A DNA stretch of 64,000 nucleotides, taken from assembly GCA_965224705.1 (NCBI GenBank), contig OZ245056.1:2592001-2656000 (forward strand), in the 5' to 3' direction. Positions 1 to 64,000 of the stretch are shown one piece after another. The translations under genes and the position numbers were made by a program. The stretch comes from Spirochaetaceae bacterium. GTDB taxonomy: Bacteria > Spirochaetota > Spirochaetia > DSM-2461. Numbering within the stretch: the stretch's first letter is position 1; every line of letters begins with the position of its first letter. Below the pieces are notes generated by a model. It worked only from the letters and a program-made list of their open reading frames with translations. It made no database searches and was not told where the DNA came from.

Positions 1-561
1 AATACACCAACAGGATCGCACCCGGTCGACAGTGAGTTTGTACGGCGTGTCGAAGAGTCCTTTGAAGAGAAGTTTGTTGATGAAAGATTGGCCGATAACA
101 CAGTTGAAGTCGTTATGGTCATGGCACTGGCCCTCAAACCCGGGCTCAGATGGTCTGCATGGAGGGTCCCTTCAGATAATCGGGCTCTAAGCTTTGGAAA
201 AACACTCGCAGGAATAGCTTCTGAATCTGATCGGCGGATTGCGGTTGTCGGCTCAACAGATCTGACACATTATGGGAAATCTTATGGATTGATCACAGAC
301 GAAACTCTTAACACACCGATTCAATGGGTCAAAGACCGGGATTCAAGCATCCTTGAGGCATTGGTCAATTTTGAAGGGAAAAAAGCATTGACACTGGCCG
401 TTGAGGATCAATGTGCCTGTTCAGGGGGAGGCGCTGTTGCTGCAATGAGTTATGCATACAACTGCGGTGCAAGAAGGGGGCGAGTTCTCTCATACGGCAC
501 GAGTTTTGATGTTTCTCCAGGAGATTCTTTTGTTGGCTATGCTGGAGTTGTATGGGAGTGA
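1..561 (+). CDS. AmmeMemoRadiSam system protein B / MEMO1-family protein (5'-truncated by window)
   Basis: Frame is open from base 1 (NTPTG..VD). Contains DNTVEV, STDLTHYG and C-terminal SFVGYAG motifs typical of the MEMO1 family. Confidence 0.85.
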   Translation, partial: NTPTGSHPVDSEFVRRVEESFEEKFVDERLADNTVEVVMVMALALKPGLRWSAWRVPSDNRALSFGKTLAGIASESDRRIAVVGSTDLTHYGKSYGLITDETLNTPIQWVKDRDSSILEALVNFEGKKALTLAVEDQCACSGGGAVAAMSYAYNCGARRGRVLSYGTSFDVSPGDSFVGYAGVVWE

Positions 562-2213
562 TTTGTCCGGGAGAGAACTCTGCTGACACGATTCAATGTC
601 CATTGGCGTGCCGATTCCAGTGCTGCAGTACCATCCTTTGAGCTATTCTGGAACGCTGCTGCAGCGGGGAGTAATGTGGTCCAGGCCTGCCTGATTTCAG
701 GTTTCAGTCCTTCCAGATAATCCTGCCGTGATCCCCTCATGGGAGGTAATCTTTCCAGATGATTCTGGTACCTGGTAAGAAAGTCCTTCCATCCTGATTG
801 AACCGGGCCAACAGTTGGAATTGATGCGATATGAGAATGCCGGGGAAGGACTGCCTTTTTTTGATGAATGGGTACTCCATTGCCTGGTTCTGATAGGAAC
901 TGGCAGTTCATTGTGTTGATGACCGATTCCAGTTCTTCTCTGTAGTGATCCATCGTTTTTGTTCGCCACCTCCAACCGGCCCCTGTTTTTTCCCGTTCCG
1001 GTTGACCAGCCGCAATGAATTTCCAGAAATACGATTCTGATCCCGCAGTGCGTGTGGAAATTGATTGGAAATGAGGATAAATATACGTTCCCTGAGCATA
1101 AGGACGTCCATCAGGATATGAGAAATCCCCACCCAGAAGAATGACTTCCTCCGTCCCCGCAATATCAGCAAATGAGACCGCTGCGTGAGTCACATTGCCG
1201 CCAGAGATATCAAGAATTGGAAAAGCACGATAGAATTGGTTAATGTATAAGGAAAATGGGTGACCACTGGAATAGAAGAGTATTCTATCAGTGAGACGGG
1301 TGAGTATGGGAGGGGAGGCCAGATCAAGTAAAAGTATTGTTTCCTCTGGCAGACGTTTAAAGAAATGCTGGGAACTGATAATCTGGCAGTCAATGGAAAG
1401 CACTATATCCGGAGCAATACCGGCGGAAATCAAAACAGGGAGGGAGGTATCGGTTGCCAGTAATGCTGTTCCATTTTTTTTTAGTTGACGAATGCGGGGA
1501 AGTTGGGCTTGAAGAGATGGACCGGCAGCCGTGATGCACAACTTTCCGGCTGGAGGCAGCATGCAGAAAACCTCTTCACTTCTTCTAATATTTGTGATCG
1601 TATGAACAAACCATCGGCGGCCAAATCGAGATTGAACGGAGTAATCTCTTCCCAAAGTTTCCGACAGACCCCTTACAGATTTCGCCATGTCGGCAAACCA
1701 TTGAGGTTCGGCATCCCATCTTGTTCTCAAGCTTATACTTCCAAGATTTCCGTACAGTACTGGAAGGTACCGATCCAATACAATCTTTGCCAATTCATCC
1801 GGGGTAGAATCAACCAGGAGTATTACCCTGGAATCCAGAAAGAGTTGTGTTAAATCAATCGTTTCAAGAATTTGTCGAATAAGAGCTGCATCTTTCTCAA
1901 CAATAATCAGTCCGGTCGTATTGTTGTTCTGGAGCAGGGGGACCAGATGATAGCCTCCACCCATACCAAAGGCTATTAAAAACCCCCGGGGTGCTTCCGC
2001 TGCGATACGTTTGCCTTCGTTTTCTGGATCAAAGCGGGAATGCATGGGATACGGCCGTCCATTGCGGCTGAGAATTGGTACAGGATGTCCACTTCGCGAG
2101 GTAATGAATTCGAGATTGTGATTTTTTGAACCATGGGGGAACTCTGAGAACGGATGAGAGCACCTTGTTCCGAGGGCAAGGAGGTTGCGGTTCAATGTGC
2201 TATTTTCGTTCAT
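537..2213 (-). CDS. DUF115 / Maf (motility-associated factor)-like protein
   Basis: Motifs HSRFDP, GMGGGYHL, AAGPSL, ATDT, PDIVLSID, GGNV and LLGGDFSY. Confidence 0.8.
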   Translation of the reverse strand: MNENSTLNRNLLALGTRCSHPFSEFPHGSKNHNLEFITSRSGHPVPILSRNGRPYPMHSRFDPENEGKRIAAEAPRGFLIAFGMGGGYHLVPLLQNNNTTGLIIVEKDAALIRQILETIDLTQLFLDSRVILLVDSTPDELAKIVLDRYLPVLYGNLGSISLRTRWDAEPQWFADMAKSVRGLSETLGRDYSVQSRFGRRWFVHTITNIRRSEEVFCMLPPAGKLCITAAGPSLQAQLPRIRQLKKNGTALLATDTSLPVLISAGIAPDIVLSIDCQIISSQHFFKRLPEETILLLDLASPPILTRLTDRILFYSSGHPFSLYINQFYRAFPILDISGGNVTHAAVSFADIAGTEEVILLGGDFSYPDGRPYAQGTYIYPHFQSISTRTAGSESYFWKFIAAGQPEREKTGAGWRWRTKTMDHYREELESVINTMNCQFLSEPGNGVPIHQKKAVLPRHSHIASIPTVGPVQSGWKDFLTRYQNHLERLPPMRGSRQDYLEGLKPEIRQAWTTLLPAAAAFQNSSKDGTAALESARQWTLNRVSRVLSRTNHSHTTPA

Positions 2214-3717
2214 ACGACTGCAGCATCTCCTGTAGAATCCTCCTTACTTTATTCTTCTGAGCTGTCCAATGATGCTCTGATGCTGTGCCAGATCGAATAA
2301 TATCCAATACACCGCCTGGATCAAGAGTGTAGAGAATATCACTGGGCATTGTGCTGACCCGGCTCCATTGATCAAGCAATTGACAGATCCATGTTTTCCG
2401 GTCTTTATATGGAATGGGCACCGGTTTCCTGTGGAATTCCAATGTTCGTACTCTGTCAAAATTCTTAAAAACAGATGAGTTCACATTCCTGACATCTTTG
2501 AAATTGTTCGGATATTGACAGTGATTATCAGAAATCAATCGGTATACAGGTCGTCTGAATGAGGTGTCATTGAACCAGTCCGCATAGGTTTTCAATGCAA
2601 ATCCTGTCCTCAATCGACCGATTCGTTCGGGGACGGTTTTCCGGGCAATAGTCCATTGGGTTGTCAGTGCCGGCATTGTGCGGTTCACTCTGGAAGAAAA
2701 CCATCCATCAAATCCATGAGGTCTTACATGGCTTCTGAGGTCATACCAGCATAGATCCAGACCGGTGAGAACAAGGGGACCACTGCATATCTGACGCCAG
2801 GTTTCTATCGCACTGATGGCCACTGTACCTGCCAGGGGAATTTCGATTGCAGGCCAGTCGTTTCCAGTCAGCAGGGAATTCTCTCCAATAGTTTTTTGAT
2901 TGAGAAGAATGGGGGGAGGGGAATTCTCAGGTATGGGAGATGCTGTCAGCGGCATCGCGACAGGAATGTCCCTTGAAAAATAGCGTCCGTGTAAACGGGC
3001 CCAGCAGCCTGGATCCGTTGAAAACACCAGGTCGGGTTTGATATTCATTCTTTTCAAAGCTGGTAGTGACGATGGAAGAGCCCATAGATTGAATTGAGAT
3101 CGGTATTTTGATAGTGTCTGTAAATGATCTTCCAGCGAGGGTCCAGAAGCCGCAATAACTGTTGCGCCATTTACTCTGGAAGGAATGGTTAAGTGATTGA
3201 TGTTCAGGTAGTTGCGCAGTGAATTCTTAATCCACAACCTTCCGAAAACGGCTGTTGTTGTGATGTTGCCGGTATATCGTCTGATGACGGTGGAAATGGC
3301 ATCGGATACCTTTCGAGCCATATCGGGTGCTGTTTGAATCGATGCTGGCCAATCGATTATCTGCATACCTGGGAGGTCTGTTTCACTGATCGCATCAAAC
3401 AGGAAGTTTACGATGTTTTTTTTCCCCTCCGGAAACCACCGCATGACGGACATTTTTTTGCTTATATGGTGATTATAAAGTTCCTGGATGAGATGCAGTG
3501 CAATTATTCTGAGATCAGGCCGTTTTTCTGCCAGAATTGAATCAAGATAGCCAAGACTGGCTCCCAGGATTATAACCGTTCCATTTTGACGGAATGAGTT
3601 CATCCTCAATTCCAGGAATTTCAAAGCTTCTTTCGGTGGATTATAGGCTGAATGTATTCGAAATGCACCAATACTTGCGGTTAATGGCCCGGTTTTGGAT
3701 GGATAAAGGGATATCAC
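2200..3717 (-). CDS. DUF115 / Maf-like protein (second tandem paralogue)
   Basis: Motifs HSAYNP, GASLGY, ASGPSL, PDLVFSTD, GTV and GLDL. Overlaps both neighbouring genes. Confidence 0.75.
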   Translation of the reverse strand: MISLYPSKTGPLTASIGAFRIHSAYNPPKEALKFLELRMNSFRQNGTVIILGASLGYLDSILAEKRPDLRIIALHLIQELYNHHISKKMSVMRWFPEGKKNIVNFLFDAISETDLPGMQIIDWPASIQTAPDMARKVSDAISTVIRRYTGNITTTAVFGRLWIKNSLRNYLNINHLTIPSRVNGATVIAASGPSLEDHLQTLSKYRSQFNLWALPSSLPALKRMNIKPDLVFSTDPGCWARLHGRYFSRDIPVAMPLTASPIPENSPPPILLNQKTIGENSLLTGNDWPAIEIPLAGTVAISAIETWRQICSGPLVLTGLDLCWYDLRSHVRPHGFDGWFSSRVNRTMPALTTQWTIARKTVPERIGRLRTGFALKTYADWFNDTSFRRPVYRLISDNHCQYPNNFKDVRNVNSSVFKNFDRVRTLEFHRKPVPIPYKDRKTWICQLLDQWSRVSTMPSDILYTLDPGGVLDIIRSGTASEHHWTAQKNKVRRILQEMLQSYERK

Positions 3718-4838
3718 TCAAGTTGTGTAGAACCATTGGGATGGATTCCAAACTCCTCCAGCAGCTTGTTATAGGTTCTATACTGAGAGCTGTTGGTCAT
3801 TTCCTCCAGTTTATTCTCGGGTAATGCACCGAAAAGCTGCGTCATGTAAGTCAGCATTTCTTTTACTTCATCCTGACTGAACGTTCTGGGAGGTTCATTC
3901 GCTGGTATATCACCGATATCGTCAATATCAGGTAGATCGAAAGACTCACTCAGTGTCATTTCGTCTGCATCAGCCATACTGGATTCATCAGGACTCTTTA
4001 GAGTGGAGTCAGAAAGATTGAATTCGGACATGAAATCAACTTCATCGGCAGAGGATTCTTCTACGGAATCAAAGGAAATAATGTCCTCTGTATCATCTGT
4101 AGAATCCAGGCCGGGATCAGGAACCGCTTCCATAGATGAATTGTCATTGATTTCATCGGGAGAAATCTCATCAATACTGACAACTTCATTGAAGTCAGAT
4201 TCCGTATCAGCAGCGTCATCCAGAATGGTCATGGCTGGATCATCTCCAGGAAGCAGGCTGTTTCCGAATTCATCTTCTCTGGTGAGATCAATGACTTCAT
4301 CATCAAAACCCGTGTCCATTTCCGTGGATGCTGCGTTTTCGGCCTCCATTTCAACGAAGTTGCAGGAGTTGAGTATATTATCCAGTTCCTCACCGATCAG
4401 GGAAATAGACTCATCATCTTCATCTTCCTCGAAGAATCCCTGAGTTTCATTATTATCAGCCTGAGTCTTCTGTGACTGCAATCCCCTGATTGCATCGTTA
4501 AGCAGGTGAATCTCTCCCTGTAGATCCTTGAGCATCTGTTCCAGATCTTTTATTCTTGAATCGTAATCAGGAGCAGATGGATCAACACTGCTGGAACTCA
4601 GTAAGGTATCAGTTGAAATGTCATCATTATCAGCCATATCGGTAATATCCAGTTCATTGTTATTTTCTTCTCTAAGAAACCCATCGTCAGTATCGGATAC
4701 AGTTGGCAGGTCGATATCTATCTCACTCTGGCTGTACATATCCGATGTATCATCGGGATTGGTTTTTACCCAGACGCCATATCGCTCAAGTTCTTGATCT
4801 GTCCGTGATTCATTGGATGTGCCCATAATTACTCCCAA
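3714..4838 (-). CDS. Very acidic, largely low-complexity hypothetical protein with conserved-looking N- and C-terminal helices
   Basis: 374-aa D/E-rich ORF. Has ELERYGVWVK near the N-terminus, a short coiled coil, and a C-terminal EVKEMLTYMTQL...YNKLLEEFG segment. Confidence 0.75.
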   Translation of the reverse strand: MGVIMGTSNESRTDQELERYGVWVKTNPDDTSDMYSQSEIDIDLPTVSDTDDGFLREENNNELDITDMADNDDISTDTLLSSSSVDPSAPDYDSRIKDLEQMLKDLQGEIHLLNDAIRGLQSQKTQADNNETQGFFEEDEDDESISLIGEELDNILNSCNFVEMEAENAASTEMDTGFDDEVIDLTREDEFGNSLLPGDDPAMTILDDAADTESDFNEVVSIDEISPDEINDNSSMEAVPDPGLDSTDDTEDIISFDSVEESSADEVDFMSEFNLSDSTLKSPDESSMADADEMTLSESFDLPDIDDIGDIPANEPPRTFSQDEVKEMLTYMTQLFGALPENKLEEMTNSSQYRTYNKLLEEFGIHPNGSTQLE

Positions 4839-5082
4839 AAACAGTATTATCCACTATCATTATCGTAATCTATCCTCGAAAATAAATGAATTAAATCATT
4901 TCCAGGGGAAGATTCTTAAATATATACTGTATCTCGTCAATATGGAAGAGCCGAGTTCCAACCGCAGTCTGGTCTGAATACCTGATTTATCGGCTGTATA
5001 CTTTATCAGAAATTCTGTCAAAGGTTGGAAATAAATGAAATTCTCTGTAAAGAGGGAAGAGTTGATAACCGTCAATCTCATT

Positions 5083-5529
5083 ATGAGGTTGTTTTTTATA
5101 CCACTTGCACTCTATTCAGGGTTTCTTACATATATGATCTTCATGCTTTTTTTCGGGCCCAATGGTGTTTATGCGTTTGCACGATTGAATGATAATATTC
5201 AGCTGCTTGCGGAAAATATGGAGTTACTAAACAGCAGGAAAGCGGAATTGACTCAAACCCTCAATTCACTTCGCTCTGATTCGAATGAAATCAGGATTAA
5301 AGCTCGTGGAATTGGTTTGTATGAACCTGGACAGCATGTTGTTTATTTCCAGAATCTTGAGGATGTTCAGACTCTTCCCGATGCTGGTCAAGTTTTAGTG
5401 CTGGACTCAGAACGAAAGGTCGATCAAAGATTTTTCCGTATTCTCAGTTTTATCGTCAGTCTGTTGTTCTTCATTGTTGGATTTGTACTTTCCAGGGTTG
5501 GAAGTGTATCTCATCAGAAACAAACATAG
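5083..5529 (+). CDS. Septum formation initiator (FtsB/DivIC-like) with extra C-terminal TM helix
   Basis: N-terminal TM helix, then FGPNG, a coiled coil and AR..GLYEPG. Start codon is uncertain (5035 or 5083). Confidence 0.75.
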   Translation: MRLFFIPLALYSGFLTYMIFMLFFGPNGVYAFARLNDNIQLLAENMELLNSRKAELTQTLNSLRSDSNEIRIKARGIGLYEPGQHVVYFQNLEDVQTLPDAGQVLVLDSERKVDQRFFRILSFIVSLLFFIVGFVLSRVGSVSHQKQT

Positions 5530-6067
5530 CTATCATTCACTTCTGGAGTCGTTGACTGATGGACGGGTTTGTATTATGGCCTGCGATACTATTTATGGGT
5601 TTGTGGGACGATTTCCAGATACAGAGGAAAAAATTCAATCCATCAAGGGACGAAATCAACCTCTTTTAGTGCTGGTATCTGAGGTTTCCGAGTTGCTGGA
5701 TCTGGGTATCGACAATCTTGAATATCCTGCCCTTTCATTATGGCCAGGACCATATACATTTATTTTTGAAACCAAATCCTCTTCTACTATTGCCTGCCGA
5801 ATACCGGAGGATCATCGTCTTCGCTCATTGATTTCTGATGTGGGTAAGCCCCTGTATTCCACAAGTGTGAACAGGACAGGACAACCAGCAATGAACAATC
5901 CGCAGGAGATTAATGCGGAGTTTGGCAATGAGGTTGCACTGATAGAGGATTCAGGAATGCGCCTGGGACAGCTGCCATCAACAATTGTTGATTTAACATG
6001 TAATCCTCATCGCATTCTGAGGCAGGGCAGGGGGAAAGTACCTCCCCAATACCTCCAGAAGCAGTAA
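5504..6067 (+). CDS. tsaC: L-threonylcarbamoyladenylate synthase (TsaC/YrdC/Sua5 family)
   Basis: Motifs DTIYG, KGR, WPGPYT, RIP, STSVN and PSTIVD. GTG start at 5504 is assumed. Confidence 0.88.
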   Translation: MYLIRNKHSYHSLLESLTDGRVCIMACDTIYGFVGRFPDTEEKIQSIKGRNQPLLVLVSEVSELLDLGIDNLEYPALSLWPGPYTFIFETKSSSTIACRIPEDHRLRSLISDVGKPLYSTSVNRTGQPAMNNPQEINAEFGNEVALIEDSGMRLGQLPSTIVDLTCNPHRILRQGRGKVPPQYLQKQ

Positions 6068-6075
6068 TGCCTGAT

Positions 6076-7065
6076 TCAGTCACTTGAAGTTAATGGGAGT
6101 CCCCTGGATTTTCTATATTCGGGGATTGTAATCATAGGCGGCCGTTCGTATTCAAGAATGTCATACTCAACGGTTTCATATTTATCATTCTGTGCCTGAA
6201 ACTGCCTGAGTATCGTTTCAAACTCTCCCTCCCATTGCAAGGTTCCTTCTTTTCTTAATCGCTTGAGAAATGACTGGAGAATTCCAAAGGACATTTTACC
6301 CAGATCCCGGGTTTCCTGATTTCTATGGACTCGTTGATCCAGGTCGGTTTGAGCAAAGGCTGTCATGCCATGAGCACGGTACACGTCGATAAGATGGCTG
6401 GTTTCCACACCATAGCCCACAGGAAATGGAATGCTCTCCAGAACGGAACGCCGCACGGCATACTCACCTGAAAGAGGCTGAATAATCCCCGTCAGTTCTG
6501 GAAAAAACAGACTGAAGAGAGGCCGGGTGAGAATCTCTGTAACCCTGCCTCCCCCGGAAGGTCTGATACTGTCGGAGAAGGCAAGTGGTCTATCGTAGAA
6601 TGCTTTGACATAACTCACCTCCGGCCGTTGTATAAGAGGTCCGATAAGTCCATAGACAAACCTTGGATGGATGTTTTTTATGTCTGCATCGATATAGACA
6701 ATGATGTCTCCTTTGAGCTGATAAATAGCCTTCCAGAGATTTTCACCCTTACCCCGTTTGAATCCTAAATCCGGCAGAATCTCGATAGAAAGGTATGTAT
6801 CGGCATTGAAACTTGCTGCGACCTCAAGAGTGCGGTCCTCACTGCCTGAGTCGATTATGGCTATTTCATCCAGCAGGGGGTAACGATTCATCAGCTCAGA
6901 TTTAAAAATGATGATTTCCTTGCCAATTGTGTGTTCTTCATTCAAAGTGGGGATGCACAGGGAAATGGTCAATCCGGATTTTTCTTTCTCCTCGACAAGG
7001 TTTTTCAAGTCAGAAAATGCAGAATGATGATAGGTATTCTCTTTGATCCATTTGTTAAGATTCAT
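6076..7065 (-). CDS. gpgS: Glucosyl-3-phosphoglycerate synthase
   Basis: Motifs PTLNEE, DSGS.D, GKGENLW, DAD, GGRVTE, QPLSGEYA, YGVE and R.HRN. Confidence 0.9.
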   Translation of the reverse strand: MNLNKWIKENTYHHSAFSDLKNLVEEKEKSGLTISLCIPTLNEEHTIGKEIIIFKSELMNRYPLLDEIAIIDSGSEDRTLEVAASFNADTYLSIEILPDLGFKRGKGENLWKAIYQLKGDIIVYIDADIKNIHPRFVYGLIGPLIQRPEVSYVKAFYDRPLAFSDSIRPSGGGRVTEILTRPLFSLFFPELTGIIQPLSGEYAVRRSVLESIPFPVGYGVETSHLIDVYRAHGMTAFAQTDLDQRVHRNQETRDLGKMSFGILQSFLKRLRKEGTLQWEGEFETILRQFQAQNDKYETVEYDILEYERPPMITIPEYRKSRGLPLTSSD

Positions 7066-8224
7066 TGGAACACCCCATATCTATGGCCTTGAGTAATGAG
7101 ACAAATTGAGCCAGACCCTTACTGATAGGTTCAATATCAACGGATTCGTTTTCTTCTCCAGAATTTTCCCCGTTGGTAAGTCCGATGGTAATAGCTGGTA
7201 TTCCCCGGTCGATAAGAGCTGCAACTTCTGAAGTACTGGGTATCACTCTTGGTGCAATTCCCAGACTTTTCAAGATTTCCCGGGCAGTTGTGTTCAGGGG
7301 ATGGGAGAATTCTGTTCCGCCCGGCTTTCTTCGTGCTATTTCCTCAAACTGAACAAAAGCTCCGGTTTTTGATGTCATTTCTTCGGCAAGATTTTTTATT
7401 CTCAGGGCCAGATCGGAGACAATTTCCTCCGATTCGCTCCGTATTTCCATTCTTAATCTGGCCTTGGTAGGCAGGGTATTATAGGAAGTTCCTGCTTCTA
7501 TCTGTCCCAGAAGAATACTGGTTTTGGGTTTACTCGGTAAGGGAATTTCAAGGATTCTGTTGACCATGTCGTTCATGTCAACAATGGCACCAACAGAATT
7601 GAATTTTGTCCAGTCATACCTTTCAGGAATACTGTATGACAGGGTTCCCCTCAGCATGCCGATAGATGAGAAACTCAAACGTCCTATCCGTATACCTTCC
7701 AGGCAGACGGCAGCATGGAAAGTCCGTTGATAATTATCAAGAACAAAGCTGATGCCCTCCAGATCCCCGGGGCCCAGGCTTCGGGAACTGCCCAGTAGAA
7801 CGAGGTTGGCTTCAAACTCCATCTTCACACAGTCTAGAATTACCGGCAGTGATCCCAGAATGGCAAGACCGAGGCTGTTATCGCTGATACCGGGACCTAT
7901 CATCTGTGTTGGTTCCAGAGTCACTGTGTGATCAACAGTCTGGTCGAAAAGAGTGTCCAGATGAGCTGTTACCAGAATATCTCTGTCGCCGACGGAACCG
8001 GGAATGATTCCCAGAGCATTATCCTTTTCATCGACGGATGCGTTCAGCATTTCCAGGTCACTGAATCGGTCAGCCAGGAAATGAGCTCTGTTTTTTTCAT
8101 AGAATGTCGGTGATGGAATTTCATTGATCATGACAGCCGTGGAAAGGATGATTTCTCTGATGTTCTCAAGTTGTTTGAGATAGCCAGGTAGAGAATCAAG
8201 AATTGAATTGATATCGAAGTGCAT
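7055..8224 (-). CDS. M20/M25/M40 family metallohydrolase
   Basis: Motifs PSPTF.E, AHLDT.F, GPGISDN and the dimerisation-domain N..P...RS. Overlaps gpgS by 11 nt. Confidence 0.8.
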   Translation of the reverse strand: MHFDINSILDSLPGYLKQLENIREIILSTAVMINEIPSPTFYEKNRAHFLADRFSDLEMLNASVDEKDNALGIIPGSVGDRDILVTAHLDTLFDQTVDHTVTLEPTQMIGPGISDNSLGLAILGSLPVILDCVKMEFEANLVLLGSSRSLGPGDLEGISFVLDNYQRTFHAAVCLEGIRIGRLSFSSIGMLRGTLSYSIPERYDWTKFNSVGAIVDMNDMVNRILEIPLPSKPKTSILLGQIEAGTSYNTLPTKARLRMEIRSESEEIVSDLALRIKNLAEEMTSKTGAFVQFEEIARRKPGGTEFSHPLNTTAREILKSLGIAPRVIPSTSEVAALIDRGIPAITIGLTNGENSGEENESVDIEPISKGLAQFVSLLKAIDMGCSNES

Positions 8225-8293
8225 GAAATGAGTATACCTTAATTCTCATAGAGATGAAACACCCGGAAGGAATCATCTTTCGGTGTCCGTTGA

Positions 8294-9571
8294 TTATCGG
8301 GAGGCCTTTTTCAATGCGGACTTCAGATCGGATAATATATCTTCTGATTCTTCAATGCCAATGGATAAGCGTATCAGATCCGATTGCACCCCTGCCTTGA
8401 TTAAGTCATTCTCGCTGAGTTGGGAATGAGTTGTGGATGCCGGATGTATGGCCAGGCTTTTTGCATCGCCCACATTTGCAACATGGCTGAAGAGCTGGAG
8501 ACTTTCTATGAAACGTGCTCCCGCTTCCCTGCCTCCCTTGATTCCAAATACTACCATTCCACCAAACCCTTTTTTCAAGTAATGTGACGAGATCCTGTAA
8601 TTGCTGTTATTCTTTTCAAGACCGGGATAGTTTACCCAGGACACAGCAGGGTGATCACTGAGGAAATCGGCCACAATGGATGCATTTTCGGAATGCTTTT
8701 CCATACGCAGGGCCAGGGTTTCCAGACCCTGGAGGAATATCCAGTCGTTATCAGGACTGAGGCATGCTCCGAGATTCCTTATTTGAACCAGACGCATTCT
8801 CAATATATAGGCAAGGGGAGTCAGTTCGCCAAGGTCATGGGCGTAGCGGAGTCCATGATAGCCTGTATCCGGTACATTGAAAGTAGAAAATTTCGGGTCA
8901 GTCCAGTCGAATTTGCCAGTATCAACAACAATGCCGCCAATGCCCGTACCATGACCTCCTATCCACTTTGTCAGTGAATGGATTATGACATCGGCTCCAT
9001 GTTCAACAGCTCTGAACAGGTATGGTGTGGTAAATGTGGCATCAACCAGAACTGGAATGTGGGCATCGGCTGCGACTTGCTTGATCCTGTCAAAGTCGGG
9101 AACTCTCAATGAGGGATTCCCAATCGTTTCATAGTAGAATCCCCGTGTTTTACTGGTGACCGCCGCCTTCCATTCATCAATTCTGTGAGGGTTGACGAAT
9201 TTTACTGTGATGCCGAAATTGGGTAGAATCTCCTTGAACTGTGTGAATGTTCCACCGTAAAGCTCAGAAGACGCAACAATCTCATCTCCCGCTTTTGCGA
9301 CATTGACTATGCTATTGAAAATGGCCGCAGTGCCTGAGGCATGGGCCAGTGCTCCAACCCCACCTTCCAATTCGGTTAATCGGGCTTCAAGTATATCCTG
9401 TGTGGGATTCTGAAGACGAGTGTAGATATGCCCCAATTCTTTGAGAGCAAAAAGATCAGCCGCATGTTCCGAATCCCTGAAATTGTAGGCTGTTGTCCGG
9501 TGTACCGGAACGGCACGAACAGAATGCTCCCGTCCCCATCCTCCATGAATGGCTGTCGTTGTAAATCCCAT
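8294..9571 (-). CDS. metY: O-acetylhomoserine aminocarboxypropyltransferase / sulfhydrylase
   Basis: Motifs YTRLQNPT, HSLTKWIGGHG (PLP lysine), NVGDAKSLAIHPASTTH and RLSIGIE. Its ATG overlaps the cysK stop (TAATG). Confidence 0.92.
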   Translation of the reverse strand: MGFTTTAIHGGWGREHSVRAVPVHRTTAYNFRDSEHAADLFALKELGHIYTRLQNPTQDILEARLTELEGGVGALAHASGTAAIFNSIVNVAKAGDEIVASSELYGGTFTQFKEILPNFGITVKFVNPHRIDEWKAAVTSKTRGFYYETIGNPSLRVPDFDRIKQVAADAHIPVLVDATFTTPYLFRAVEHGADVIIHSLTKWIGGHGTGIGGIVVDTGKFDWTDPKFSTFNVPDTGYHGLRYAHDLGELTPLAYILRMRLVQIRNLGACLSPDNDWIFLQGLETLALRMEKHSENASIVADFLSDHPAVSWVNYPGLEKNNSNYRISSHYLKKGFGGMVVFGIKGGREAGARFIESLQLFSHVANVGDAKSLAIHPASTTHSQLSENDLIKAGVQSDLIRLSIGIEESEDILSDLKSALKKASR

Positions 9572-10500
9572 TATTGTCCCTCCTTCTGGAAAAGCCATGT
9601 ACTCAAATAACGTTCACCGGTGTCGCAGGCTATGGTAACGATATTCTTGTTTCTATATTTTTTCTGACTGCCTACCTGCATGGCCGCCGCTACATTGGAA
9701 CCCGATGATATGCCTGCGAAAATACCTTCCTCGCAGGCCAGACGACGGGTTATTCTTCCCGCTTCATCAGCTTCTATCTGTATTACTTCATCGATTAAAT
9801 CGACATCAAGAATGCCTGGAATGAATCCTGCGCCAATTCCCTGTATTTTATGAGGTCCCGGTGGATTGCCGGAAAGAACGGAGGATGCTGCAGGTTCGAC
9901 GGCTACCGAGTGGACATTGGCTGATTGTTTTTTCATGTATCGAGATACACCTGTAAAGGTTCCCCCGGTTCCCACACCTGCAACGAACACGGAAATTTCA
10001 CCATTGAGATCCCTGTATATTTCCGGTCCGGTTGTGGCCTCATGCCAGGCTGGATTGGCTTCATTGTCAAATTGCTTAAGACTGATGGCTTCTTTTATTG
10101 ATTCTGTTATCTCCTGGGCTTTCTTGATTGCGCCAGTCATTCCTTCATGAGCAGGCGTAAGGTGCAGGGTTGCTCCAAGGGCTGTCAATATTCGGAATCT
10201 TTCCATACTCATGGATTCCGGCATGGTCAGTGCAAGTCTATATCCACGCTGGGCACAGATAAAGGCCAGAGCAATGCCTGTATTTCCGCTGGTAGGTTCA
10301 ACAATGAGTGACTCTGGTCCCAGCAATCCTTTCTTCTCGGCGTCCCGTATCAATGCTGTTCCCAGTCTGTCCTTTACACTGCTCATCGGGTTGAGGGATT
10401 CCAGTTTCAAATAAATTGATGCGCCCACTTCATCTGAAATCGTACTCAGTTTGATCATGGGTGTATTCCCAATAAGCTCTGTCATGTTATTGACCAGCAT
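9571..10500 (-). CDS. cysK: Cysteine synthase A
   Basis: Motifs NPMSSVKDR, PTSGNTG, GVGTGGT and HKIQGIGAGFIP. Confidence 0.95.
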   Translation of the reverse strand: MLVNNMTELIGNTPMIKLSTISDEVGASIYLKLESLNPMSSVKDRLGTALIRDAEKKGLLGPESLIVEPTSGNTGIALAFICAQRGYRLALTMPESMSMERFRILTALGATLHLTPAHEGMTGAIKKAQEITESIKEAISLKQFDNEANPAWHEATTGPEIYRDLNGEISVFVAGVGTGGTFTGVSRYMKKQSANVHSVAVEPAASSVLSGNPPGPHKIQGIGAGFIPGILDVDLIDEVIQIEADEAGRITRRLACEEGIFAGISSGSNVAAAMQVGSQKKYRNKNIVTIACDTGERYLSTWLFQKEGQ

Positions 10501-10547
10501 GAATAACTCCTTGCAAGTTGATTATATCAAGTGTAATACTCATGATT

Positions 10548-11546
10548 TCAAGTAGCAAGTATCCTGCCAGGCCTATTATAAAACTCCCTGTAAACTTCCC
10601 ATGTACTGGAAAGAAGAGTCTCTGCATCACTGCGGTTTGCTGTCCATTTCAAAACTTCCCCGGCCCGTCTGGATGAGGCGATGAGTTTGGCCGGATCTCC
10701 CTTCCGGCGGGGGCCAACCTCGTATGGAATATCGACCCCGGTTATTCGAATGCCTTCCCTGACTACTTGAGCGACACTGATGCCGGATTCACTTCCGAGA
10801 TTTATTTTAATGCTCTTCTGTGTGCCTGTTATATACTTCATGGAGGAAACATGAGCATCAGCAAGATCAGAGACATGAACATAGTCACGAATGCAGGTGC
10901 CGTCCGGGGTATCGTAATCATCCCCATTGATTCTAAGACAGTCCCTTCTTCCTACGGCTGTTTCCATCAATATGGGTATCAGATTTTGTGGATCGTGTTC
11001 AGGTTCTGGTACACGGGATTGGATGTCATAGCCGGCAGCATTGAAGTAACGAAGTGAGGCGAATTTCATTCCCCAGAGTTCTTCATACCAGTCCATCAGA
11101 TTTTCAATCTCCAGTTTTGTGAATCCATAGAAGTTTTTCGGAGTTCTGGAATGATTTTCATCGATGGGCAGGTATTCTGGTTCACCGAAAATGGCTGCGG
11201 ATGAAGAAAATACAAGTGCCTGTATTCCAGTCTCATGCATTGTGTTGAGGATGTTTATTGTCCCTGAGATGTTATTCACAGAGTACTTGCCCGGGTTTTC
11301 CATTGATTCTCCGGCAGCTTTGAATGCTGCCAGATGAACAATCCCGTCCCAGCCCCTGGAAAATATGCTTCTCAGGCAATCGTTATCCAGGATATTTCCC
11401 TCATAGATTTCTATGTGCTCCGGAGTGTTTATCCGGCTGCCAGTGGAGAAATCGTCCAGGACAGCGATCTGGTCTCCATTATCCATAAAAGCATGGGCAA
11501 CATGACTTCCTATGTATCCTGCCCCGCCGATGATGAGAATTTTCAT
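10548..11546 (-). CDS. galE: UDP-glucose 4-epimerase
   Basis: Motifs GGAGYIGSH, YGFTK, LRYFNAAG and DGTCIRDYVHV. Confidence 0.93.
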   Translation of the reverse strand: MKILIIGGAGYIGSHVAHAFMDNGDQIAVLDDFSTGSRINTPEHIEIYEGNILDNDCLRSIFSRGWDGIVHLAAFKAAGESMENPGKYSVNNISGTINILNTMHETGIQALVFSSSAAIFGEPEYLPIDENHSRTPKNFYGFTKLEIENLMDWYEELWGMKFASLRYFNAAGYDIQSRVPEPEHDPQNLIPILMETAVGRRDCLRINGDDYDTPDGTCIRDYVHVSDLADAHVSSMKYITGTQKSIKINLGSESGISVAQVVREGIRITGVDIPYEVGPRRKGDPAKLIASSRRAGEVLKWTANRSDAETLLSSTWEVYREFYNRPGRILAT

Positions 11547-11745
11547 TTTTTTTCCTTGTTTTACAGCAGAAGTAACTCCTCAAACTACATGCTGCAATGG
11601 TATTGGATTAAGTCACCGGTTTACAGGGGGGACTCGTTTTTCTTTATATACAGGCTTCCTGACACTGCGGAAGTGATATCTTCCCATGAACCCTGCACCT
11701 GAGACCGGCAGCATGAGATCTGTTGATTCTCAAAACCGGGAATAA

Positions 11746-12102
11746 TTATTTTACCCCTAATTTCTCCTCAATGATTTTTTCCAGAGAAGCCTTTGTTTGA
11801 GCCCCGGCGGACATCGTTGGCTGTCCTTTGACAGGGATAAACATCAGGGTTGGTATACTCGATATGTTGTATTGCATCGCCAACTCCTGCTGAGTATCAG
11901 TATCAACTTTCCATACATTGAGTTTACCAGCGAATTTAGAGGCGAGTTCATCGATAATAGGGGCTATCATTTTACAGGGGCCGCACCAGTCAGCATAAAA
12001 ATCAATCAAACCAGGAACATCACCTTTGTAGTTCCATTCCCCTCCAGTGCTGTAATCATGAATCTTTTCCTTAAATCCATCCGCTGTAAGCAGTTCTGCC
12101 AT
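11746..12102 (-). CDS. trxA: Thioredoxin
   Basis: WCGPC active site and SIPT motif. ATG at 12102 follows an AAGGAG RBS. Confidence 0.93.
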   Translation of the reverse strand: MAELLTADGFKEKIHDYSTGGEWNYKGDVPGLIDFYADWCGPCKMIAPIIDELASKFAGKLNVWKVDTDTQQELAMQYNISSIPTLMFIPVKGQPTMSAGAQTKASLEKIIEEKLGVK

Positions 12103-12453
12103 TGAAAGCTCCTTTGATGCTATTGCACCTTGTGTGTTGTATATCAATATATCTATATATGGATATAATGGCAAGGTCTGGATGGATTTTCTTCACAGAC
12201 CCAGGAGGAAATTGTATTCTGAATACACCCCGACCCTTATCGCTGCTGGAGGTGGAAGGTGTGTCTGCTTTGCTGAATCACAACTATCAATGAGTATTGA
12301 ACGACTATATTGGGCAAGGATCTTCATCTAACCGAATTCAGATGAAACCAGGTCATAACAAGCTTTCTGACACTGTGGATGCCTGGGGCAGTGAGTATTT
12401 TTCTGACCGGTTGTGCTGAGATGGCCGCAGTGATTTTTAGGAGTGGATTGTCC

Positions 12454-13098
12454 ATGAATTCCATGAGAAATATTGAAATTCCGCCATTATATCAGAGGTA
12501 TTTTATAGATAGATCTGATGAAAGGAGAATTCTTTTTGAGAAAATTACTGCTCTTTATCGGCCTCAAAGAGGGATTTATCCCGGAAGTTTTGTGCACATC
12601 ACGCCTTCGTTTTACATAAAGGATATGACTTATATTGATTCTGACAAAAGAATAAAAAGGTTTTTTGCAGATGAAAACGTAATGAGCTACATTGAATCCA
12701 ATAAGCTTTACAGCGAAACTGCTGTTGTCAATGGAATTCAGGCAGATTATTCGGCTGAGCTTCCTCTGGAAAATAATACCTTTGACATCATGTTTTCATT
12801 CTATGCAGGTTTCATTTCTCAATCCTGTAAAAAATATTTGAAATCCGGTGGTGTCCTTGTATGCAATAACAGCCATGGTGATGCCAGCATTGCCTCTCTG
12901 GACAGGGAGTATGAACTGACAGGAGTTGTGAAGAGAAATGGGAACAGGTTCAGTATCACGAACAAGGATCTGCATACGTATTTCATCAAAAAGGATGGAA
13001 GTGCGGTTGATCGAGTGAAAGTTGAATCAAGAATGACAGGAGAGCGCTTTACTCGAAAAGGCTACGCATATGTATTTAAGTATACCCATCGCAAATAG
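12454..13098 (+). CDS. Class I SAM-dependent methyltransferase-like protein
   Basis: Motifs YPGS, YID, ADY..LP..FD and LKSGG. AGGAG lies upstream of ATG 12454. Confidence 0.6.
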   Translation: MNSMRNIEIPPLYQRYFIDRSDERRILFEKITALYRPQRGIYPGSFVHITPSFYIKDMTYIDSDKRIKRFFADENVMSYIESNKLYSETAVVNGIQADYSAELPLENNTFDIMFSFYAGFISQSCKKYLKSGGVLVCNNSHGDASIASLDREYELTGVVKRNGNRFSITNKDLHTYFIKKDGSAVDRVKVESRMTGERFTRKGYAYVFKYTHRK

Positions 13099-13099
13099 A

Positions 13100-13209
13100 T
13101 GAGTGCCGGACGGTTGGCCGTGATTGGTATCCGGGGTGATGAAAACAAAGCCGTCAGAGGCGGCTATTGACTTTTCCGGCAGTGTTACCTGCAGATCGTG
13201 AATCTTCAA
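13100..13209 (-). pseudogene. Remnant of an NAD(P)H-dependent FMN reductase gene
   Basis: IAASDGFVFITPDTNHG resembles the family motif I..ADGFVFVTPEYNHG. The rest of the gene is absent. Confidence 0.55.
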
Positions 13210-13227
13210 TCCAGGTTCAACAGGCGG

Positions 13228-13599
13228 TCACACGTGCTGGTCGAACAGAATTGTATTACCATCCGGGTCGAGCACAACAAAGCTTGCAGGCCCTTCAGTA
13301 CCTTCATCCGCTTCACTCTCGAATTTCAATCCCTGTGCCTTAAGAGTCTGCTGGATTTTGCGAATATCCGTGAATGATTCCAGGCGATTCGCATCCTGAT
13401 TCCATCCCGGATTGAATGTCAATATGTTTTCCTTGAACATGCCCTGAAACAGTCCGATGACATGATCCTGATTCTTCATGATCAGCCAATTCTGATCTGC
13501 GTCCCCACTAAATACCTGGAAACCGAGTTTCTCATAAAAAGTTCTGGAATTCTCCAGGTTTTTAACAGTTAAACTGACCGAAAATGCCCCTAATTCCAT
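13228..13599 (-). CDS. VOC/glyoxalase family protein
   Basis: Motifs V.NLE.SR.FYEKLGF and DPDGNTILFDQH. GGAGG RBS present. Confidence 0.9.
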   Translation of the reverse strand: MELGAFSVSLTVKNLENSRTFYEKLGFQVFSGDADQNWLIMKNQDHVIGLFQGMFKENILTFNPGWNQDANRLESFTDIRKIQQTLKAQGLKFESEADEGTEGPASFVVLDPDGNTILFDQHV

Positions 13600-13617
13600 A
13601 TCAATCCTCCTGGGAGT

Positions 13618-13743
13618 CTGGGAGTCTGTCGGATTTACGCCTTGCGGCTCGATTTTTGCCCGCCTGTTGGCGGACAGGTCGCCTTGTATCGGAAAAAATC
13701 ATCGAAAATCGCCTCGAAGTCTTAAAGTCCGACAGACTCCTGG
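13618..13743. mobile_element. MITE copy A (126 bp including CTGG flanks), IS5-family-like ends
   Basis: Terminal inverted repeats GGAGTCTGTCGGATTT...AAAGTCCGACAGACTCC. Sub-terminal sequence is shared with the copies at 18721 and 32194. Confidence 0.8.
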
Positions 13744-13806
13744 TTAAAGAAGGTTCATAGACTTTTTGATCGGCCATGCATCCTGGCCGGAAAACTATTG
13801 CTCCTG

Positions 13807-14127
13807 TTATTCGACTGCAACAATCCGGCTCAGTGCAACAGACCGCTTACGGCCTCCTACTTCCACCTGCACTTTGTCCGCAAAGATGCCTATCACTTCT
13901 GCTTTGAGTAATTGCCCGCCCGGGGTGCTCTGGTAGAAGGAAATCTTTTGATGAATCTTTATTTTATCTCTTAACTTACGAGAATTCAATTCAGCTTTTT
14001 TGAGAGATTCCTCTCTTTCTTTCAGGCGGATTTTTACTGCAATTTCAGTCTTCAGTATCTTCAGCTCATCGACACTCAATGGACTCAGTATGGACTCAAA
14101 TTTCAATAACTTTCTTGGTCTGGACAT
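13807..14127 (-). CDS. Small basic hypothetical protein (N-terminal coiled coil, C-terminal beta-rich domain)
   Basis: 106-aa ORF with a GGGAGAG RBS and its own sigma70-like promoter. Confidence 0.75.
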   Translation of the reverse strand: MSRPRKLLKFESILSPLSVDELKILKTEIAVKIRLKEREESLKKAELNSRKLRDKIKIHQKISFYQSTPGGQLLKAEVIGIFADKVQVEVGGRKRSVALSRIVAVE

Positions 14128-14166
14128 TTATATCTCTCCCTAAAATATGTTCTTTTAATTTTAATC

Positions 14167-14195
14167 ATGTTAAGAATATTAAACCGTGTTGTCAA
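14167..14195 (-). promoter_or_regulatory. Sigma70-type promoter for the 13807..14127 gene
   Basis: TTGACA-N17-TAACAT on the minus strand. Confidence 0.6.
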
Positions 14196-14235
14196 GTTAT
14201 TCGCCGTTTAAATCTTAAAAACATCAGAAAGTATG

Positions 14236-15699
14236 CTAATTTTCCAGTGATTTCATCCCTCTCATCTGTTCTCTCAGTGTTTTACCAATCCTTTCAATTG
14301 GATGACTACGAATAGCATTGTTGACACTGATGAGTTCTTTATCAGAAATAGCTGTATCCTGTCGGTATAATTGCCCTAAATCACCGACATCTAACTGCCT
14401 GGTAAAATCTTTTAAAAGAGGCATTGCATCCTGAGTGAACAGATAATTCCCATATTCGGCTGTATCAGAGATAACTCGATTCATTTCATAGAGCTTTTTT
14501 CTACTGATGAGGTTTGCAATGAGAGGTAATTCGTGGAGGGATTCGTAGTAGGCAGATTCTTCCTTTATTCCTGACTCAACCATTACTTCAAAGGCAGATT
14601 CTATCCCTGCTTTGACCATGGCGACCATTGCTGTACCCTCGTCAAAATATGTCTGATATGGAAGTCTGTCAGCATCCGAAGTCTTTTCAAATGCCGTTTC
14701 ACCCGTTTCCTGCCTCCATGCAAGAAGATCCTTATCACCAGCCGCCCAGTCTTTCATCATTGTTTCTGAAAAACTTCCTGACAGGATATTGTCCATGTGC
14801 TTACGAAAGAGATTGAGCATGATAGTTTTCAGTTGAATTGAAAGTTCATGGGCACGGATTTTAGCTGTATTTGAGAGGCGATCCATCATGTGTGTGATGC
14901 CGCCATGTTTCAGAGCTTCAGTAATACTCTCCCAGCCGAATTGAACTAATGAGGCAGCTTTGCGTTCGTCAACACCGCTTGCCAGCATTTTGTCATAGCA
15001 GAGAAGAGTTCCGGTCTGCAGCATTCCGCAGAGAATAGTCTGCTCACCCATAAGGTCGGATTTCACCTCTGCGACAAAGGAAGAGGCCAATACTCCAGCA
15101 CGATCAGAACCCAGGCCTGCAGCATAGGCCCTGGCGATATCCCAGCCCTTATTGACCGGGTCGTTTACAGGATGGACGGCAATGAGAGTCGGGGTACCAA
15201 AGCCGCGCTTATATTCTTCACGAACCTCTGAGCCCGGGCCTTTGGGGGCAATCATTATTACGGTAATATCATCCCGGATTTTCATACCTTCCTCAACGAT
15301 GTTGAAACCATGGGAATAGCCAAGTGCCGATCCCTTTTTCATCAGAGGGATAATCCTTGACACCACCGCACTATGCTGCTTATCAGGAGTAAGATTCATT
15401 ACAAGATCGGCCATCGGTATGAGTTCTTCAAAAGTTCCCACTTCAAATTTGTTCTCAGCAGCATTTTTCCATGACAGCCGCTTTTCAGAAATTGATTCAT
15501 TGCGCAGTGCATAAGCAACATTCAACCCACTGTCGCGAAGATTAAGGCCCTGATTCAGACCCTGAGCTCCGCATCCCAGGATTACAATTCGCCAATCTTT
15601 GATTGCTGTTGTGCCGTTAAATTCACCTGCATCCATAAATCGGCAGGTACCGAGCTGCTGTACTTTTTCCCTGAAAGGAAGAGCATTAAAGTAATTCAT
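14236..15699 (-). CDS. ilvC: Ketol-acid reductoisomerase, long (class II) form
   Basis: Starts MNYFN. Motifs [24 protein letters not shown] and [12 protein letters not shown], with a duplicated knot domain. Confidence 0.95.
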
Positions 15700-15746
15700 T
15701 GAGTTTCTCCAGATGTGCCAAGAATAGAATGACTTCCGCCTGGGAG

Positions 15747-16739
15747 TCAATTCCCAATCGTGGCCAATATCACTGATTTTATCGTGTGCATTCGGTTTTC
15801 CGCCTGATCAAAAACCACGGATCGACTGGAGCGAAAGACCTCATCACTCACCTCCATGGAGTCTATATTGTGGTCAATTGCAGCCTTTCTACCAATTTCT
15901 GTTTCCTCATCATGGAATGCAGGCAGACAGTGCATGAACAGGGTCTCGGAATTTCCAGTCTTTTCCATAATATTTTTATCAACCTTATATGGTTTGAGCA
16001 TAGCTATTCTTTCGGCCAATCGGTCTTCTTCCCCCAGGGATGCCCAGACATCCGTGTAGATGGCATCAGCACCTTTGATCCCCTCGAATACATCATCGGT
16101 TATTGTGATCTCTGCCCCGGTTTCGCTGGCAACCTGCCGGGTATAGTCTATGATGTCTTTGGCTGGAAACAGAGATGGCGGTGCAATGGCTGTCAATGTC
16201 ATGCCTGTTTGAGCGGCACCAATAAGCAGGGAATTCCCCATGTTGTTGTGCGCATCACCGATGAATACAAGTTTCATACTCCTGAATGATTTTGAGGTGT
16301 GCTCACGCAGCGTCATGAGATCTGCCAGAACCTGGGTTGGATGATAGAGATCGGTCAGGCCGTTCCAGACGGGAACTCCTGAAAATTCTGCCAGAGTTTC
16401 AACTGTTTTTTGATGAAATCCTCTGAACTCAATTCCATCGTAGTATCGGCCAAGGACTCTGGCTGTGTCTTCAATGGATTCTTTCCTTCCCATTTGACTG
16501 TTGGTAAGAAAGGTTACACATCCTCCTTCATCATACACCGCCACTTCAAAAGCACACCGGGTACGTGTGGATGCTTTCTCAAAAATGAGTATGATATTCT
16601 TTCCTTTCAGTCCCTCTCCACGGATGCCTGAGCGTTTTTTCGACTTCAAATCAACAGCAGAATCGATAAGAAAGATAATCTCTTCCGGTGTGAAGTCCCG
16701 GAGGGTCAATAAAGATCTTCCTCTCAGGTTGATTGACAT
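15747..16739 (-). CDS. argF: Ornithine carbamoyltransferase
   Basis: Motifs STRTR, HPTQ, YTDVW, HCLP and AENRMH. Confidence 0.93.
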
Positions 16740-16855
16740 GGCTGATACCTCTCATTCGGGAATGCTGTGAGACTTCTAATGAAGCAGGTTTATTCAAAAA
16801 TCTATGGTCATTCTATAAAACATGTATATCATGTACAATAAATCAGGGTGTAAAA

Positions 16856-17233
16856 ATGAATAGAAATTTCAAAAAACTGTTGGTATATGGCGGGCTTATC
16901 TCAGGGTTGTTATTGTTAACGGTTATAGCAGCGTTCATAGTTTTTCAAACCGGAGCAGCAGATGTTTCCATTCTGGTCAGGTCATTGATTACTGGCTGTG
17001 TGGTGGCTGGCCTGTATATACCATTTCTCTCATGGTTGTTTACGAGGTCGACAGCAATGAAACAGTATGCGGGTATTCCTCTTGAAGAAATAGTACTGAA
17101 TGAGGAACACCTTACAGAGGCTGTTTCATACTGGGTGTATATCAGATATAGAAAACACCTGGAAGGACGGATTCAGTTTCTGGAGGATAATGCAGGGAAT
17201 GTTACCTGCCGGGCAACTGTCCGGAAAGAATAA
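16856..17233 (+). CDS. Hypothetical membrane protein (2 TM helices)
   Basis: Two hydrophobic segments follow MNRNFKK. Confidence 0.65.
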   Translation: MNRNFKKLLVYGGLISGLLLLTVIAAFIVFQTGAADVSILVRSLITGCVVAGLYIPFLSWLFTRSTAMKQYAGIPLEEIVLNEEHLTEAVSYWVYIRYRKHLEGRIQFLEDNAGNVTCRATVRKE

Positions 17234-17439
17234 GCGTAAGAATAGCCGTATGCCGTGGAAGTGAACCGGTATGCAGGCACAAAACAGTTCGATTTCCTCT
17301 ATCGGTAAAGCAGGAGCCGATTCTTCCGGACAGATCAACCCTGGTTTGAGCAGTCTGATTATATTCTTCATACACCCTCCCAGGGAGTTTTACTTAAGAT
17401 TCTAACCTGGATTGAAGGATATTCCTGGATCGCTGGGGC

Positions 17440-17473
17440 AGGGTGGATGATTTCTTTAGCCTGGGGAATTTCT
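17440..17473 (+). repeat. 34-bp direct repeat, left copy
   Basis: AGGGTGGATGATTTCTTTAGCCTGGGGAATTTCT, identical to 19096..19129. Confidence 0.9.
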
Positions 17474-17478
17474 GGGTA

Positions 17479-17509
17479 TTGACAAATATTTTGAAACTTG
17501 TTATATAAG
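17479..17509 (+). promoter_or_regulatory. Sigma70-type promoter for the 17634/17930 gene pair
   Basis: TTGACA at 17479, followed 17 nt later by TATATA(AG). Confidence 0.6.
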
Positions 17510-17633
17510 TAGTGTAGGTGACATTCCTACATGGGGAGAATGGCTTCTCATGTAGCTGAAGAGTGTTTAGTTGAAAAATGCGCTTACAACGAACGCATTG
17601 AAGTATCGTTAGAATTCAAGGAGTAAAGATGTA

Positions 17634-17927
17634 ATGGAGAATTGGTTTGTTAAAACCGAGCCTAAGGAGGGAGAAAGGGAATTAGATACTATTGTGGCAG
17701 GAGCGCTTCAAGGCTGTTCAACGCGCCTGCGCGTCCAAGAAGTATTCTCCAAGTTTGAAATTAAAGACAATTCCAAGAAAATCAAATTGTTGCGCCAGGC
17801 CATGGGAAATCCGGAAACCTTCTATTCCCATGAACTTTCTGATGAAGACAAGCTTCAGCGGGAAATATCCATGCTTATCACCCATGCCTGGAAATTGAAT
17901 GAGGCCTATGCAAAAGCCGGTTTTTAG
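17634..17927 (+). CDS. Hypothetical 97-aa protein, partner of the downstream metallopeptidase
   Basis: AAGGAG RBS. Ends 2 nt before the next ATG. Confidence 0.75.
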   Translation: MENWFVKTEPKEGERELDTIVAGALQGCSTRLRVQEVFSKFEIKDNSKKIKLLRQAMGNPETFYSHELSDEDKLQREISMLITHAWKLNEAYAKAGF

Positions 17928-17929
17928 AA

Positions 17930-18490
17930 ATGCCATTTGCTGTAACGGAGGGACTTCTTGGTAAGATAGCAGAGAAGTTGGGGATAAAAGTCGCACGTGT
18001 CAAAAAAATCAATAACCATTTCCAGAAAACTTTCCTGAGGGATGATGAGCATGGACTTGAAAACCAGTACCTAGCTCATCTTATTCGTTCTATGGAGAGT
18101 GTTCTCCGAAAAAAAACCAACAACTGGCTTTTCCAAATCCTTGTTCAAAAACTCCCCGAGGATGACCCAAAACTTGCTGTTGGAACAGGGCAATATCAGA
18201 AAAACCGGTTCTTCGTTGTATACTACCATCCCCGCATTGATCCGAAACAATTAAGAGTAGGCCTTGCCCATGAACTGGGCCATCTATATCTGACGGCTCT
18301 TATGGATCAGGAACAACCCAAAGAAGCAACAGAGGGACTCGCTTCAACCTTTGGCTGCCTGGCCATCATCGACAAGAACTGGTTCTACCAGGATAAGTGC
18401 AAAGATTTTCTACATTCCGATGCTTTAAGCATTGTGGATGATTTTGCTCAGTTGAACAATCGAAAGAAGGGAAAGTTTAACATCTCCTGA
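17930..18490 (+). CDS. ImmA/IrrE-like (DUF955-type) HExxH metallopeptidase
   Basis: R..LAHELGH followed by E..A..F, the ImmA/IrrE zinc-peptidase signature. Confidence 0.72.
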   Translation: MPFAVTEGLLGKIAEKLGIKVARVKKINNHFQKTFLRDDEHGLENQYLAHLIRSMESVLRKKTNNWLFQILVQKLPEDDPKLAVGTGQYQKNRFFVVYYHPRIDPKQLRVGLAHELGHLYLTALMDQEQPKEATEGLASTFGCLAIIDKNWFYQDKCKDFLHSDALSIVDDFAQLNNRKKGKFNIS

Positions 18491-18720
18491 AGCTAATCTT
18501 TCATGTCGATGGACATTGTGCTTAGGAAGTGTCATTGTTCATTTCGACAGGCTGAAAAGGCCGGACTTACTTCGAATTCTTCAGGCACCCGGCCATCTTT
18601 GGCCGAAGCCGAGTCAATAAGACTCCATTTGAAAACACGAGCAATAAACGGCGCTTTTTACCGACAGCGGCCATTACACCGAAGCCCAACAAGCTCAAAG
18701 TTACCGCTCTACTCTCAACT

Positions 18721-18889
18721 CTAGGAGCCTGTCGGATTTACGTCTCACGGCTCGATTTTTGCCCTTTTTCCCTGCTGCTGCGTTGCCAAAATACTCACGT
18801 AGTCCAGCTACGCTCCGTTTTTGTCGCCTTGCATCAGGAAAAAATCATCAAAAATCGCCTCGAAGCCTTAAAATCCGACAGACTCCTAG
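18721..18889. mobile_element. MITE copy B (169 bp including CTAG flanks)
   Basis: CTAG-GAGCCTGTCGGATTT...AAATCCGACAGACTC-CTAG. Confidence 0.85.
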
Positions 18890-19095
18890 CTGTCCAAGTC
18901 CCGCCGAAAGCAGATCCACGACAGATGGTGTTCCCTCGCTAAGACGGATTACCTGACATCAACCCATCTACTGGCGAGGGCGGGTCGGGAAAAGTTCCAG
19001 CTTCGCCTGGCTGGGGGCTGGATTTATAGGCATGAAAGAACCCAATGAAGTAGAAATTCCCCAAACGCCTCCGACATCCCCCTTACTCCAGCAAA

Positions 19096-19129
19096 AGGGT
19101 GGATGATTTCTTTAGCCTGGGGAATTTCT
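19096..19129 (+). repeat. 34-bp direct repeat, right copy
   Basis: Identical to 17440..17473. Confidence 0.9.
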
Positions 19130-19137
19130 TATAGAAG

Positions 19138-19166
19138 TTGATATTACTGCAATGATTGTATAGAAT
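19138..19166 (+). promoter_or_regulatory. Promoter of lipoprotein copy 1 with palindromic spacer
   Basis: TTGATA-N17-TAGAAT. Spacer contains TGCAATgATTGTA. Confidence 0.65.
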
Positions 19167-19194
19167 TGAGTAATAAATGGGGAATACTTAAATC

Positions 19195-21812
19195 ATGAAA
19201 ACAGTAGTCTCTATGTTTTCAGTGTTATTACTGACAGCCTGCGGCAATCTAGCCGATTTGGCCGTTACAGATATTTCAACTCTCACTCTTTCCTATTCCG
19301 ATTTTTCCGGCAGCCTCGATCCGGCAGAAGTCCAGAGAATACCGCCGAAAGGAACTCTTGTGAGGCTGGCTGCGGGACGTGATGTTGAATATGCTATTGC
19401 ACCGCAAACGGACGGTATTGCAGTCAACCCCTATGGTGTTGTTCTGGTTGATGCCGACGCACCTGTAAATCCCTCTGAGTACACTGTAACCGCAACAGGG
19501 GCAGGTGCTTATGCCAATACTCAAACAGCACCGTTACAATTGAAGTGGTTGTGCCTTCGGGTCCAACTCTGGATGGAAAAGTGACTTACGATCCGATAGG
19601 CACGGTCTTTGGTACACAGGCTGTTGGGAATGTTCCTTATGACAGCAGCCTGACAGGCAGTGACGGCTCAGTTCTGCCTCTGCTCAGGTACACCGCATCC
19701 GACGGTTCAAATGAACTGGCATCGGGAATCACAATTGCCGAAGATACGGGTATTGTCACGGTAGCAGGCACCGCTGATGCCAGGACAGAGACTCACTATA
19801 CAGTGATGGTCTCAGCGGATGGTTATCAGCCAGGAATGCTGAACGGTGCTGTATCGATCACGGTCGATCAGAAGGACTTCAGTAATGCTCCAATCTTTGA
19901 TGCAAATTCACTGAGTGCCGCTGTTGACTCTCAAACGGCAGCTTCGCATAGCATTCTTCATACTGGATCAGGATATACATTCAGAACCGACTATGATTTA
20001 TCAATAGCTCCTGTCCCGTCGAATCAAAACACAACAGGGGCCATTACCATCGCTGCTACCGGTGACATAGGCATAGGTTCGGGAGTTACAGTGGCTGATG
20101 CCGGTACCTACACTGTCACTGCAACAGGAAAGGGTAATTACTCCGGTGTTTCAACAGCGCGCTTTCAGCTTTTTATATAGCTGAGTACCGTACTCCAGTT
20201 GAGTGTTGCTGATAAGATATTCACAAAAAGTACAACAGGGCATTACACCGATCTTACAGGCGGTCTCACAGCGGGAACAGACTATCAGCTGAGAATTGAA
20301 CCGGCAGCAGATGCCAGTATCGACAATGCAGGACTCATATCATTCACCAGTCCAACAGGTGGTGCTTCTTATACTGTGATAGCAGAGGGAATTGGAAACT
20401 ACCGAGGCGAGATAAGGGATTCTTTCACGCTTCGAGAGTCACTTTCCAGCGCAGGATTCAAGTTATCAGTAAGAGATCATACTGTTTTTTCCGGTGCTGC
20501 TGACACGGTGGATGCAAGCATAACCAACAGCAATATTGGTCACACTCTTTCGCTGGTGGATTCAGGCGGGACTGGAAATCCTGCCGGAATGAGTATCGAT
20601 GCGAGTGGAAAGATTTCAATTCCCAGCAGTATTGATGCCAATGATTCCGGAGAATACACGGTGATCGCTGCCGGAACAGGAAATTATGGAGGCACTGTCA
20701 GAGCAACATTCAATCTGACGGTTTCGGATTCTAATTTCATCTACAGTGATATCTTTGTAACCGCTGCAGTCACTGCTAATGGAGGAACTTCCTGGCAGAC
20801 CTTCAATGCTCCCCCTGTGAATGTGACGCCTCGCTGGAGAACCTCTCCCGCCGGTACTGTCAACTTCCCGGTACCCAACCCTCCTGGTAAGCCTGGCTGG
20901 TTAACCATTGATCCTCAGTCAGGAGAGCTGACGGGTACACCTGATGCGATTGGATTTGGAAGCTTCATCATTGAAGCAAGCTTATCCGGTGCTGCTGAAA
21001 CCACCACAGTGAACTGGTTTGTCGGGGTACAGCCGACGAACAAGGATGAACTGAAAACAGCCGTGCAGGTTGAACTGGACAGGTATAAGAATATGGGGGT
21101 AACGGAATATCAGGATCTCAGAGCTATTGATACAAGCCTGATGACAGATATGAGTGACCTCTTCTATGTAAACAGCTCCAACCAACCTCAGTATGCATTG
21201 GATTTCAACGGGGATATTTCAAGCTGGGATGTCAGCAATGTGACCGACATGAGCAAAATGTTCTGTTCCGATGGTACTACCCCCATGGCGTTTACAGGAG
21301 TATTCGAGTCTTCTGGTTCCATTCATAGTATCTCAGAGTGGGATGTCAGCAGTGTCACCAACATGGAGGAAATGTTTTCCAATGCGGACAACTTCGGGGA
21401 ATTGAATAATAGTCAATATGATATACTGGCTGAATGGGATGTCAGCAATGTCACAAACATGGCCGGTATGTTTAAAGGAAACGCTACATTCAATCAGGAT
21501 ATTTCAGCCTGGGATGTCAGTAGTGTCACCGACATGACGGAAATGTTCAATTCAGCATCCGGTTTTAACCGGGACATCTCAGATTGGAATGTCGGCAGAG
21601 TTACAACCATGCGAGCAATGTTCATGTCTGCAGACGATTTTAACCAGGATATTTCAGAATGGGATGTCGGCAGTGTAACAACCATGAGATCAATGTTTAA
21701 TGGAGCAGCCAATTTCGACCAGGATTTGAATGCCTGGAGTGTCGGTTCCTCAGTGAATAAAGATTTCATGTTTAACGGCAGCGGTGTAGCGCAACTGCCA
21801 GGCTGGTATTAG
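19195..21812 (+). pseudogene. DUF285/BspA-like LRR surface lipoprotein, copy 1, disrupted
   Basis: Colinear with copy 2 but split into 3 ORFs. There is a 1-nt deletion at ~19530 (ACAGCACCG vs ACAGCAACCG) and an in-frame TAG at 20178-20180. Retains the LTAC lipobox, one stalk repeat and 7 SxWDVSxVTxM repeats. Confidence 0.85.
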
Positions 21813-21943
21813 TCTCCGTGAAGGAGCATCTGAGCGGTTTTGATGATGATGATGACATGAGTCTCGCAGGGCTTTCCCCCACCTCTTTATTGCAGACAGT
21901 TAATAAGACAATTCACCAGAGCCGAATTATTTTATTATAGAAG

Positions 21944-21972
21944 TTGACATTACTGCAATTATTGTATATCAT
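21944..21972 (+). promoter_or_regulatory. Promoter of lipoprotein copy 2
   Basis: TTGACA-N17-TATCAT. Spacer contains TGCAATtATTGTA. Confidence 0.7.
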
Positions 21973-21998
21973 GTTAATAAATGGGGAATACTCGAATC

Positions 21999-24900
21999 AT
22001 GAAAACGGTAGTCTCTATGTTTTCAGTGTTATTACTGACAGCCTGCGGCAATCTAGCCGATTTGGCCGTTACAGATATTTCAACTCTCACTCTTTCCTAT
22101 TCCGATTTCTCCGGCAGCCTCGATCCAGCAGAAGTCCAGAGAATACCGCCGAAAGGAACTCTTGTGAGGCTGGCTGCGGGACGTGATGTTGAATATGCTA
22201 TTGCACCGCAGACGGACGGTATTACAGTCAATCCCTATGGTGTTGTTCTGGTCGATTCAGACGCACCTGTAAATCCCACCGAGTACACTGTAACCGCAAC
22301 AGGGGCAGGTGCTTATGCCAATACTCAAACAGCAACCGTTACAATCGAAGTGGTTGTGCCTTCGGGTCCAGCTCTGGACGGAAAAGTGACTTACGATCCG
22401 ATAGGCACGGTCTTTGGTACACAGGCTGGTGGGAATGTTCCTTATGACAGCAGCCTGAAAGGCAGTGACGGCTCAGTTCTGCCTCTGCTCAGGTACACCG
22501 CATCCGACGGTTCAAATGAACTGGCACCGGGAATCACAATTGCCGAAGATACGGGTATCGTCACGGTAGCAGGCACCGCTGATGCCAGGACAGAGACTCA
22601 CTATACAGTGATGGTCTCAGCAGATGGTTATCAGCCAGTGATGCTGAACAGTGCTGTATCGATCACGGTCGATCAATTGGCACTCGCAAAGTTTGAATAT
22701 GTCAGCATAGTCACAGGAGTGGAAAATACTCTCATTACTTCCCTGCCTCCAACAATTGAACCTGCGGGGGCGATTGTGAAATACTCATTATCTTCCGGCA
22801 CGCAATTACCAGCCGGACTGGACATTGATGAGGATACCGGGGCGATCTATGGTCAAACAAGCAGTCCGGAACTATTAGACACCTACTCAGTAACCGCAGC
22901 CGCAGCAGATAAAAACTATACAGGCAGTCTGACCGCCGATGTTCAGGTGATAGTCTATAGCTCAACGACGCCAACTATAGTCGGCACTCTGACCTATTCC
23001 CCAATCAGCACAACCTATGGTCAGGTGCCGATTTCTGCAGGAATACAGTCCAGTACTCTGGCATCAAGCAGAGGGCCTACCAATCCCCTCTCCAATATTC
23101 AATACACAGCAATTAATGGTAAAGGTGAACTGGCTACAGGTGTAACAATTGATGCGAATTCAGGTGAAATTACAGTCGACAGTATTGCTGCCAATGCAAT
23201 GACAACGAGTGAGTATGATGTTCGTATTACTGCCGACAACCATCAGGCAGCAACAATTCCCAATGCCGTGTCTGTGACTGTTAATCAACAGGACCTTACA
23301 GCAATCAGTGTTTTTGTTCAGAATCCATCTTCCAGTGAAACTGTTACGGCTCTTACAAATGATACGACGCATTCCATTGCTTCACTCCTTTCAGTCTCCT
23401 ATACGGTCGGAACCGACTATACACTGTCCATAGCTCCTGTCCAGTCAACTCAAAACACAACAGGGGCCATTACCATCGCTCCTGATACCGGTGTAATAAG
23501 CATAGATTCGGGAGTTACAGTGGCTGATGCCGGTAGCTACACGATTACCGCAACAGGAATCAATAATTACATCAATCCTTCATCAACAACCGCCACATTC
23601 ACTCTGACGGTTACTCCGAAGGACTTTACAACAGCCAGTGTTTTTGTTCAGAATCCATCATCCAGTAAAACTGTTACGGCTCTCACTCAGAATACACATT
23701 CCATTGCTTCATTCCTTTCAGGCACCTATACGGCCGGAACCGACTATACACTGTCCATAGCTCCTGTCCAGTCAACTCAAAACACAACAGGGGCCATTAC
23801 CATTGATTCTGCTACCGGTGAAATAAGTATAGACCAGGGAGTCACAGTGGCTGATGCCGGTGATTACACGATTACCGCAACAGGAATCAACAATTACATC
23901 AATGCTTCATCGACAACAGCCACATTCACTCTGACTGTTGGTCCGAAGGGCTTCAATAATGCTCCAATCTTTGATACAAATTCACTGAGTGCCACTGTTG
24001 ACTCTCAAACGGCAGCTTCGCACAGCATTCTTCTTACTGGATCAGGATATACATTCGGAACCGACTATACACTGTCCATAGATCCTGCCCCGTCGAATCA
24101 AAACACAACAGGGGCCATTACCATCGATTCTGCTACCGGTAAAATAAGCATAGGTTCGGGAGTTACAGTGAATGATACCGGTACCTACACTGTCACTGCA
24201 ACAGGAGAGGGTAATTACTCCGGTGTTTCAACAGCAAGCTTTTCGCTGAAAGTTGTTATACCGCTGAGTACCGTTGCCGGATTCCAGTTGAGTGTTACTG
24301 ATCGAACATTCACAAGCAGTACGACAGGGCATTATGCCGATGTAACAGCAGGCGGCCTCACAGCGGGAACAGACTACCGGCTGAGAATTGAACCGGCAAC
24401 AGATGCCAGTATCGACAATGCAGGACTCATATCACTCACCAGACCAAGAGGCGGTGCTTTTTATACTGTGATAGCAGAGGGAATTGGAAACTACCGAGGT
24501 GAGATAAGGGATTCTTTCACGCTTCGAGAGTCACTTTCCAGTGCAGGATTCAAGTTATCGATGAAAGATTATACTGTTTTTTCCAGTCTTGCTTCCAGTG
24601 TGAAAGCAGACATAACCGACACAACCAATGGGGATTATGCACTTTCACTGGTGGATTCGGGCGGGAATGGAAATCCTGCCGGAATGAGTATCGATGCGAG
24701 TGGAAAGATTTCAATTCCCGGCAGTATTGATGCCAATGATTCCGGAGAATACACGGTGATCGCTGCCGGAACAGGAGATTACGGAGGTACTGTCAAAGCA
24801 GCATTCAATCTGACGGTTTCGGATTCTAATTTCATCTACGATGATATCTTTGTAACCGCTGCAGTCGCTGCTAATGGAGGAACTTCCTGGCAGACCTTCA

Positions 24901-26000
24901 ATGCTCCCCCTGTGAATGTGACGCCTCGCTGGAAAAACTCTTCTCCTACTCCCGCTGGTACTACCTTCTCGGTACCCAGTCCTTCTAACATGCCTTCCTG
25001 GTTAACCCTTGATCCTCTGTCAGGAGAGCTGACGGGTACACCTGATGCAATTGGATTTGGAAGTTTCGTCATTGAAGCAAGCTTATCCGGTGCTGCTGAA
25101 ACCACCACAGTGAACTGGTTTGTCGGGGTACAGCCGACGAACAAGGATGAACTGAAAACAGCCGTGCAGGTTGAACTGGAAAGGTATGACAACATGACCC
25201 CCCCTGTAACGGAGTATCAGGATCTCAGAGCTATTGATACAAGTCTGATGACAGATATGAGTGATCTCTTCTATGTAAACAGCTCCAACCAACCTCAGTA
25301 TGCATTGGATTTCAACGGGGATATTTCAAGCTGGGATGTCAGCAATGTTGAAGACATGAGCAGAATGTTCTATTCCGACGGTAGTCCCATGGCGTTTACA
25401 GGAGTATTCGAGTCTTCTGGCTCTATTCACAGTATCTCAGAGTGGGATGTCAGCCGTGTCACCAACATGAAGGAAATGTTTTACAGAGCGGACAACTTCG
25501 GGGAACTCAAAAATAGTCAATATGATATACTGGCTGAATGGGATGTCAGCAATGTTAAAAACATGGCTGGTATGTTTAAAGACAATGATACATTCAATCA
25601 GGATCTTTCAAAATGGAATGTCAGTAGTGTCACCGACATGGCGGGAATGTTTCATTTCGCAATCAATTTTGATCAGGACATTTCAAAATGGAATGTCAGT
25701 AATGTAAAAGACATGAAGGAAATGTTTAGTTCAGCAGACAATTTCAATCAGGACATTTCAAAATGGAATGTCAGTAGTGTAACAACCATGGAGGGAATGT
25801 TCCTGTCTGCAGACGCTTTTAACCAGGATATTTCAGAATGGGATGTCGGCAGAGTAACTGACATGGCGGGAATGTTTAATTCAGCAACCAGTTTCAACCA
25901 GGATTTGAATGCCTGGAATGTCGATTCCTCAGTGAGACAGACGGTCATGTTTCACAACAGCGGCGTAGCGCAAAATCCGCCTCACTGGTTTTCTCCGTGA
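21999..26000 (+). CDS. Surface lipoprotein copy 2: Ig/cadherin-like domains, 3 stalk repeats, C-terminal DUF285/BspA-like LRR
   Basis: Lipobox LTAC. He_PIG-like segments LPAGLDIDEDTGAIYG and WLTLDPLSGELTGTP. Eight repeats of the FNQDISxWxVSxVTxMxxMF type. Start is 21999 (alternative 21981). Confidence 0.88.
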   Translation: MKTVVSMFSVLLLTACGNLADLAVTDISTLTLSYSDFSGSLDPAEVQRIPPKGTLVRLAAGRDVEYAIAPQTDGITVNPYGVVLVDSDAPVNPTEYTVTATGAGAYANTQTATVTIEVVVPSGPALDGKVTYDPIGTVFGTQAGGNVPYDSSLKGSDGSVLPLLRYTASDGSNELAPGITIAEDTGIVTVAGTADARTETHYTVMVSADGYQPVMLNSAVSITVDQLALAKFEYVSIVTGVENTLITSLPPTIEPAGAIVKYSLSSGTQLPAGLDIDEDTGAIYGQTSSPELLDTYSVTAAAADKNYTGSLTADVQVIVYSSTTPTIVGTLTYSPISTTYGQVPISAGIQSSTLASSRGPTNPLSNIQYTAINGKGELATGVTIDANSGEITVDSIAANAMTTSEYDVRITADNHQAATIPNAVSVTVNQQDLTAISVFVQNPSSSETVTALTNDTTHSIASLLSVSYTVGTDYTLSIAPVQSTQNTTGAITIAPDTGVISIDSGVTVADAGSYTITATGINNYINPSSTTATFTLTVTPKDFTTASVFVQNPSSSKTVTALTQNTHSIASFLSGTYTAGTDYTLSIAPVQSTQNTTGAITIDSATGEISIDQGVTVADAGDYTITATGINNYINASSTTATFTLTVGPKGFNNAPIFDTNSLSATVDSQTAASHSILLTGSGYTFGTDYTLSIDPAPSNQNTTGAITIDSATGKISIGSGVTVNDTGTYTVTATGEGNYSGVSTASFSLKVVIPLSTVAGFQLSVTDRTFTSSTTGHYADVTAGGLTAGTDYRLRIEPATDASIDNAGLISLTRPRGGAFYTVIAEGIGNYRGEIRDSFTLRESLSSAGFKLSMKDYTVFSSLASSVKADITDTTNGDYALSLVDSGGNGNPAGMSIDASGKISIPGSIDANDSGEYTVIAAGTGDYGGTVKAAFNLTVSDSNFIYDDIFVTAAVAANGGTSWQTFNAPPVNVTPRWKNSSPTPAGTTFSVPSPSNMPSWLTLDPLSGELTGTPDAIGFGSFVIEASLSGAAETTTVNWFVGVQPTNKDELKTAVQVELERYDNMTPPVTEYQDLRAIDTSLMTDMSDLFYVNSSNQPQYALDFNGDISSWDVSNVEDMSRMFYSDGSPMAFTGVFESSGSIHSISEWDVSRVTNMKEMFYRADNFGELKNSQYDILAEWDVSNVKNMAGMFKDNDTFNQDLSKWNVSSVTDMAGMFHFAINFDQDISKWNVSNVKDMKEMFSSADNFNQDISKWNVSSVTTMEGMFLSADAFNQDISEWDVGRVTDMAGMFNSATSFNQDLNAWNVDSSVRQTVMFHNSGVAQNPPHWFSP

Positions 26001-26146
26001 AGGAACATCTGAGCGGGTTTGATGGTGATGAATAGCATGCCATTGATTTCGCTCTGTCATGCCCCTTGTGGGCATTTGAGTTCTTGCCGATTTTTTCTGG
26101 CAATGTCCTCGCTATGGGCCGTAAACGAGTTATTTTGTTGTAAAAG

Positions 26147-26175
26147 TTGACATTACTGCAATTATTGTATATTAT
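26147..26175 (+). promoter_or_regulatory. Promoter of lipoprotein copy 3
   Basis: TTGACA-N17-TATTAT. Spacer contains TGCAATtATTGTA. Confidence 0.7.
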
Positions 26176-26201
26176 GTTAATAAATGGGGAATACTCGAAT
26201 C

Positions 26202-29200
26202 ATGAAAACGGTAGTCTTTCTGTTCTTTGCTTCTATATTCTCAGTGTTATTACTGGCAGCCTGCGGCAATCCAGTTGAGTTGTCAGTCACAGATATTTCA
26301 ACCCTAACTCTTTCCTATTCCGATTTCTCCGGCAGCCTCGATCCAGCAGAAGTCCAGAAGATCTCGCCGAAAGGAACTCTTGTGAGGCTGGCTGCGGGAC
26401 GTGATGTTGAATATGCTATTGCACCGCAGACGGACGGTATTACAGTCGACCCTCATGGTGTTGTTCTGGTCGATGCAGATGCACCTGTAAATCCCGGTGG
26501 CACTGAGTACACTGTAACCGCAACAGGGGCAGGTGCTTATGTCAATACTCAAACAGCAACCGTCACAATCAAAGTGGTTGTACCTTCGGGTCCAACTCTG
26601 GACGGAACAGTGGCTTACGATTCAATAGGCACGGTCTTTGGTACACAGGCTGTTGGGAGTGCTCCTGATGCCAGCAGCCTGACAGGCAGTGACGGCTCAG
26701 TTCTGCTGCCTCCGCTCAGGTACACCGCATCCGACGGTTCAAAGGAACTGGCACCGGGAATCACAATTGCCGAAGCTACAGGTATTATTACGGTAGCAGG
26801 CACCATTGATGCCAGGACAGAGACTCATTATACAATTATGGTCTCAGCAGATGGTTATCAGCCAGTGATGCTGAACGGTGCCGTATCAATCACGGTCGAT
26901 CAATTGGCATTACAAGATCTGGACTATGCCATAGTCACAGGAGTGGAAAATACTCCCATTACTTCCACACCTCCAACAATTGAACCTGCGGGGGCGATTG
27001 TGAAATACTCATTATCTCCCGGCACACAACTACCAGCCGGACTGGACATTGATGAGGATACCGGGGCGATCTATGGTCAAACAAGCAGTCCGGTACCATC
27101 AGGCACCTACTCAGTAACCGCAGCCGCAGCAGATAAAAACCATACAGGCAGTTTGACCGCCGATGTTCAGGTGATAGTCTATAGCTCAACGACGCCCACT
27201 ATTACCGGAACTCTGACCTATTCCCCAATCAGCACAACCTATGGTCAGGGGCCGGTTTCTGCAGGAATACAGTCCAGTACTCTGGCATCAAGCAGAGGGT
27301 CTACCAATCCCCTCTCCAGTATTCAATACACAGCAACTGATGGTACAGCTCAATTGGCTCCAGGTGTAACAATTGATGCGAATTCAGGTGAAATCACAGT
27401 CAACAGTATTGCTGCCAATGCCATGACAACGAGTAAGTATGATGTTCGTATTACTGCCGACAACCATCAGGCAGCAACAATTTCCAATGCCGTGTCTGTG
27501 ACTGTTGATCGACAGGACTTTACAGGAGTCAGTGTTTTTACTCAGAATTCACTTCCCGATGTAGACGCTATAGCCCTCACTCAGAGTAATCAACTTATTG
27601 ATTCATACCTTTCAAGCTCCTATACGGCCGGAACCGACTATACACTGTCCATAGCTCCTGCCCCGTCGAATCAAAACACAACAGGGGCCATTACCATTGA
27701 TTCTGCTACCGGTGAAATAAGTATAGACCAGGGAGTCACAGTGGATGATGACGGTGATTACACGATTACCGCAACAGGAATCAACAACTACAAGAATGCT
27801 TCATTGACAACCGCCACATTCACTCTGACAGTTGATCCGAAGGACTTTACAGCAGCCAAAGTTTTGGATTCGAGTCAATCTTACGGTAAAACTGTTACGG
27901 CTCTCACGATGGCTAGGAAGCGCATTGTTTTACTTAATACAAACACCTATACGGCCGGAACCGATTATGAATTATCAATAGCGGCGGATGATCCGCAGAA
28001 GCAAAACACAACAGGAGCCATTACCATCGACTCTGCTACCCATGAAATACACATAGGTTCGGGAGTTACAGTGGATGATGCCGGCGGCTACACAATTACC
28101 GCAACAGGAATCAACAACTACAAGAATGCTTCATCGACAACCGCAAGATTTACTCTGGGTGTTACTCCGAAGGACTTCAAAGCAGCCAATGTTTTTCAGA
28201 CACTATCTTCCAGCAAAACTGTTGATGTTTTCACATCGGATACGCATTCCATTGCTTCATTCCTTTCAGGCACCTATACGGCCGGAACCGACTATACACT
28301 GTCCATAGCTCCTGCCCCGTCGAATCAAAACACAACAGGGGCCATTACCATCGATTCTGCTACCGGTGTAATAAGCATAGGTTCGGGAGTTACAGTGAAT
28401 GATGCCGGCGACTACACAATTACCGCAACAGGAATCAACAACTACAAGAATGCTTCATCGACAACCGCCACATTCACTCTGACAGTTAAGCCGAAGGACT
28501 TTACAGGAGTCAGTGTTTTTACTCAGAATTCACTTCCCGATGTAGACGCTATAGCCCTCACTCAGAGTACACAGTCCATTGCTTCACTCCTTTCAGGCAC
28601 CTATACGGCCGGAACCGATTATAAATTATCAATAGTGGCTGATGATCCGCAGAAGCAAAACACAACAGGAGCCATTACCATCGACTCTGCTGCCCATGAA
28701 ATACGCATAGGCCAGGGAGTTACAGTGGCTGATGCCGGTGATTACACAATTACCGCAACAGGAATCAACAACTACACCGGGACTTCATTGACAACCGCAA
28801 GATTTACTCTGACTGTTAATCGACAGGACTTTACAGGAGCCAGTGTTTTTACTCAGAATTCACTTCCCGATGTAGACGCTATAGCCCTCACTCAGAGTAC
28901 ACATTCCATTGCTTCACTCCTTTCAGGCACCTATACGGCCGGAACTGACTATAGACTGTCCATAGCTCCTGCCCAGCCAACACAGAATACAGCAGGGGCC
29001 ATTACAATCGATCCTGACAGTGGTAAAATAAGCATAGGCCAGGGAGTTACAGTGGCTGATGCCGGTGACTACACGATTACCGCAACAGGAATCAACAACT
29101 ACAAGAATGCTTCATCGACAACCGCCACATTCACTCTGACAGTTAAGCCGAAGGACTTTACAGGAGTCAGTGTTTTTACTCAGAATCCATCATCCAGTAA

Positions 29201-32120
29201 AACTGTTACGGCCCTCACTCAGAGTACACATTCCATTGCTTCATTCCTTTCAGGCACCTATACGGCCGGAACCGATTATAAATTATCAATAGTGGCTGAT
29301 GATCCGCAGAAGCAAAACATAACAGGGGCCATTACCATCGACTCTGCTGCCCATGAAATACGCATAGGCCAGGGAGTTACAGTGGCTGATGCCGGTGATT
29401 ACACAATTACCGCAACAGGAATCAACAACTACACCGGGACTTCATTGACAACCGCAAGATTTACTCTGACTGTTAATCGACAGGACCTTACAGCAATCAG
29501 TGTTTTTGTTCAGAATCCATCTTCCAGTAAAACTGTTGATGTTTTCACATCGGATACGCATTCCATTGCTTTACTCCTTTCAGGCTCCTATACGGCCGGA
29601 ACTGACTATACACTGTCCATAGCTCCTGCCCCGTCGAATCAAAACACAACAGGGGCCATTACCATCGCTCCTGATACCGGTGTAATAAGCATAGATTCGG
29701 GAGTTACAGTGGCTGATGCCGGTAGCTACACGATTACCGCAACAGGAATCAATAATTACATCAATCCTTCATCAACAACCGCCACATTCACTCTGACGGT
29801 TACTCCGAAGGACTTTACAACAGCCAGTGTTTTTGTTCAGAATCCATCATCCAGTAAAACTGTTACGGCTCTCACTCAGAATACACATTCCATTGCTTCA
29901 TTCCTTTCAGGCACCTATACGGCCGGAACCGACTATACACTGTCCATAGCTCCTGTCCAGTCAACTCAAAACACAACAGGGGCCATTACCATTGATTCTG
30001 CTACCGGTGAAATAAGTATAGACCAGGGAGTCACAGTGGCTGATGCCGGTGATTACACGATTACCGCAACAGGAATCAACAATTACATCAATGCTTCATC
30101 GACAACAGCCACATTCACTCTGACTGTTGGTCCGAAGGGCTTCAATAATGCTCCAATCTTTGATACAAATTCACTGAGTGCCACTGTTGACTTTCAAACG
30201 ACAACTTCGCATAGCATTCTTCTTACTGGATCAGGATATACATTCGGAACCGACTATGATTTATCAATAGCGGCTGATGATCCGCAGAATCAAAACACAA
30301 CAGGGGCCATTACCATCGATTCTGCTACCGGTAAAATAAGCATAGGTTCGGGAGTTACAGTGAATGATACCGGTACCTACACTGTCACTGCAACAGGAGA
30401 GGGTAATTACTCCGGTGTTTCAACAGCAAGCTTTTCGCTGAAAGTTGTTATACCGCTGAGTACCGTTGCCGGATTCCAGTTGAGTGTTACTGATCGAACA
30501 TTCACAAGCAGTACGACAGGGCATTATGCTGATGTAACAGCAGGCGGCCTCACAGCGGGAACAGACTATCGGCTGAGAATTGAACCGGCAACAGATGCCA
30601 GTATCGACAATGCAGGACTCATATCACTCACCAATCCAGCAGGCGGTGCTTCTTATACTGTGATAGCAGAGGGAATTGGAAACTACCAAGGTGAGATAGA
30701 GGATTCTTTCACGCTTCGAGAGTCACTTTCCAGTGCAGGATTCAAGTTATCGATGAAAGATTATACTGTTTTTTCCGGTGATATGAGTCTGGTGCCCGCA
30801 AAAATAGACAATCAAAAGTCAGCTAATTACACACTTTCGCTGGTGGATTCAGGCGGGAATGGAAATCCTGCCGGAATAAGTATCAATGCGAGAGGGTGGA
30901 TTTCAATTCCCGGCAGTATTGATGCCAATGATTCCGGAGAATACACGGTGATCGCTGCCGGAACAGGAGATTACGGAGGTACTGTCAAAGCAACATTCAA
31001 TCTGACGGTTTCGGATTCTGATTTCATCTACGATGATATCTTTGTCACTGCTGTAGTCACTGCTTCCGGAGGAACTTCCTGGCAGTCCTTTAAAGCTTCC
31101 AATATGGCTATGACGCCTTCCTGGAAAAACTCCCCTTCCACTCCCGCCGGTACTGTCTTCTCGGTACCCAACCCTTCGGATAAGCCTGGCTGGCTATACC
31201 TTGATTCTCAAACCGGAGAGCTGTCGGGTACACCTACAGCGATTGGATTTGGAAGCTTCATCATTGAAGCAAGCTTATCCGGTGCTGCTGAAACCACCAC
31301 AGTGAACTGGTTTGTCGGGGTACAGCCGACGAACAAGGATGAACTGAGAACAGCCGTGCAGGTTGAACTGGCAAGATATAAAAGTATGACCCCCTCGGTA
31401 ACGGAGTATCAGGATCTCAGAACTATTGATACAAGTCTGATGACAGATATGAGTGAGCTTTTCCATGTAAACAGCTCCAATCTACCTCAGTATGCAGTGA
31501 AATTCAACGGGGATATTTCAAGCTGGGATGTCAGCAATGTGACCGACATGAGCAAAATGTTCTGTTCCAATGGTAGTACCCCCATGGCGTTTACAGGAGT
31601 ATTTGAGTCTTCTGACGGTTCTATTCATAGTATCTCAGAGTGGGATGTCAGCCGTGTCACCAACATGGAGGAAATGTTTTTAAATGCGGACAACTTCGGG
31701 GAATTGAATAATAGTCAATATGATATACTGGCTGAATGGGATGTCAGCAATGTCACAAACATGGCCGGTATGTTTAAAAGAAACGCTACATTCAATCAGG
31801 ATATTTCAGCCTGGGATGTTGGCAGTGTAACAACCATGCAGGAAATGTTCCAGAATGCAGACAATTTCAATCAGGATATTTCAAAATGGCATGTCAGTAG
31901 TGTAACAACCATGCAGGCAATGTTCCTGTCTGCAGACGATTTTAACCAGGATATTTCAGAATGGAATGTCGGCAGAGTAACAGACATGACGGCAATGTTT
32001 AATTCAGCAACCAGTTTCAACCAGGATTTGAATGCCTGGAATGTCGATTCCTCAGTGAGTACAAGTAGCATGTTTCACAACAGCGGCGTAGCGCAAAATC
32101 CGCCTCACTGGTATCCGTGA
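26202..32120 (+). CDS. Surface lipoprotein copy 3: 9 stalk repeats, C-terminal DUF285/BspA-like LRR
   Basis: Lipobox LAAC. Nine ~110-aa repeats (YTAGTDY.LSI...NTTGAITID...AGDYTITATGINNY) and 7 DUF285-type repeats. Alternative start at 26184. Confidence 0.88.
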   Translation: MKTVVFLFFASIFSVLLLAACGNPVELSVTDISTLTLSYSDFSGSLDPAEVQKISPKGTLVRLAAGRDVEYAIAPQTDGITVDPHGVVLVDADAPVNPGGTEYTVTATGAGAYVNTQTATVTIKVVVPSGPTLDGTVAYDSIGTVFGTQAVGSAPDASSLTGSDGSVLLPPLRYTASDGSKELAPGITIAEATGIITVAGTIDARTETHYTIMVSADGYQPVMLNGAVSITVDQLALQDLDYAIVTGVENTPITSTPPTIEPAGAIVKYSLSPGTQLPAGLDIDEDTGAIYGQTSSPVPSGTYSVTAAAADKNHTGSLTADVQVIVYSSTTPTITGTLTYSPISTTYGQGPVSAGIQSSTLASSRGSTNPLSSIQYTATDGTAQLAPGVTIDANSGEITVNSIAANAMTTSKYDVRITADNHQAATISNAVSVTVDRQDFTGVSVFTQNSLPDVDAIALTQSNQLIDSYLSSSYTAGTDYTLSIAPAPSNQNTTGAITIDSATGEISIDQGVTVDDDGDYTITATGINNYKNASLTTATFTLTVDPKDFTAAKVLDSSQSYGKTVTALTMARKRIVLLNTNTYTAGTDYELSIAADDPQKQNTTGAITIDSATHEIHIGSGVTVDDAGGYTITATGINNYKNASSTTARFTLGVTPKDFKAANVFQTLSSSKTVDVFTSDTHSIASFLSGTYTAGTDYTLSIAPAPSNQNTTGAITIDSATGVISIGSGVTVNDAGDYTITATGINNYKNASSTTATFTLTVKPKDFTGVSVFTQNSLPDVDAIALTQSTQSIASLLSGTYTAGTDYKLSIVADDPQKQNTTGAITIDSAAHEIRIGQGVTVADAGDYTITATGINNYTGTSLTTARFTLTVNRQDFTGASVFTQNSLPDVDAIALTQSTHSIASLLSGTYTAGTDYRLSIAPAQPTQNTAGAITIDPDSGKISIGQGVTVADAGDYTITATGINNYKNASSTTATFTLTVKPKDFTGVSVFTQNPSSSKTVTALTQSTHSIASFLSGTYTAGTDYKLSIVADDPQKQNITGAITIDSAAHEIRIGQGVTVADAGDYTITATGINNYTGTSLTTARFTLTVNRQDLTAISVFVQNPSSSKTVDVFTSDTHSIALLLSGSYTAGTDYTLSIAPAPSNQNTTGAITIAPDTGVISIDSGVTVADAGSYTITATGINNYINPSSTTATFTLTVTPKDFTTASVFVQNPSSSKTVTALTQNTHSIASFLSGTYTAGTDYTLSIAPVQSTQNTTGAITIDSATGEISIDQGVTVADAGDYTITATGINNYINASSTTATFTLTVGPKGFNNAPIFDTNSLSATVDFQTTTSHSILLTGSGYTFGTDYDLSIAADDPQNQNTTGAITIDSATGKISIGSGVTVNDTGTYTVTATGEGNYSGVSTASFSLKVVIPLSTVAGFQLSVTDRTFTSSTTGHYADVTAGGLTAGTDYRLRIEPATDASIDNAGLISLTNPAGGASYTVIAEGIGNYQGEIEDSFTLRESLSSAGFKLSMKDYTVFSGDMSLVPAKIDNQKSANYTLSLVDSGGNGNPAGISINARGWISIPGSIDANDSGEYTVIAAGTGDYGGTVKATFNLTVSDSDFIYDDIFVTAVVTASGGTSWQSFKASNMAMTPSWKNSPSTPAGTVFSVPNPSDKPGWLYLDSQTGELSGTPTAIGFGSFIIEASLSGAAETTTVNWFVGVQPTNKDELRTAVQVELARYKSMTPSVTEYQDLRTIDTSLMTDMSELFHVNSSNLPQYAVKFNGDISSWDVSNVTDMSKMFCSNGSTPMAFTGVFESSDGSIHSISEWDVSRVTNMEEMFLNADNFGELNNSQYDILAEWDVSNVTNMAGMFKRNATFNQDISAWDVGSVTTMQEMFQNADNFNQDISKWHVSSVTTMQAMFLSADDFNQDISEWNVGRVTDMTAMFNSATSFNQDLNAWNVDSSVSTSSMFHNSGVAQNPPHWYP
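27500..30450 (+). repeat. Nine tandem ~330-bp intragenic repeats (Ig-like stalk)
   Basis: CAAAACACAACAGGGGCCATTACCAT and ACCGCAACAGGAATCAACAACTAC (or close variants) recur about every 327-333 nt. Boundaries are approximate. Confidence 0.9.
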
Positions 32121-32193
32121 AGGAACATCTGAGCGGGTTTGATGGTGATGAATAGCATGCCATAAAAATATGCGGCTCTCTCGACAGCATCCG

Positions 32194-32488
32194 CTAGGAG
32201 CCTGTCGGACTTCCGCCTCACGGCTCGATTTTTGGCCCTTCTCTCCAGAAGCAAGCCTCCTGCTTGCTTCTGGAGAGCCGCCTTCGTTCGTTTTCGCCGC
32301 CATCCGTGGCGGCTTTTCCTCGCTATCGCTCGGCACTCTCTCAGGATGCGAGTCCATAGACTCGCATCCCCTGCTGCGGCGTTGCCGAAATACTCACGTA
32401 GCCCAGCTACGCTCCGTTTTCGTCGCCTTGCATCAGGAAAAAATCATCAAAAATCGCCTCGAAGTCTTAAAGTCCGACAGACTCCTGG
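32194..32488. mobile_element. MITE copy C (295 bp) with nested hairpin modules
   Basis: CTAG-GAGCCTGTCGGACTT...AAGTCCGACAGACTC-CTGG. Equals copy B plus a ~126-bp internal insert of palindromes. Confidence 0.85.
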
Positions 32489-32527
32489 AATTAATGCATT
32501 TTCAGAAGAATCATTTCTATGTAGAAA

Positions 32528-32556
32528 TTGACATTGCTGCAATCATTGTGTATTTT
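32528..32556 (+). promoter_or_regulatory. Promoter of lipoprotein copy 4
   Basis: TTGACA-N17-TATTTT. Spacer contains TGCAATcATTGTG. Confidence 0.6.
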
Positions 32557-32564
32557 TATGATAG

Positions 32565-34697
32565 ATGGGGATCACTCATGTTGCAAAAAGAACACCTTTC
32601 CAGTTTTTTTGTGCATCCCTTGTATCATTGCTGACAGCCTGTGGTGATCCAGTTGAGTTGACAGTCACAGATATTTCAACCCTTACTCTTTCATATCCCG
32701 ATTTTGCCGACAGCCTGGATCCGGCAGAAGTCCAGAAGATCCCGCCGAAAGGAACTCTTGTGAGACTGGCTGCGGGACGTGATGTTAGCTATACTATTGC
32801 ACCGCAAACTAACGGTATTACAGTCAACCCTCATGGTGTTATTCTGGTCACTGCCGATGTACCTGTGAATCCCGGCGGTACTGAGTACACTGTAACCGCA
32901 ACAGGAGCAGGTGCTTATGTGAATACTCAAACAGCAACATTTCTACTGACAATTAACAAGCAGGACTTAAGTACCGTTGCCGGATTCCAGTTGAATGCTG
33001 CTGACAAAGTATTCACAGGCAGCGATACAACACACTATGTCGATGTAGCAGGCGGTCTCACAGCGGGAACAGACTATCAGCTAACAATCAGTCCATCGAT
33101 CAGTGCGAGTATCAGCGAGGCAGGACTCATATCAATCACCGGTTCATTGAAGGGTGGTGATGTTTATGAAGTGACAGCAGCGGGAATTAACAACTACACA
33201 GGCACGGTCAGGAAGTCTTTCACGCTTCGAGAGTCACTTTTTTTAACAGGATTCAGATTATCAATGGAAGATTATACTGTTTTTTCCGGTGATATGAGTC
33301 TGGTGCCCGCAGTCATAGACAATCAAAAGTTAGCTGATTACACACTTTCGCTGGTGGATTCAGGCGGGATTGTAAATCCTGCCGGAATAAGTATCAATGC
33401 GGGGGGGTGGATTTCAATTCCCGGCAGTATCAGTACCAATGATTCCGGAGAATACACGGTGATTGCTGCCGGAACAGGAAATTACGGAGGTACTGTCAAA
33501 GCAACATTCAATCTGACGGTTTCGGATTCTGATTTCATCTACAATGATTTCTTTGTCATCGCTACGGCCACTGCTCATTCCGGAGGAGGAGCTTCCTGGC
33601 AGTCCTTCAGTGCTCCCACTATGGCTATGACGCCTTCCTGGAAAAACTCCCCTCCCGCCGGTACTATCTTCTCGGTACCCAACCCTTCGGATAAGCCTGG
33701 CTGGCTATACCTTGATTCTCAAACCGGAGAGCTGTCGGGTACACCTGGAGCGATTGGATTTGGAAGCTTCATCATTGAAGCAGAATTATCCGGTGCTGTT
33801 ACAAGCACCACAGTGAATTGGTTTGTTGGGGTACAGCCGGAGAACAAGGATGAACTGAAAACAGCCGTGCGGGTTGAACTGGCAAGGTATGCCAGTATGA
33901 ACGTAACGGAGTATCAGGATCTCAGAGCTATTGATACAAGTCTGATGACAGATATGAGTGATCTCTTCTATGTAGACAGCTCCAATCAACCTCAGTATGC
34001 ATTGGATTTCAACGGGGATATTTCAAGCTGGGATGTCAGCAATGTGACCAATATGAGCGGAATGTTCCGCTCCAAAGCCGACAGCATGAGTTTTACAGGA
34101 GTGTTCAAGTCCTCTTCCAACTCTATTCACAGTATCTCAAAGTGGGATGTCAGCAATGTTACCAATATGGAATATATGTTTACGAATGCAGACAGGTTGG
34201 GAGTATTGGACGGTGTTCCCTATCCGGTACTGGCTGAATGGGATGTCAGCAATGTCACAAACATGGCCAGGATGTTTGAAAAAAATGATTCTACTAACCT
34301 GGACATTTCGAATTGGGATACCAGCAGTGTCACAAACATGTGCGGTATGTTCGCATATGCAGAAAATTTTAACCAGAACATCTCAAATTGGAATGTCAGC
34401 AGTGTGACAGACATGATGGATATGTTCACATTAGCAAAAAGATTTGATCAGGATATCTCAAATTGGAATGTCAGCAATGTCATAAACATGCAGGCAATGT
34501 TCCTGTTTGCAACCGATTTTAATCAGAATATTTCAGAATGGAATGTCGGCAATGTAGCAGACATGCGGTCAATGTTTAAGTCAGCAGCCAGTTTTAACCA
34601 GGCTCTGGATAATTGGAGTGTCGATTCTTCAGTGGCAACAGAAAGCATGTTTTTCCAGAGCGGAGTTGAGAATCTGCCGGAGTGGTATTCTCCATGA
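32565..34697 (+). CDS. Surface lipoprotein copy 4: no stalk repeats, C-terminal DUF285/BspA-like LRR (start uncertain)
   Basis: Lipobox LTAC. Shares N-terminal and pre-LRR domains with copies 1-3. Eight DUF285-type repeats. Confidence 0.82.
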   Translation: MGITHVAKRTPFQFFCASLVSLLTACGDPVELTVTDISTLTLSYPDFADSLDPAEVQKIPPKGTLVRLAAGRDVSYTIAPQTNGITVNPHGVILVTADVPVNPGGTEYTVTATGAGAYVNTQTATFLLTINKQDLSTVAGFQLNAADKVFTGSDTTHYVDVAGGLTAGTDYQLTISPSISASISEAGLISITGSLKGGDVYEVTAAGINNYTGTVRKSFTLRESLFLTGFRLSMEDYTVFSGDMSLVPAVIDNQKLADYTLSLVDSGGIVNPAGISINAGGWISIPGSISTNDSGEYTVIAAGTGNYGGTVKATFNLTVSDSDFIYNDFFVIATATAHSGGGASWQSFSAPTMAMTPSWKNSPPAGTIFSVPNPSDKPGWLYLDSQTGELSGTPGAIGFGSFIIEAELSGAVTSTTVNWFVGVQPENKDELKTAVRVELARYASMNVTEYQDLRAIDTSLMTDMSDLFYVDSSNQPQYALDFNGDISSWDVSNVTNMSGMFRSKADSMSFTGVFKSSSNSIHSISKWDVSNVTNMEYMFTNADRLGVLDGVPYPVLAEWDVSNVTNMARMFEKNDSTNLDISNWDTSSVTNMCGMFAYAENFNQNISNWNVSSVTDMMDMFTLAKRFDQDISNWNVSNVINMQAMFLFATDFNQNISEWNVGNVADMRSMFKSAASFNQALDNWSVDSSVATESMFFQSGVENLPEWYSP

Positions 34698-34853
34698 AGG
34701 AGCATCTGAACGGGCTTAATGATATGGATAGCAGTACTGTCCTGTCGCACAGGATAATCCCGTGCTGTTTTGAGTAGAATTTCTTCAGATGTTCTATTGA
34801 CGAAACAAACAAGGTCAATTAAAGTCGATTCCACGCATCCAGGGGTATTCAGC

Positions 34854-34927
<74 letters not shown>

Positions 34928-34948
34928 GGAATTATAAATATGCGGTCC

Positions 34949-36571
34949 TCAGTGGGGCACACCCCGAATGCCTGCCGCCCAACGGCGGATTCTTGAATTG
35001 CGTATAACTTTTTTTTCCAATGCCCGGGCCAGAGTGTGTTCATCAGCAAAAATATTCACCCTGTCCCTTGCCCGTGTGAGGGCCGTATAGAGAATTTCCC
35101 GTGAGAGAAGTCTCTCTGCCCCGTTGGGCAGAATAATTGAAACCGAATCATATTCTGATCCCTGACTTTTATGAATTGTCTGCATCCAGGCAGGTTCCCA
35201 GCCCGGCAGGAGGGCCAGGGGCAGATTTTGTTCTCCGTCCGAAGTCTGAAAAACTGCATTCAAACGGTCACCTTCATTCTTCAGTAAGCCCCTCTCACCA
35301 TTCCAGAGGTTTCGGGAGGCATCGTTACGGGTAATGACTATGGGCATGCCGTTAAGTGGGTAATCTCTTCCTCCCAGAATCCGCGAGATTTTCTCGTTCA
35401 TCTCGATAACTCCCCAGGGTCCCCGGCGCTGAGGTGTTAATGCTGTAAACTCATGAGTATTCTGCCTGTACTCAGATGCTATGATTTCTGCCATCTTCTC
35501 CCTTCCTTCCAGAGGAAGCAGATTGACTGAACTGCCATCAATAGAGGAGAGCAGGGCATTCATACGGCCTTCCCGGATAGCTGCGGCAGCTCTTAATACG
35601 GCTGTATTTGACCGGTAAACCGTGGTGAGTTGGAGAATAGAGCCCCGGAGAGGATCGCCGATCTTCTGTGTTCCGGCAATGAGGTCGCCAAAAAGGGCAC
35701 CGGCCTCCACCGATGGGAGCTGATCCGGATCGCCTGCCAGCAAAAGGACTGTTTCCGGTGCCATGCTGGACAGAAGGGTATTCATCAAAGGTAAATCAAC
35801 CATGGAGGCTTCATCCACCACGACCAGATTTGTTTCGAGAGGATTTTTCTGGCTGTGATATGTTTTTTTGCCGGGGTAGATACCAAGTAGATTATGGAGG
35901 GTACGTCCAATGTGTCCGGGTATGTTTTCAGCCATTCGAGAGGCCGCTCTGCCAGTCGGAGCGGTGAGAATTGTGCTATATGACGGGCCAAGTAGTTCAA
36001 GGACTTTTTCAATGGTTGTGGTTTTCCCCGTCCCCGGTCCTCCGGTGAGGAGAATAAGTTTTCTTCCCGATTTAATAAGGGATACTATTGCTTCGGCTGG
36101 ACTGGATTTGTTCTCAGGCATTGAATTGGAACCCGTGAAGGCTCTCTTGCTGAGCATGGTAAGGAAGAGGTCTTCCTCTCGTCGACGGCGAAGGAAGTAC
36201 AGGTAGGAACCGTCCGGGGTGAGTACAAGGGGAGGGCGGGGGATGGGCAAACTGTCTGCTGCATCATCATCGGCTTCCAGTCGGCCGATAAGCCCGCTTG
36301 ACTCACAGGTTTTCACCAGGGCCTCGGCACTTTCCTGCAGGCGAAGCGGCAGATCTTCCAGGTCAACTGCCCATTGTGGAGCTTCTTCAGCAATTTTTCC
36401 CATGTCAGTTCGTAGATGCCCGTTTCCTGCCTGTTCCGCCAGGTGGAAAAGAAGCCAGAACAGGTTTTCATTATCGGTGTCTGGAAAAAACCGGGTATAG
36501 AGGGAATGGGCAAGATGGATCCGAAAAGGGGAGAGATTGAGTTTGAGGGCTTTTTTCAGTATTGAAGTCAT
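34949..36571 (-). CDS. recD: Exodeoxyribonuclease V alpha subunit
   Basis: Motifs GGPGTGKTT, APTGRAA, DEASMVD, GDPDQLPSVEAG, TIHKSQGSEY and YTALTRAR. Confidence 0.92.
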   Translation of the reverse strand: MTSILKKALKLNLSPFRIHLAHSLYTRFFPDTDNENLFWLLFHLAEQAGNGHLRTDMGKIAEEAPQWAVDLEDLPLRLQESAEALVKTCESSGLIGRLEADDDAADSLPIPRPPLVLTPDGSYLYFLRRRREEDLFLTMLSKRAFTGSNSMPENKSSPAEAIVSLIKSGRKLILLTGGPGTGKTTTIEKVLELLGPSYSTILTAPTGRAASRMAENIPGHIGRTLHNLLGIYPGKKTYHSQKNPLETNLVVVDEASMVDLPLMNTLLSSMAPETVLLLAGDPDQLPSVEAGALFGDLIAGTQKIGDPLRGSILQLTTVYRSNTAVLRAAAAIREGRMNALLSSIDGSSVNLLPLEGREKMAEIIASEYRQNTHEFTALTPQRRGPWGVIEMNEKISRILGGRDYPLNGMPIVITRNDASRNLWNGERGLLKNEGDRLNAVFQTSDGEQNLPLALLPGWEPAWMQTIHKSQGSEYDSVSIILPNGAERLLSREILYTALTRARDRVNIFADEHTLARALEKKVIRNSRIRRWAAGIRGVPH

Positions 36572-39500
36572 TCTATGATTCCCGTACAGCCCATGGATTC
36601 TGCGATGGAAAGCATTCGCTTCAATGAGGGCTTGTTCTGAAAAATTCCATCGGTTTTATACTCCGATATACTTCTAAGAAACAGGTACACAGCCCCTCCT
36701 ATTTCCTTTTCCCAGATTACAGGTCGTTTGGATCTTCCGGCCAGGGCCCTGCAGAGACCCAGCAGGTAGAGTTCATACTGAAGATGATAGTGGTGAGAGT
36801 CCATTAACTCTGCAATACTCTGCCCGGATTCCGTCATGTTGGTTTTCCAGTCTACCACCCACCATAATCCGTCTTTGTTTACAAGTAAATCGATGAAGCC
36901 CTTAAGAAATCCTCTGTCGATTCTCATTTCCAAATCGTCGTCCGTGATGCTGGAATCCCCTGGAATGAACATCTGGAATTCTGCCTCACGGCGGTAACAG
37001 GATGCTTTCAGATTATACAGGGGACCAAGGACGGGAATGGGAGTGCGGAGCGTATTCCTCACAAGGGTTTTCAATTTCAGGTCATTCCCATCTTCTTTGT
37101 ACCAATTCCAGGAGAAGCAGCGTCCGGCCTGATCAGCAAAAAGAGATTCGATATCAGGGTTCTTCATCCATGCCGATTCATCCGGGTTTTCTGCCAGAGA
37201 AAAATCACATTGCTCAAGACAGGCATGAACCATAGTTCCATAAACCGCCCTCCAGGATGCCTCGCTGGAGTCCATTCTCTTTTTTGGGGCAGTCCTGTCG
37301 GCCCTATCCTCTACCTGGCTGGTCAGGGAAGTGTAGCTTGAGTTTGCAGGATCCCGTTTCCCGATATCGCTGGATGGCAGCGGCGCCCTTCTGCCGGGCT
37401 TTACCCCTGGCTGACTCAGGACAGTCAGACTGGAATGGGCAGGTTCAAATATGTGCATACATTTTGAGTCAGCAGCAAGATTTTGAATTCGGGAAAGGAG
37501 TTTTTCTTTGAATTCAGATACATCCTCCACATCCTGTTCGTGGGCGGGGAGGCGAATACCATCCTCGTCAGGGAGTGTTTCATCCAGACCGTCGGCGATA
37601 TTCCAGAATGAATCCAGCTGGACAACATGATCATTTCCTGATGGCAGGGGAACCCAGAGTTTATATGCTGCTCTGGTGAATGCCACATACCACAGCCTTT
37701 TATCCTCTTCCCAGGCATAGGCCCGATGACAGTTAAAATTTTTCTCACGGCAGATATGATCGATTACAAGTGTACCATTGTCGTCGAATCGCCAGGGAGA
37801 ATGACTGTTTCTCCGTGTTTTTGCAGTGTAACCGCCGTGAAGGAAAACCAGGGGGAACTCCAGCCCCTTGGCTCCATGCATGGTGAGAATACGGACGGCG
37901 GGTTTTTCTGTCGCCAGTCTTATGGCGGATTCTCTGTTCTCCAGATATGCATCACTGGAATTGAGATTCATCCAGGCAATGATGCCTGGAATGTCTCTCA
38001 GCCCTTCAAATTGTTTCTGCTGTATGAGTTCACAGAGTTGTCTCCAGTCCTGCCACTTTCTTTCTCCATCGGGTTCGGATAGAACTCGTCTGTTCCAGGG
38101 GCGGGATAGCTTCTCTTCGACATCCTTCCTGTTGATCTTTCCTGCCCATATTCCGAGATTTTTTGTAAAGGAAAAGAAATCTTCAAGGGCCTCAGTTGCT
38201 CGGCCAAGAAGGAAGGCACTCCTCCATTCCATGCCTTTTTCCGAGAAGAGGTCAAGATAACCGGCCTTTTCAAAACTGATCAGCAAATCCGGGGGTAATC
38301 GGTGGAACTCTCCCAGCAATACTCCCCGCCACAGGGATTGATTCCGGGGATTTTCAATGGCTTCAAGCAGTTCCTTAAGGGTCTGTGCTATGGATTGGGT
38401 TAATACTGACTGAGTGCGGAATCGGACAGCGGGTACCCCCAACGCCGTCAATCGATTGTAAATATCTTCTTCCTGCCTGACCGTACGGACAAGGACGGCA
38501 ATCTCGGAGGCAGAGACCTCCCTGGACCTGTCTTCCGAAAGCCATCGGGCTCCGGTAACCGGATCCAGTATGGCTCTTATTTCCTGAACAATGCCCTCAG
38601 CAATCTGATTCTCACCTTCTGCTTTCAGCAGGGCAATTGGCCTGTCAGCATTGCTCCAATCCAGTTCTTCCCTGTTTTGAAAACCTGAGGCCGCCGGCTG
38701 AAAACCAACTGGCTGCCCTCCATCGGAGCGGGTTTGAAAAATGGGTTCAAACAAACGGTTAACTCCGGCCACCAGAGCAGATCGAGAACGATAATTCGTA
38801 TCAAGGCAGTAGCGGTTTTTCTCCGGTACAACAGATTGAGCAGCATAATACCCCTGAAGGCCAGTTCCCCGAAAGCCATAGATACTCTGCTTCGGATCTC
38901 CAATCAGGGCCAGAATATGTTCAGGCGCATCAAAGATCGTTTTGAACAATTTCCACTGCTGGGGGTCCGTATCCTGAAATTCATCAATCAGGGCTGCTTT
39001 ATACCGCTTCCCGAGCAGGTTTTTCAGGGGTGACTCCCCATCATTGACGGCCTTATTCACCCGGCGAATAAGATCGGCATAGCTCCATATCCCCGATTCA
39101 TTCTTACGGGCTTCAATGCGCTGTTCCAGTCTTTTCCGAGCCTGGTTGTAGAAAAGACACTGCATGTAACGGTCAATGAGATTGATAACTGCGTTCTTCG
39201 GGCGAAAATCAATGTAGGGCTGCAGGGCTGTAATAAGATCTTTCACGGCATCCAGGAGCTTCCTGGTTTCCGGATTCAGAGACGCCGGGATGACATTCAG
39301 GCTGTAGACTGCGTATAGAAGGGATTGGAAATGCCCGCCGATCCCGGAATTGGATGGATCACCGAAGATTTCATCTGTGAGGGATGGAATACCGCGAAGG
39401 CTGCGGCAGGCAGCTAGGTGTCGACAGATTTTTTCAAGGGAATCGCTTCGCTTCTTTGTGCCGACAGAAACCAGAAAAAGATCTCTAACGGCCTCAATAC

Positions 39501-40170
39501 TCCAGGAAGGGGAGAATAGTCTATCGGCAGCACGGCATAAATGTCCCCCGGGATTTTCTGAATCGGTAAGAAAGGAATGAAATCGGTCAATGTCATCGTC
39601 TGTGGGAAGGATGAGGGAATCAGGAGGAATGTTTTCATTGATGAGAAGTCGGACGATTTTTTCGACGAGTTTTTCACTGGAACCTGACTGACGAAAGGCC
39701 GCTTCAAGTACCCTCTTATCGATGGTGGAGATTTCCCTGGAAGCCAGCCATGAGTACGTTTCTTCCGTTTCCAATTTATGGCTGGAAACCAGATCCTGCT
39801 GGAAGGGAGATGATGATTCAAAGGGCCAGGTGGATAGAACCATGAGACAGAAGCTGTGAATCGTGTAAATAGCTGCACTGTCGAAGGCTGTCAGGGCGGA
39901 CTGATACTTGAGGCGTTCCAGTTCATCCCGACTCTCCTCCCGGGACCGCTGTTTGAGAATCTTCCGGATACGTTCCCTCATTTCTCTGGCGGCCTTGTTA
40001 CTGAAAGTGACCACAAGAATTTGATCAATGCTCAGAGGATCGTGTTTTCTTCCAATCAGTCGGGAAACCATTCGTTCAAGAGCATAGGTTTTTCCTGTAC
40101 CGGCCGATGCTTCAAGAAGCATTGTCCCGGCTATCGGTGATTTTTCAGGTTCGAAAACTTGTGAACTCAC
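36568..40170 (-). CDS. recB: Exodeoxyribonuclease V beta subunit
   Basis: Motifs EASAGTGKT, DEFQDTD, GDPKQSIY.FRG and KGLEF, plus the C-terminal nuclease motif GFIDL...DWKT. Confidence 0.93.
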   Translation of the reverse strand: MSSQVFEPEKSPIAGTMLLEASAGTGKTYALERMVSRLIGRKHDPLSIDQILVVTFSNKAAREMRERIRKILKQRSREESRDELERLKYQSALTAFDSAAIYTIHSFCLMVLSTWPFESSSPFQQDLVSSHKLETEETYSWLASREISTIDKRVLEAAFRQSGSSEKLVEKIVRLLINENIPPDSLILPTDDDIDRFHSFLTDSENPGGHLCRAADRLFSPSWSIEAVRDLFLVSVGTKKRSDSLEKICRHLAACRSLRGIPSLTDEIFGDPSNSGIGGHFQSLLYAVYSLNVIPASLNPETRKLLDAVKDLITALQPYIDFRPKNAVINLIDRYMQCLFYNQARKRLEQRIEARKNESGIWSYADLIRRVNKAVNDGESPLKNLLGKRYKAALIDEFQDTDPQQWKLFKTIFDAPEHILALIGDPKQSIYGFRGTGLQGYYAAQSVVPEKNRYCLDTNYRSRSALVAGVNRLFEPIFQTRSDGGQPVGFQPAASGFQNREELDWSNADRPIALLKAEGENQIAEGIVQEIRAILDPVTGARWLSEDRSREVSASEIAVLVRTVRQEEDIYNRLTALGVPAVRFRTQSVLTQSIAQTLKELLEAIENPRNQSLWRGVLLGEFHRLPPDLLISFEKAGYLDLFSEKGMEWRSAFLLGRATEALEDFFSFTKNLGIWAGKINRKDVEEKLSRPWNRRVLSEPDGERKWQDWRQLCELIQQKQFEGLRDIPGIIAWMNLNSSDAYLENRESAIRLATEKPAVRILTMHGAKGLEFPLVFLHGGYTAKTRRNSHSPWRFDDNGTLVIDHICREKNFNCHRAYAWEEDKRLWYVAFTRAAYKLWVPLPSGNDHVVQLDSFWNIADGLDETLPDEDGIRLPAHEQDVEDVSEFKEKLLSRIQNLAADSKCMHIFEPAHSSLTVLSQPGVKPGRRAPLPSSDIGKRDPANSSYTSLTSQVEDRADRTAPKKRMDSSEASWRAVYGTMVHACLEQCDFSLAENPDESAWMKNPDIESLFADQAGRCFSWNWYKEDGNDLKLKTLVRNTLRTPIPVLGPLYNLKASCYRREAEFQMFIPGDSSITDDDLEMRIDRGFLKGFIDLLVNKDGLWWVVDWKTNMTESGQSIAELMDSHHYHLQYELYLLGLCRALAGRSKRPVIWEKEIGGAVYLFLRSISEYKTDGIFQNKPSLKRMLSIAESMGCTGIIE

Positions 40171-43100
40171 AGAAGACCGCCTTCGATGTAGATCGCTCTA
40201 TAGGCCCTGTGCAGTTGATCATCGTCCAGGGGAGGATTCGGTAAGAACCTTTTTCTCCAGGGACAGTCCCGCATTGCAGAGAACGGTTTAAAATCATTGG
40301 TCACAATTTCTTCCCAGATGGAGGCTGCAGCCTCTTTGAAATCTTCATCATCCCCGGGATCGGCGGATTTTTTGATTCTTTCAGCCAATTCCGGGTAGAG
40401 GGGGAGGGGAGTTTTCTGGCCTCTTCTATAGAAATTGACAAGATTTGCAAGGTGTTCTGCAGGATTGATGATGAGCCGTTTTTCACCAGCACTGCCGGCA
40501 GGAACCATATCCTCTTTGAAGTAGTATCTTCTGGCTTTATAGTCTCTTGCTCCGATGCGGAAGACACGTATCTCTCCTGGAGTATTTTCACCCAGGGCCG
40601 TGGCCAGAACCAGGGCTGCCACCCAGTTGTGCAGGTTGTATGATGCGTTTGGGGTATGATTGGAAATGAAGTCAAGAAAAGTCCATACCCTTCGGTCCGG
40701 TTTCCCATCTTTTGACAGAAGTCTTAAGCCATTGATGTCTCCATTGACGAGAAGGGGGGATGTTCCCGCCAGAGCCATTTTTGGGGCTGGAAGATTCAGA
40801 ATCTCCTGATTCGGAATGTCATGAAGCTTGTTATGATCGATTAAATCGCCGGCTTTTTCCGTCAGTCGGCATGAAAATGAGGGGCCGGGATGAAAACCTT
40901 CGTTGGTGATGCGATGCAGCTGATCCTTCATCGTTTTTGCATCTTTCAGCCATCTCTCTGACTGAAAGGCAGCGAATGGAGTGTTACTCATGGCTGATAT
41001 CAGATAGTTTCGTCGGCAGAAAACCTGGATGAATTTCTCAGGGTCTTTGAAGGCTGACACATCCTCCCGTACGGTTTCATCCCTCCATTTCCACCACTCC
41101 AGTGATTCCAATTCCAGAAGGTCATAATTTTCCTGCTCATCCTTACTGGAGAGAAAACCGGCACCCATCCTCTGTCGAAAGAAGTACATTACAGGGTTTT
41201 TCAGGAAGCTGACCAGAGTCTTCCAGTTTACAGAATCATTATTTTCAGGAGGGGATACAGGAAGATTTCTCATCTGAACTGGAGTACGCCCCCGTTCTTC
41301 AGCCAGATAAAGAGCCTTGATGGATGTGGTTGCAAGTGGTCCTTCACCGGTAAGGGCCGACGGATCGTATGGTAAAAGGGGGTGGTGTACGATCAGTTTT
41401 TCAACACCGTCACCAAGGTATTCCATCAGGTCAAGAACGGGTGCGGCCGGGGAAAGCGCTTCCCCATTGACACTGTCCCTGCCGGTGTAAAACAGTGAGA
41501 GATGATCCGACGCTGAGTACAGAGTTTCCAGAAGAGCGAAACGTTCAATGGACTCCCGGGAAAGATCAATGGCTCCCGGTACATTCTTTCTCAGGTCAAA
41601 ACCAGTCAGTCTATCTTGAGTTGGCCAGGTATTCTCATCCAGACCCAGTACATAAATCCGCCGGAATGGAATGGCTCGAGTGGGTTTCAGTGATCCGCAA
41701 TACACTCCCCGGTTTGTATCATTGCTGCGTCTGCCGGAAGAACTTGAGAGGAAATCATCCAGCAAGCCTCGAAAAACCTGCCATGGCAGGTTTGAATTTG
41801 AAAAATCCGAAAGGTGATCCACATCATCACTGAGAGCATTGAGATCTCTCAGGTTTCTTTTAATACGCCGCTGGTGGTACTCATCTTCCACCCTGACAAT
41901 TCTATCCCGCCGGGGGATCAGCCATCGGGCGATGATGCCTTCCCAGAGGGATACCCATCGCCGGAGACTCATGATTTTTCTGTCCAGGGGCCTGATTTCC
42001 TCATCCAGTTTTGCAATAAAAAGCATTAATTGTCCAGAATCCTCCGCCATGGAGTCGGATATATCCGGCATGGGAATTGTCTCCGGATCATCGCCTTCAT
42101 CATGGTAGTATCCGGCGAGAATTCGTTGAAAACCCTGCTGCCAGGAACCTGTTAGCGGATCAGCTGCCCCAAGGCTTCGCCGATGGGTTTCATCCACACC
42201 CCAGCGGATGTTCAGATCTTCAATCAGTGTTTTCCATTGCCCGGCCAGGGCGGGATCTCCCGCAACAGGGGCAATACAGGGATTTTCAAGCAGGCGGATA
42301 AGCTCACAGCGGCCGAAACGGGATCCTGGCAGGTCAAGCATGGCACTCAGTGCGGAGGGGAAGGGAGATTCATCGCGGGCTGGCAGATCGGTTATGCTGC
42401 AGGGCAAATGATCACGCCGGGGAAACCCATCTTCATCCAGTGATGAGAATACTGTTGCAATAAACGGGGCATATAAACCGATTTCCGGGGCCAATACTCC
42501 GATTTGACCTGGAGCAAGTTTTTCATCATTACTCAGGGCCGTGAGTATCTGGTCTTTTAGAATCTCAATACTTCGATGTATCCCTGGAGTATTGTGAAAG
42601 CTTAAACTGCCGTCTTCTACAGGAGATCCGGTGAAATCCTCATCTTTTATAAGGGATGAACGCAGGCGGTGCAGGGTGCTGTCTTCTGTATTGGAATTGT
42701 CCCAGAATTCATATTGGTGTTCTGGTTTCAGCACAGGTATCAGGGAATTAATTCCCGCTGAGAGTCTGGCATTATTGCCAAGGTACATGCCCGCAGGTTT
42801 ATCGAGACTTGAGCAGGGTGATAGCATGAAATGGTGGATATCCAGGGTGGCGGCCAGTTTCCTGAAGAATTCAAGCCCGGATTTTCCAAGAAAGTTTGAG
42901 CCAAACAGAACAATACGGGCGTCTTCGCCGACATACTTTTCATTTGAGCGGGATACTGCTGAGAGAACCTGGCCTAAATGAGCGTAGGGGGCATTGGGAT
43001 GGAGTATTCTGCACCACAAATGCCGCTGCCATGTCTCATCTGGATGAGACATGCCTGCTGGACCGGGAAAAGACATATTTTCTTCCCATGTTTCAACCAT

Positions 43101-43547
43101 GGAGCGGCAATTCATGCTGTAGTAATGGAAACTGTGGGCCAGTGTGCAGGCTAATTCCCAGAGTCTGTTGATTCGGTCAGAGCTCAGGTACTGGTGAACC
43201 TGCTGGAATACTTCATCAGTTTCCGGGATTTCTTCCAGCGCTTTGAACAGGATTAATTGCATATCATCAAGGAAGAGTATTTTCTCGCCGTTTCCACCAA
43301 CAAGATGGCAGGCGGCGGGAAATCCAGAAGCAAACTTCCTCAGGGCCTGTTCGGGCATGAGAAAGTTCAGCCCCATCACCCCCCCCTGTTTTTCAGTCAA
43401 ATATCGGGAGAGCCACTCGCCAAGACCCTCATTCTGAACGATTATGTAAACGGGATCGGAGAGGGGATTGTCAGGAATGAAAATTTCCGGGAATTCATCT
43501 AAAAACTTCTGCAAATTGGACGATCTGTAAAGATGATACCCACTCAT
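40167..43547 (-). CDS. recC: Exodeoxyribonuclease V gamma subunit
   Basis: Motifs Y.S.., IIVQN.G..W, IRWG.D, RAIPFRRI..LGL and FLKNPV..F. 4-nt overlap with recB. Confidence 0.9.
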   Translation of the reverse strand: MSGYHLYRSSNLQKFLDEFPEIFIPDNPLSDPVYIIVQNEGLGEWLSRYLTEKQGGVMGLNFLMPEQALRKFASGFPAACHLVGGNGEKILFLDDMQLILFKALEEIPETDEVFQQVHQYLSSDRINRLWELACTLAHSFHYYSMNCRSMVETWEENMSFPGPAGMSHPDETWQRHLWCRILHPNAPYAHLGQVLSAVSRSNEKYVGEDARIVLFGSNFLGKSGLEFFRKLAATLDIHHFMLSPCSSLDKPAGMYLGNNARLSAGINSLIPVLKPEHQYEFWDNSNTEDSTLHRLRSSLIKDEDFTGSPVEDGSLSFHNTPGIHRSIEILKDQILTALSNDEKLAPGQIGVLAPEIGLYAPFIATVFSSLDEDGFPRRDHLPCSITDLPARDESPFPSALSAMLDLPGSRFGRCELIRLLENPCIAPVAGDPALAGQWKTLIEDLNIRWGVDETHRRSLGAADPLTGSWQQGFQRILAGYYHDEGDDPETIPMPDISDSMAEDSGQLMLFIAKLDEEIRPLDRKIMSLRRWVSLWEGIIARWLIPRRDRIVRVEDEYHQRRIKRNLRDLNALSDDVDHLSDFSNSNLPWQVFRGLLDDFLSSSSGRRSNDTNRGVYCGSLKPTRAIPFRRIYVLGLDENTWPTQDRLTGFDLRKNVPGAIDLSRESIERFALLETLYSASDHLSLFYTGRDSVNGEALSPAAPVLDLMEYLGDGVEKLIVHHPLLPYDPSALTGEGPLATTSIKALYLAEERGRTPVQMRNLPVSPPENNDSVNWKTLVSFLKNPVMYFFRQRMGAGFLSSKDEQENYDLLELESLEWWKWRDETVREDVSAFKDPEKFIQVFCRRNYLISAMSNTPFAAFQSERWLKDAKTMKDQLHRITNEGFHPGPSFSCRLTEKAGDLIDHNKLHDIPNQEILNLPAPKMALAGTSPLLVNGDINGLRLLSKDGKPDRRVWTFLDFISNHTPNASYNLHNWVAALVLATALGENTPGEIRVFRIGARDYKARRYYFKEDMVPAGSAGEKRLIINPAEHLANLVNFYRRGQKTPLPLYPELAERIKKSADPGDDEDFKEAAASIWEEIVTNDFKPFSAMRDCPWRKRFLPNPPLDDDQLHRAYRAIYIEGGLL

Positions 43548-43606
43548 ATTGAAATAATCATATACTATGTTTCCTAAATCCTGAAAGCTGTATACTCTTC
43601 CAGAGT

Positions 43607-44014
43607 ATGTTTTATGTAGAACTCACTGTGCGTGATTATGAATGTGATCAGCAGGGAATTGTTAATAATTCCGTTTATTTGAATTATCTTCAACATGCCC
43701 GTCATGAATTTGGCCGGTCTGTTGGGATGGACTGGCTGGATCTTACTTCTAAAGGTACGAATCTGGTTCTCAGGAAGGTTGAGCTCAACTATTATCGCTC
43801 TCTGTATCCCGGGGATAGAATCCGAATAACGGCCAGACCGTATCGAAAGGGGATGTATCGGCTTTATTTTGATCAGGAGATTCTTCTCCTGCCGGATGAA
43901 CTGCCAGTACTGAAGGCTAAGCTGAATATTGCCTGCGTCATTGACGGGAAACCGGCAGCACCGGCCGATATTGATGCATGGTTTGGGGCTGTTGAGTCAA
44001 TGACCGATCCATGA
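43607..44014 (+). CDS. Acyl-CoA thioesterase (YbgC/4HBT hotdog fold)
   Basis: Motif VRDYECDQQGIVNNSVYLNY. Confidence 0.88.
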   Translation: MFYVELTVRDYECDQQGIVNNSVYLNYLQHARHEFGRSVGMDWLDLTSKGTNLVLRKVELNYYRSLYPGDRIRITARPYRKGMYRLYFDQEILLLPDELPVLKAKLNIACVIDGKPAAPADIDAWFGAVESMTDP

Positions 44015-44038
44015 CTTCTATTTTCGATGGGATCAGAT

Positions 44039-44905
44039 CTATCCTGCCTCCCCATCGTCACAGGTCTTCTCGGCTGGATTTTCAGATTCATTCTTCAGCG
44101 GAGTTTCCCTATCTACTGGAGAACCCCATGATTCAAGTCTGTCTGCAATGAATTCCAATATCTGCCGATGCTCATTCTTGCCTCTTCCAATGGGTTTGAC
44201 AGGCATGCCGAAAGCAATATTGCATGGAATATCGCTGCGAAGCGGGCCATAATCCTTGAATCGTTTCCCGACTCCCCAACAGTCTGTTCGGAGGGCTACA
44301 GGCACAACGGAAACACCAGCCCTTACAGCGAGTTTAATGGCCAGGGAGTTGAATTTGCTGTACTTAAAAACATCCTGCCGGGTACTTTCAGGGAACAAAA
44401 TCACAGAGACACCTTCCTTGAGAAGCCGGGTTCCTTCCTTCAAGACCTGATTCAAGTCTTCACCGGGATGCTTCCGTTTAACCGGGATTGCTTTTAGGCG
44501 TTTGACAACCTGGCCGAAAAAAGGAGTTTTCAGGAGGGAAGCCTTTATTACAAAAGTCATGGGTATGCGGGATGCGACCAGACCGGGTAGGGCATTAACC
44601 TCAAAAGTTCCCTTGTGATTACAGGCAAACACATATGGGCCATTTTCGGCCGGATAATTGTTCAATCCTTCAAATGTCAAATGAATGCCCTGCTTTTCAG
44701 TGATTCTCATGACTCTCAAAGCCTGAAGGGTTACGGCTTTCTGGGGATCTTTTGATACCAGGAATTTCAACCCTGACCATATAACCAGGAGACTGTAGCG
44801 CAGGTAAAACCAGAATTCTCCCTTGAAGAAGCGGCTGTTTTTAAATCTTTGATGCTTTTGAGGATCTGTTGAGTATCGATCTGATGATATATCGGGAAGG
44901 TACAT
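44039..44905 (-). CDS. Lysophospholipid acyltransferase (PlsC-like)
   Basis: Motifs NH...E, FVIKASL and FPESTR. Confidence 0.85.
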   Translation of the reverse strand: MYLPDISSDRYSTDPQKHQRFKNSRFFKGEFWFYLRYSLLVIWSGLKFLVSKDPQKAVTLQALRVMRITEKQGIHLTFEGLNNYPAENGPYVFACNHKGTFEVNALPGLVASRIPMTFVIKASLLKTPFFGQVVKRLKAIPVKRKHPGEDLNQVLKEGTRLLKEGVSVILFPESTRQDVFKYSKFNSLAIKLAVRAGVSVVPVALRTDCWGVGKRFKDYGPLRSDIPCNIAFGMPVKPIGRGKNEHRQILEFIADRLESWGSPVDRETPLKNESENPAEKTCDDGEAG

Positions 44906-44917
44906 ATCGACTCCAGT

Positions 44918-45745
44918 CTAACCAAATTCCAGTGAACCCTGGGTTTCATTTCTGAGGTTACCTGATTGTATACTCTTTTCCCAATATGCTTCAGTGGAGG
45001 CGTTCAGATCATTGTATGACAGATTGAGATCCTGCAGGTGTGAAAGAGTTCGAAGTGACTCAGGTATAAACACAATTCGATTCATGGCAAGATCCAATGT
45101 GCGCAGATACTGCATATGACACCAGTTATCCGGAAGGCTGGAGATTCTATTCCCCCTGAGAGAGAGTAGACGAAGTGATTTAAACCGGCTCATACAGGGA
45201 AGGGTTGTAATACGGTTGAAAGAAAGGTTGAGAGCTGACAGCCTGGTGAGTTTTAGAATTGATTTTGGGATGCAGGTTAGCTTATTCCCGGCGAGATCCA
45301 GAATACGCAGGGAACTGACCTCGGAAATCATCTCAGGCAGTTCTCTAAGTCCCATGTTCCTTATAATGAGAATTTTTAATTGCGGCAGCATGAAAAGTCC
45401 CTGAGGAAGATGAAATTCCCTGAAGAAGTTTCCTTCAGTCATCTTCACTCTCAATACCCTGTGCTTGAGTAGAAATGTATCAGGAGCCATACCCAGGAGT
45501 TCATACATTGCATAGAATAGTGCAGGATTCTTGGCAGAATCGCTGGAATTTGAAAAAAAGCCTTCAGGAATAAGATTCCCTCTGGAATCGATATGACAAT
45601 CTTTGAAAAACTCCTCACAAAGAACTTCAAAGTTGGGTTTTTGTTTCAGACCATTGATGAGTACATCAATCTCATGGTATTCCGAGTTCAAAAATGTGTA
45701 CCGCAACCGATCGATCAGATCTTGACGGCTGTCAGACATTTCCAT
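44918..45745 (-). CDS. Leucine-rich repeat protein (LxxLxLxxNxL type)
   Basis: About six 22-23-aa repeats, e.g. LRILDLAGNKLTCIP. Confidence 0.85.
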   Translation of the reverse strand: MEMSDSRQDLIDRLRYTFLNSEYHEIDVLINGLKQKPNFEVLCEEFFKDCHIDSRGNLIPEGFFSNSSDSAKNPALFYAMYELLGMAPDTFLLKHRVLRVKMTEGNFFREFHLPQGLFMLPQLKILIIRNMGLRELPEMISEVSSLRILDLAGNKLTCIPKSILKLTRLSALNLSFNRITTLPCMSRFKSLRLLSLRGNRISSLPDNWCHMQYLRTLDLAMNRIVFIPESLRTLSHLQDLNLSYNDLNASTEAYWEKSIQSGNLRNETQGSLEFG

Positions 45746-45819
45746 TCAATTATAATGATTGACCTTCAGTGTTATGTCAAACTTGGAAATCAAGAGAAGG
45801 CATCAAATTCCATGATACG

Positions 45820-46323
45820 CTAAAAATCAGTAATCAGTATTGAACCTCCACTGCCAAGCGCCTCCCTTCCATGCTTCATGCATTTCAGTAGAATTGCCAG
45901 TTGTTCAGGTTCAAACTTCTTATAAATAATACCATCTGTGAAGCCAGCCTCCTGAGCCCAGTGATTCCAGGAATTTGCGATACTCCTGATTTCTTCGTCT
46001 ATTTTAATACTGTTTGAATTGTTTATTAAACTGGAACGAATACTGCTCATCCAGTTCTGCAATTTGTCAGGATCAGGCCATGGATCAAGAAATGGCTGAC
46101 TGGGCCGGTGGAGTTTGAGTTTTACAGTATAGGAGAATTGATGTGTCTCCATATCAACAAGTATCTGCCTGTAGTCTATTTCCATTCCAAGTTTCTCAGA
46201 CATCAGGTGGTCAGTTCTACTCAAGGCATCCAGGGAAATTCTGACTGCCGGAAGCATTTGTCTGCGTCCATTGTTTTGAATCTGAGTGGTTAATTGTACC
46301 TGGTATTGGATTTCCTGATTCAC
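45820..46323 (-). CDS. Hypothetical protein
   Basis: 167-aa ORF with a 4-nt overlap with the recR stop. Confidence 0.65.
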   Translation of the reverse strand: MNQEIQYQVQLTTQIQNNGRRQMLPAVRISLDALSRTDHLMSEKLGMEIDYRQILVDMETHQFSYTVKLKLHRPSQPFLDPWPDPDKLQNWMSSIRSSLINNSNSIKIDEEIRSIANSWNHWAQEAGFTDGIIYKKFEPEQLAILLKCMKHGREALGSGGSILITDF

Positions 46324-46928
46324 ACGGAAGTTTCCTGGTCTGCCAGATTTTGACGGGCTTTCAATGCTCTTGAAATGCTGAGCTTATCGGCATATTCCAT
46401 ATCACCTCCCACAGGCAGCCCGGAAGCGATTCGAGTTACATTGATGCCCTCATCGGCCAGCATGTGCAATATGTAAAGTGCGGTCGAATCACCTTCCAAT
46501 GTAGGATTCGTTGCAACAATAATTTCATTCACACCGTATTGACGAATACGGGATAACATCCTGTTGAGTCCAAGCTCATCCGGTCCCATGCCGTCCAGAG
46601 GTGAAAGAACCCCATGGAGAACATGATATAAGCCCTGGAATTCCCCTGTCATTTCAATTGTTGCTACATCTTTTGGATGCTCTACAACACACATTATATT
46701 CTGGTTTCTCCCGGGAGAATCACAAACTTCGCATAAGGCCGATTCTGCATAATTACCGCATTCTCTGCATCGCATTATATGGCGGCGTATTTCCATCAGG
46801 TCCGTAGAAAAATTCTGAATGAACTCCTTGTTTGTCTCCAGGAGCCAATAGGAGATTCGGGATGCACTTTTGCGTCCTATTCCCGGCAGCCTGGAGAAAT
46901 GATTGATTAAACGGTCCAATCGTTCCAA
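46320..46928 (-). CDS. recR: Recombination mediator RecR
   Basis: LPGIGRKSA HhH motif, C4 zinc finger and Toprim motif ATNPTLEG. Confidence 0.95.
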   Translation of the reverse strand: MERLDRLINHFSRLPGIGRKSASRISYWLLETNKEFIQNFSTDLMEIRRHIMRCRECGNYAESALCEVCDSPGRNQNIMCVVEHPKDVATIEMTGEFQGLYHVLHGVLSPLDGMGPDELGLNRMLSRIRQYGVNEIIVATNPTLEGDSTALYILHMLADEGINVTRIASGLPVGGDMEYADKLSISRALKARQNLADQETSV

Positions 46929-47252
46929 TTAAGGACCCTTGCCCGTTAGATCAGATGGGATGTTGAGATCGACTGCAGCCTTACCAAGATCTTTTTGCAG
47001 AATCAGTCTCATTTTCCTGACAGCATCGGTAAAGGATGCCGCAATCAATTCTTCCAGCATTTTGATATCTCTGGGATCAACTGCGATGGGATCTATGGTG
47101 ACAGATATTGCTTCCATTGTTCCATCCACAACGACTTTCACCAGGTCGCCGCCGGAGGACCCTTCAGCACGGAATGATTTAAGTCTTTCCTGGGCCAGTC
47201 CCAGTTTGGATTGCAGAGTCTGGAAATCCTTTATAAAATCCATTGGATTCAT
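46929..47252 (-). CDS. ybaB: YbaB/EbfC nucleoid-associated protein
   Basis: Motifs G.SGG.LVKV and D..MLE.LI.A. Lies between dnaX and recR. Confidence 0.9.
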   Translation of the reverse strand: MNPMDFIKDFQTLQSKLGLAQERLKSFRAEGSSGGDLVKVVVDGTMEAISVTIDPIAVDPRDIKMLEELIAASFTDAVRKMRLILQKDLGKAAVDLNIPSDLTGKGP

Positions 47253-47256
47253 CTTT

Positions 47257-48792
47257 TCATCTTCCTATAATCTCTCCCTGAAATACCTTTTCTACCAGAG
47301 CCGATCGGGTTTCAACCGGTTCTTCCGGCCGGGTATCCTGAATTTCTTCTGTTTGAACCTGAATAGAAAATGGCTGTAATCCAATTCTGTCACCGGCTTT
47401 GTGTAATATCTCAACTTTTTTCAGTACCATGTCAGTGTCAAATCTTGATAAGAAAATCATTGTCAGACAATTATCATTCCATTCCCACCGTTTGAGCCGC
47501 TCCAATGTTGTTCCCAGAGAGACATTGATATGTTTCACCTGGGTAATCAGCTCCTGAAGTTTTTCCTGGTCGAGATTATCAGATGCCTGTACCATACGGC
47601 TGATCTCCCCGCTCATCTCCTCTGGCCGGTCTTTGGTATTCCAGTCACCTTTTAGAAGTTCCTGCCGCAAACTCTTGATCTCATCAAGTATCTCGGAAGC
47701 ATCCAGTTTTTCAGACAGTCGACACAATCTTCCAGTGAAGAGTTCCAGCTCGTATCGGGGATTGATGGAATACCGCATGTTCCTGTAGAGAGTAAAAGCA
47801 TCCTCGGCCGCAGTATTCAGCCTTGTCAAACTCCAGTTCTCCCGGGGACTTGATGGAAAACTACCGGCACTTTGTCCCAAAAGGGATTCGTTTTCAATAC
47901 CATGATTCAATAGCACCAGATTCCGGAGGAAGTCTGCCATTTCGATTACAATCTGTTCAATTGCTTTACCCGACGAAATAATCTCATCCAGAAGTTCCAA
48001 TGATTCCTTCCTGCTGCCATTGGCTGCTGTTTCAAACAGTCTGGCTATGGATTCCATGCCCACAAGACCCATCTTTTCCCGAATTTCTGGGAGGGTTATT
48101 CTTCCTTCAGAAAAGGAGAGGATCTGGTCAAACAGTGTGTAAGCATCCCTCATGGAGCCTCCGGCTTCCCTGGCAATCCAGTACAGGGCGTCATCCTCAA
48201 AATCCCTCTTCATCTCACCAGCAACTTCAACCAGTTTATCCCGAATCAATTCAGGAGTGAATAGTCGGAACCTGAACTGCTGGCAGCGGGATCGTATTGT
48301 CGCAGGAACCTTGTGCACTTCCGTTGTCGCAAACATGAAAACTATGTAGGGAGGAGGCTCTTCGATTGTTTTTAATAACGCATTAAATGCACTGTTGGAC
48401 AGCATGTGAACTTCATCAATAATATAGACTTTTTTTGAAGAACTCTGCGGAGCGTAAAGAATTTCATCTTTGATTTCACGAACATCATTCACGCTGGTGT
48501 TGGATGCCCCATCTATTTCGATGACATCGGGTGAGTTGCCGTTTGCAATTTCCACACAGGGAGGGCATTCACCGCAGGGAGAGGCTGTTGGACCTTTTTT
48601 ACAGTTTAAGGACCTTGACAGTATCCTGGCAGTAGAAGTTTTGCCCGTGCCGCGTGGACCTGAAAAAAGATAGGCATGGGCAGTTTTATCTGTCTCCAGA
48701 GCATTGGACAATGTGGAAACAACAAACCCCTGGCCAACTATTTCCGCCAGAGTTCTGGGTCGTTTCCGTATTGCTGTGACTTCAAATTCCAT
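47257..48792 (-). CDS. dnaX: DNA polymerase III gamma/tau subunit
   Basis: Motifs GPRGTGKT, C4 zinc motif, DEVHML and SRCQ. Confidence 0.95.
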   Translation of the reverse strand: MEFEVTAIRKRPRTLAEIVGQGFVVSTLSNALETDKTAHAYLFSGPRGTGKTSTARILSRSLNCKKGPTASPCGECPPCVEIANGNSPDVIEIDGASNTSVNDVREIKDEILYAPQSSSKKVYIIDEVHMLSNSAFNALLKTIEEPPPYIVFMFATTEVHKVPATIRSRCQQFRFRLFTPELIRDKLVEVAGEMKRDFEDDALYWIAREAGGSMRDAYTLFDQILSFSEGRITLPEIREKMGLVGMESIARLFETAANGSRKESLELLDEIISSGKAIEQIVIEMADFLRNLVLLNHGIENESLLGQSAGSFPSSPRENWSLTRLNTAAEDAFTLYRNMRYSINPRYELELFTGRLCRLSEKLDASEILDEIKSLRQELLKGDWNTKDRPEEMSGEISRMVQASDNLDQEKLQELITQVKHINVSLGTTLERLKRWEWNDNCLTMIFLSRFDTDMVLKKVEILHKAGDRIGLQPFSIQVQTEEIQDTRPEEPVETRSALVEKVFQGEIIGR

Positions 48793-48841
48793 CAGTCTCT
48801 ATTCTAGCCTGAAACTCGGGAGATCACAAGACAAAAAACCC

Positions 48842-48946
48842 GCAATCTGTGAGTCTTGCGCGAACAGTGACTGACCGCTTACCGCTGCTTCCTTCCAGAC
48901 CTGACGGGGTTGGGCGGCAGTCATTAACACGGGACCCACAAACTGC
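48842..48946 (-). ncRNA. ffs: Small signal recognition particle RNA (4.5S)
   Basis: Minus strand contains the helix-8 motif GTCAGGTCTGGAAGGAAGCAGC within a long hairpin followed by a U-run. Lies directly upstream of dnaX. Confidence 0.93.
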
Positions 48947-48953
48947 GGGAAGA

Positions 48954-49041
48954 CGGAGCGGGAGGGATTCGAACCCTCGGTACCCGGTTAGAGTACATAC
49001 GCTTTCCAAGCGCACACCTTCGGCCTCTCGGTCACCACTCC
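48954..49041 (-). tRNA. tRNA-Ser(GGA)
   Basis: GGAGTGG/CCGCTCC acceptor stem, TT-GGA-AA anticodon loop, long variable arm and GGTTCGAATCC T-arm. Confidence 0.95.
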
Positions 49042-49278
49042 CAATGCCTGCATGACTGAAATCACAATCCTTCGGCATGCAGAACTATGTCTCCTGCTAT
49101 TTTCTTTTACATTGCATCGTGTTGCAACAGTATTTGTGATTGAATTCAGCACATCAGAAAGAAAGTGCCGCTCCCGGGAGTCCATCCATTTTTTTACAGC
49201 GCTACATCGTCAGAGGTATGGTGGCAGGTTCCGTAAAGTAATTCCTGCATCCGCATTCTTCGTTCCATCGGCAATGCT

Positions 49279-50640
49279 TCAAACTACTCCCTGGTCAATC
49301 ATGGCATCGGCGACTTTTCTAAAGCCGGCAACATTGGCCCCAACGACATAATCCTCAGGAACATCCAGATCCCGGGCAGCGGCCAGACAATCCTCATGAA
49401 TGCTATTCATAATGCCCCGCAACCGACCATCCACCTCCTCTCTGGTCCATGCCAGCCGCATACTGTTCTGTGACATTTCCAGGCCGGAAACAGCCACTCC
49501 TCCCGCGTTAGCGGCCTTTCCCGGCCCGAACAGGACGCCGGAAGATTGAAAGATGGAAACAGCATCGGGTTCCACCGGCATATTGGCCCCTTCTGCCACA
49601 CAAATACATCCGTTCTTAACGAGGGTCCGGGCATCGGATTCATTCACCTCGTTTTGTGTCGCACAGGGAAGTGCGATTTCAGCAGCTTCCAGTTCCCAGG
49701 GCCGTTTCCCTTCGTAGTATGTGGATTTGAATTCGTCCGCATATTCCTTGATACGTCCTCGACGCTGATTCTTGAGTTCCTTTACCCATTCCACCTTCTC
49801 CCGGGTGATTCCCTCATGATCGATTATGGAACCCGATGAGTCGGAGAATGAAATGGGGATTCCTCCAAGGTCAAGTACCTTTTCTGCGGCAAACTGAGCG
49901 ACATTTCCTGAACCTGAAACAAGAACTTTTTTCCCTTCAAAGGTTGTTTTTCGTGCGGCTTCCAGCATGGCCTGTGCAAAGTAAACCGCACCATAGCCTG
50001 TGGCCTCCGGCCGAATCAAACTTCCTCCCCACTTCAAACCCTTCCCGGTGAGAATGCCTTCAAAAGCGTTGCGAAGTTTTTTGTATCGTCCAAACATATA
50101 GCCAATTTCTCGGCCGCCAACACCAATATCTCCCGCAGGAACATCGGTATTCGGGCCAATATGACGATGCAGTTCATCCATGAAGGCATGACAGAACCTC
50201 ATTATTTCGTCATCTTTTTTTCCCTTTGGATCAAAATCACTGCCGCCTTTTCCACCTCCAAGGGGAAGGCCGGTCAGGCTGTTTTTGAATATCTGCTCAA
50301 ATCCTAAGAATTTCAGGATTCCCAGAGTCACGGAAGGATGAAAACGAAGACCGCCTTTGTAGGGGCCGAGTGAACTGCTGAACTCAACACGAAAACCACT
50401 GTTTACCTGGACTTCTCCACTGTCATTTGTCCATGGGACCCGAAATATTATTACACGTTCAGGCTCCACCAATCGCTCCAGAATGCGATGCTTCCTGTAA
50501 CGCGGCTCCCTGTCCATCAATGGTCCAAGGGATTCCAGAACTTCCTGAGCGGCTTGAAGAAACTCATGTTCCCAGGGGTATTTCCCGGACAGTTTTTCAT
50601 ACACTTCATTTGCATATCCACGCATATTCATACACTCCAT
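49279..50640 (-). CDS. gdhA: NADP-specific glutamate dehydrogenase
   Basis: Motifs GPYKGGLRFHP, GGKGGSDFDPKGK, PAGDIGVG and GKAANAGGVA. Exact start is uncertain among nearby ATG/GTG codons. Confidence 0.95.
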   Translation of the reverse strand: MECMNMRGYANEVYEKLSGKYPWEHEFLQAAQEVLESLGPLMDREPRYRKHRILERLVEPERVIIFRVPWTNDSGEVQVNSGFRVEFSSSLGPYKGGLRFHPSVTLGILKFLGFEQIFKNSLTGLPLGGGKGGSDFDPKGKKDDEIMRFCHAFMDELHRHIGPNTDVPAGDIGVGGREIGYMFGRYKKLRNAFEGILTGKGLKWGGSLIRPEATGYGAVYFAQAMLEAARKTTFEGKKVLVSGSGNVAQFAAEKVLDLGGIPISFSDSSGSIIDHEGITREKVEWVKELKNQRRGRIKEYADEFKSTYYEGKRPWELEAAEIALPCATQNEVNESDARTLVKNGCICVAEGANMPVEPDAVSIFQSSGVLFGPGKAANAGGVAVSGLEMSQNSMRLAWTREEVDGRLRGIMNSIHEDCLAAARDLDVPEDYVVGANVAGFRKVADAMIDQGVV

Positions 50641-50918
50641 TAAATCGAAAAGTATAGAAGTATATCAAAAGATCCATTCTTGATAGAAGCAGATTGGGTT
50701 GATATTCGGGTAGATAATTGAGGTTTCAGCAACAATACTCTGGCGATATCCTCGATCTGGTTTCAATGCCTTCTTATCCTGTTGTGCCGACTGAAACCGG
50801 GAGAATGTTGAAGAATAAGTAGATTTCGACATTGATATTCCACAGGCTTATGTTTATCTTTGTAACTTTGTAACTACTGCCGGAAAGAGTATCTGACTTA
50901 AGGACGAGGAGCGTTTAC

Positions 50919-53900
50919 ATGCTTAAGACCAGCGGGCTGTATGACCCTCTACAGGAACACGATGCCTGTGGAGTTGGATTCATCGCCAGGATTAACGGAA
51001 TTAAATCCCATGACATAGTTGAAAAAGGTGTGGAGATCCTCTGCAGGCTTGAGCACCGGGGAGCTGTAGGAGGGGATCAAAAAAGTGGTGACGGGGCCGG
51101 TATGCTCATACAGATGCCCCATGATTTTCTTGATAAGGCAACCTCCTTCTCACTCCCGGAGGCAGGTACGTACGGAGTGGGAATGACATTTCTGCCGGAA
51201 AATCCAGAAAGGCGGTCAATTGCTGCTCAAATGACAGAGAAGATCTGTGCTGCTGAAGGATGGGATTTTCTTGGGTGGCGGGATGTGGAGGTTAATCCGG
51301 ATTGTCTGGGTGATATTGCCCGACGGAGCATGCCATGCATCCGGCAGTTCTTTGTAAAAAAAGATTCACTCTCGGGGAAAAACCTGGAAAGGCATTTGTA
51401 CATATTGCGGAAATGCCTGATCCGAGCCGGTAATGAGGCTGGTTTTGTTATCGAAGAATACTACATGGTTTCACTTTCCAGTCAAACAATTGTTTATAAG
51501 GGAATGTTCGTAGCCAGCCAGTTTCTTTCTTTTTATACGGAATTAACGGACCCGGACATGGTGAGTGCTCTGGCATTGGTTCATCAGCGGTACAGTACAA
51601 ATACCTTTCCTTCGTGGCCACTGGCTCATCCTTTTCGGTACATTGCCCACAACGGCGAATTCAACACTATCAGACGGAATCTCAACACAATGCACGCCCG
51701 GCAGGCCAGTCTTTCTTCGGAACTTTTCGGGGATGAACTTGAAAAACTATATCCCATAGCTGTTTCAAAGGGGAGTGATTCCGCCGTATTTGATAATGTT
51801 TTTGAGCTTCTGGTTCATGCCGGCAGGGATATGGAGCATGCCATCATGATGATGATACCGGAAACCTTCGGTGCCAAATATCATATGTCCGAGGATAAAC
51901 GGGCTTTTTACGAGTATCATGCGGCAGTCATGGAACCCTGGGATGGACCCGCTGTTATCGCCTTTACCGATGGGACGAGAATCGGGGCAACTCTGGATCG
52001 GAATGGTCTCCGGCCGGGCCGATACACGGTCAGCAGGGATGGATTGGTAGTGATGGCTTCTGAAGCCGGTGTGATTGATTTTAAACCGGAAGAAATATTG
52101 GAAAAAGGGCGGCTGGCACCGGGGAAAATATTCGTTGTGGATGTCAATCGCGGACGCATTATTCGTGACAATGAGGTAAAAAGCCGCATAAGTTTGAAAG
52201 TTCCCTACCGGCGCTGGCTCAGTGAGGAAAAAATTGAACTCTCCGGACTTTTACAGGCACCGCGCAAGGCCAGGTACGACCCCAAAACCCTGAGTTTCAT
52301 CATGAGATCATTCGGCTATACATTCGAGGATATGAAAAAAATCATTATTCCCATGGCCCAGAATGGCCAGGAGCCCGTGGGTTCCATGGGCAATGATAAT
52401 CCAGTACCCGTACTCTCTGAAAAACCCGTCCTGCTCTTTGACTATTTCCGGCAGCACTTTGCCCAGGTGACCAATCCTCCCATTGATCCGTATCGGGAAA
52501 ATCTTGTTATGTCCCTGATGAGTTTTGTGGGCAGGGAAGGCAATCTGCTCACTGAAACCCCTTCCCACTGCCGTCAGCTAAAATTAGCTCATCCTGTACT
52601 CACCAATGATGATATCAAGTACCTGAGAGAAGTGGAAATAGAGGACTTCTCTGTATCAACGGTTGGATTGATCTATTCTGCCGATCTCCCCCCGGGAAGT
52701 ATGGAGAAAAAGCTTCAAAACGTGTGTCTGGAGGTGGAAGAGGCCATTAATAAGGGCACTTCACTGGTTATTCTGACAGATAGAGGGATTGACAGGCATC
52801 ATCTGGCCATACCCACACTTCTTGCCGTTTCCGCCATTCATCATCATTTGATACAGGTTGGTAAACGTCATCTGGCTGGCTTGCTTCTGGAATCCGGAGA
52901 GGTGAGGGAGGTCCATCATTTTGCAACCCTCATAAGTTTTGGATGCAGCGGCATCAATCCATATCTTGTGTTTGAAGTTCTTTCAGACACAAGGAAAAGA
53001 GGTTACTTCCCCGAAAATCTTTCCCTGCAGCACGCAATGGAGCATTATATTATGGCCATAAAAAAGGGCCTGTTAAAAGTTATGTCCAAGATGGGCATTT
53101 CCACTCTGAGAAGCTACAGGGGATCCCAGAGTTTTGAAGCTGTTGGTCTGTCAGAATCCCTGATAAATAAATACTTTCCGGGCACTGTATCCCGCATCGG
53201 CGGATTGGATATGGCTGCCCTTGAAAAAGATTTGCTTTCCCGTCATCAATCGGCCTGGGCAAGAGACAATGTTTATGCGAATCGATTCCCATCCGGAGGA
53301 GTTTATTCATCCCGTGTGGACAACGACCGTCATCTATTTGATTCGGATGCCATCGTCGCCATGCAGAAAGCTGTACGGACAGGAGACTATCAGGCATTCA
53401 AGGAGTATTCGTTCATCGTCAACGACAGGGCCAGAGGACTGAATACTCTCCGGGGACTTTTCAGTTTCCACAGGGGAAAATCAATTCCCATCGATCAGGT
53501 TGAAAGCGTGGAAGCCATAGTTAAACGGTTTACAACAGGGGCCATGTCGTTTGGGTCAATCAGCCGGGAAACTCATGAAACAATTGCCATAGCCATGAAT
53601 GGCCTGGGAGCCCGGAGCAATTCGGGGGAAGGGGGTGAAGATGAAAGCAGGTGTGAAATTGATGAAAATGGGGCTGACAGGAAGAGTCATACAAGACAGA
53701 TAGCTTCAGGCCGCTTCGGAGTGAATGCGGCCTACCTGGCCAACTGCAGTGAGCTGCAGATTAAAATGGCTCAGGGGGCCAAGCCCGGCGAAGGCGGTCA
53801 ACTGCCGGGGCATAAAGTAGACGAGGTGATAGCCCGGGTTCGTTTCACCACGCCGGGAGTGATGCTCATCAGCCCTCCTCCACACCATGATATCTACTCA

Positions 53901-55451
53901 ATCGAGGATCTTTCCCAGTTGATTTATGACCTTAAAAATGCCAATCCCCAGGCCCGGATTTCTGTAAAGCTTGTGTCGGAATCGGGTGTGGGTACCGTCG
54001 CGGCCGGAGTCGCCAAGGGTAAAGCGGACATGGTTCTTATTTCCGGATGTGATGGAGGAACAGGAGCAAGTCCTTTGAGTTCCATAAAATATGCTGGTAC
54101 CTGGTGGGAACTGGGACTGGCAGAAACTCAGCAGGTGCTGGTTATGAATAAACTCAGGAGCCGTATAAGGGTGCAGACTGATGGTCAATTGAAAACTGGC
54201 CGGGATGTAGCCATTGCGGCTCTTCTTGGAGCCGAGGAGTTTGGTTTCGGAACAACAACCCTTGTTTCTCTTGGATGCGTCATGATGAGAGCCTGCCATA
54301 CAAATGCCTGTCCGGTTGGAATTACGACCCAGAATCCAGAGCTGCGCAGGAGATTTACAGGAAAACCGGAACATCTACAGAATTTCATGAAATTCATAGC
54401 TCAGGAGTTGCGGGAAATCATGGCCGAACTTGGTTTTGAAACTGTCGATGACATGGTCGGCCGGGTGGAGATGCTGAAAGTAGATGAGGCCATCGATCAC
54501 TACAAGGCGAAGGGACTTGATTTTTCAAGAATTCTCCATCCAGCTGAACGACCTGATAATGAACCACTTCACTGCACTGGTTCTCAGGAGCATGATTTCT
54601 CCCTCTCCCTGGATCCTTCTCTCATAGAGGAATGCCTCCCAGCCATTGAACAGGGTGAAAAAGTCCAGATTGAGCGGAAAATCCGCAACTGTAACCGAAG
54701 TGTTGGAACTACTCTGAGTTACAGGGTTACCATGGTTCATGGTTCGGCCGGGTTGCCGGATGATACGATTACTGTGAACTTCAATGGCTCAGCGGGCCAG
54801 AGTTTCGGTGCATTTCTAACACGGGGGATTACATTTCATCTCGTTGGTGAAGCCAATGACTATTTTGGAAAGGGGCTTTCCGGAGGTCAGCTTATTTTAA
54901 CACCTCCTCAAGGAGTCACGTTCTCCGGTTATAGAAATATTATAACGGGTAATGTGAATCTCTTTGGAGCGACTGAAGGCAGGGCATTCATCAATGGTAT
55001 GGCCGGTGAACGGTTTTGTGTTCGTAATTCCGGAGCCATTGCTGTTGTTGAAGGTGTTGGAGACCATGGCTGTGAATACATGACGGGGGGAATCGTCGTT
55101 ATTCTTGGACCGACAGGTGTGAACTTTGCGGCTGGAATGTCGGGAGGAATCGTGTATGCCTATGATGACAGTCAGTTGTTTGATACACGGTGCAATCTTG
55201 AAATGGTGGATATTGAACCGGTTGTGGAGGAAGAAGATATTGCACAGCTTCATCAGCTTGTCAAACAGCATACAGAGTACACTGGAAGTCTTGTAGGGAA
55301 ATGGATCCTTGAATCATGGGAGGAAAGCCTGCCGCGCTTTGTAAAAGTGATCCCCATAGAATACAAGCGTGCCCTGGAGAACATCCTCAAGAGAGAGACT
55401 CAGAAAACAGATACAATGGTCATTACTGAGGAGGTTTTGTTCAATGGGTAA
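50919..55451 (+). CDS. gltB: Glutamate synthase large subunit
   Basis: Motifs EHDACGVG, HQRYSTNT, QGAKPGEGGQLPG and the 3Fe-4S motif CVMMRACH..C. Confidence 0.97.
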   Translation: MLKTSGLYDPLQEHDACGVGFIARINGIKSHDIVEKGVEILCRLEHRGAVGGDQKSGDGAGMLIQMPHDFLDKATSFSLPEAGTYGVGMTFLPENPERRSIAAQMTEKICAAEGWDFLGWRDVEVNPDCLGDIARRSMPCIRQFFVKKDSLSGKNLERHLYILRKCLIRAGNEAGFVIEEYYMVSLSSQTIVYKGMFVASQFLSFYTELTDPDMVSALALVHQRYSTNTFPSWPLAHPFRYIAHNGEFNTIRRNLNTMHARQASLSSELFGDELEKLYPIAVSKGSDSAVFDNVFELLVHAGRDMEHAIMMMIPETFGAKYHMSEDKRAFYEYHAAVMEPWDGPAVIAFTDGTRIGATLDRNGLRPGRYTVSRDGLVVMASEAGVIDFKPEEILEKGRLAPGKIFVVDVNRGRIIRDNEVKSRISLKVPYRRWLSEEKIELSGLLQAPRKARYDPKTLSFIMRSFGYTFEDMKKIIIPMAQNGQEPVGSMGNDNPVPVLSEKPVLLFDYFRQHFAQVTNPPIDPYRENLVMSLMSFVGREGNLLTETPSHCRQLKLAHPVLTNDDIKYLREVEIEDFSVSTVGLIYSADLPPGSMEKKLQNVCLEVEEAINKGTSLVILTDRGIDRHHLAIPTLLAVSAIHHHLIQVGKRHLAGLLLESGEVREVHHFATLISFGCSGINPYLVFEVLSDTRKRGYFPENLSLQHAMEHYIMAIKKGLLKVMSKMGISTLRSYRGSQSFEAVGLSESLINKYFPGTVSRIGGLDMAALEKDLLSRHQSAWARDNVYANRFPSGGVYSSRVDNDRHLFDSDAIVAMQKAVRTGDYQAFKEYSFIVNDRARGLNTLRGLFSFHRGKSIPIDQVESVEAIVKRFTTGAMSFGSISRETHETIAIAMNGLGARSNSGEGGEDESRCEIDENGADRKSHTRQIASGRFGVNAAYLANCSELQIKMAQGAKPGEGGQLPGHKVDEVIARVRFTTPGVMLISPPPHHDIYSIEDLSQLIYDLKNANPQARISVKLVSESGVGTVAAGVAKGKADMVLISGCDGGTGASPLSSIKYAGTWWELGLAETQQVLVMNKLRSRIRVQTDGQLKTGRDVAIAALLGAEEFGFGTTTLVSLGCVMMRACHTNACPVGITTQNPELRRRFTGKPEHLQNFMKFIAQELREIMAELGFETVDDMVGRVEMLKVDEAIDHYKAKGLDFSRILHPAERPDNEPLHCTGSQEHDFSLSLDPSLIEECLPAIEQGEKVQIERKIRNCNRSVGTTLSYRVTMVHGSAGLPDDTITVNFNGSAGQSFGAFLTRGITFHLVGEANDYFGKGLSGGQLILTPPQGVTFSGYRNIITGNVNLFGATEGRAFINGMAGERFCVRNSGAIAVVEGVGDHGCEYMTGGIVVILGPTGVNFAAGMSGGIVYAYDDSQLFDTRCNLEMVDIEPVVEEEDIAQLHQLVKQHTEYTGSLVGKWILESWEESLPRFVKVIPIEYKRALENILKRETQKTDTMVITEEVLFNG

Positions 55452-56868
55452 GATTAATGGTTTCTTAGACTATAAACGCACTGAGATAGAGTACCGCAGC
55501 CTGGAGAACCGACTGGGTGACTATCAGGAGGTTACCATAGACAAAAAAGTGGAGGATCTGGTGGAGCAGGGGGGACGCTGCATGGCCTGCGGTACACCTT
55601 TCTGTCATACAATCGGCTGCCCGATTGTCAATCTCATACCGGAATGGAATGATGCCATCTGGCGCGGACAGTGGATGGAAGCCTTTGAACGGCTGGAAAT
55701 AACAAACAACTTCCCTGAGTTTACAGGCCGTGTCTGTCCGGCTCCCTGTGAAACATCCTGTACCCTGTCTATCAATGATTCACCGGTAACCATAAAACAA
55801 AATGAAAGAGCTATAATAGAAAAGGCCTTTGAAGAGGGATGGGTGGTTCCCCGGCCTCCCAGACATGAATCAGGCCGTGCGGTGGCCATTATTGGATCAG
55901 GACCGGCTGGATTGGCCGCATCCCAGGAACTGCGGCGGGCCGGTCATTCGGTCACTCTGTTTGAGAAGAATCAAAAAATCGGAGGTCTGCTCCGCTATGG
56001 TATTCCTGATTTCAAACTCGACAAAAAAGTCATCGACCGTCGTCTCAAGCAGTTGGCCGCTGAGGGCATTGTTTTTGAAACAGGTGTGACGGTGGGGGAT
56101 GACCTTTCAATTCGTTACCTGCAGAAGAAATTTGATGCCATTCTCTTCGCCATGGGAGCCCATGTCCCGCGGGATCTCCCTGTGCCGGGCCGGGATCTGG
56201 ACGGCATCCACTTTGCGATGGAATTTCTGGGTCAGTCGAACAGGCGGGTCAGTGGAGAGGCATTTGATACGCCGGAAATAACGGCTGAGGGGAAGAATGT
56301 CCTTGTTATCGGCGGGGGCGATACTGGTTCGGACTGTGTTGGAACTTCCCGGCGGCAGGGTGCGGCCAATGTGTATCAATATGAGATAATGCCCCGGCCC
56401 ATGACATGGGATAATCCATGGAATCCTTCCTGGCCGGAGTGGCCAGAGATCCTGCGTACTTCCTCCAGCCACAAGGAAGGCGTGGAACGGGACTGGAACA
56501 TTGAAACCCTGAAATTTGAAGGGAATAACGGTCGGGTGAACAGGGGAGAGTTCCGCCGCATTGAGTGGGTGCCTGGAGCAAAAGGAGCACGGCCGTCAAT
56601 GAAGGCGGTGGAGAAGAGTGGATTCACTCTGGATGTGGACCTTGTTCTCTTAGCCATGGGTTTTGTGCATCTGGAACACAGCCGTGCTGTGAATGATCCA
56701 GGAATTGCCCTTGATGCCCGCGGCAATATTCTGACGAAGAACTTTCATGCCAATGTGGACGGCTTTTTCGCAGCCGGAGATGCCGTAACAGGATCTTCCC
56801 TGGTGGTGAGAGCTATCCATCATGGCCGCCTGGCAGCCAGAGCAGTTCACGAATGGCTGTCTAATTGA
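55444..56868 (+). CDS. gltD: Glutamate synthase small subunit
   Basis: Starts MGKINGF. Motifs RCMACG.PFC, GSGPAG and GGGDTGSDC. Confidence 0.95.
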   Translation: MGKINGFLDYKRTEIEYRSLENRLGDYQEVTIDKKVEDLVEQGGRCMACGTPFCHTIGCPIVNLIPEWNDAIWRGQWMEAFERLEITNNFPEFTGRVCPAPCETSCTLSINDSPVTIKQNERAIIEKAFEEGWVVPRPPRHESGRAVAIIGSGPAGLAASQELRRAGHSVTLFEKNQKIGGLLRYGIPDFKLDKKVIDRRLKQLAAEGIVFETGVTVGDDLSIRYLQKKFDAILFAMGAHVPRDLPVPGRDLDGIHFAMEFLGQSNRRVSGEAFDTPEITAEGKNVLVIGGGDTGSDCVGTSRRQGAANVYQYEIMPRPMTWDNPWNPSWPEWPEILRTSSSHKEGVERDWNIETLKFEGNNGRVNRGEFRRIEWVPGAKGARPSMKAVEKSGFTLDVDLVLLAMGFVHLEHSRAVNDPGIALDARGNILTKNFHANVDGFFAAGDAVTGSSLVVRAIHHGRLAARAVHEWLSN

Positions 56869-58276
56869 TGATGAGGCCGATTCGTTCCTTTCGGCGTTCT
56901 GTCTTTCCTCTGTGAAGGGATAGATAGGCTTTTACCGGGGGTATACTGACCAGGTTCCGCAAAGTGCTGTCAGCCGCCCGGGTGTAGGGATTGTTCTCAA
57001 AATCCAGCAGACGGAGAAGGGGAGCCAGGGCCTCTACACGGCCAGCCTCCGCAAATTCTCTGACGGCCGCTGCCTGTTCATGGAGGAGGTATAGATCATC
57101 GGAATCGTTCACATCCAGCAGCAGCAGGGTGCATAACTCTTTGCGGGATCTGTCGGCCATTTCTGAATTGGGGGCCAGCAGAATGACTTTTTCAAGAACC
57201 GGCCGCTGCTGGTTGAAATCAAACTCACCGGGAAATTTTTTCATGATTCGGGAAAGACGGTAGTAGTACTCGGGAAACGATGAGAAATAGCTTTCCAGTA
57301 ACAGCATGGCTCCTGCACCATCCAGACCGGCCAACCCACTTTCAATTCCTGCCGACAGCCCCATGTATGCCCAGACTGGATTCTCAATGTTTTCGTCGGC
57401 TAGAATTCTGTACGCAGTGAGCCAGTCTCCCGATTCCATGGCAAGCAGTGCATCAAGGAAGGGTTCATCATCCAGATCAGCTTTCAGTTCCTGGAGGTTT
57501 GCGGTGATTTCCTGTGAACTGACTTTGCCAACGGCGTGGCTGTATCGGAGGTCCAGGTAGGCTGTAAGAAGACTCAGCGGAATATCTCCGGATTCTTCAT
57601 GGAGGGTTGAGAGAAGCACTCCCGTTCCCAATGTATATCCATTCCTTTTGAAGGATTCATAGGCCGCTTCAAGAGCATCGTCCCATCGGCTGTTTTCCAT
57701 CAGGAGTCCGGTATAAGCTTGAAAATCAATGTCCCTGAATATATCGCGATGGCTGTTCCATACTGTTCTGTAATCTGTCAGGGCGGAATCTGTATCTTTC
57801 AGGGCGAACGAAGCCCTGGCACGATTTAATCGACTCCCAAGGGGATCTTCCGGGTTGGCTGCTAGCGCAGCACTGACAGCCGATAGAACCTCATCAAAGC
57901 GATTCTGCTTGAGAGCAATTTCACTGCGAGTCACATTGAGTACGTAAATTGTTTCAGGATCACTTCCTTTCTTAACCTTTTCCATTGCCTTTTTAAGGAT
58001 TCTATCGGCCTGGGTCCAATCTCCCATCATGAGATTGACCGCAGCAAGATTGGTGAGTATGTCTGGATTGTTCGGATGTTCTTCCAGAATGGATTCCAAC
58101 CCGCTGCGGATGGAATCATAATCATTCCTCTCCATGATCAGTTTGACTTCGTTGCTGACCGTTTCAGCACCACACGAGAAGAAGGATAGTACAATCAGTA
58201 GAATGAGTTCAAAATACTGTCTGCCTGCGGTGGAGGCACTGCCGATTCTTCGTTTCGGAAAATGGATAACAGGCAT
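56861..58276 (-). CDS. TPR-containing putative lipoprotein
   Basis: Hydrophobic stretch ends in FFSC, followed by helical TPR-like repeats. ATG 58276 after AAGGGG is preferred over 58522. Confidence 0.7.
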   Translation of the reverse strand: MPVIHFPKRRIGSASTAGRQYFELILLIVLSFFSCGAETVSNEVKLIMERNDYDSIRSGLESILEEHPNNPDILTNLAAVNLMMGDWTQADRILKKAMEKVKKGSDPETIYVLNVTRSEIALKQNRFDEVLSAVSAALAANPEDPLGSRLNRARASFALKDTDSALTDYRTVWNSHRDIFRDIDFQAYTGLLMENSRWDDALEAAYESFKRNGYTLGTGVLLSTLHEESGDIPLSLLTAYLDLRYSHAVGKVSSQEITANLQELKADLDDEPFLDALLAMESGDWLTAYRILADENIENPVWAYMGLSAGIESGLAGLDGAGAMLLLESYFSSFPEYYYRLSRIMKKFPGEFDFNQQRPVLEKVILLAPNSEMADRSRKELCTLLLLDVNDSDDLYLLHEQAAAVREFAEAGRVEALAPLLRLLDFENNPYTRAADSTLRNLVSIPPVKAYLSLHRGKTERRKERIGLIIN

Positions 58277-58676
58277 AAAACCCCTTTTCAACTCCAGGTT
58301 CTTATACTTATATGACTGAACAAAAGACGTCTTCTGACGAGTGTTGACGAAAATTTTGCGATAATTGATTAGTTTTTCCAGATACGAGTCTGGCCGAATC
58401 GGCCGCATCTCGGGGATCGCGGTGATTCGGTGCATCAGTCTCTGGAGGGATGAAAAATTTCGCCGACAGAGTCTATAGTAAATGCTTGTATTGTCAGGTA
58501 TTATTTTTTTCTCAGAAAGCATTTCTTTTATTTAACAAGCTTTCCGGCACCGTTTAAGAGCTTCCTGATACAGGAAGTTTAATCAAATATTACTTGATTT
58601 CTCGCACTGAGTTCGTTATACTGATACAAATATCTTAGATTTTGCCATACATGAGTATGAGCAATGGGAGGTTCCA

Positions 58677-59984
58677 ATGGAACAAAAAGCGATAAGAATG
58701 GGTATTTTTGCCGTAATACTTATTGTGGTATTGATGGCGGGCTGCCCAGGTGTTACTGACGACCCTATTACTGATGACGACCCTGTTACTCTTCCAGCAA
58801 ACCTGTCGGACGTACAAAATGCAGCGGCTGATAGTTCAGTGGACTTTCTGTCTACCATTGAGGAATTAATTGGTACAACTGTAACGACGAGTACTTCTGT
58901 TTCCTATGAGTCTGCTACAGGTTCTGTGACAGCAGTAAGAGAAGGAACTACTGCTGTTTCAAGGGTAGCTGTTGATGGTGCTCCAACTGAGGGATACGAA
59001 AAACAATTTGATATCAATTTCCCTCCCGGCGGTACTGGCTCAGAGAAGGAAGTTGAAGGTGACGTTACCATTACCACCTATGCCGGTGGGTCATGGCAAG
59101 TAGATGGGGACGATGTTAAGTTCAAAGTTCAGGATCTTGCTGGTAAAGATGAAATGGTTGGTGTCAAATACAAAAGCACAAAAATGGATCCTGACGGGGA
59201 AATTCAGGATGGCGACATCAGCATTCTGGGTGCACTTAGTACGGATGAGGAAAAACCAATCGGCGTTAAAACTCTCTCCACATTGAAAGGAATAGGAGGA
59301 TTCCTCAAAAAGGTTGACAAAAAACTTGCGGGGTTCACGGATCCCGTTAACAATCCTCCGCTTGTACCGGAATCGGGTACAGCAATGGGATCTCCAACGA
59401 CAACTTACTATGTTGATGGAGAGAAGGCAGCGACAGAACCCCCATCAGCGGAAGGCCTTAATTATGAGGATGATGCGGCAGTCCAGAAGTATACTGAAGC
59501 TGTGGGCACGTACCTCGGTACCTTGATAGCCTTAATGAGCGATAATGTGACTCGAGAAACCATTATGAATACCCCCAGGATGGTCAGTAGTGATGCCCTC
59601 AAAGCCCTGGGTGTTGACGCTTCTATTACTACGAGCAGCACAGATTCAATGAAGATAACAAAACCAGATGCCAACAATCTGCAATATACTCAGACCATGG
59701 TGATTAAACTTACCGGATCAATCAGCCTCACGGAAAACGGCAAAACTCAGACACTTGAATTTGTTGAAATGAACCAGGAATCAGAGTTCTCTCAAACAAT
59801 TAGTTTGACTGGTCAGCCATCGGAAGACGATATACCGGACTTCAAAGCACGCTATACCGGCTCTATAAAATTCAATGACGTAGAATTAAAACTGACCAAT
59901 GGGAAGATGAAGCACTTACTGTCATTTCAAAAGGCGATGGCTCCCGATCAAAGCGATCCCTCGGGCCAGAGCCAGGGCGGATGA
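58677..59984 (+). CDS. Hypothetical T/S/D-rich lipoprotein
   Basis: GGAGG RBS and a signal peptide ending in the lipobox MAGC. Confidence 0.8.
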   Translation: MEQKAIRMGIFAVILIVVLMAGCPGVTDDPITDDDPVTLPANLSDVQNAAADSSVDFLSTIEELIGTTVTTSTSVSYESATGSVTAVREGTTAVSRVAVDGAPTEGYEKQFDINFPPGGTGSEKEVEGDVTITTYAGGSWQVDGDDVKFKVQDLAGKDEMVGVKYKSTKMDPDGEIQDGDISILGALSTDEEKPIGVKTLSTLKGIGGFLKKVDKKLAGFTDPVNNPPLVPESGTAMGSPTTTYYVDGEKAATEPPSAEGLNYEDDAAVQKYTEAVGTYLGTLIALMSDNVTRETIMNTPRMVSSDALKALGVDASITTSSTDSMKITKPDANNLQYTQTMVIKLTGSISLTENGKTQTLEFVEMNQESEFSQTISLTGQPSEDDIPDFKARYTGSIKFNDVELKLTNGKMKHLLSFQKAMAPDQSDPSGQSQGG

Positions 59985-60050
59985 TGTAAAGTTTTTCGTA
60001 CTGGACAGAATTCAGCACACTGCTTCCATAGAGCTGAATTCTTGAGAATC

Positions 60051-60079
60051 AGGCCCTTCCCATGAGGAAGGGCCTTTTT
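60051..60079 (+). terminator. Rho-independent terminator between convergent genes
   Basis: AGGCCCTTCC-CATGA-GGAAGGGCCT followed by TTTT. Confidence 0.85.
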
Positions 60080-60099
60080 ATTGTCTCCTGAAACCAATC

Positions 60100-60828
60100 T
60101 TATTCATTGACAACAGTATTCCTCAGAACTCCAATGCTCTCAATCTCGACTTCAATGCAGTCATCTGGTTTCAGGGGGCCTACCCCTGAGGGTGTTCCTG
60201 TGAAGATCAGGTCACCCTCATCAAGTGTAATATGGCGGCTGATATAGGAGATGATTTCTGGAATGGAAAAAATCATCCTGCTGGTGTGGGATGACTGCAC
60301 AACCCTGCCATTGAGGCGGGTTTCTATTTTGAGATTGTGTGGATCGACATCGGTACTGCCGGGAAGAATTCGCGGCCCAACAGGTCCGAACGTATCAAAA
60401 GACTTCCCCCTGAACCAGCCTGCCCTGTCGGTATTCTGGAAGTTCCTCTGACTGACATCATTCCCGCAGGTATAGCCAAAAACATGCCTGTGCGCATCTT
60501 TTTCAGCAATATGCTTCCCCTGCCGACCGATGATAACCACCAGTTCACCTTCGTAGTCGGTTCGAGCCGGTTCAGTCCAGGAGTAATCGGAAAGGCACAG
60601 GGGAAGAATTATATTCTGATCAGGTCCAATGAGAGTATTGGGAGTTTTATTAAAGAATACAGGTTCATCAGGCGTCTCTCCATCCAGACCCTTTACCTTG
60701 ATGGAAGCACTTTCGGCGATATGGGAACTGTAGTTCAATCCAACAGCAATGATTTTCTTCGGGTGAACATGGTAGTTGCTTCTGCTGCCGATAACGGGAA
60801 GATTTATATTCATGAACTGATTATACAC
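60100..60828 (-). CDS. Fumarylacetoacetate hydrolase family protein
   Basis: Motifs GLNY..H, DYEGEL, NDVSQR, KSFDTF.P.GP and TGTPSGVG. Confidence 0.92.
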   Translation of the reverse strand: MYNQFMNINLPVIGSRSNYHVHPKKIIAVGLNYSSHIAESASIKVKGLDGETPDEPVFFNKTPNTLIGPDQNIILPLCLSDYSWTEPARTDYEGELVVIIGRQGKHIAEKDAHRHVFGYTCGNDVSQRNFQNTDRAGWFRGKSFDTFGPVGPRILPGSTDVDPHNLKIETRLNGRVVQSSHTSRMIFSIPEIISYISRHITLDEGDLIFTGTPSGVGPLKPDDCIEVEIESIGVLRNTVVNE

Positions 60829-60889
60829 GGATCAAATACTAAAGGCGACTGTTAATTTGCCGATTTTTCGAATAGTAGAGGTATAACCG

Positions 60890-63388
60890 ATGAATAGAGT
60901 GGTCTTTCTGATTCTGCTTATCATGGTCTCATCGATACTCTGGGCAAAGGGCGGAGCAGAATCCAATGATCAGGCAAAGACGCCTGCAGAAAAAGAACTA
61001 CAGCTTATTGATTTGATAAACAGTGGTGATGAACGGGCTGTCGAGGATGCATTGAAACTTGAAATGGATCTGGATTACAGAGATGAAGAAGGATTAACCG
61101 CTCTTCATGCTGCATCCAGAATTGGGAATACTCAACTGGTCGAAAAAATGTTGATGCGGGGTGTCTCAATTGATCCTGTGGATAACCGTGGAAAAACACC
61201 ATTGTATTATGCGGTGGAAAACCAGCAGGGCAGTGTAATCGCCATACTGGCTGAAGCTGGAGCGGATATCAGCATTGAAGACGAGAACGGTTTATCGCCT
61301 GCCATACTTGCACTGGAAAAACAATCAGGAATTATTGGTGACCTGCTTACTGAGAAGACGGTTAGCACACGTTTTACAGATGGAAATACTCTTCTTCATC
61401 TGGCTTCAAAGAAAGGATTAACATCTCATGTGGAGGAATTGATCAAATTAAATGCGGAAATGGCGGTGCTGAACGTCTCCGGACAAACTCCCCTTGATTA
61501 TTCTCTAACCGGCAATCTTACCGGAAATATTGCAGCTTGCTCAGCCATGCTCCTGCGCAATGGTTCACCTGAACCAGGTGATGATAACTGGAAGTATATA
61601 ACGGAACCTCTCCGAACCGGTAACTATGAGATCCGATTTGAATCAGGGGCTTCAGCCCAGCATCTGGCCGCCGAGAGAAAACATGACAGTATGCTGAGTT
61701 TCTTTCTCTCCGAAGGCGCCGATGTTGATTCCAGAGACAAGCATGGAAATACTCCCCTGCATCTTGCCATTCATAAGGGCTATAAAACAATTTCATCGCT
61801 GCTCATTGACAGCGGCGCCAATGTCAATGCACGTGACTACAGCGGTAATACTCCCATTCACCAATCGCTTCCAATGCCCAATGGTTCTGAACTAACAGAA
61901 TTACTCATTGAACATGGAGCAAAGATCAACATCAAAAACAATTCAGGTAGAACGCCTCTGCATCTGGCCGTGCTGGTTAATGCAGAACTTGAATTTGCCA
62001 AACTTCTCATAGATAGAGGAGCCATAATCGACATACGCGATGCTCAGGGGAATACACCTCTATTATTGGCGATTGAAAGCAGTAATCGGGAATATTCGGA
62101 GCTGTTCTTATCCAGAAATGCAGAGATATTTTCAAGAAATAACCAGGGATTAACACCAGTACAGGCGGCATTGAGGCAAAACGAAGATGTTCTCTCGTGG
62201 TTCTTTGCTGAAAATAGAGTGACTCATATTGACAATGAGGGGAAGAGTCCTCTTCATTATGCTGTTATGAACGCTGTTCCACTTGAAAATCTTCAAACTC
62301 TACTCAATCTTGGTGCCGATCCAGATTTACAGGATTTCAATGGTGAAACATCCCTCCACTATGCTGTAAAACAGGGATCGCCCGAGTATGTCAAAGCTCT
62401 TCTCTCCTCGGAAGCCGATCTTAATTTAGAGAATAATTCTGGATACTCTCCATTGATACTCAGCTTCAATGCTGGTTGTGATATAACCTTACGAATACTT
62501 GAAGGAAACAACATTGATCTTGTTGATCAAAGAGGGAACACACCTCTTCACCATGCTGTTCAATGGGAAAAACTGGATATAATTGAGGCACTGCTTGAGG
62601 CAGGTGCGAATCCAAATCATCAAAATAAACAGGGAGCAACACCTCTCCACAAAGCAATAACCTCAAAGAGCATTGATATGGCTGTGAAAATTCTGGAATC
62701 CGGATCTTCTCCTGATACAGGTGATATTCTGGGCCGTACAGCCCTTCATGTCGCTGTCGAATGGGAACGGCCCGAAGGTGTCAGACTCCTAACAAAGAAT
62801 GGAGCTGGTTTGAATGAACAGAATCTGGCGGGTCAAACACCACTTCATCTGGCAGTAATACAAAACAATATTGAAATATGTGAATGGCTGGTGAATTGCA
62901 GCGCATCTCCAGATATCATGGATAGTAATGGACAGACCCCTTTATTTATTGCCAGTAAAAATGCACAGACTGAAGTTATAAAACTCCTTGTACGATCCGG
63001 GGCTAATACCTCGGCCAGAGATAATGAAGGCAGGACAGCCCTTCATGTTGCTGTTATGAACAATGAGCACACAAGTGCCATCAATCTCATTGAATCAGGT
63101 GCTGATATCTTTGCAGCGGATTCCAGCGGCCGTACTCCAGTGGATTTACTTCTTGAATCCAGTCTGGAATTTTCCGCTTCTGTTATAAATTCAAAAATTG
63201 TCAATCGACAGGATAATCAGGGAAATACAATTCTGCATCTGGCTGTTATCAAAGGAGTTGAAAAAAGTTACATCGAATTTTTAATTGAGAAGGGTGCCGC
63301 TGAATCTATGCGCAATGCAAGTGGAGAAACACCCCATAGCCTGGCTGTTAAGATTGGAAATGAAGACCTTTCAGATCTTCTGCTATAG
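60890..63388 (+). CDS. Exported ankyrin-repeat protein
   Basis: Signal peptide ends in WAKGGAE. About 20 G.TPLH.A repeats. Confidence 0.92.
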   Translation: MNRVVFLILLIMVSSILWAKGGAESNDQAKTPAEKELQLIDLINSGDERAVEDALKLEMDLDYRDEEGLTALHAASRIGNTQLVEKMLMRGVSIDPVDNRGKTPLYYAVENQQGSVIAILAEAGADISIEDENGLSPAILALEKQSGIIGDLLTEKTVSTRFTDGNTLLHLASKKGLTSHVEELIKLNAEMAVLNVSGQTPLDYSLTGNLTGNIAACSAMLLRNGSPEPGDDNWKYITEPLRTGNYEIRFESGASAQHLAAERKHDSMLSFFLSEGADVDSRDKHGNTPLHLAIHKGYKTISSLLIDSGANVNARDYSGNTPIHQSLPMPNGSELTELLIEHGAKINIKNNSGRTPLHLAVLVNAELEFAKLLIDRGAIIDIRDAQGNTPLLLAIESSNREYSELFLSRNAEIFSRNNQGLTPVQAALRQNEDVLSWFFAENRVTHIDNEGKSPLHYAVMNAVPLENLQTLLNLGADPDLQDFNGETSLHYAVKQGSPEYVKALLSSEADLNLENNSGYSPLILSFNAGCDITLRILEGNNIDLVDQRGNTPLHHAVQWEKLDIIEALLEAGANPNHQNKQGATPLHKAITSKSIDMAVKILESGSSPDTGDILGRTALHVAVEWERPEGVRLLTKNGAGLNEQNLAGQTPLHLAVIQNNIEICEWLVNCSASPDIMDSNGQTPLFIASKNAQTEVIKLLVRSGANTSARDNEGRTALHVAVMNNEHTSAINLIESGADIFAADSSGRTPVDLLLESSLEFSASVINSKIVNRQDNQGNTILHLAVIKGVEKSYIEFLIEKGAAESMRNASGETPHSLAVKIGNEDLSDLLL

Positions 63389-63406
63389 AAGTCTGGTGAT
63401 TCAACG

Positions 63407-64000
63407 TTGGAAAAGTTCATCATAAAAGTAACCTGCCCGGACCAGAAAGGCATAGTGGCTGGAATTACAGGTTTAATGGCCGAGTGCGGGATCAATATTC
63501 TGGATCTCACCCAGCATACAGCTTCCGATATGAATATCTTCATGCTCAAAGCTCTATTTGAAGCTCCTCCTGCATTTGATAGATCGACCTTTAAAAAGGC
63601 GTTTGAACCTGTTGTGGAAAAATTCAACATTACCTGGCATCTTTACAGCATTGCCCAGAAGGAAAGAATTGCAATCATTGTAAGCAAAACCAATCACTGT
63701 CTCTGGGAATTGCTGTTGAAGCATCAGGATGGTGAGCTGGCCTGCGACATCATGGCTGTTATATCCAACCATTCTGTGAATGAACACATTGCTCATCAAT
63801 TTGGTATTCCGTTCTATCAGGTGGAATACGCAGATGGCAGGGAAAAAGCCGAGGCTCACATGATGGATATTCTCAAGGAACATGACATAGATCTTATTGT
63901 ACTGGCCCGATTCATGCAGATTCTTTCGCCTGATTTCATCAAACACTGGAAGAATAAAGTTATCAATATCCATCATGGATTCCTGCCAGCGTTTCAAGGA
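63407..64000 (+). CDS. purU: Formyltetrahydrofolate deformylase (3'-truncated by window)
   Basis: TTG start. Translated directly from the sequence: TCPDQKGIVA ACT domain, VSKTNHCL, ISNH, LARFMQILS and NIHHGFLPAFQG. Confidence 0.92.
   Translation, partial: MEKFIIKVTCPDQKGIVAGITGLMAECGINILDLTQHTASDMNIFMLKALFEAPPAFDRSTFKKAFEPVVEKFNITWHLYSIAQKERIAIIVSKTNHCLWELLLKHQDGELACDIMAVISNHSVNEHIAHQFGIPFYQVEYADGREKAEAHMMDILKEHDIDLIVLARFMQILSPDFIKHWKNKVINIHHGFLPAFQG

Follow-up and report, generated by a model that had tools for sequence, protein, structure and literature searches.

The four paralogous genes at this locus raise the question of whether their patchwork relationship points to a dedicated system for surface variation, or whether general recombination can account for it. 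The window, a stretch of 64,000 nucleotides, carries them in one orientation (g1 to g4), and they are predicted to encode surface lipoproteins of a mollusc-associated spirochaete (Table 1). The first-pass annotation described a four-gene mosaic array. Four paralogues are indeed there, but the interruption of g1 was overlooked, and the intact copies are three (g2 to g4), not four. In the assembly sequence, g1 is broken by a frameshift near 19530 and by an in-frame TAG at 20178-20180, and it is without about 1.26 kb that g2 has. It starts with the signal peptide and its lipobox, followed by the N-domain and one further domain; a single stalk unit comes next, then three shared stalk domains and the DUF285 tip. 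The number of stalk units differs between the copies: none in g4, one in g1, three of about 109 aa in g2, which also has He_PIG domains and a DUF285 tip, and nine in g3 (27495-30444), where the units are mosaics of each other. Each gene possesses its own promoter-like site and its own signal peptide and lipobox. The four sites lie at homologous positions and rank among the top scores within 18 kb. The lipoboxes, read from the translations, come after a hydrophobic stretch (LLTAC, LLTAC, LLAAC and LLTAC from g1 to g4), and the surface location is predicted.

Table 1. Features of the lipoprotein gene array, in positions of the window.
Feature	Position	Strand	Basis or remark
g1 promoter, sigma70-like	19138..19166	+	TTGATA-17-TAGAAT, 10/12; consensus match only
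g1, interrupted paralogue, 3 ORF pieces	19195..21812	+	ORFs, alignment; breaks read from assembly
g2 promoter, sigma70-like	21944..21972	+	11/12; consensus match
g2, predicted lipoprotein, 1339 aa	21981..26000	+	ORF, Pfam domains
554-nt tract, g2 copy	23450..24003	+	identical to 29639-30192 in g3
g3 promoter, sigma70-like	26147..26175	+	11/12; consensus match
g3, predicted lipoprotein, 1978 aa	26184..32120	+	ORF, alignment
554-nt tract, second copy in g3	29639..30192	+	exact match
g3 tract common to g4	31075..31235 (g4: 33592-33746)	+	95-97.5% in 120-column windows
g3 tract common to g1	31683..31815 (g1: 21381-21513)	+	96 nt exact, 99% window
Miniature inverted-repeat element, g3-g4 interval	32195..32486		high-copy, not array-specific
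g4 promoter, sigma70-like	32528..32556	+	10/12; consensus match
g4, predicted lipoprotein, 710 aa, without stalk units	32565..34697	+	ORF
g4 tip, modelled as LRR-like solenoid	33813-34694	+	structure model

On family score, tandem repeats and lipobox, the predicted array proteins are members of the DUF285/PARCEL repeat proteins. PF03382 is found in all four tips with 213-333 bits (cut-off 25), TIGR02167 scores 112 in g4 and 95 in g2 (cut-off 30), and the tips contain 18 canonical 25-aa repeats. The view of DUF285 as a leucine-rich repeat (LRR) is borne out by the structure model (pLDDT 91), in which the tip forms an LRR-like solenoid that can be aligned to solved LRR proteins. A Foldseek search with the tip had its best match at E 0.003 and none at E<=0.001. 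The stalk, modelled at a mean pLDDT of 41, is predicted to be Ig-like from Pfam and a weak atlas signal, and a search for its homologues among 7999 candidates returned only g1 and one weak match.

All the partner switches named in the first-pass annotation are present in the four-way alignment. At the N-terminus g1 pairs with g2 and g3 with g4; further on, QTFNAPPVNVTPRW is common to g1 and g2, and MAMTPSWKNSP/WLYLDSQTGELSG to g3 and g4. A tract from NNSQYDILAEW to NATFNQDISAW is common to g1 and g3, which also share the loss of a 75-nt repeat, and the C-terminus and 3′ flank pair g2 with g3. What had been seen by eye as a block of about 550 bp in g2 and g3 is an exact match of 554 nt, and another exact tract between two array genes has 243 nt. 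In the C-terminal part of g3, tracts like g2, g4 and g1 alternate. Exchange tracts connect every gene pair in the array, reach from promoter to 3′ flank without being limited to a cassette region, and differ in age, with identities from 100% to about 92%. By eye, no evident motif is common to the switch intervals.

The clustering of conflicting sites in the array is far beyond chance. Among 2079 ungapped columns, 120 are informative for the quartet (66 for 12|34, 41 for 23|14 and 13 for 13|24), and adjacent pairs of the same type number 82, against 50.7 +/- 4.9 in 100000 permutations (p 1e-5). When the sites were thinned to 69 that lie at least 9 columns apart, 40 such pairs were left where 29.5 are expected (p 0.005). 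One consistent tree across windows was not recovered: in AU tests of five segments, picked after the data had been seen, both alternative trees are rejected in three, which favour 12|34 twice and 23|14 once. The other two segments (30469-30760 and 31540-31820) resolve no tree, and for this reason the g1 and g3 tract relies solely on the shared indel and on a run test, in which 28 polymorphic sites stand in a row (p 0.0003). Thus segmental exchange between paralogues, as first proposed, is supported by alignment, exact tracts and run tests.

Such a mosaic might be an artefact, made when a strain mixture or collapsed repeats were assembled and polished. The 554-nt tract and the breaks of g1 do lie outside the stretches compared with contigs of other runs, and the Logan contigs, as which the other samples were compared, break at shared tracts. 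However, the eight listed pieces of run X1 are identical to the reference, and run X4, from another sample, equals g4 letter for letter over 33578-33790, where sites found in g4 only flank the tract common to g3 and g4 on both sides. Pieces of 836, 690 and 180 nt from run X3 follow g4 as well, many tracts are 92-99% and not 100% identical, and the genome of a sister species has tracts of the same kind. An artefact is therefore very improbable.

Contigs from other mollusc samples bear on the source of the patches. In runs X4 and X5, letters of different paralogues stand a few bases apart in combinations that have no counterpart in any reference gene, and strains of different samples are about 0.5% apart in recD. 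Both facts would suit the idea that patches come mainly from co-resident strains of the same species, so that imported DNA recombines with the locally matching paralogue and the array is a module pool at the population level. Against this idea, the exact tracts of 554 and 243 nt within one chromosome are simplest as intragenomic events, and copies of an insertion sequence (IS) give the same signal; we consider import as the main source unlikely. The data do not discriminate between conversion, double crossover and the import of DNA from strains in the same host. The earlier description of the shuffling as ongoing holds in part, from the exact tracts and the new letter combinations. Gaps in the cover of run X4 over g3 were not counted as absence, and the contigs on g3 and g4 from RNA run X5 say nothing on transcription or its level.

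The same quartet test was applied to other multicopy families, counting quartets at p<0.01. A cytoplasmic AAA-ATPase/nuclease-like family is mosaic in 31/35 quartets (7 of 48 linked ORFs used), an Rpn-like family in 17/35, a third cytoplasmic family in 19/32 and a 372-aa IS in 15/34. An Lcl_C-tipped array of the sister species gives 19/28 in its C-terminal 1 kb and 5/30 in its N-terminal 600 nt. The array itself has a z of 6.6; the AAA family, whose members are about as diverged, has a median of 5.7. Its 554-nt tract is 23rd of 50 exact repeats of at least 300 nt in the chromosome, and the control families carry longer exact tracts. Because non-surface families and an IS of the same genome are equally mosaic, the array mosaic is likely the product of ordinary homologous recombination, with no dedicated antigenic-variation machine, and the proposal of an undescribed system loses its support. 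A mosaic signal in surface genes says little without comparison to the other multicopy families that the genome carries.

The analogy drawn with vls, tprK and VLR cassette assembly had implied programmed variation, in which g1 or spare stalk units would be a store of sequence for one expressed gene, supplying it at a high rate under pressure from host or phage. The interrupted g1 could donate, recBCD adjoins the array, the dN/dS of the stalk is near 1, and changes in the tip sit at repeat positions 8, 10, 11, 14, 15, 17, 18 and 25. These points are outweighed by the promoter-like sites and signal peptides on all four genes, the tracts that connect every gene pair, the equal mosaicism of the control families and the donor pool, which was not found. 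In the whole 3.0-Mb chromosome, tblastn, PF03382 and blastn searches for further cassettes or close copies of the array genes found only two other DUF285 loci, 33-45% identical and both in long ORFs. With a blastn word of 7, 11 short matches (67-87%) appeared beyond the array, every one of them to a single distant paralogue; donors shorter than about 30 nt could escape this search. The neighbourhood of recBCD is ancestral, since the sister species has recBCD beside a single gene. In run X3, the pieces of g4 differ from the reference at 11 letters in about 1.9 kb, and recD/recB at 13 in about 2.5 kb; g4 shows no hypervariability there. Record 12 of this run, g4 with two g3 letters, was left uncounted, since its two parts may have been joined in the de Bruijn graph through a shared stretch of 80 nt. 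In run X5, 28 letters differ in about 1.9 kb of listed array pieces, which may include paralogue contigs, and none in 302 nt of recD. Neither an expression site with silent cassettes nor a dedicated enzyme was found, and we regard programmed variation as quite improbable.

As for enzymes and switches, recA is of intact length and recBCD-like genes are present in the genome, while the nearest tyrosine recombinase (PF00589) lies about 198 kb from the array. No recombinase was found among the 33 ORFs scanned in the window, of which 7 match no family, and no dedicated recombinase or template repeat for the array was found. Scans for homopolymers and G-runs upstream of the genes revealed no G4-type runs, phase-variation tracts or trinucleotide-repeat switch. 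Site-specific inversion as in shufflon, vsa and vpma was rejected: the genes are all on one strand, with one weak 29-nt inverted pair and no adjacent recombinase. The idea that high exchange follows from lost mismatch repair, or from lack of a second MutS, was also rejected: this genome and 5/5 relatives have a single MutS_V match, about 856-872 aa long, which is nothing unusual. A diversity-generating retroelement (DGR) that rewrites parts of the array genes deserves mention, since one occurs in this genome, with adenine-specific differences and with targets of the FGE-sulfatase type. The test that cleared the array finds this element at C1:2210369-2210486. However, blastn found no template-like copy of array segments elsewhere in the chromosome, and singleton changes per site (A 0.28, C 0.23, G 0.23, T 0.14) have no strong adenine bias. 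A DGR link is thereby largely refuted and its probability next to nil.

The array differs from other genes in dN/dS. With g1 left out, the shared stalk has a value of 0.90 (0.67-1.23), the stalk units have 0.76 (0.56-1.04) and the tip has 0.48 (0.36-0.67), compared with 0.12-0.23 in four control families and 0.10-0.20 in flanking orthologues (n=3). These high values fit relaxed constraint, and also diversifying selection on some sites.

Taken together, the array is probably a lineage-specific tandem expansion of one lipoprotein gene with an Ig-like stalk and a DUF285/PARCEL tip, whose copies have been reshuffled by general homologous recombination. One predicted surface lipoprotein gene, with lipobox and a stalk of variable length, would have expanded in tandem, and recombination would swap patches between any similar sequences. 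Short internal tracts may derive from RecA/RecBCD-dependent gene conversion, and the number of units and domains may have changed by unequal crossing-over or slippage. The stalk would be a weakly constrained spacer, and the tip an adhesin-like binder of a host or environmental ligand, as the architecture suggests. Dedicated switching machinery would be unnecessary. The sister species has at the same site a single gene with the same anchor domain and an FGE-sulfatase tip. This swap may be the footprint of a modular surface-display kit, in which lipoprotein anchors and Ig-like stalks carry exchangeable tips, lectin-like tips being diversified by retroelements and LRR-tipped genes, with the array as recombination arm, by frequent and positively selected patch exchange in populations living within one host; we find this wider scheme doubtful. 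Tips counted to the proposed kit include DUF285 and BspA LRRs, FGE-sulfatase, Lcl_C C-type-lectin-like domains and beta-helix. If exchange concentrates in the array and selection acts on the variable tip positions, the locus would offer naturally occurring DUF285 variants with which to look for the ligand of a very common domain of unknown function, and would show how surface variation proceeds in a bacterium whose host lacks antibodies. The array is already a clear case of surface-protein family evolution in an uncultured animal-associated spirochaete.

In the literature searched, mostly outside subscription journals, no account of this array or of DUF285 mosaic arrays in spirochaetes was found. 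Like Borrelia vls (PMC11499132) and Treponema pallidum tprK (PMC4534519), as far as the accessible parts of these sources describe them, the array combines a spirochaete surface protein with segmental exchange of short tracts. In vls, contiguous silent, promoterless cassettes share about 90% identity with the central region (PMC11499132); the array has no such cassettes, and in place of a single expression site it has four putative promoters with predicted signal peptides. g1 is unlike a vls cassette: although interrupted, it has nearly the full length of a gene, and a promoter-like site of its own. For tprK, many short donor sites, defined variable regions and flanks of 4-bp repeats are described (PMC4534519), whereas no short donors were found for the array. 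Unlike in both systems, as described there, exchange in the array goes beyond any cassette region and involves all gene pairs (PMC11499132; PMC4534519). The array also differs from DGR targets in having no adenine-differing template repeat. Its predicted tip aligns in VIA-align with the LRR solenoid 4fs7 from Bacteroides (Z 15.1, rmsd 3.4, 233 residues), TpLRR 6mlx (Z 12.4) and hagfish VLR 2o6q (Z 11.7), at sequence identities of about 6-9% and where the arrangement of repeats by itself can give a Z near 13; these are likenesses of fold only, without somatic assembly of the VLR type. Closer in layout are Mycoplasma gallisepticum vlhA and the outer-membrane protein arrays of Ehrlichia, which the available text describes as tandem full-length copies with own ORF and promoter and no silent archive (PMC4534519). 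The array likewise has tandem near full-length copies, each with a promoter-like site, and no silent archive, although it is without the trinucleotide-repeat phase switch of vlhA (PMC4534519). Closest in protein type are the PARCEL/DUF285 (PF03382, TIGR02167) lipoproteins of the Mycoplasma mycoides cluster and M. agalactiae, with 25-residue repeats in which hydrophobic positions are fixed and polar ones variable; their genes are tandem in-paralogues among housekeeping genes, at sites 'empty' in a sister genome, and duplication, decay and intragenomic shuffling have been proposed for them (PMC2996958). The array shares the repeat type on lipoproteins and the tandem paralogues, and differs in that its host is a spirochaete and its repeats sit at the end of a long stalk predicted to be Ig-like (PMC2996958). 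While the accessible part of the Mycoplasma account gives no such test (PMC2996958), fine-scale mosaicism was measured here over the whole gene.

Segmental exchange between the four co-oriented lipoprotein genes was proposed in the first-pass annotation from changes in the nearest relative along each gene, and all of its paralogue pairings are present in a four-way alignment of genes 1-4. The 120 quartet-informative sites are divided 66/41/13 among the trees joining 1+2 and 3+4, 2+3 and 1+4, and 1+3 and 2+4, and they are clustered (p = 1e-5; p = 0.005 once thinned). For five of the six gene pairs, the shared polymorphic sites fall in significant runs (p < 0.01); pair 2+4 reaches only 0.047. 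In AU tests of five post-hoc segments, the first tree was favoured in two and the second in one, with the alternatives rejected, and two others favour no tree. Stalk units are mosaic too, their nearest neighbour shifting along 60-nt windows, and exchange tracts extend over promoter, signal, stalk, tip and 3' flank. Best-pair window identity spans ~92% to 100%, which points to exchange events of several ages. As judged from the alignment, the mosaic structure of the array is real.

This DNA is listed in 11 sequencing runs (X1-X11); labels could be read for eight, all of them mollusc metagenomes or metatranscriptomes. Several of these runs were compared as assembled contigs within positions 30200-37400, among the pieces and differences listed. 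X1, possibly the source sample, has no difference in eight listed pieces, and X3 and X5 have long pieces with few differences from the reference. X4 equals gene 4 letter for letter across the tract common to genes 3 and 4, with gene-4-only sites on either side, which argues against an assembly artefact there. Some contigs have new letter combinations inside less than one 31-mer. X5 record 25 differs from gene 3 at nine sites, and all nine equal another paralogue's letter (chance ~0.11 per change); at four of them gene 3 of the reference is the only paralogue that deviates, and three are adjacent. X5 record 26 has 3+4 letters at 30885 and then 1+2 letters at 30893-30898, X5 record 30 has a 2/3-type 6-nt insertion within gene 4, and a contig of X4 has a gene-2 letter at 31939 followed by a 3/4 letter at 31965. 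Such contigs, of depth 2-5 and not assignable to one particular gene, show at the level of assembled sequence that other strains carry other mosaics, and say nothing on their rate of origin. The X3 counts speak against hypervariation: 11 other letters over ~1.9 kb of gene 4 and 13 over ~2.5 kb of recD/recB.

Patch exchange characterises this chromosome (3,005,944 nt, one contig, with the window at C1:2592001-2656000), since control families are mosaic too and the exact 554-nt tract common to genes 2 and 3 is unexceptional. With the identical quartet test on seven members per family, 31/35 quartets reached p < 0.01 in an AAA-ATPase/nuclease-like family, 17/35 in an Rpn-like family, 19/32 in a third cytoplasmic family and 15/34 in an IS family, quartets of one family not being independent; the AAA-ATPase/nuclease-like, Rpn-like and IS families are presumably such from reading of their sequences. 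Exact tracts in control families reach 711 nt, and the 554-nt tract ranks 23rd among 50 exact repeats of >=300 nt in the chromosome. The genome has recA and recBCD-like genes, which from what is established of bacterial recombination would carry out the exchange. The AAA-ATPase/nuclease-like paralogues form a 48-ORF cluster over many loci, some being opposite-strand shadows; together with cytoplasmic families of 12 and 7 members, they are often tandem and mosaic.

The further cassettes that the annotation suggested seeking in the rest of the genome did not appear: a chromosome-wide search found no silent cassette pool. Among scanned ORFs in the window or its vicinity no recombinase was found, nor did a template repeat serving the array turn up in a test that does detect the genome's own DGR. 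This DGR lies 400 kb from the array and serves FGE-sulfatase lipoproteins, with two variable regions in caspase-domain/FGE-sulfatase proteins (adenine sites making up 88% and 78% of the mismatches); its reverse transcriptase is broken by a copy of a miniature inverted-repeat element, of which the chromosome has 120 terminal-repeat pairs 100-450 nt apart. Thus exchange between paralogues stands, but a dedicated system of vls/tprK type does not, as there is no cassette pool and control families are equally mosaic.

With gene 1 excluded, stalk, tip and N-domain have dN/dS values of 0.76-0.90, 0.48 and 0.34, against 0.12-0.23 in control families; by this measure, protein change in the array is under weaker constraint. 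The average exceeds 1 in no array region. The tip is better conserved than the stalk, the opposite of a hypervariable binding cassette, and its variation is concentrated at few repeat positions; PARCEL repeats usually vary at few positions, according to excerpts of PMC2996958.

Sigma70-like promoters lie at the homologous place of genes 1-4 (19138, 21944, 26147 and 32528; 10-11/12 consensus matches), the array region having 41 promoter-like sites vs 29.4 +/- 5.6 in shuffled sequence. In translation, each gene opens with a signal peptide closed by a lipobox cysteine, followed by the common N-domain, optional extra domains, stalk units of ~109 aa (1, 3, 9 and 0 in genes 1-4), three common stalk domains, of which the third scores as He_PIG, and finally a DUF285 tip. 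The gene 4 tip model (pLDDT 91) can be aligned with LRR proteins of known structure (best Z 15.1, rmsd 3.4, 233 residues; Foldseek best E 0.003). The stalk model has a pLDDT of 41 only; Pfam scores (He_PIG, cadherin) and ESM Atlas neighbours (SGBP_BT4661-like, RibLong, He_PIG; 0.90-0.93, low recognition) make Ig-like domains likely. Gene 1 is broken in the assembly: it shifts frame near 19530 and has an in-frame TAG at 20178-20180 between two 6-nt gaps. It also lacks ~1.26 kb that gene 2 has and carries a stop four codons past the first ATG. Within 32565-32640, gene 4 lacks the second in-frame ATG of genes 1-3 and of the sister-species gene; its first ATG is 8 nt past the -10 box, so its transcript may be leaderless.

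The array lies between an IrrE/ImmA-like ORF and recD-recB-recC. In the closest relative among those searched, a sister species of the same genus (G009; flanks 89% identical), the equivalent interval has no IrrE/ImmA-like ORF and holds a single gene, in which the signal and N-domain of the array (65% identical) are joined to an FGE-sulfatase domain; four relatives of this gene's 3' end occur in G009 (69-76%). G009 has no DUF285 match and 38 Lcl_C matches, and its tandem array of seven lipoproteins (L016, L017) has an aBig_2 stalk, an Lcl_C tip, variable C-terminal ends and exact common tracts up to 680 nt. The N-domain is strong in 2/14 genomes of the genus (G000, under study, and G009) and weak in a third, eight of the 14 being <90% complete. 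G000 encodes further long predicted surface proteins with Ig-like or fn3 stalks and DUF285, BspA LRR or beta-helix ends. On these grounds, the array arose by recent, lineage-specific expansion, in a genus whose surface lipoproteins are many and modular. A bolder view, in which tips and stalks form a modular kit under selection and exchange goes on within living populations, seems unlikely. DUF285 itself is very common (7931/8000 scored candidates match); in a genome of another genus (G017, L022) at least eight DUF285 proteins are encoded in tandem, the longest exact common tract being only 73 nt.

Features in the window (plain positions) and at other loci
Feature	Position	Details
IrrE/ImmA-like ORF	17560-18490	PF06114 below cut-off; short unannotated ORF upstream
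Miniature inverted-repeat element	18721-18889 and 32195-32486; genome-wide	~165 nt, longer forms ~290 nt; 13-nt terminal repeats
LRR protein	44918-45745	
Lipoprotein-like ORF	58677-59984	no Pfam or NCBIfam family
Ankyrin-repeat protein	60890-63388	
DGR	L036 (G000:C1:2202573-2212800)	template repeat C1:2210369-2210486
Second FGE-sulfatase-like gene, Avd-like ORF, truncated reverse transcriptase	G000:C1:524920-527537	no template repeat by the test used
G009 single gene at syntenic site	L023:9062-10357	signal and N-domain as array; FGE-sulfatase tip

Membership of the array in the vls, tprK, DGR and shufflon classes was rejected. As defined in excerpts of the sources, vls has a single expression site, silent cassettes and unidirectional exchange (PMC11499132), and tprK has >50 short donors (PMC4534519). 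The array departs from both definitions, with no cassette pool, recombinase or template repeat found and with gene-wide exchange, so that the likeness to vls and tprK drawn in the annotation falls. The array belongs instead to the DUF285/PARCEL lipoproteins; for this group, PMC2996958 in the part concerned covers tandem in-paralogues located where a sister genome has an empty site, as well as decay and intragenomic shuffling. Excerpts of 10.1101/2023.03.21.533155 and PMC3303823 add background only. In its working the array resembles other tandem families whose full-length surface genes are homogenised and reshuffled by recombination.
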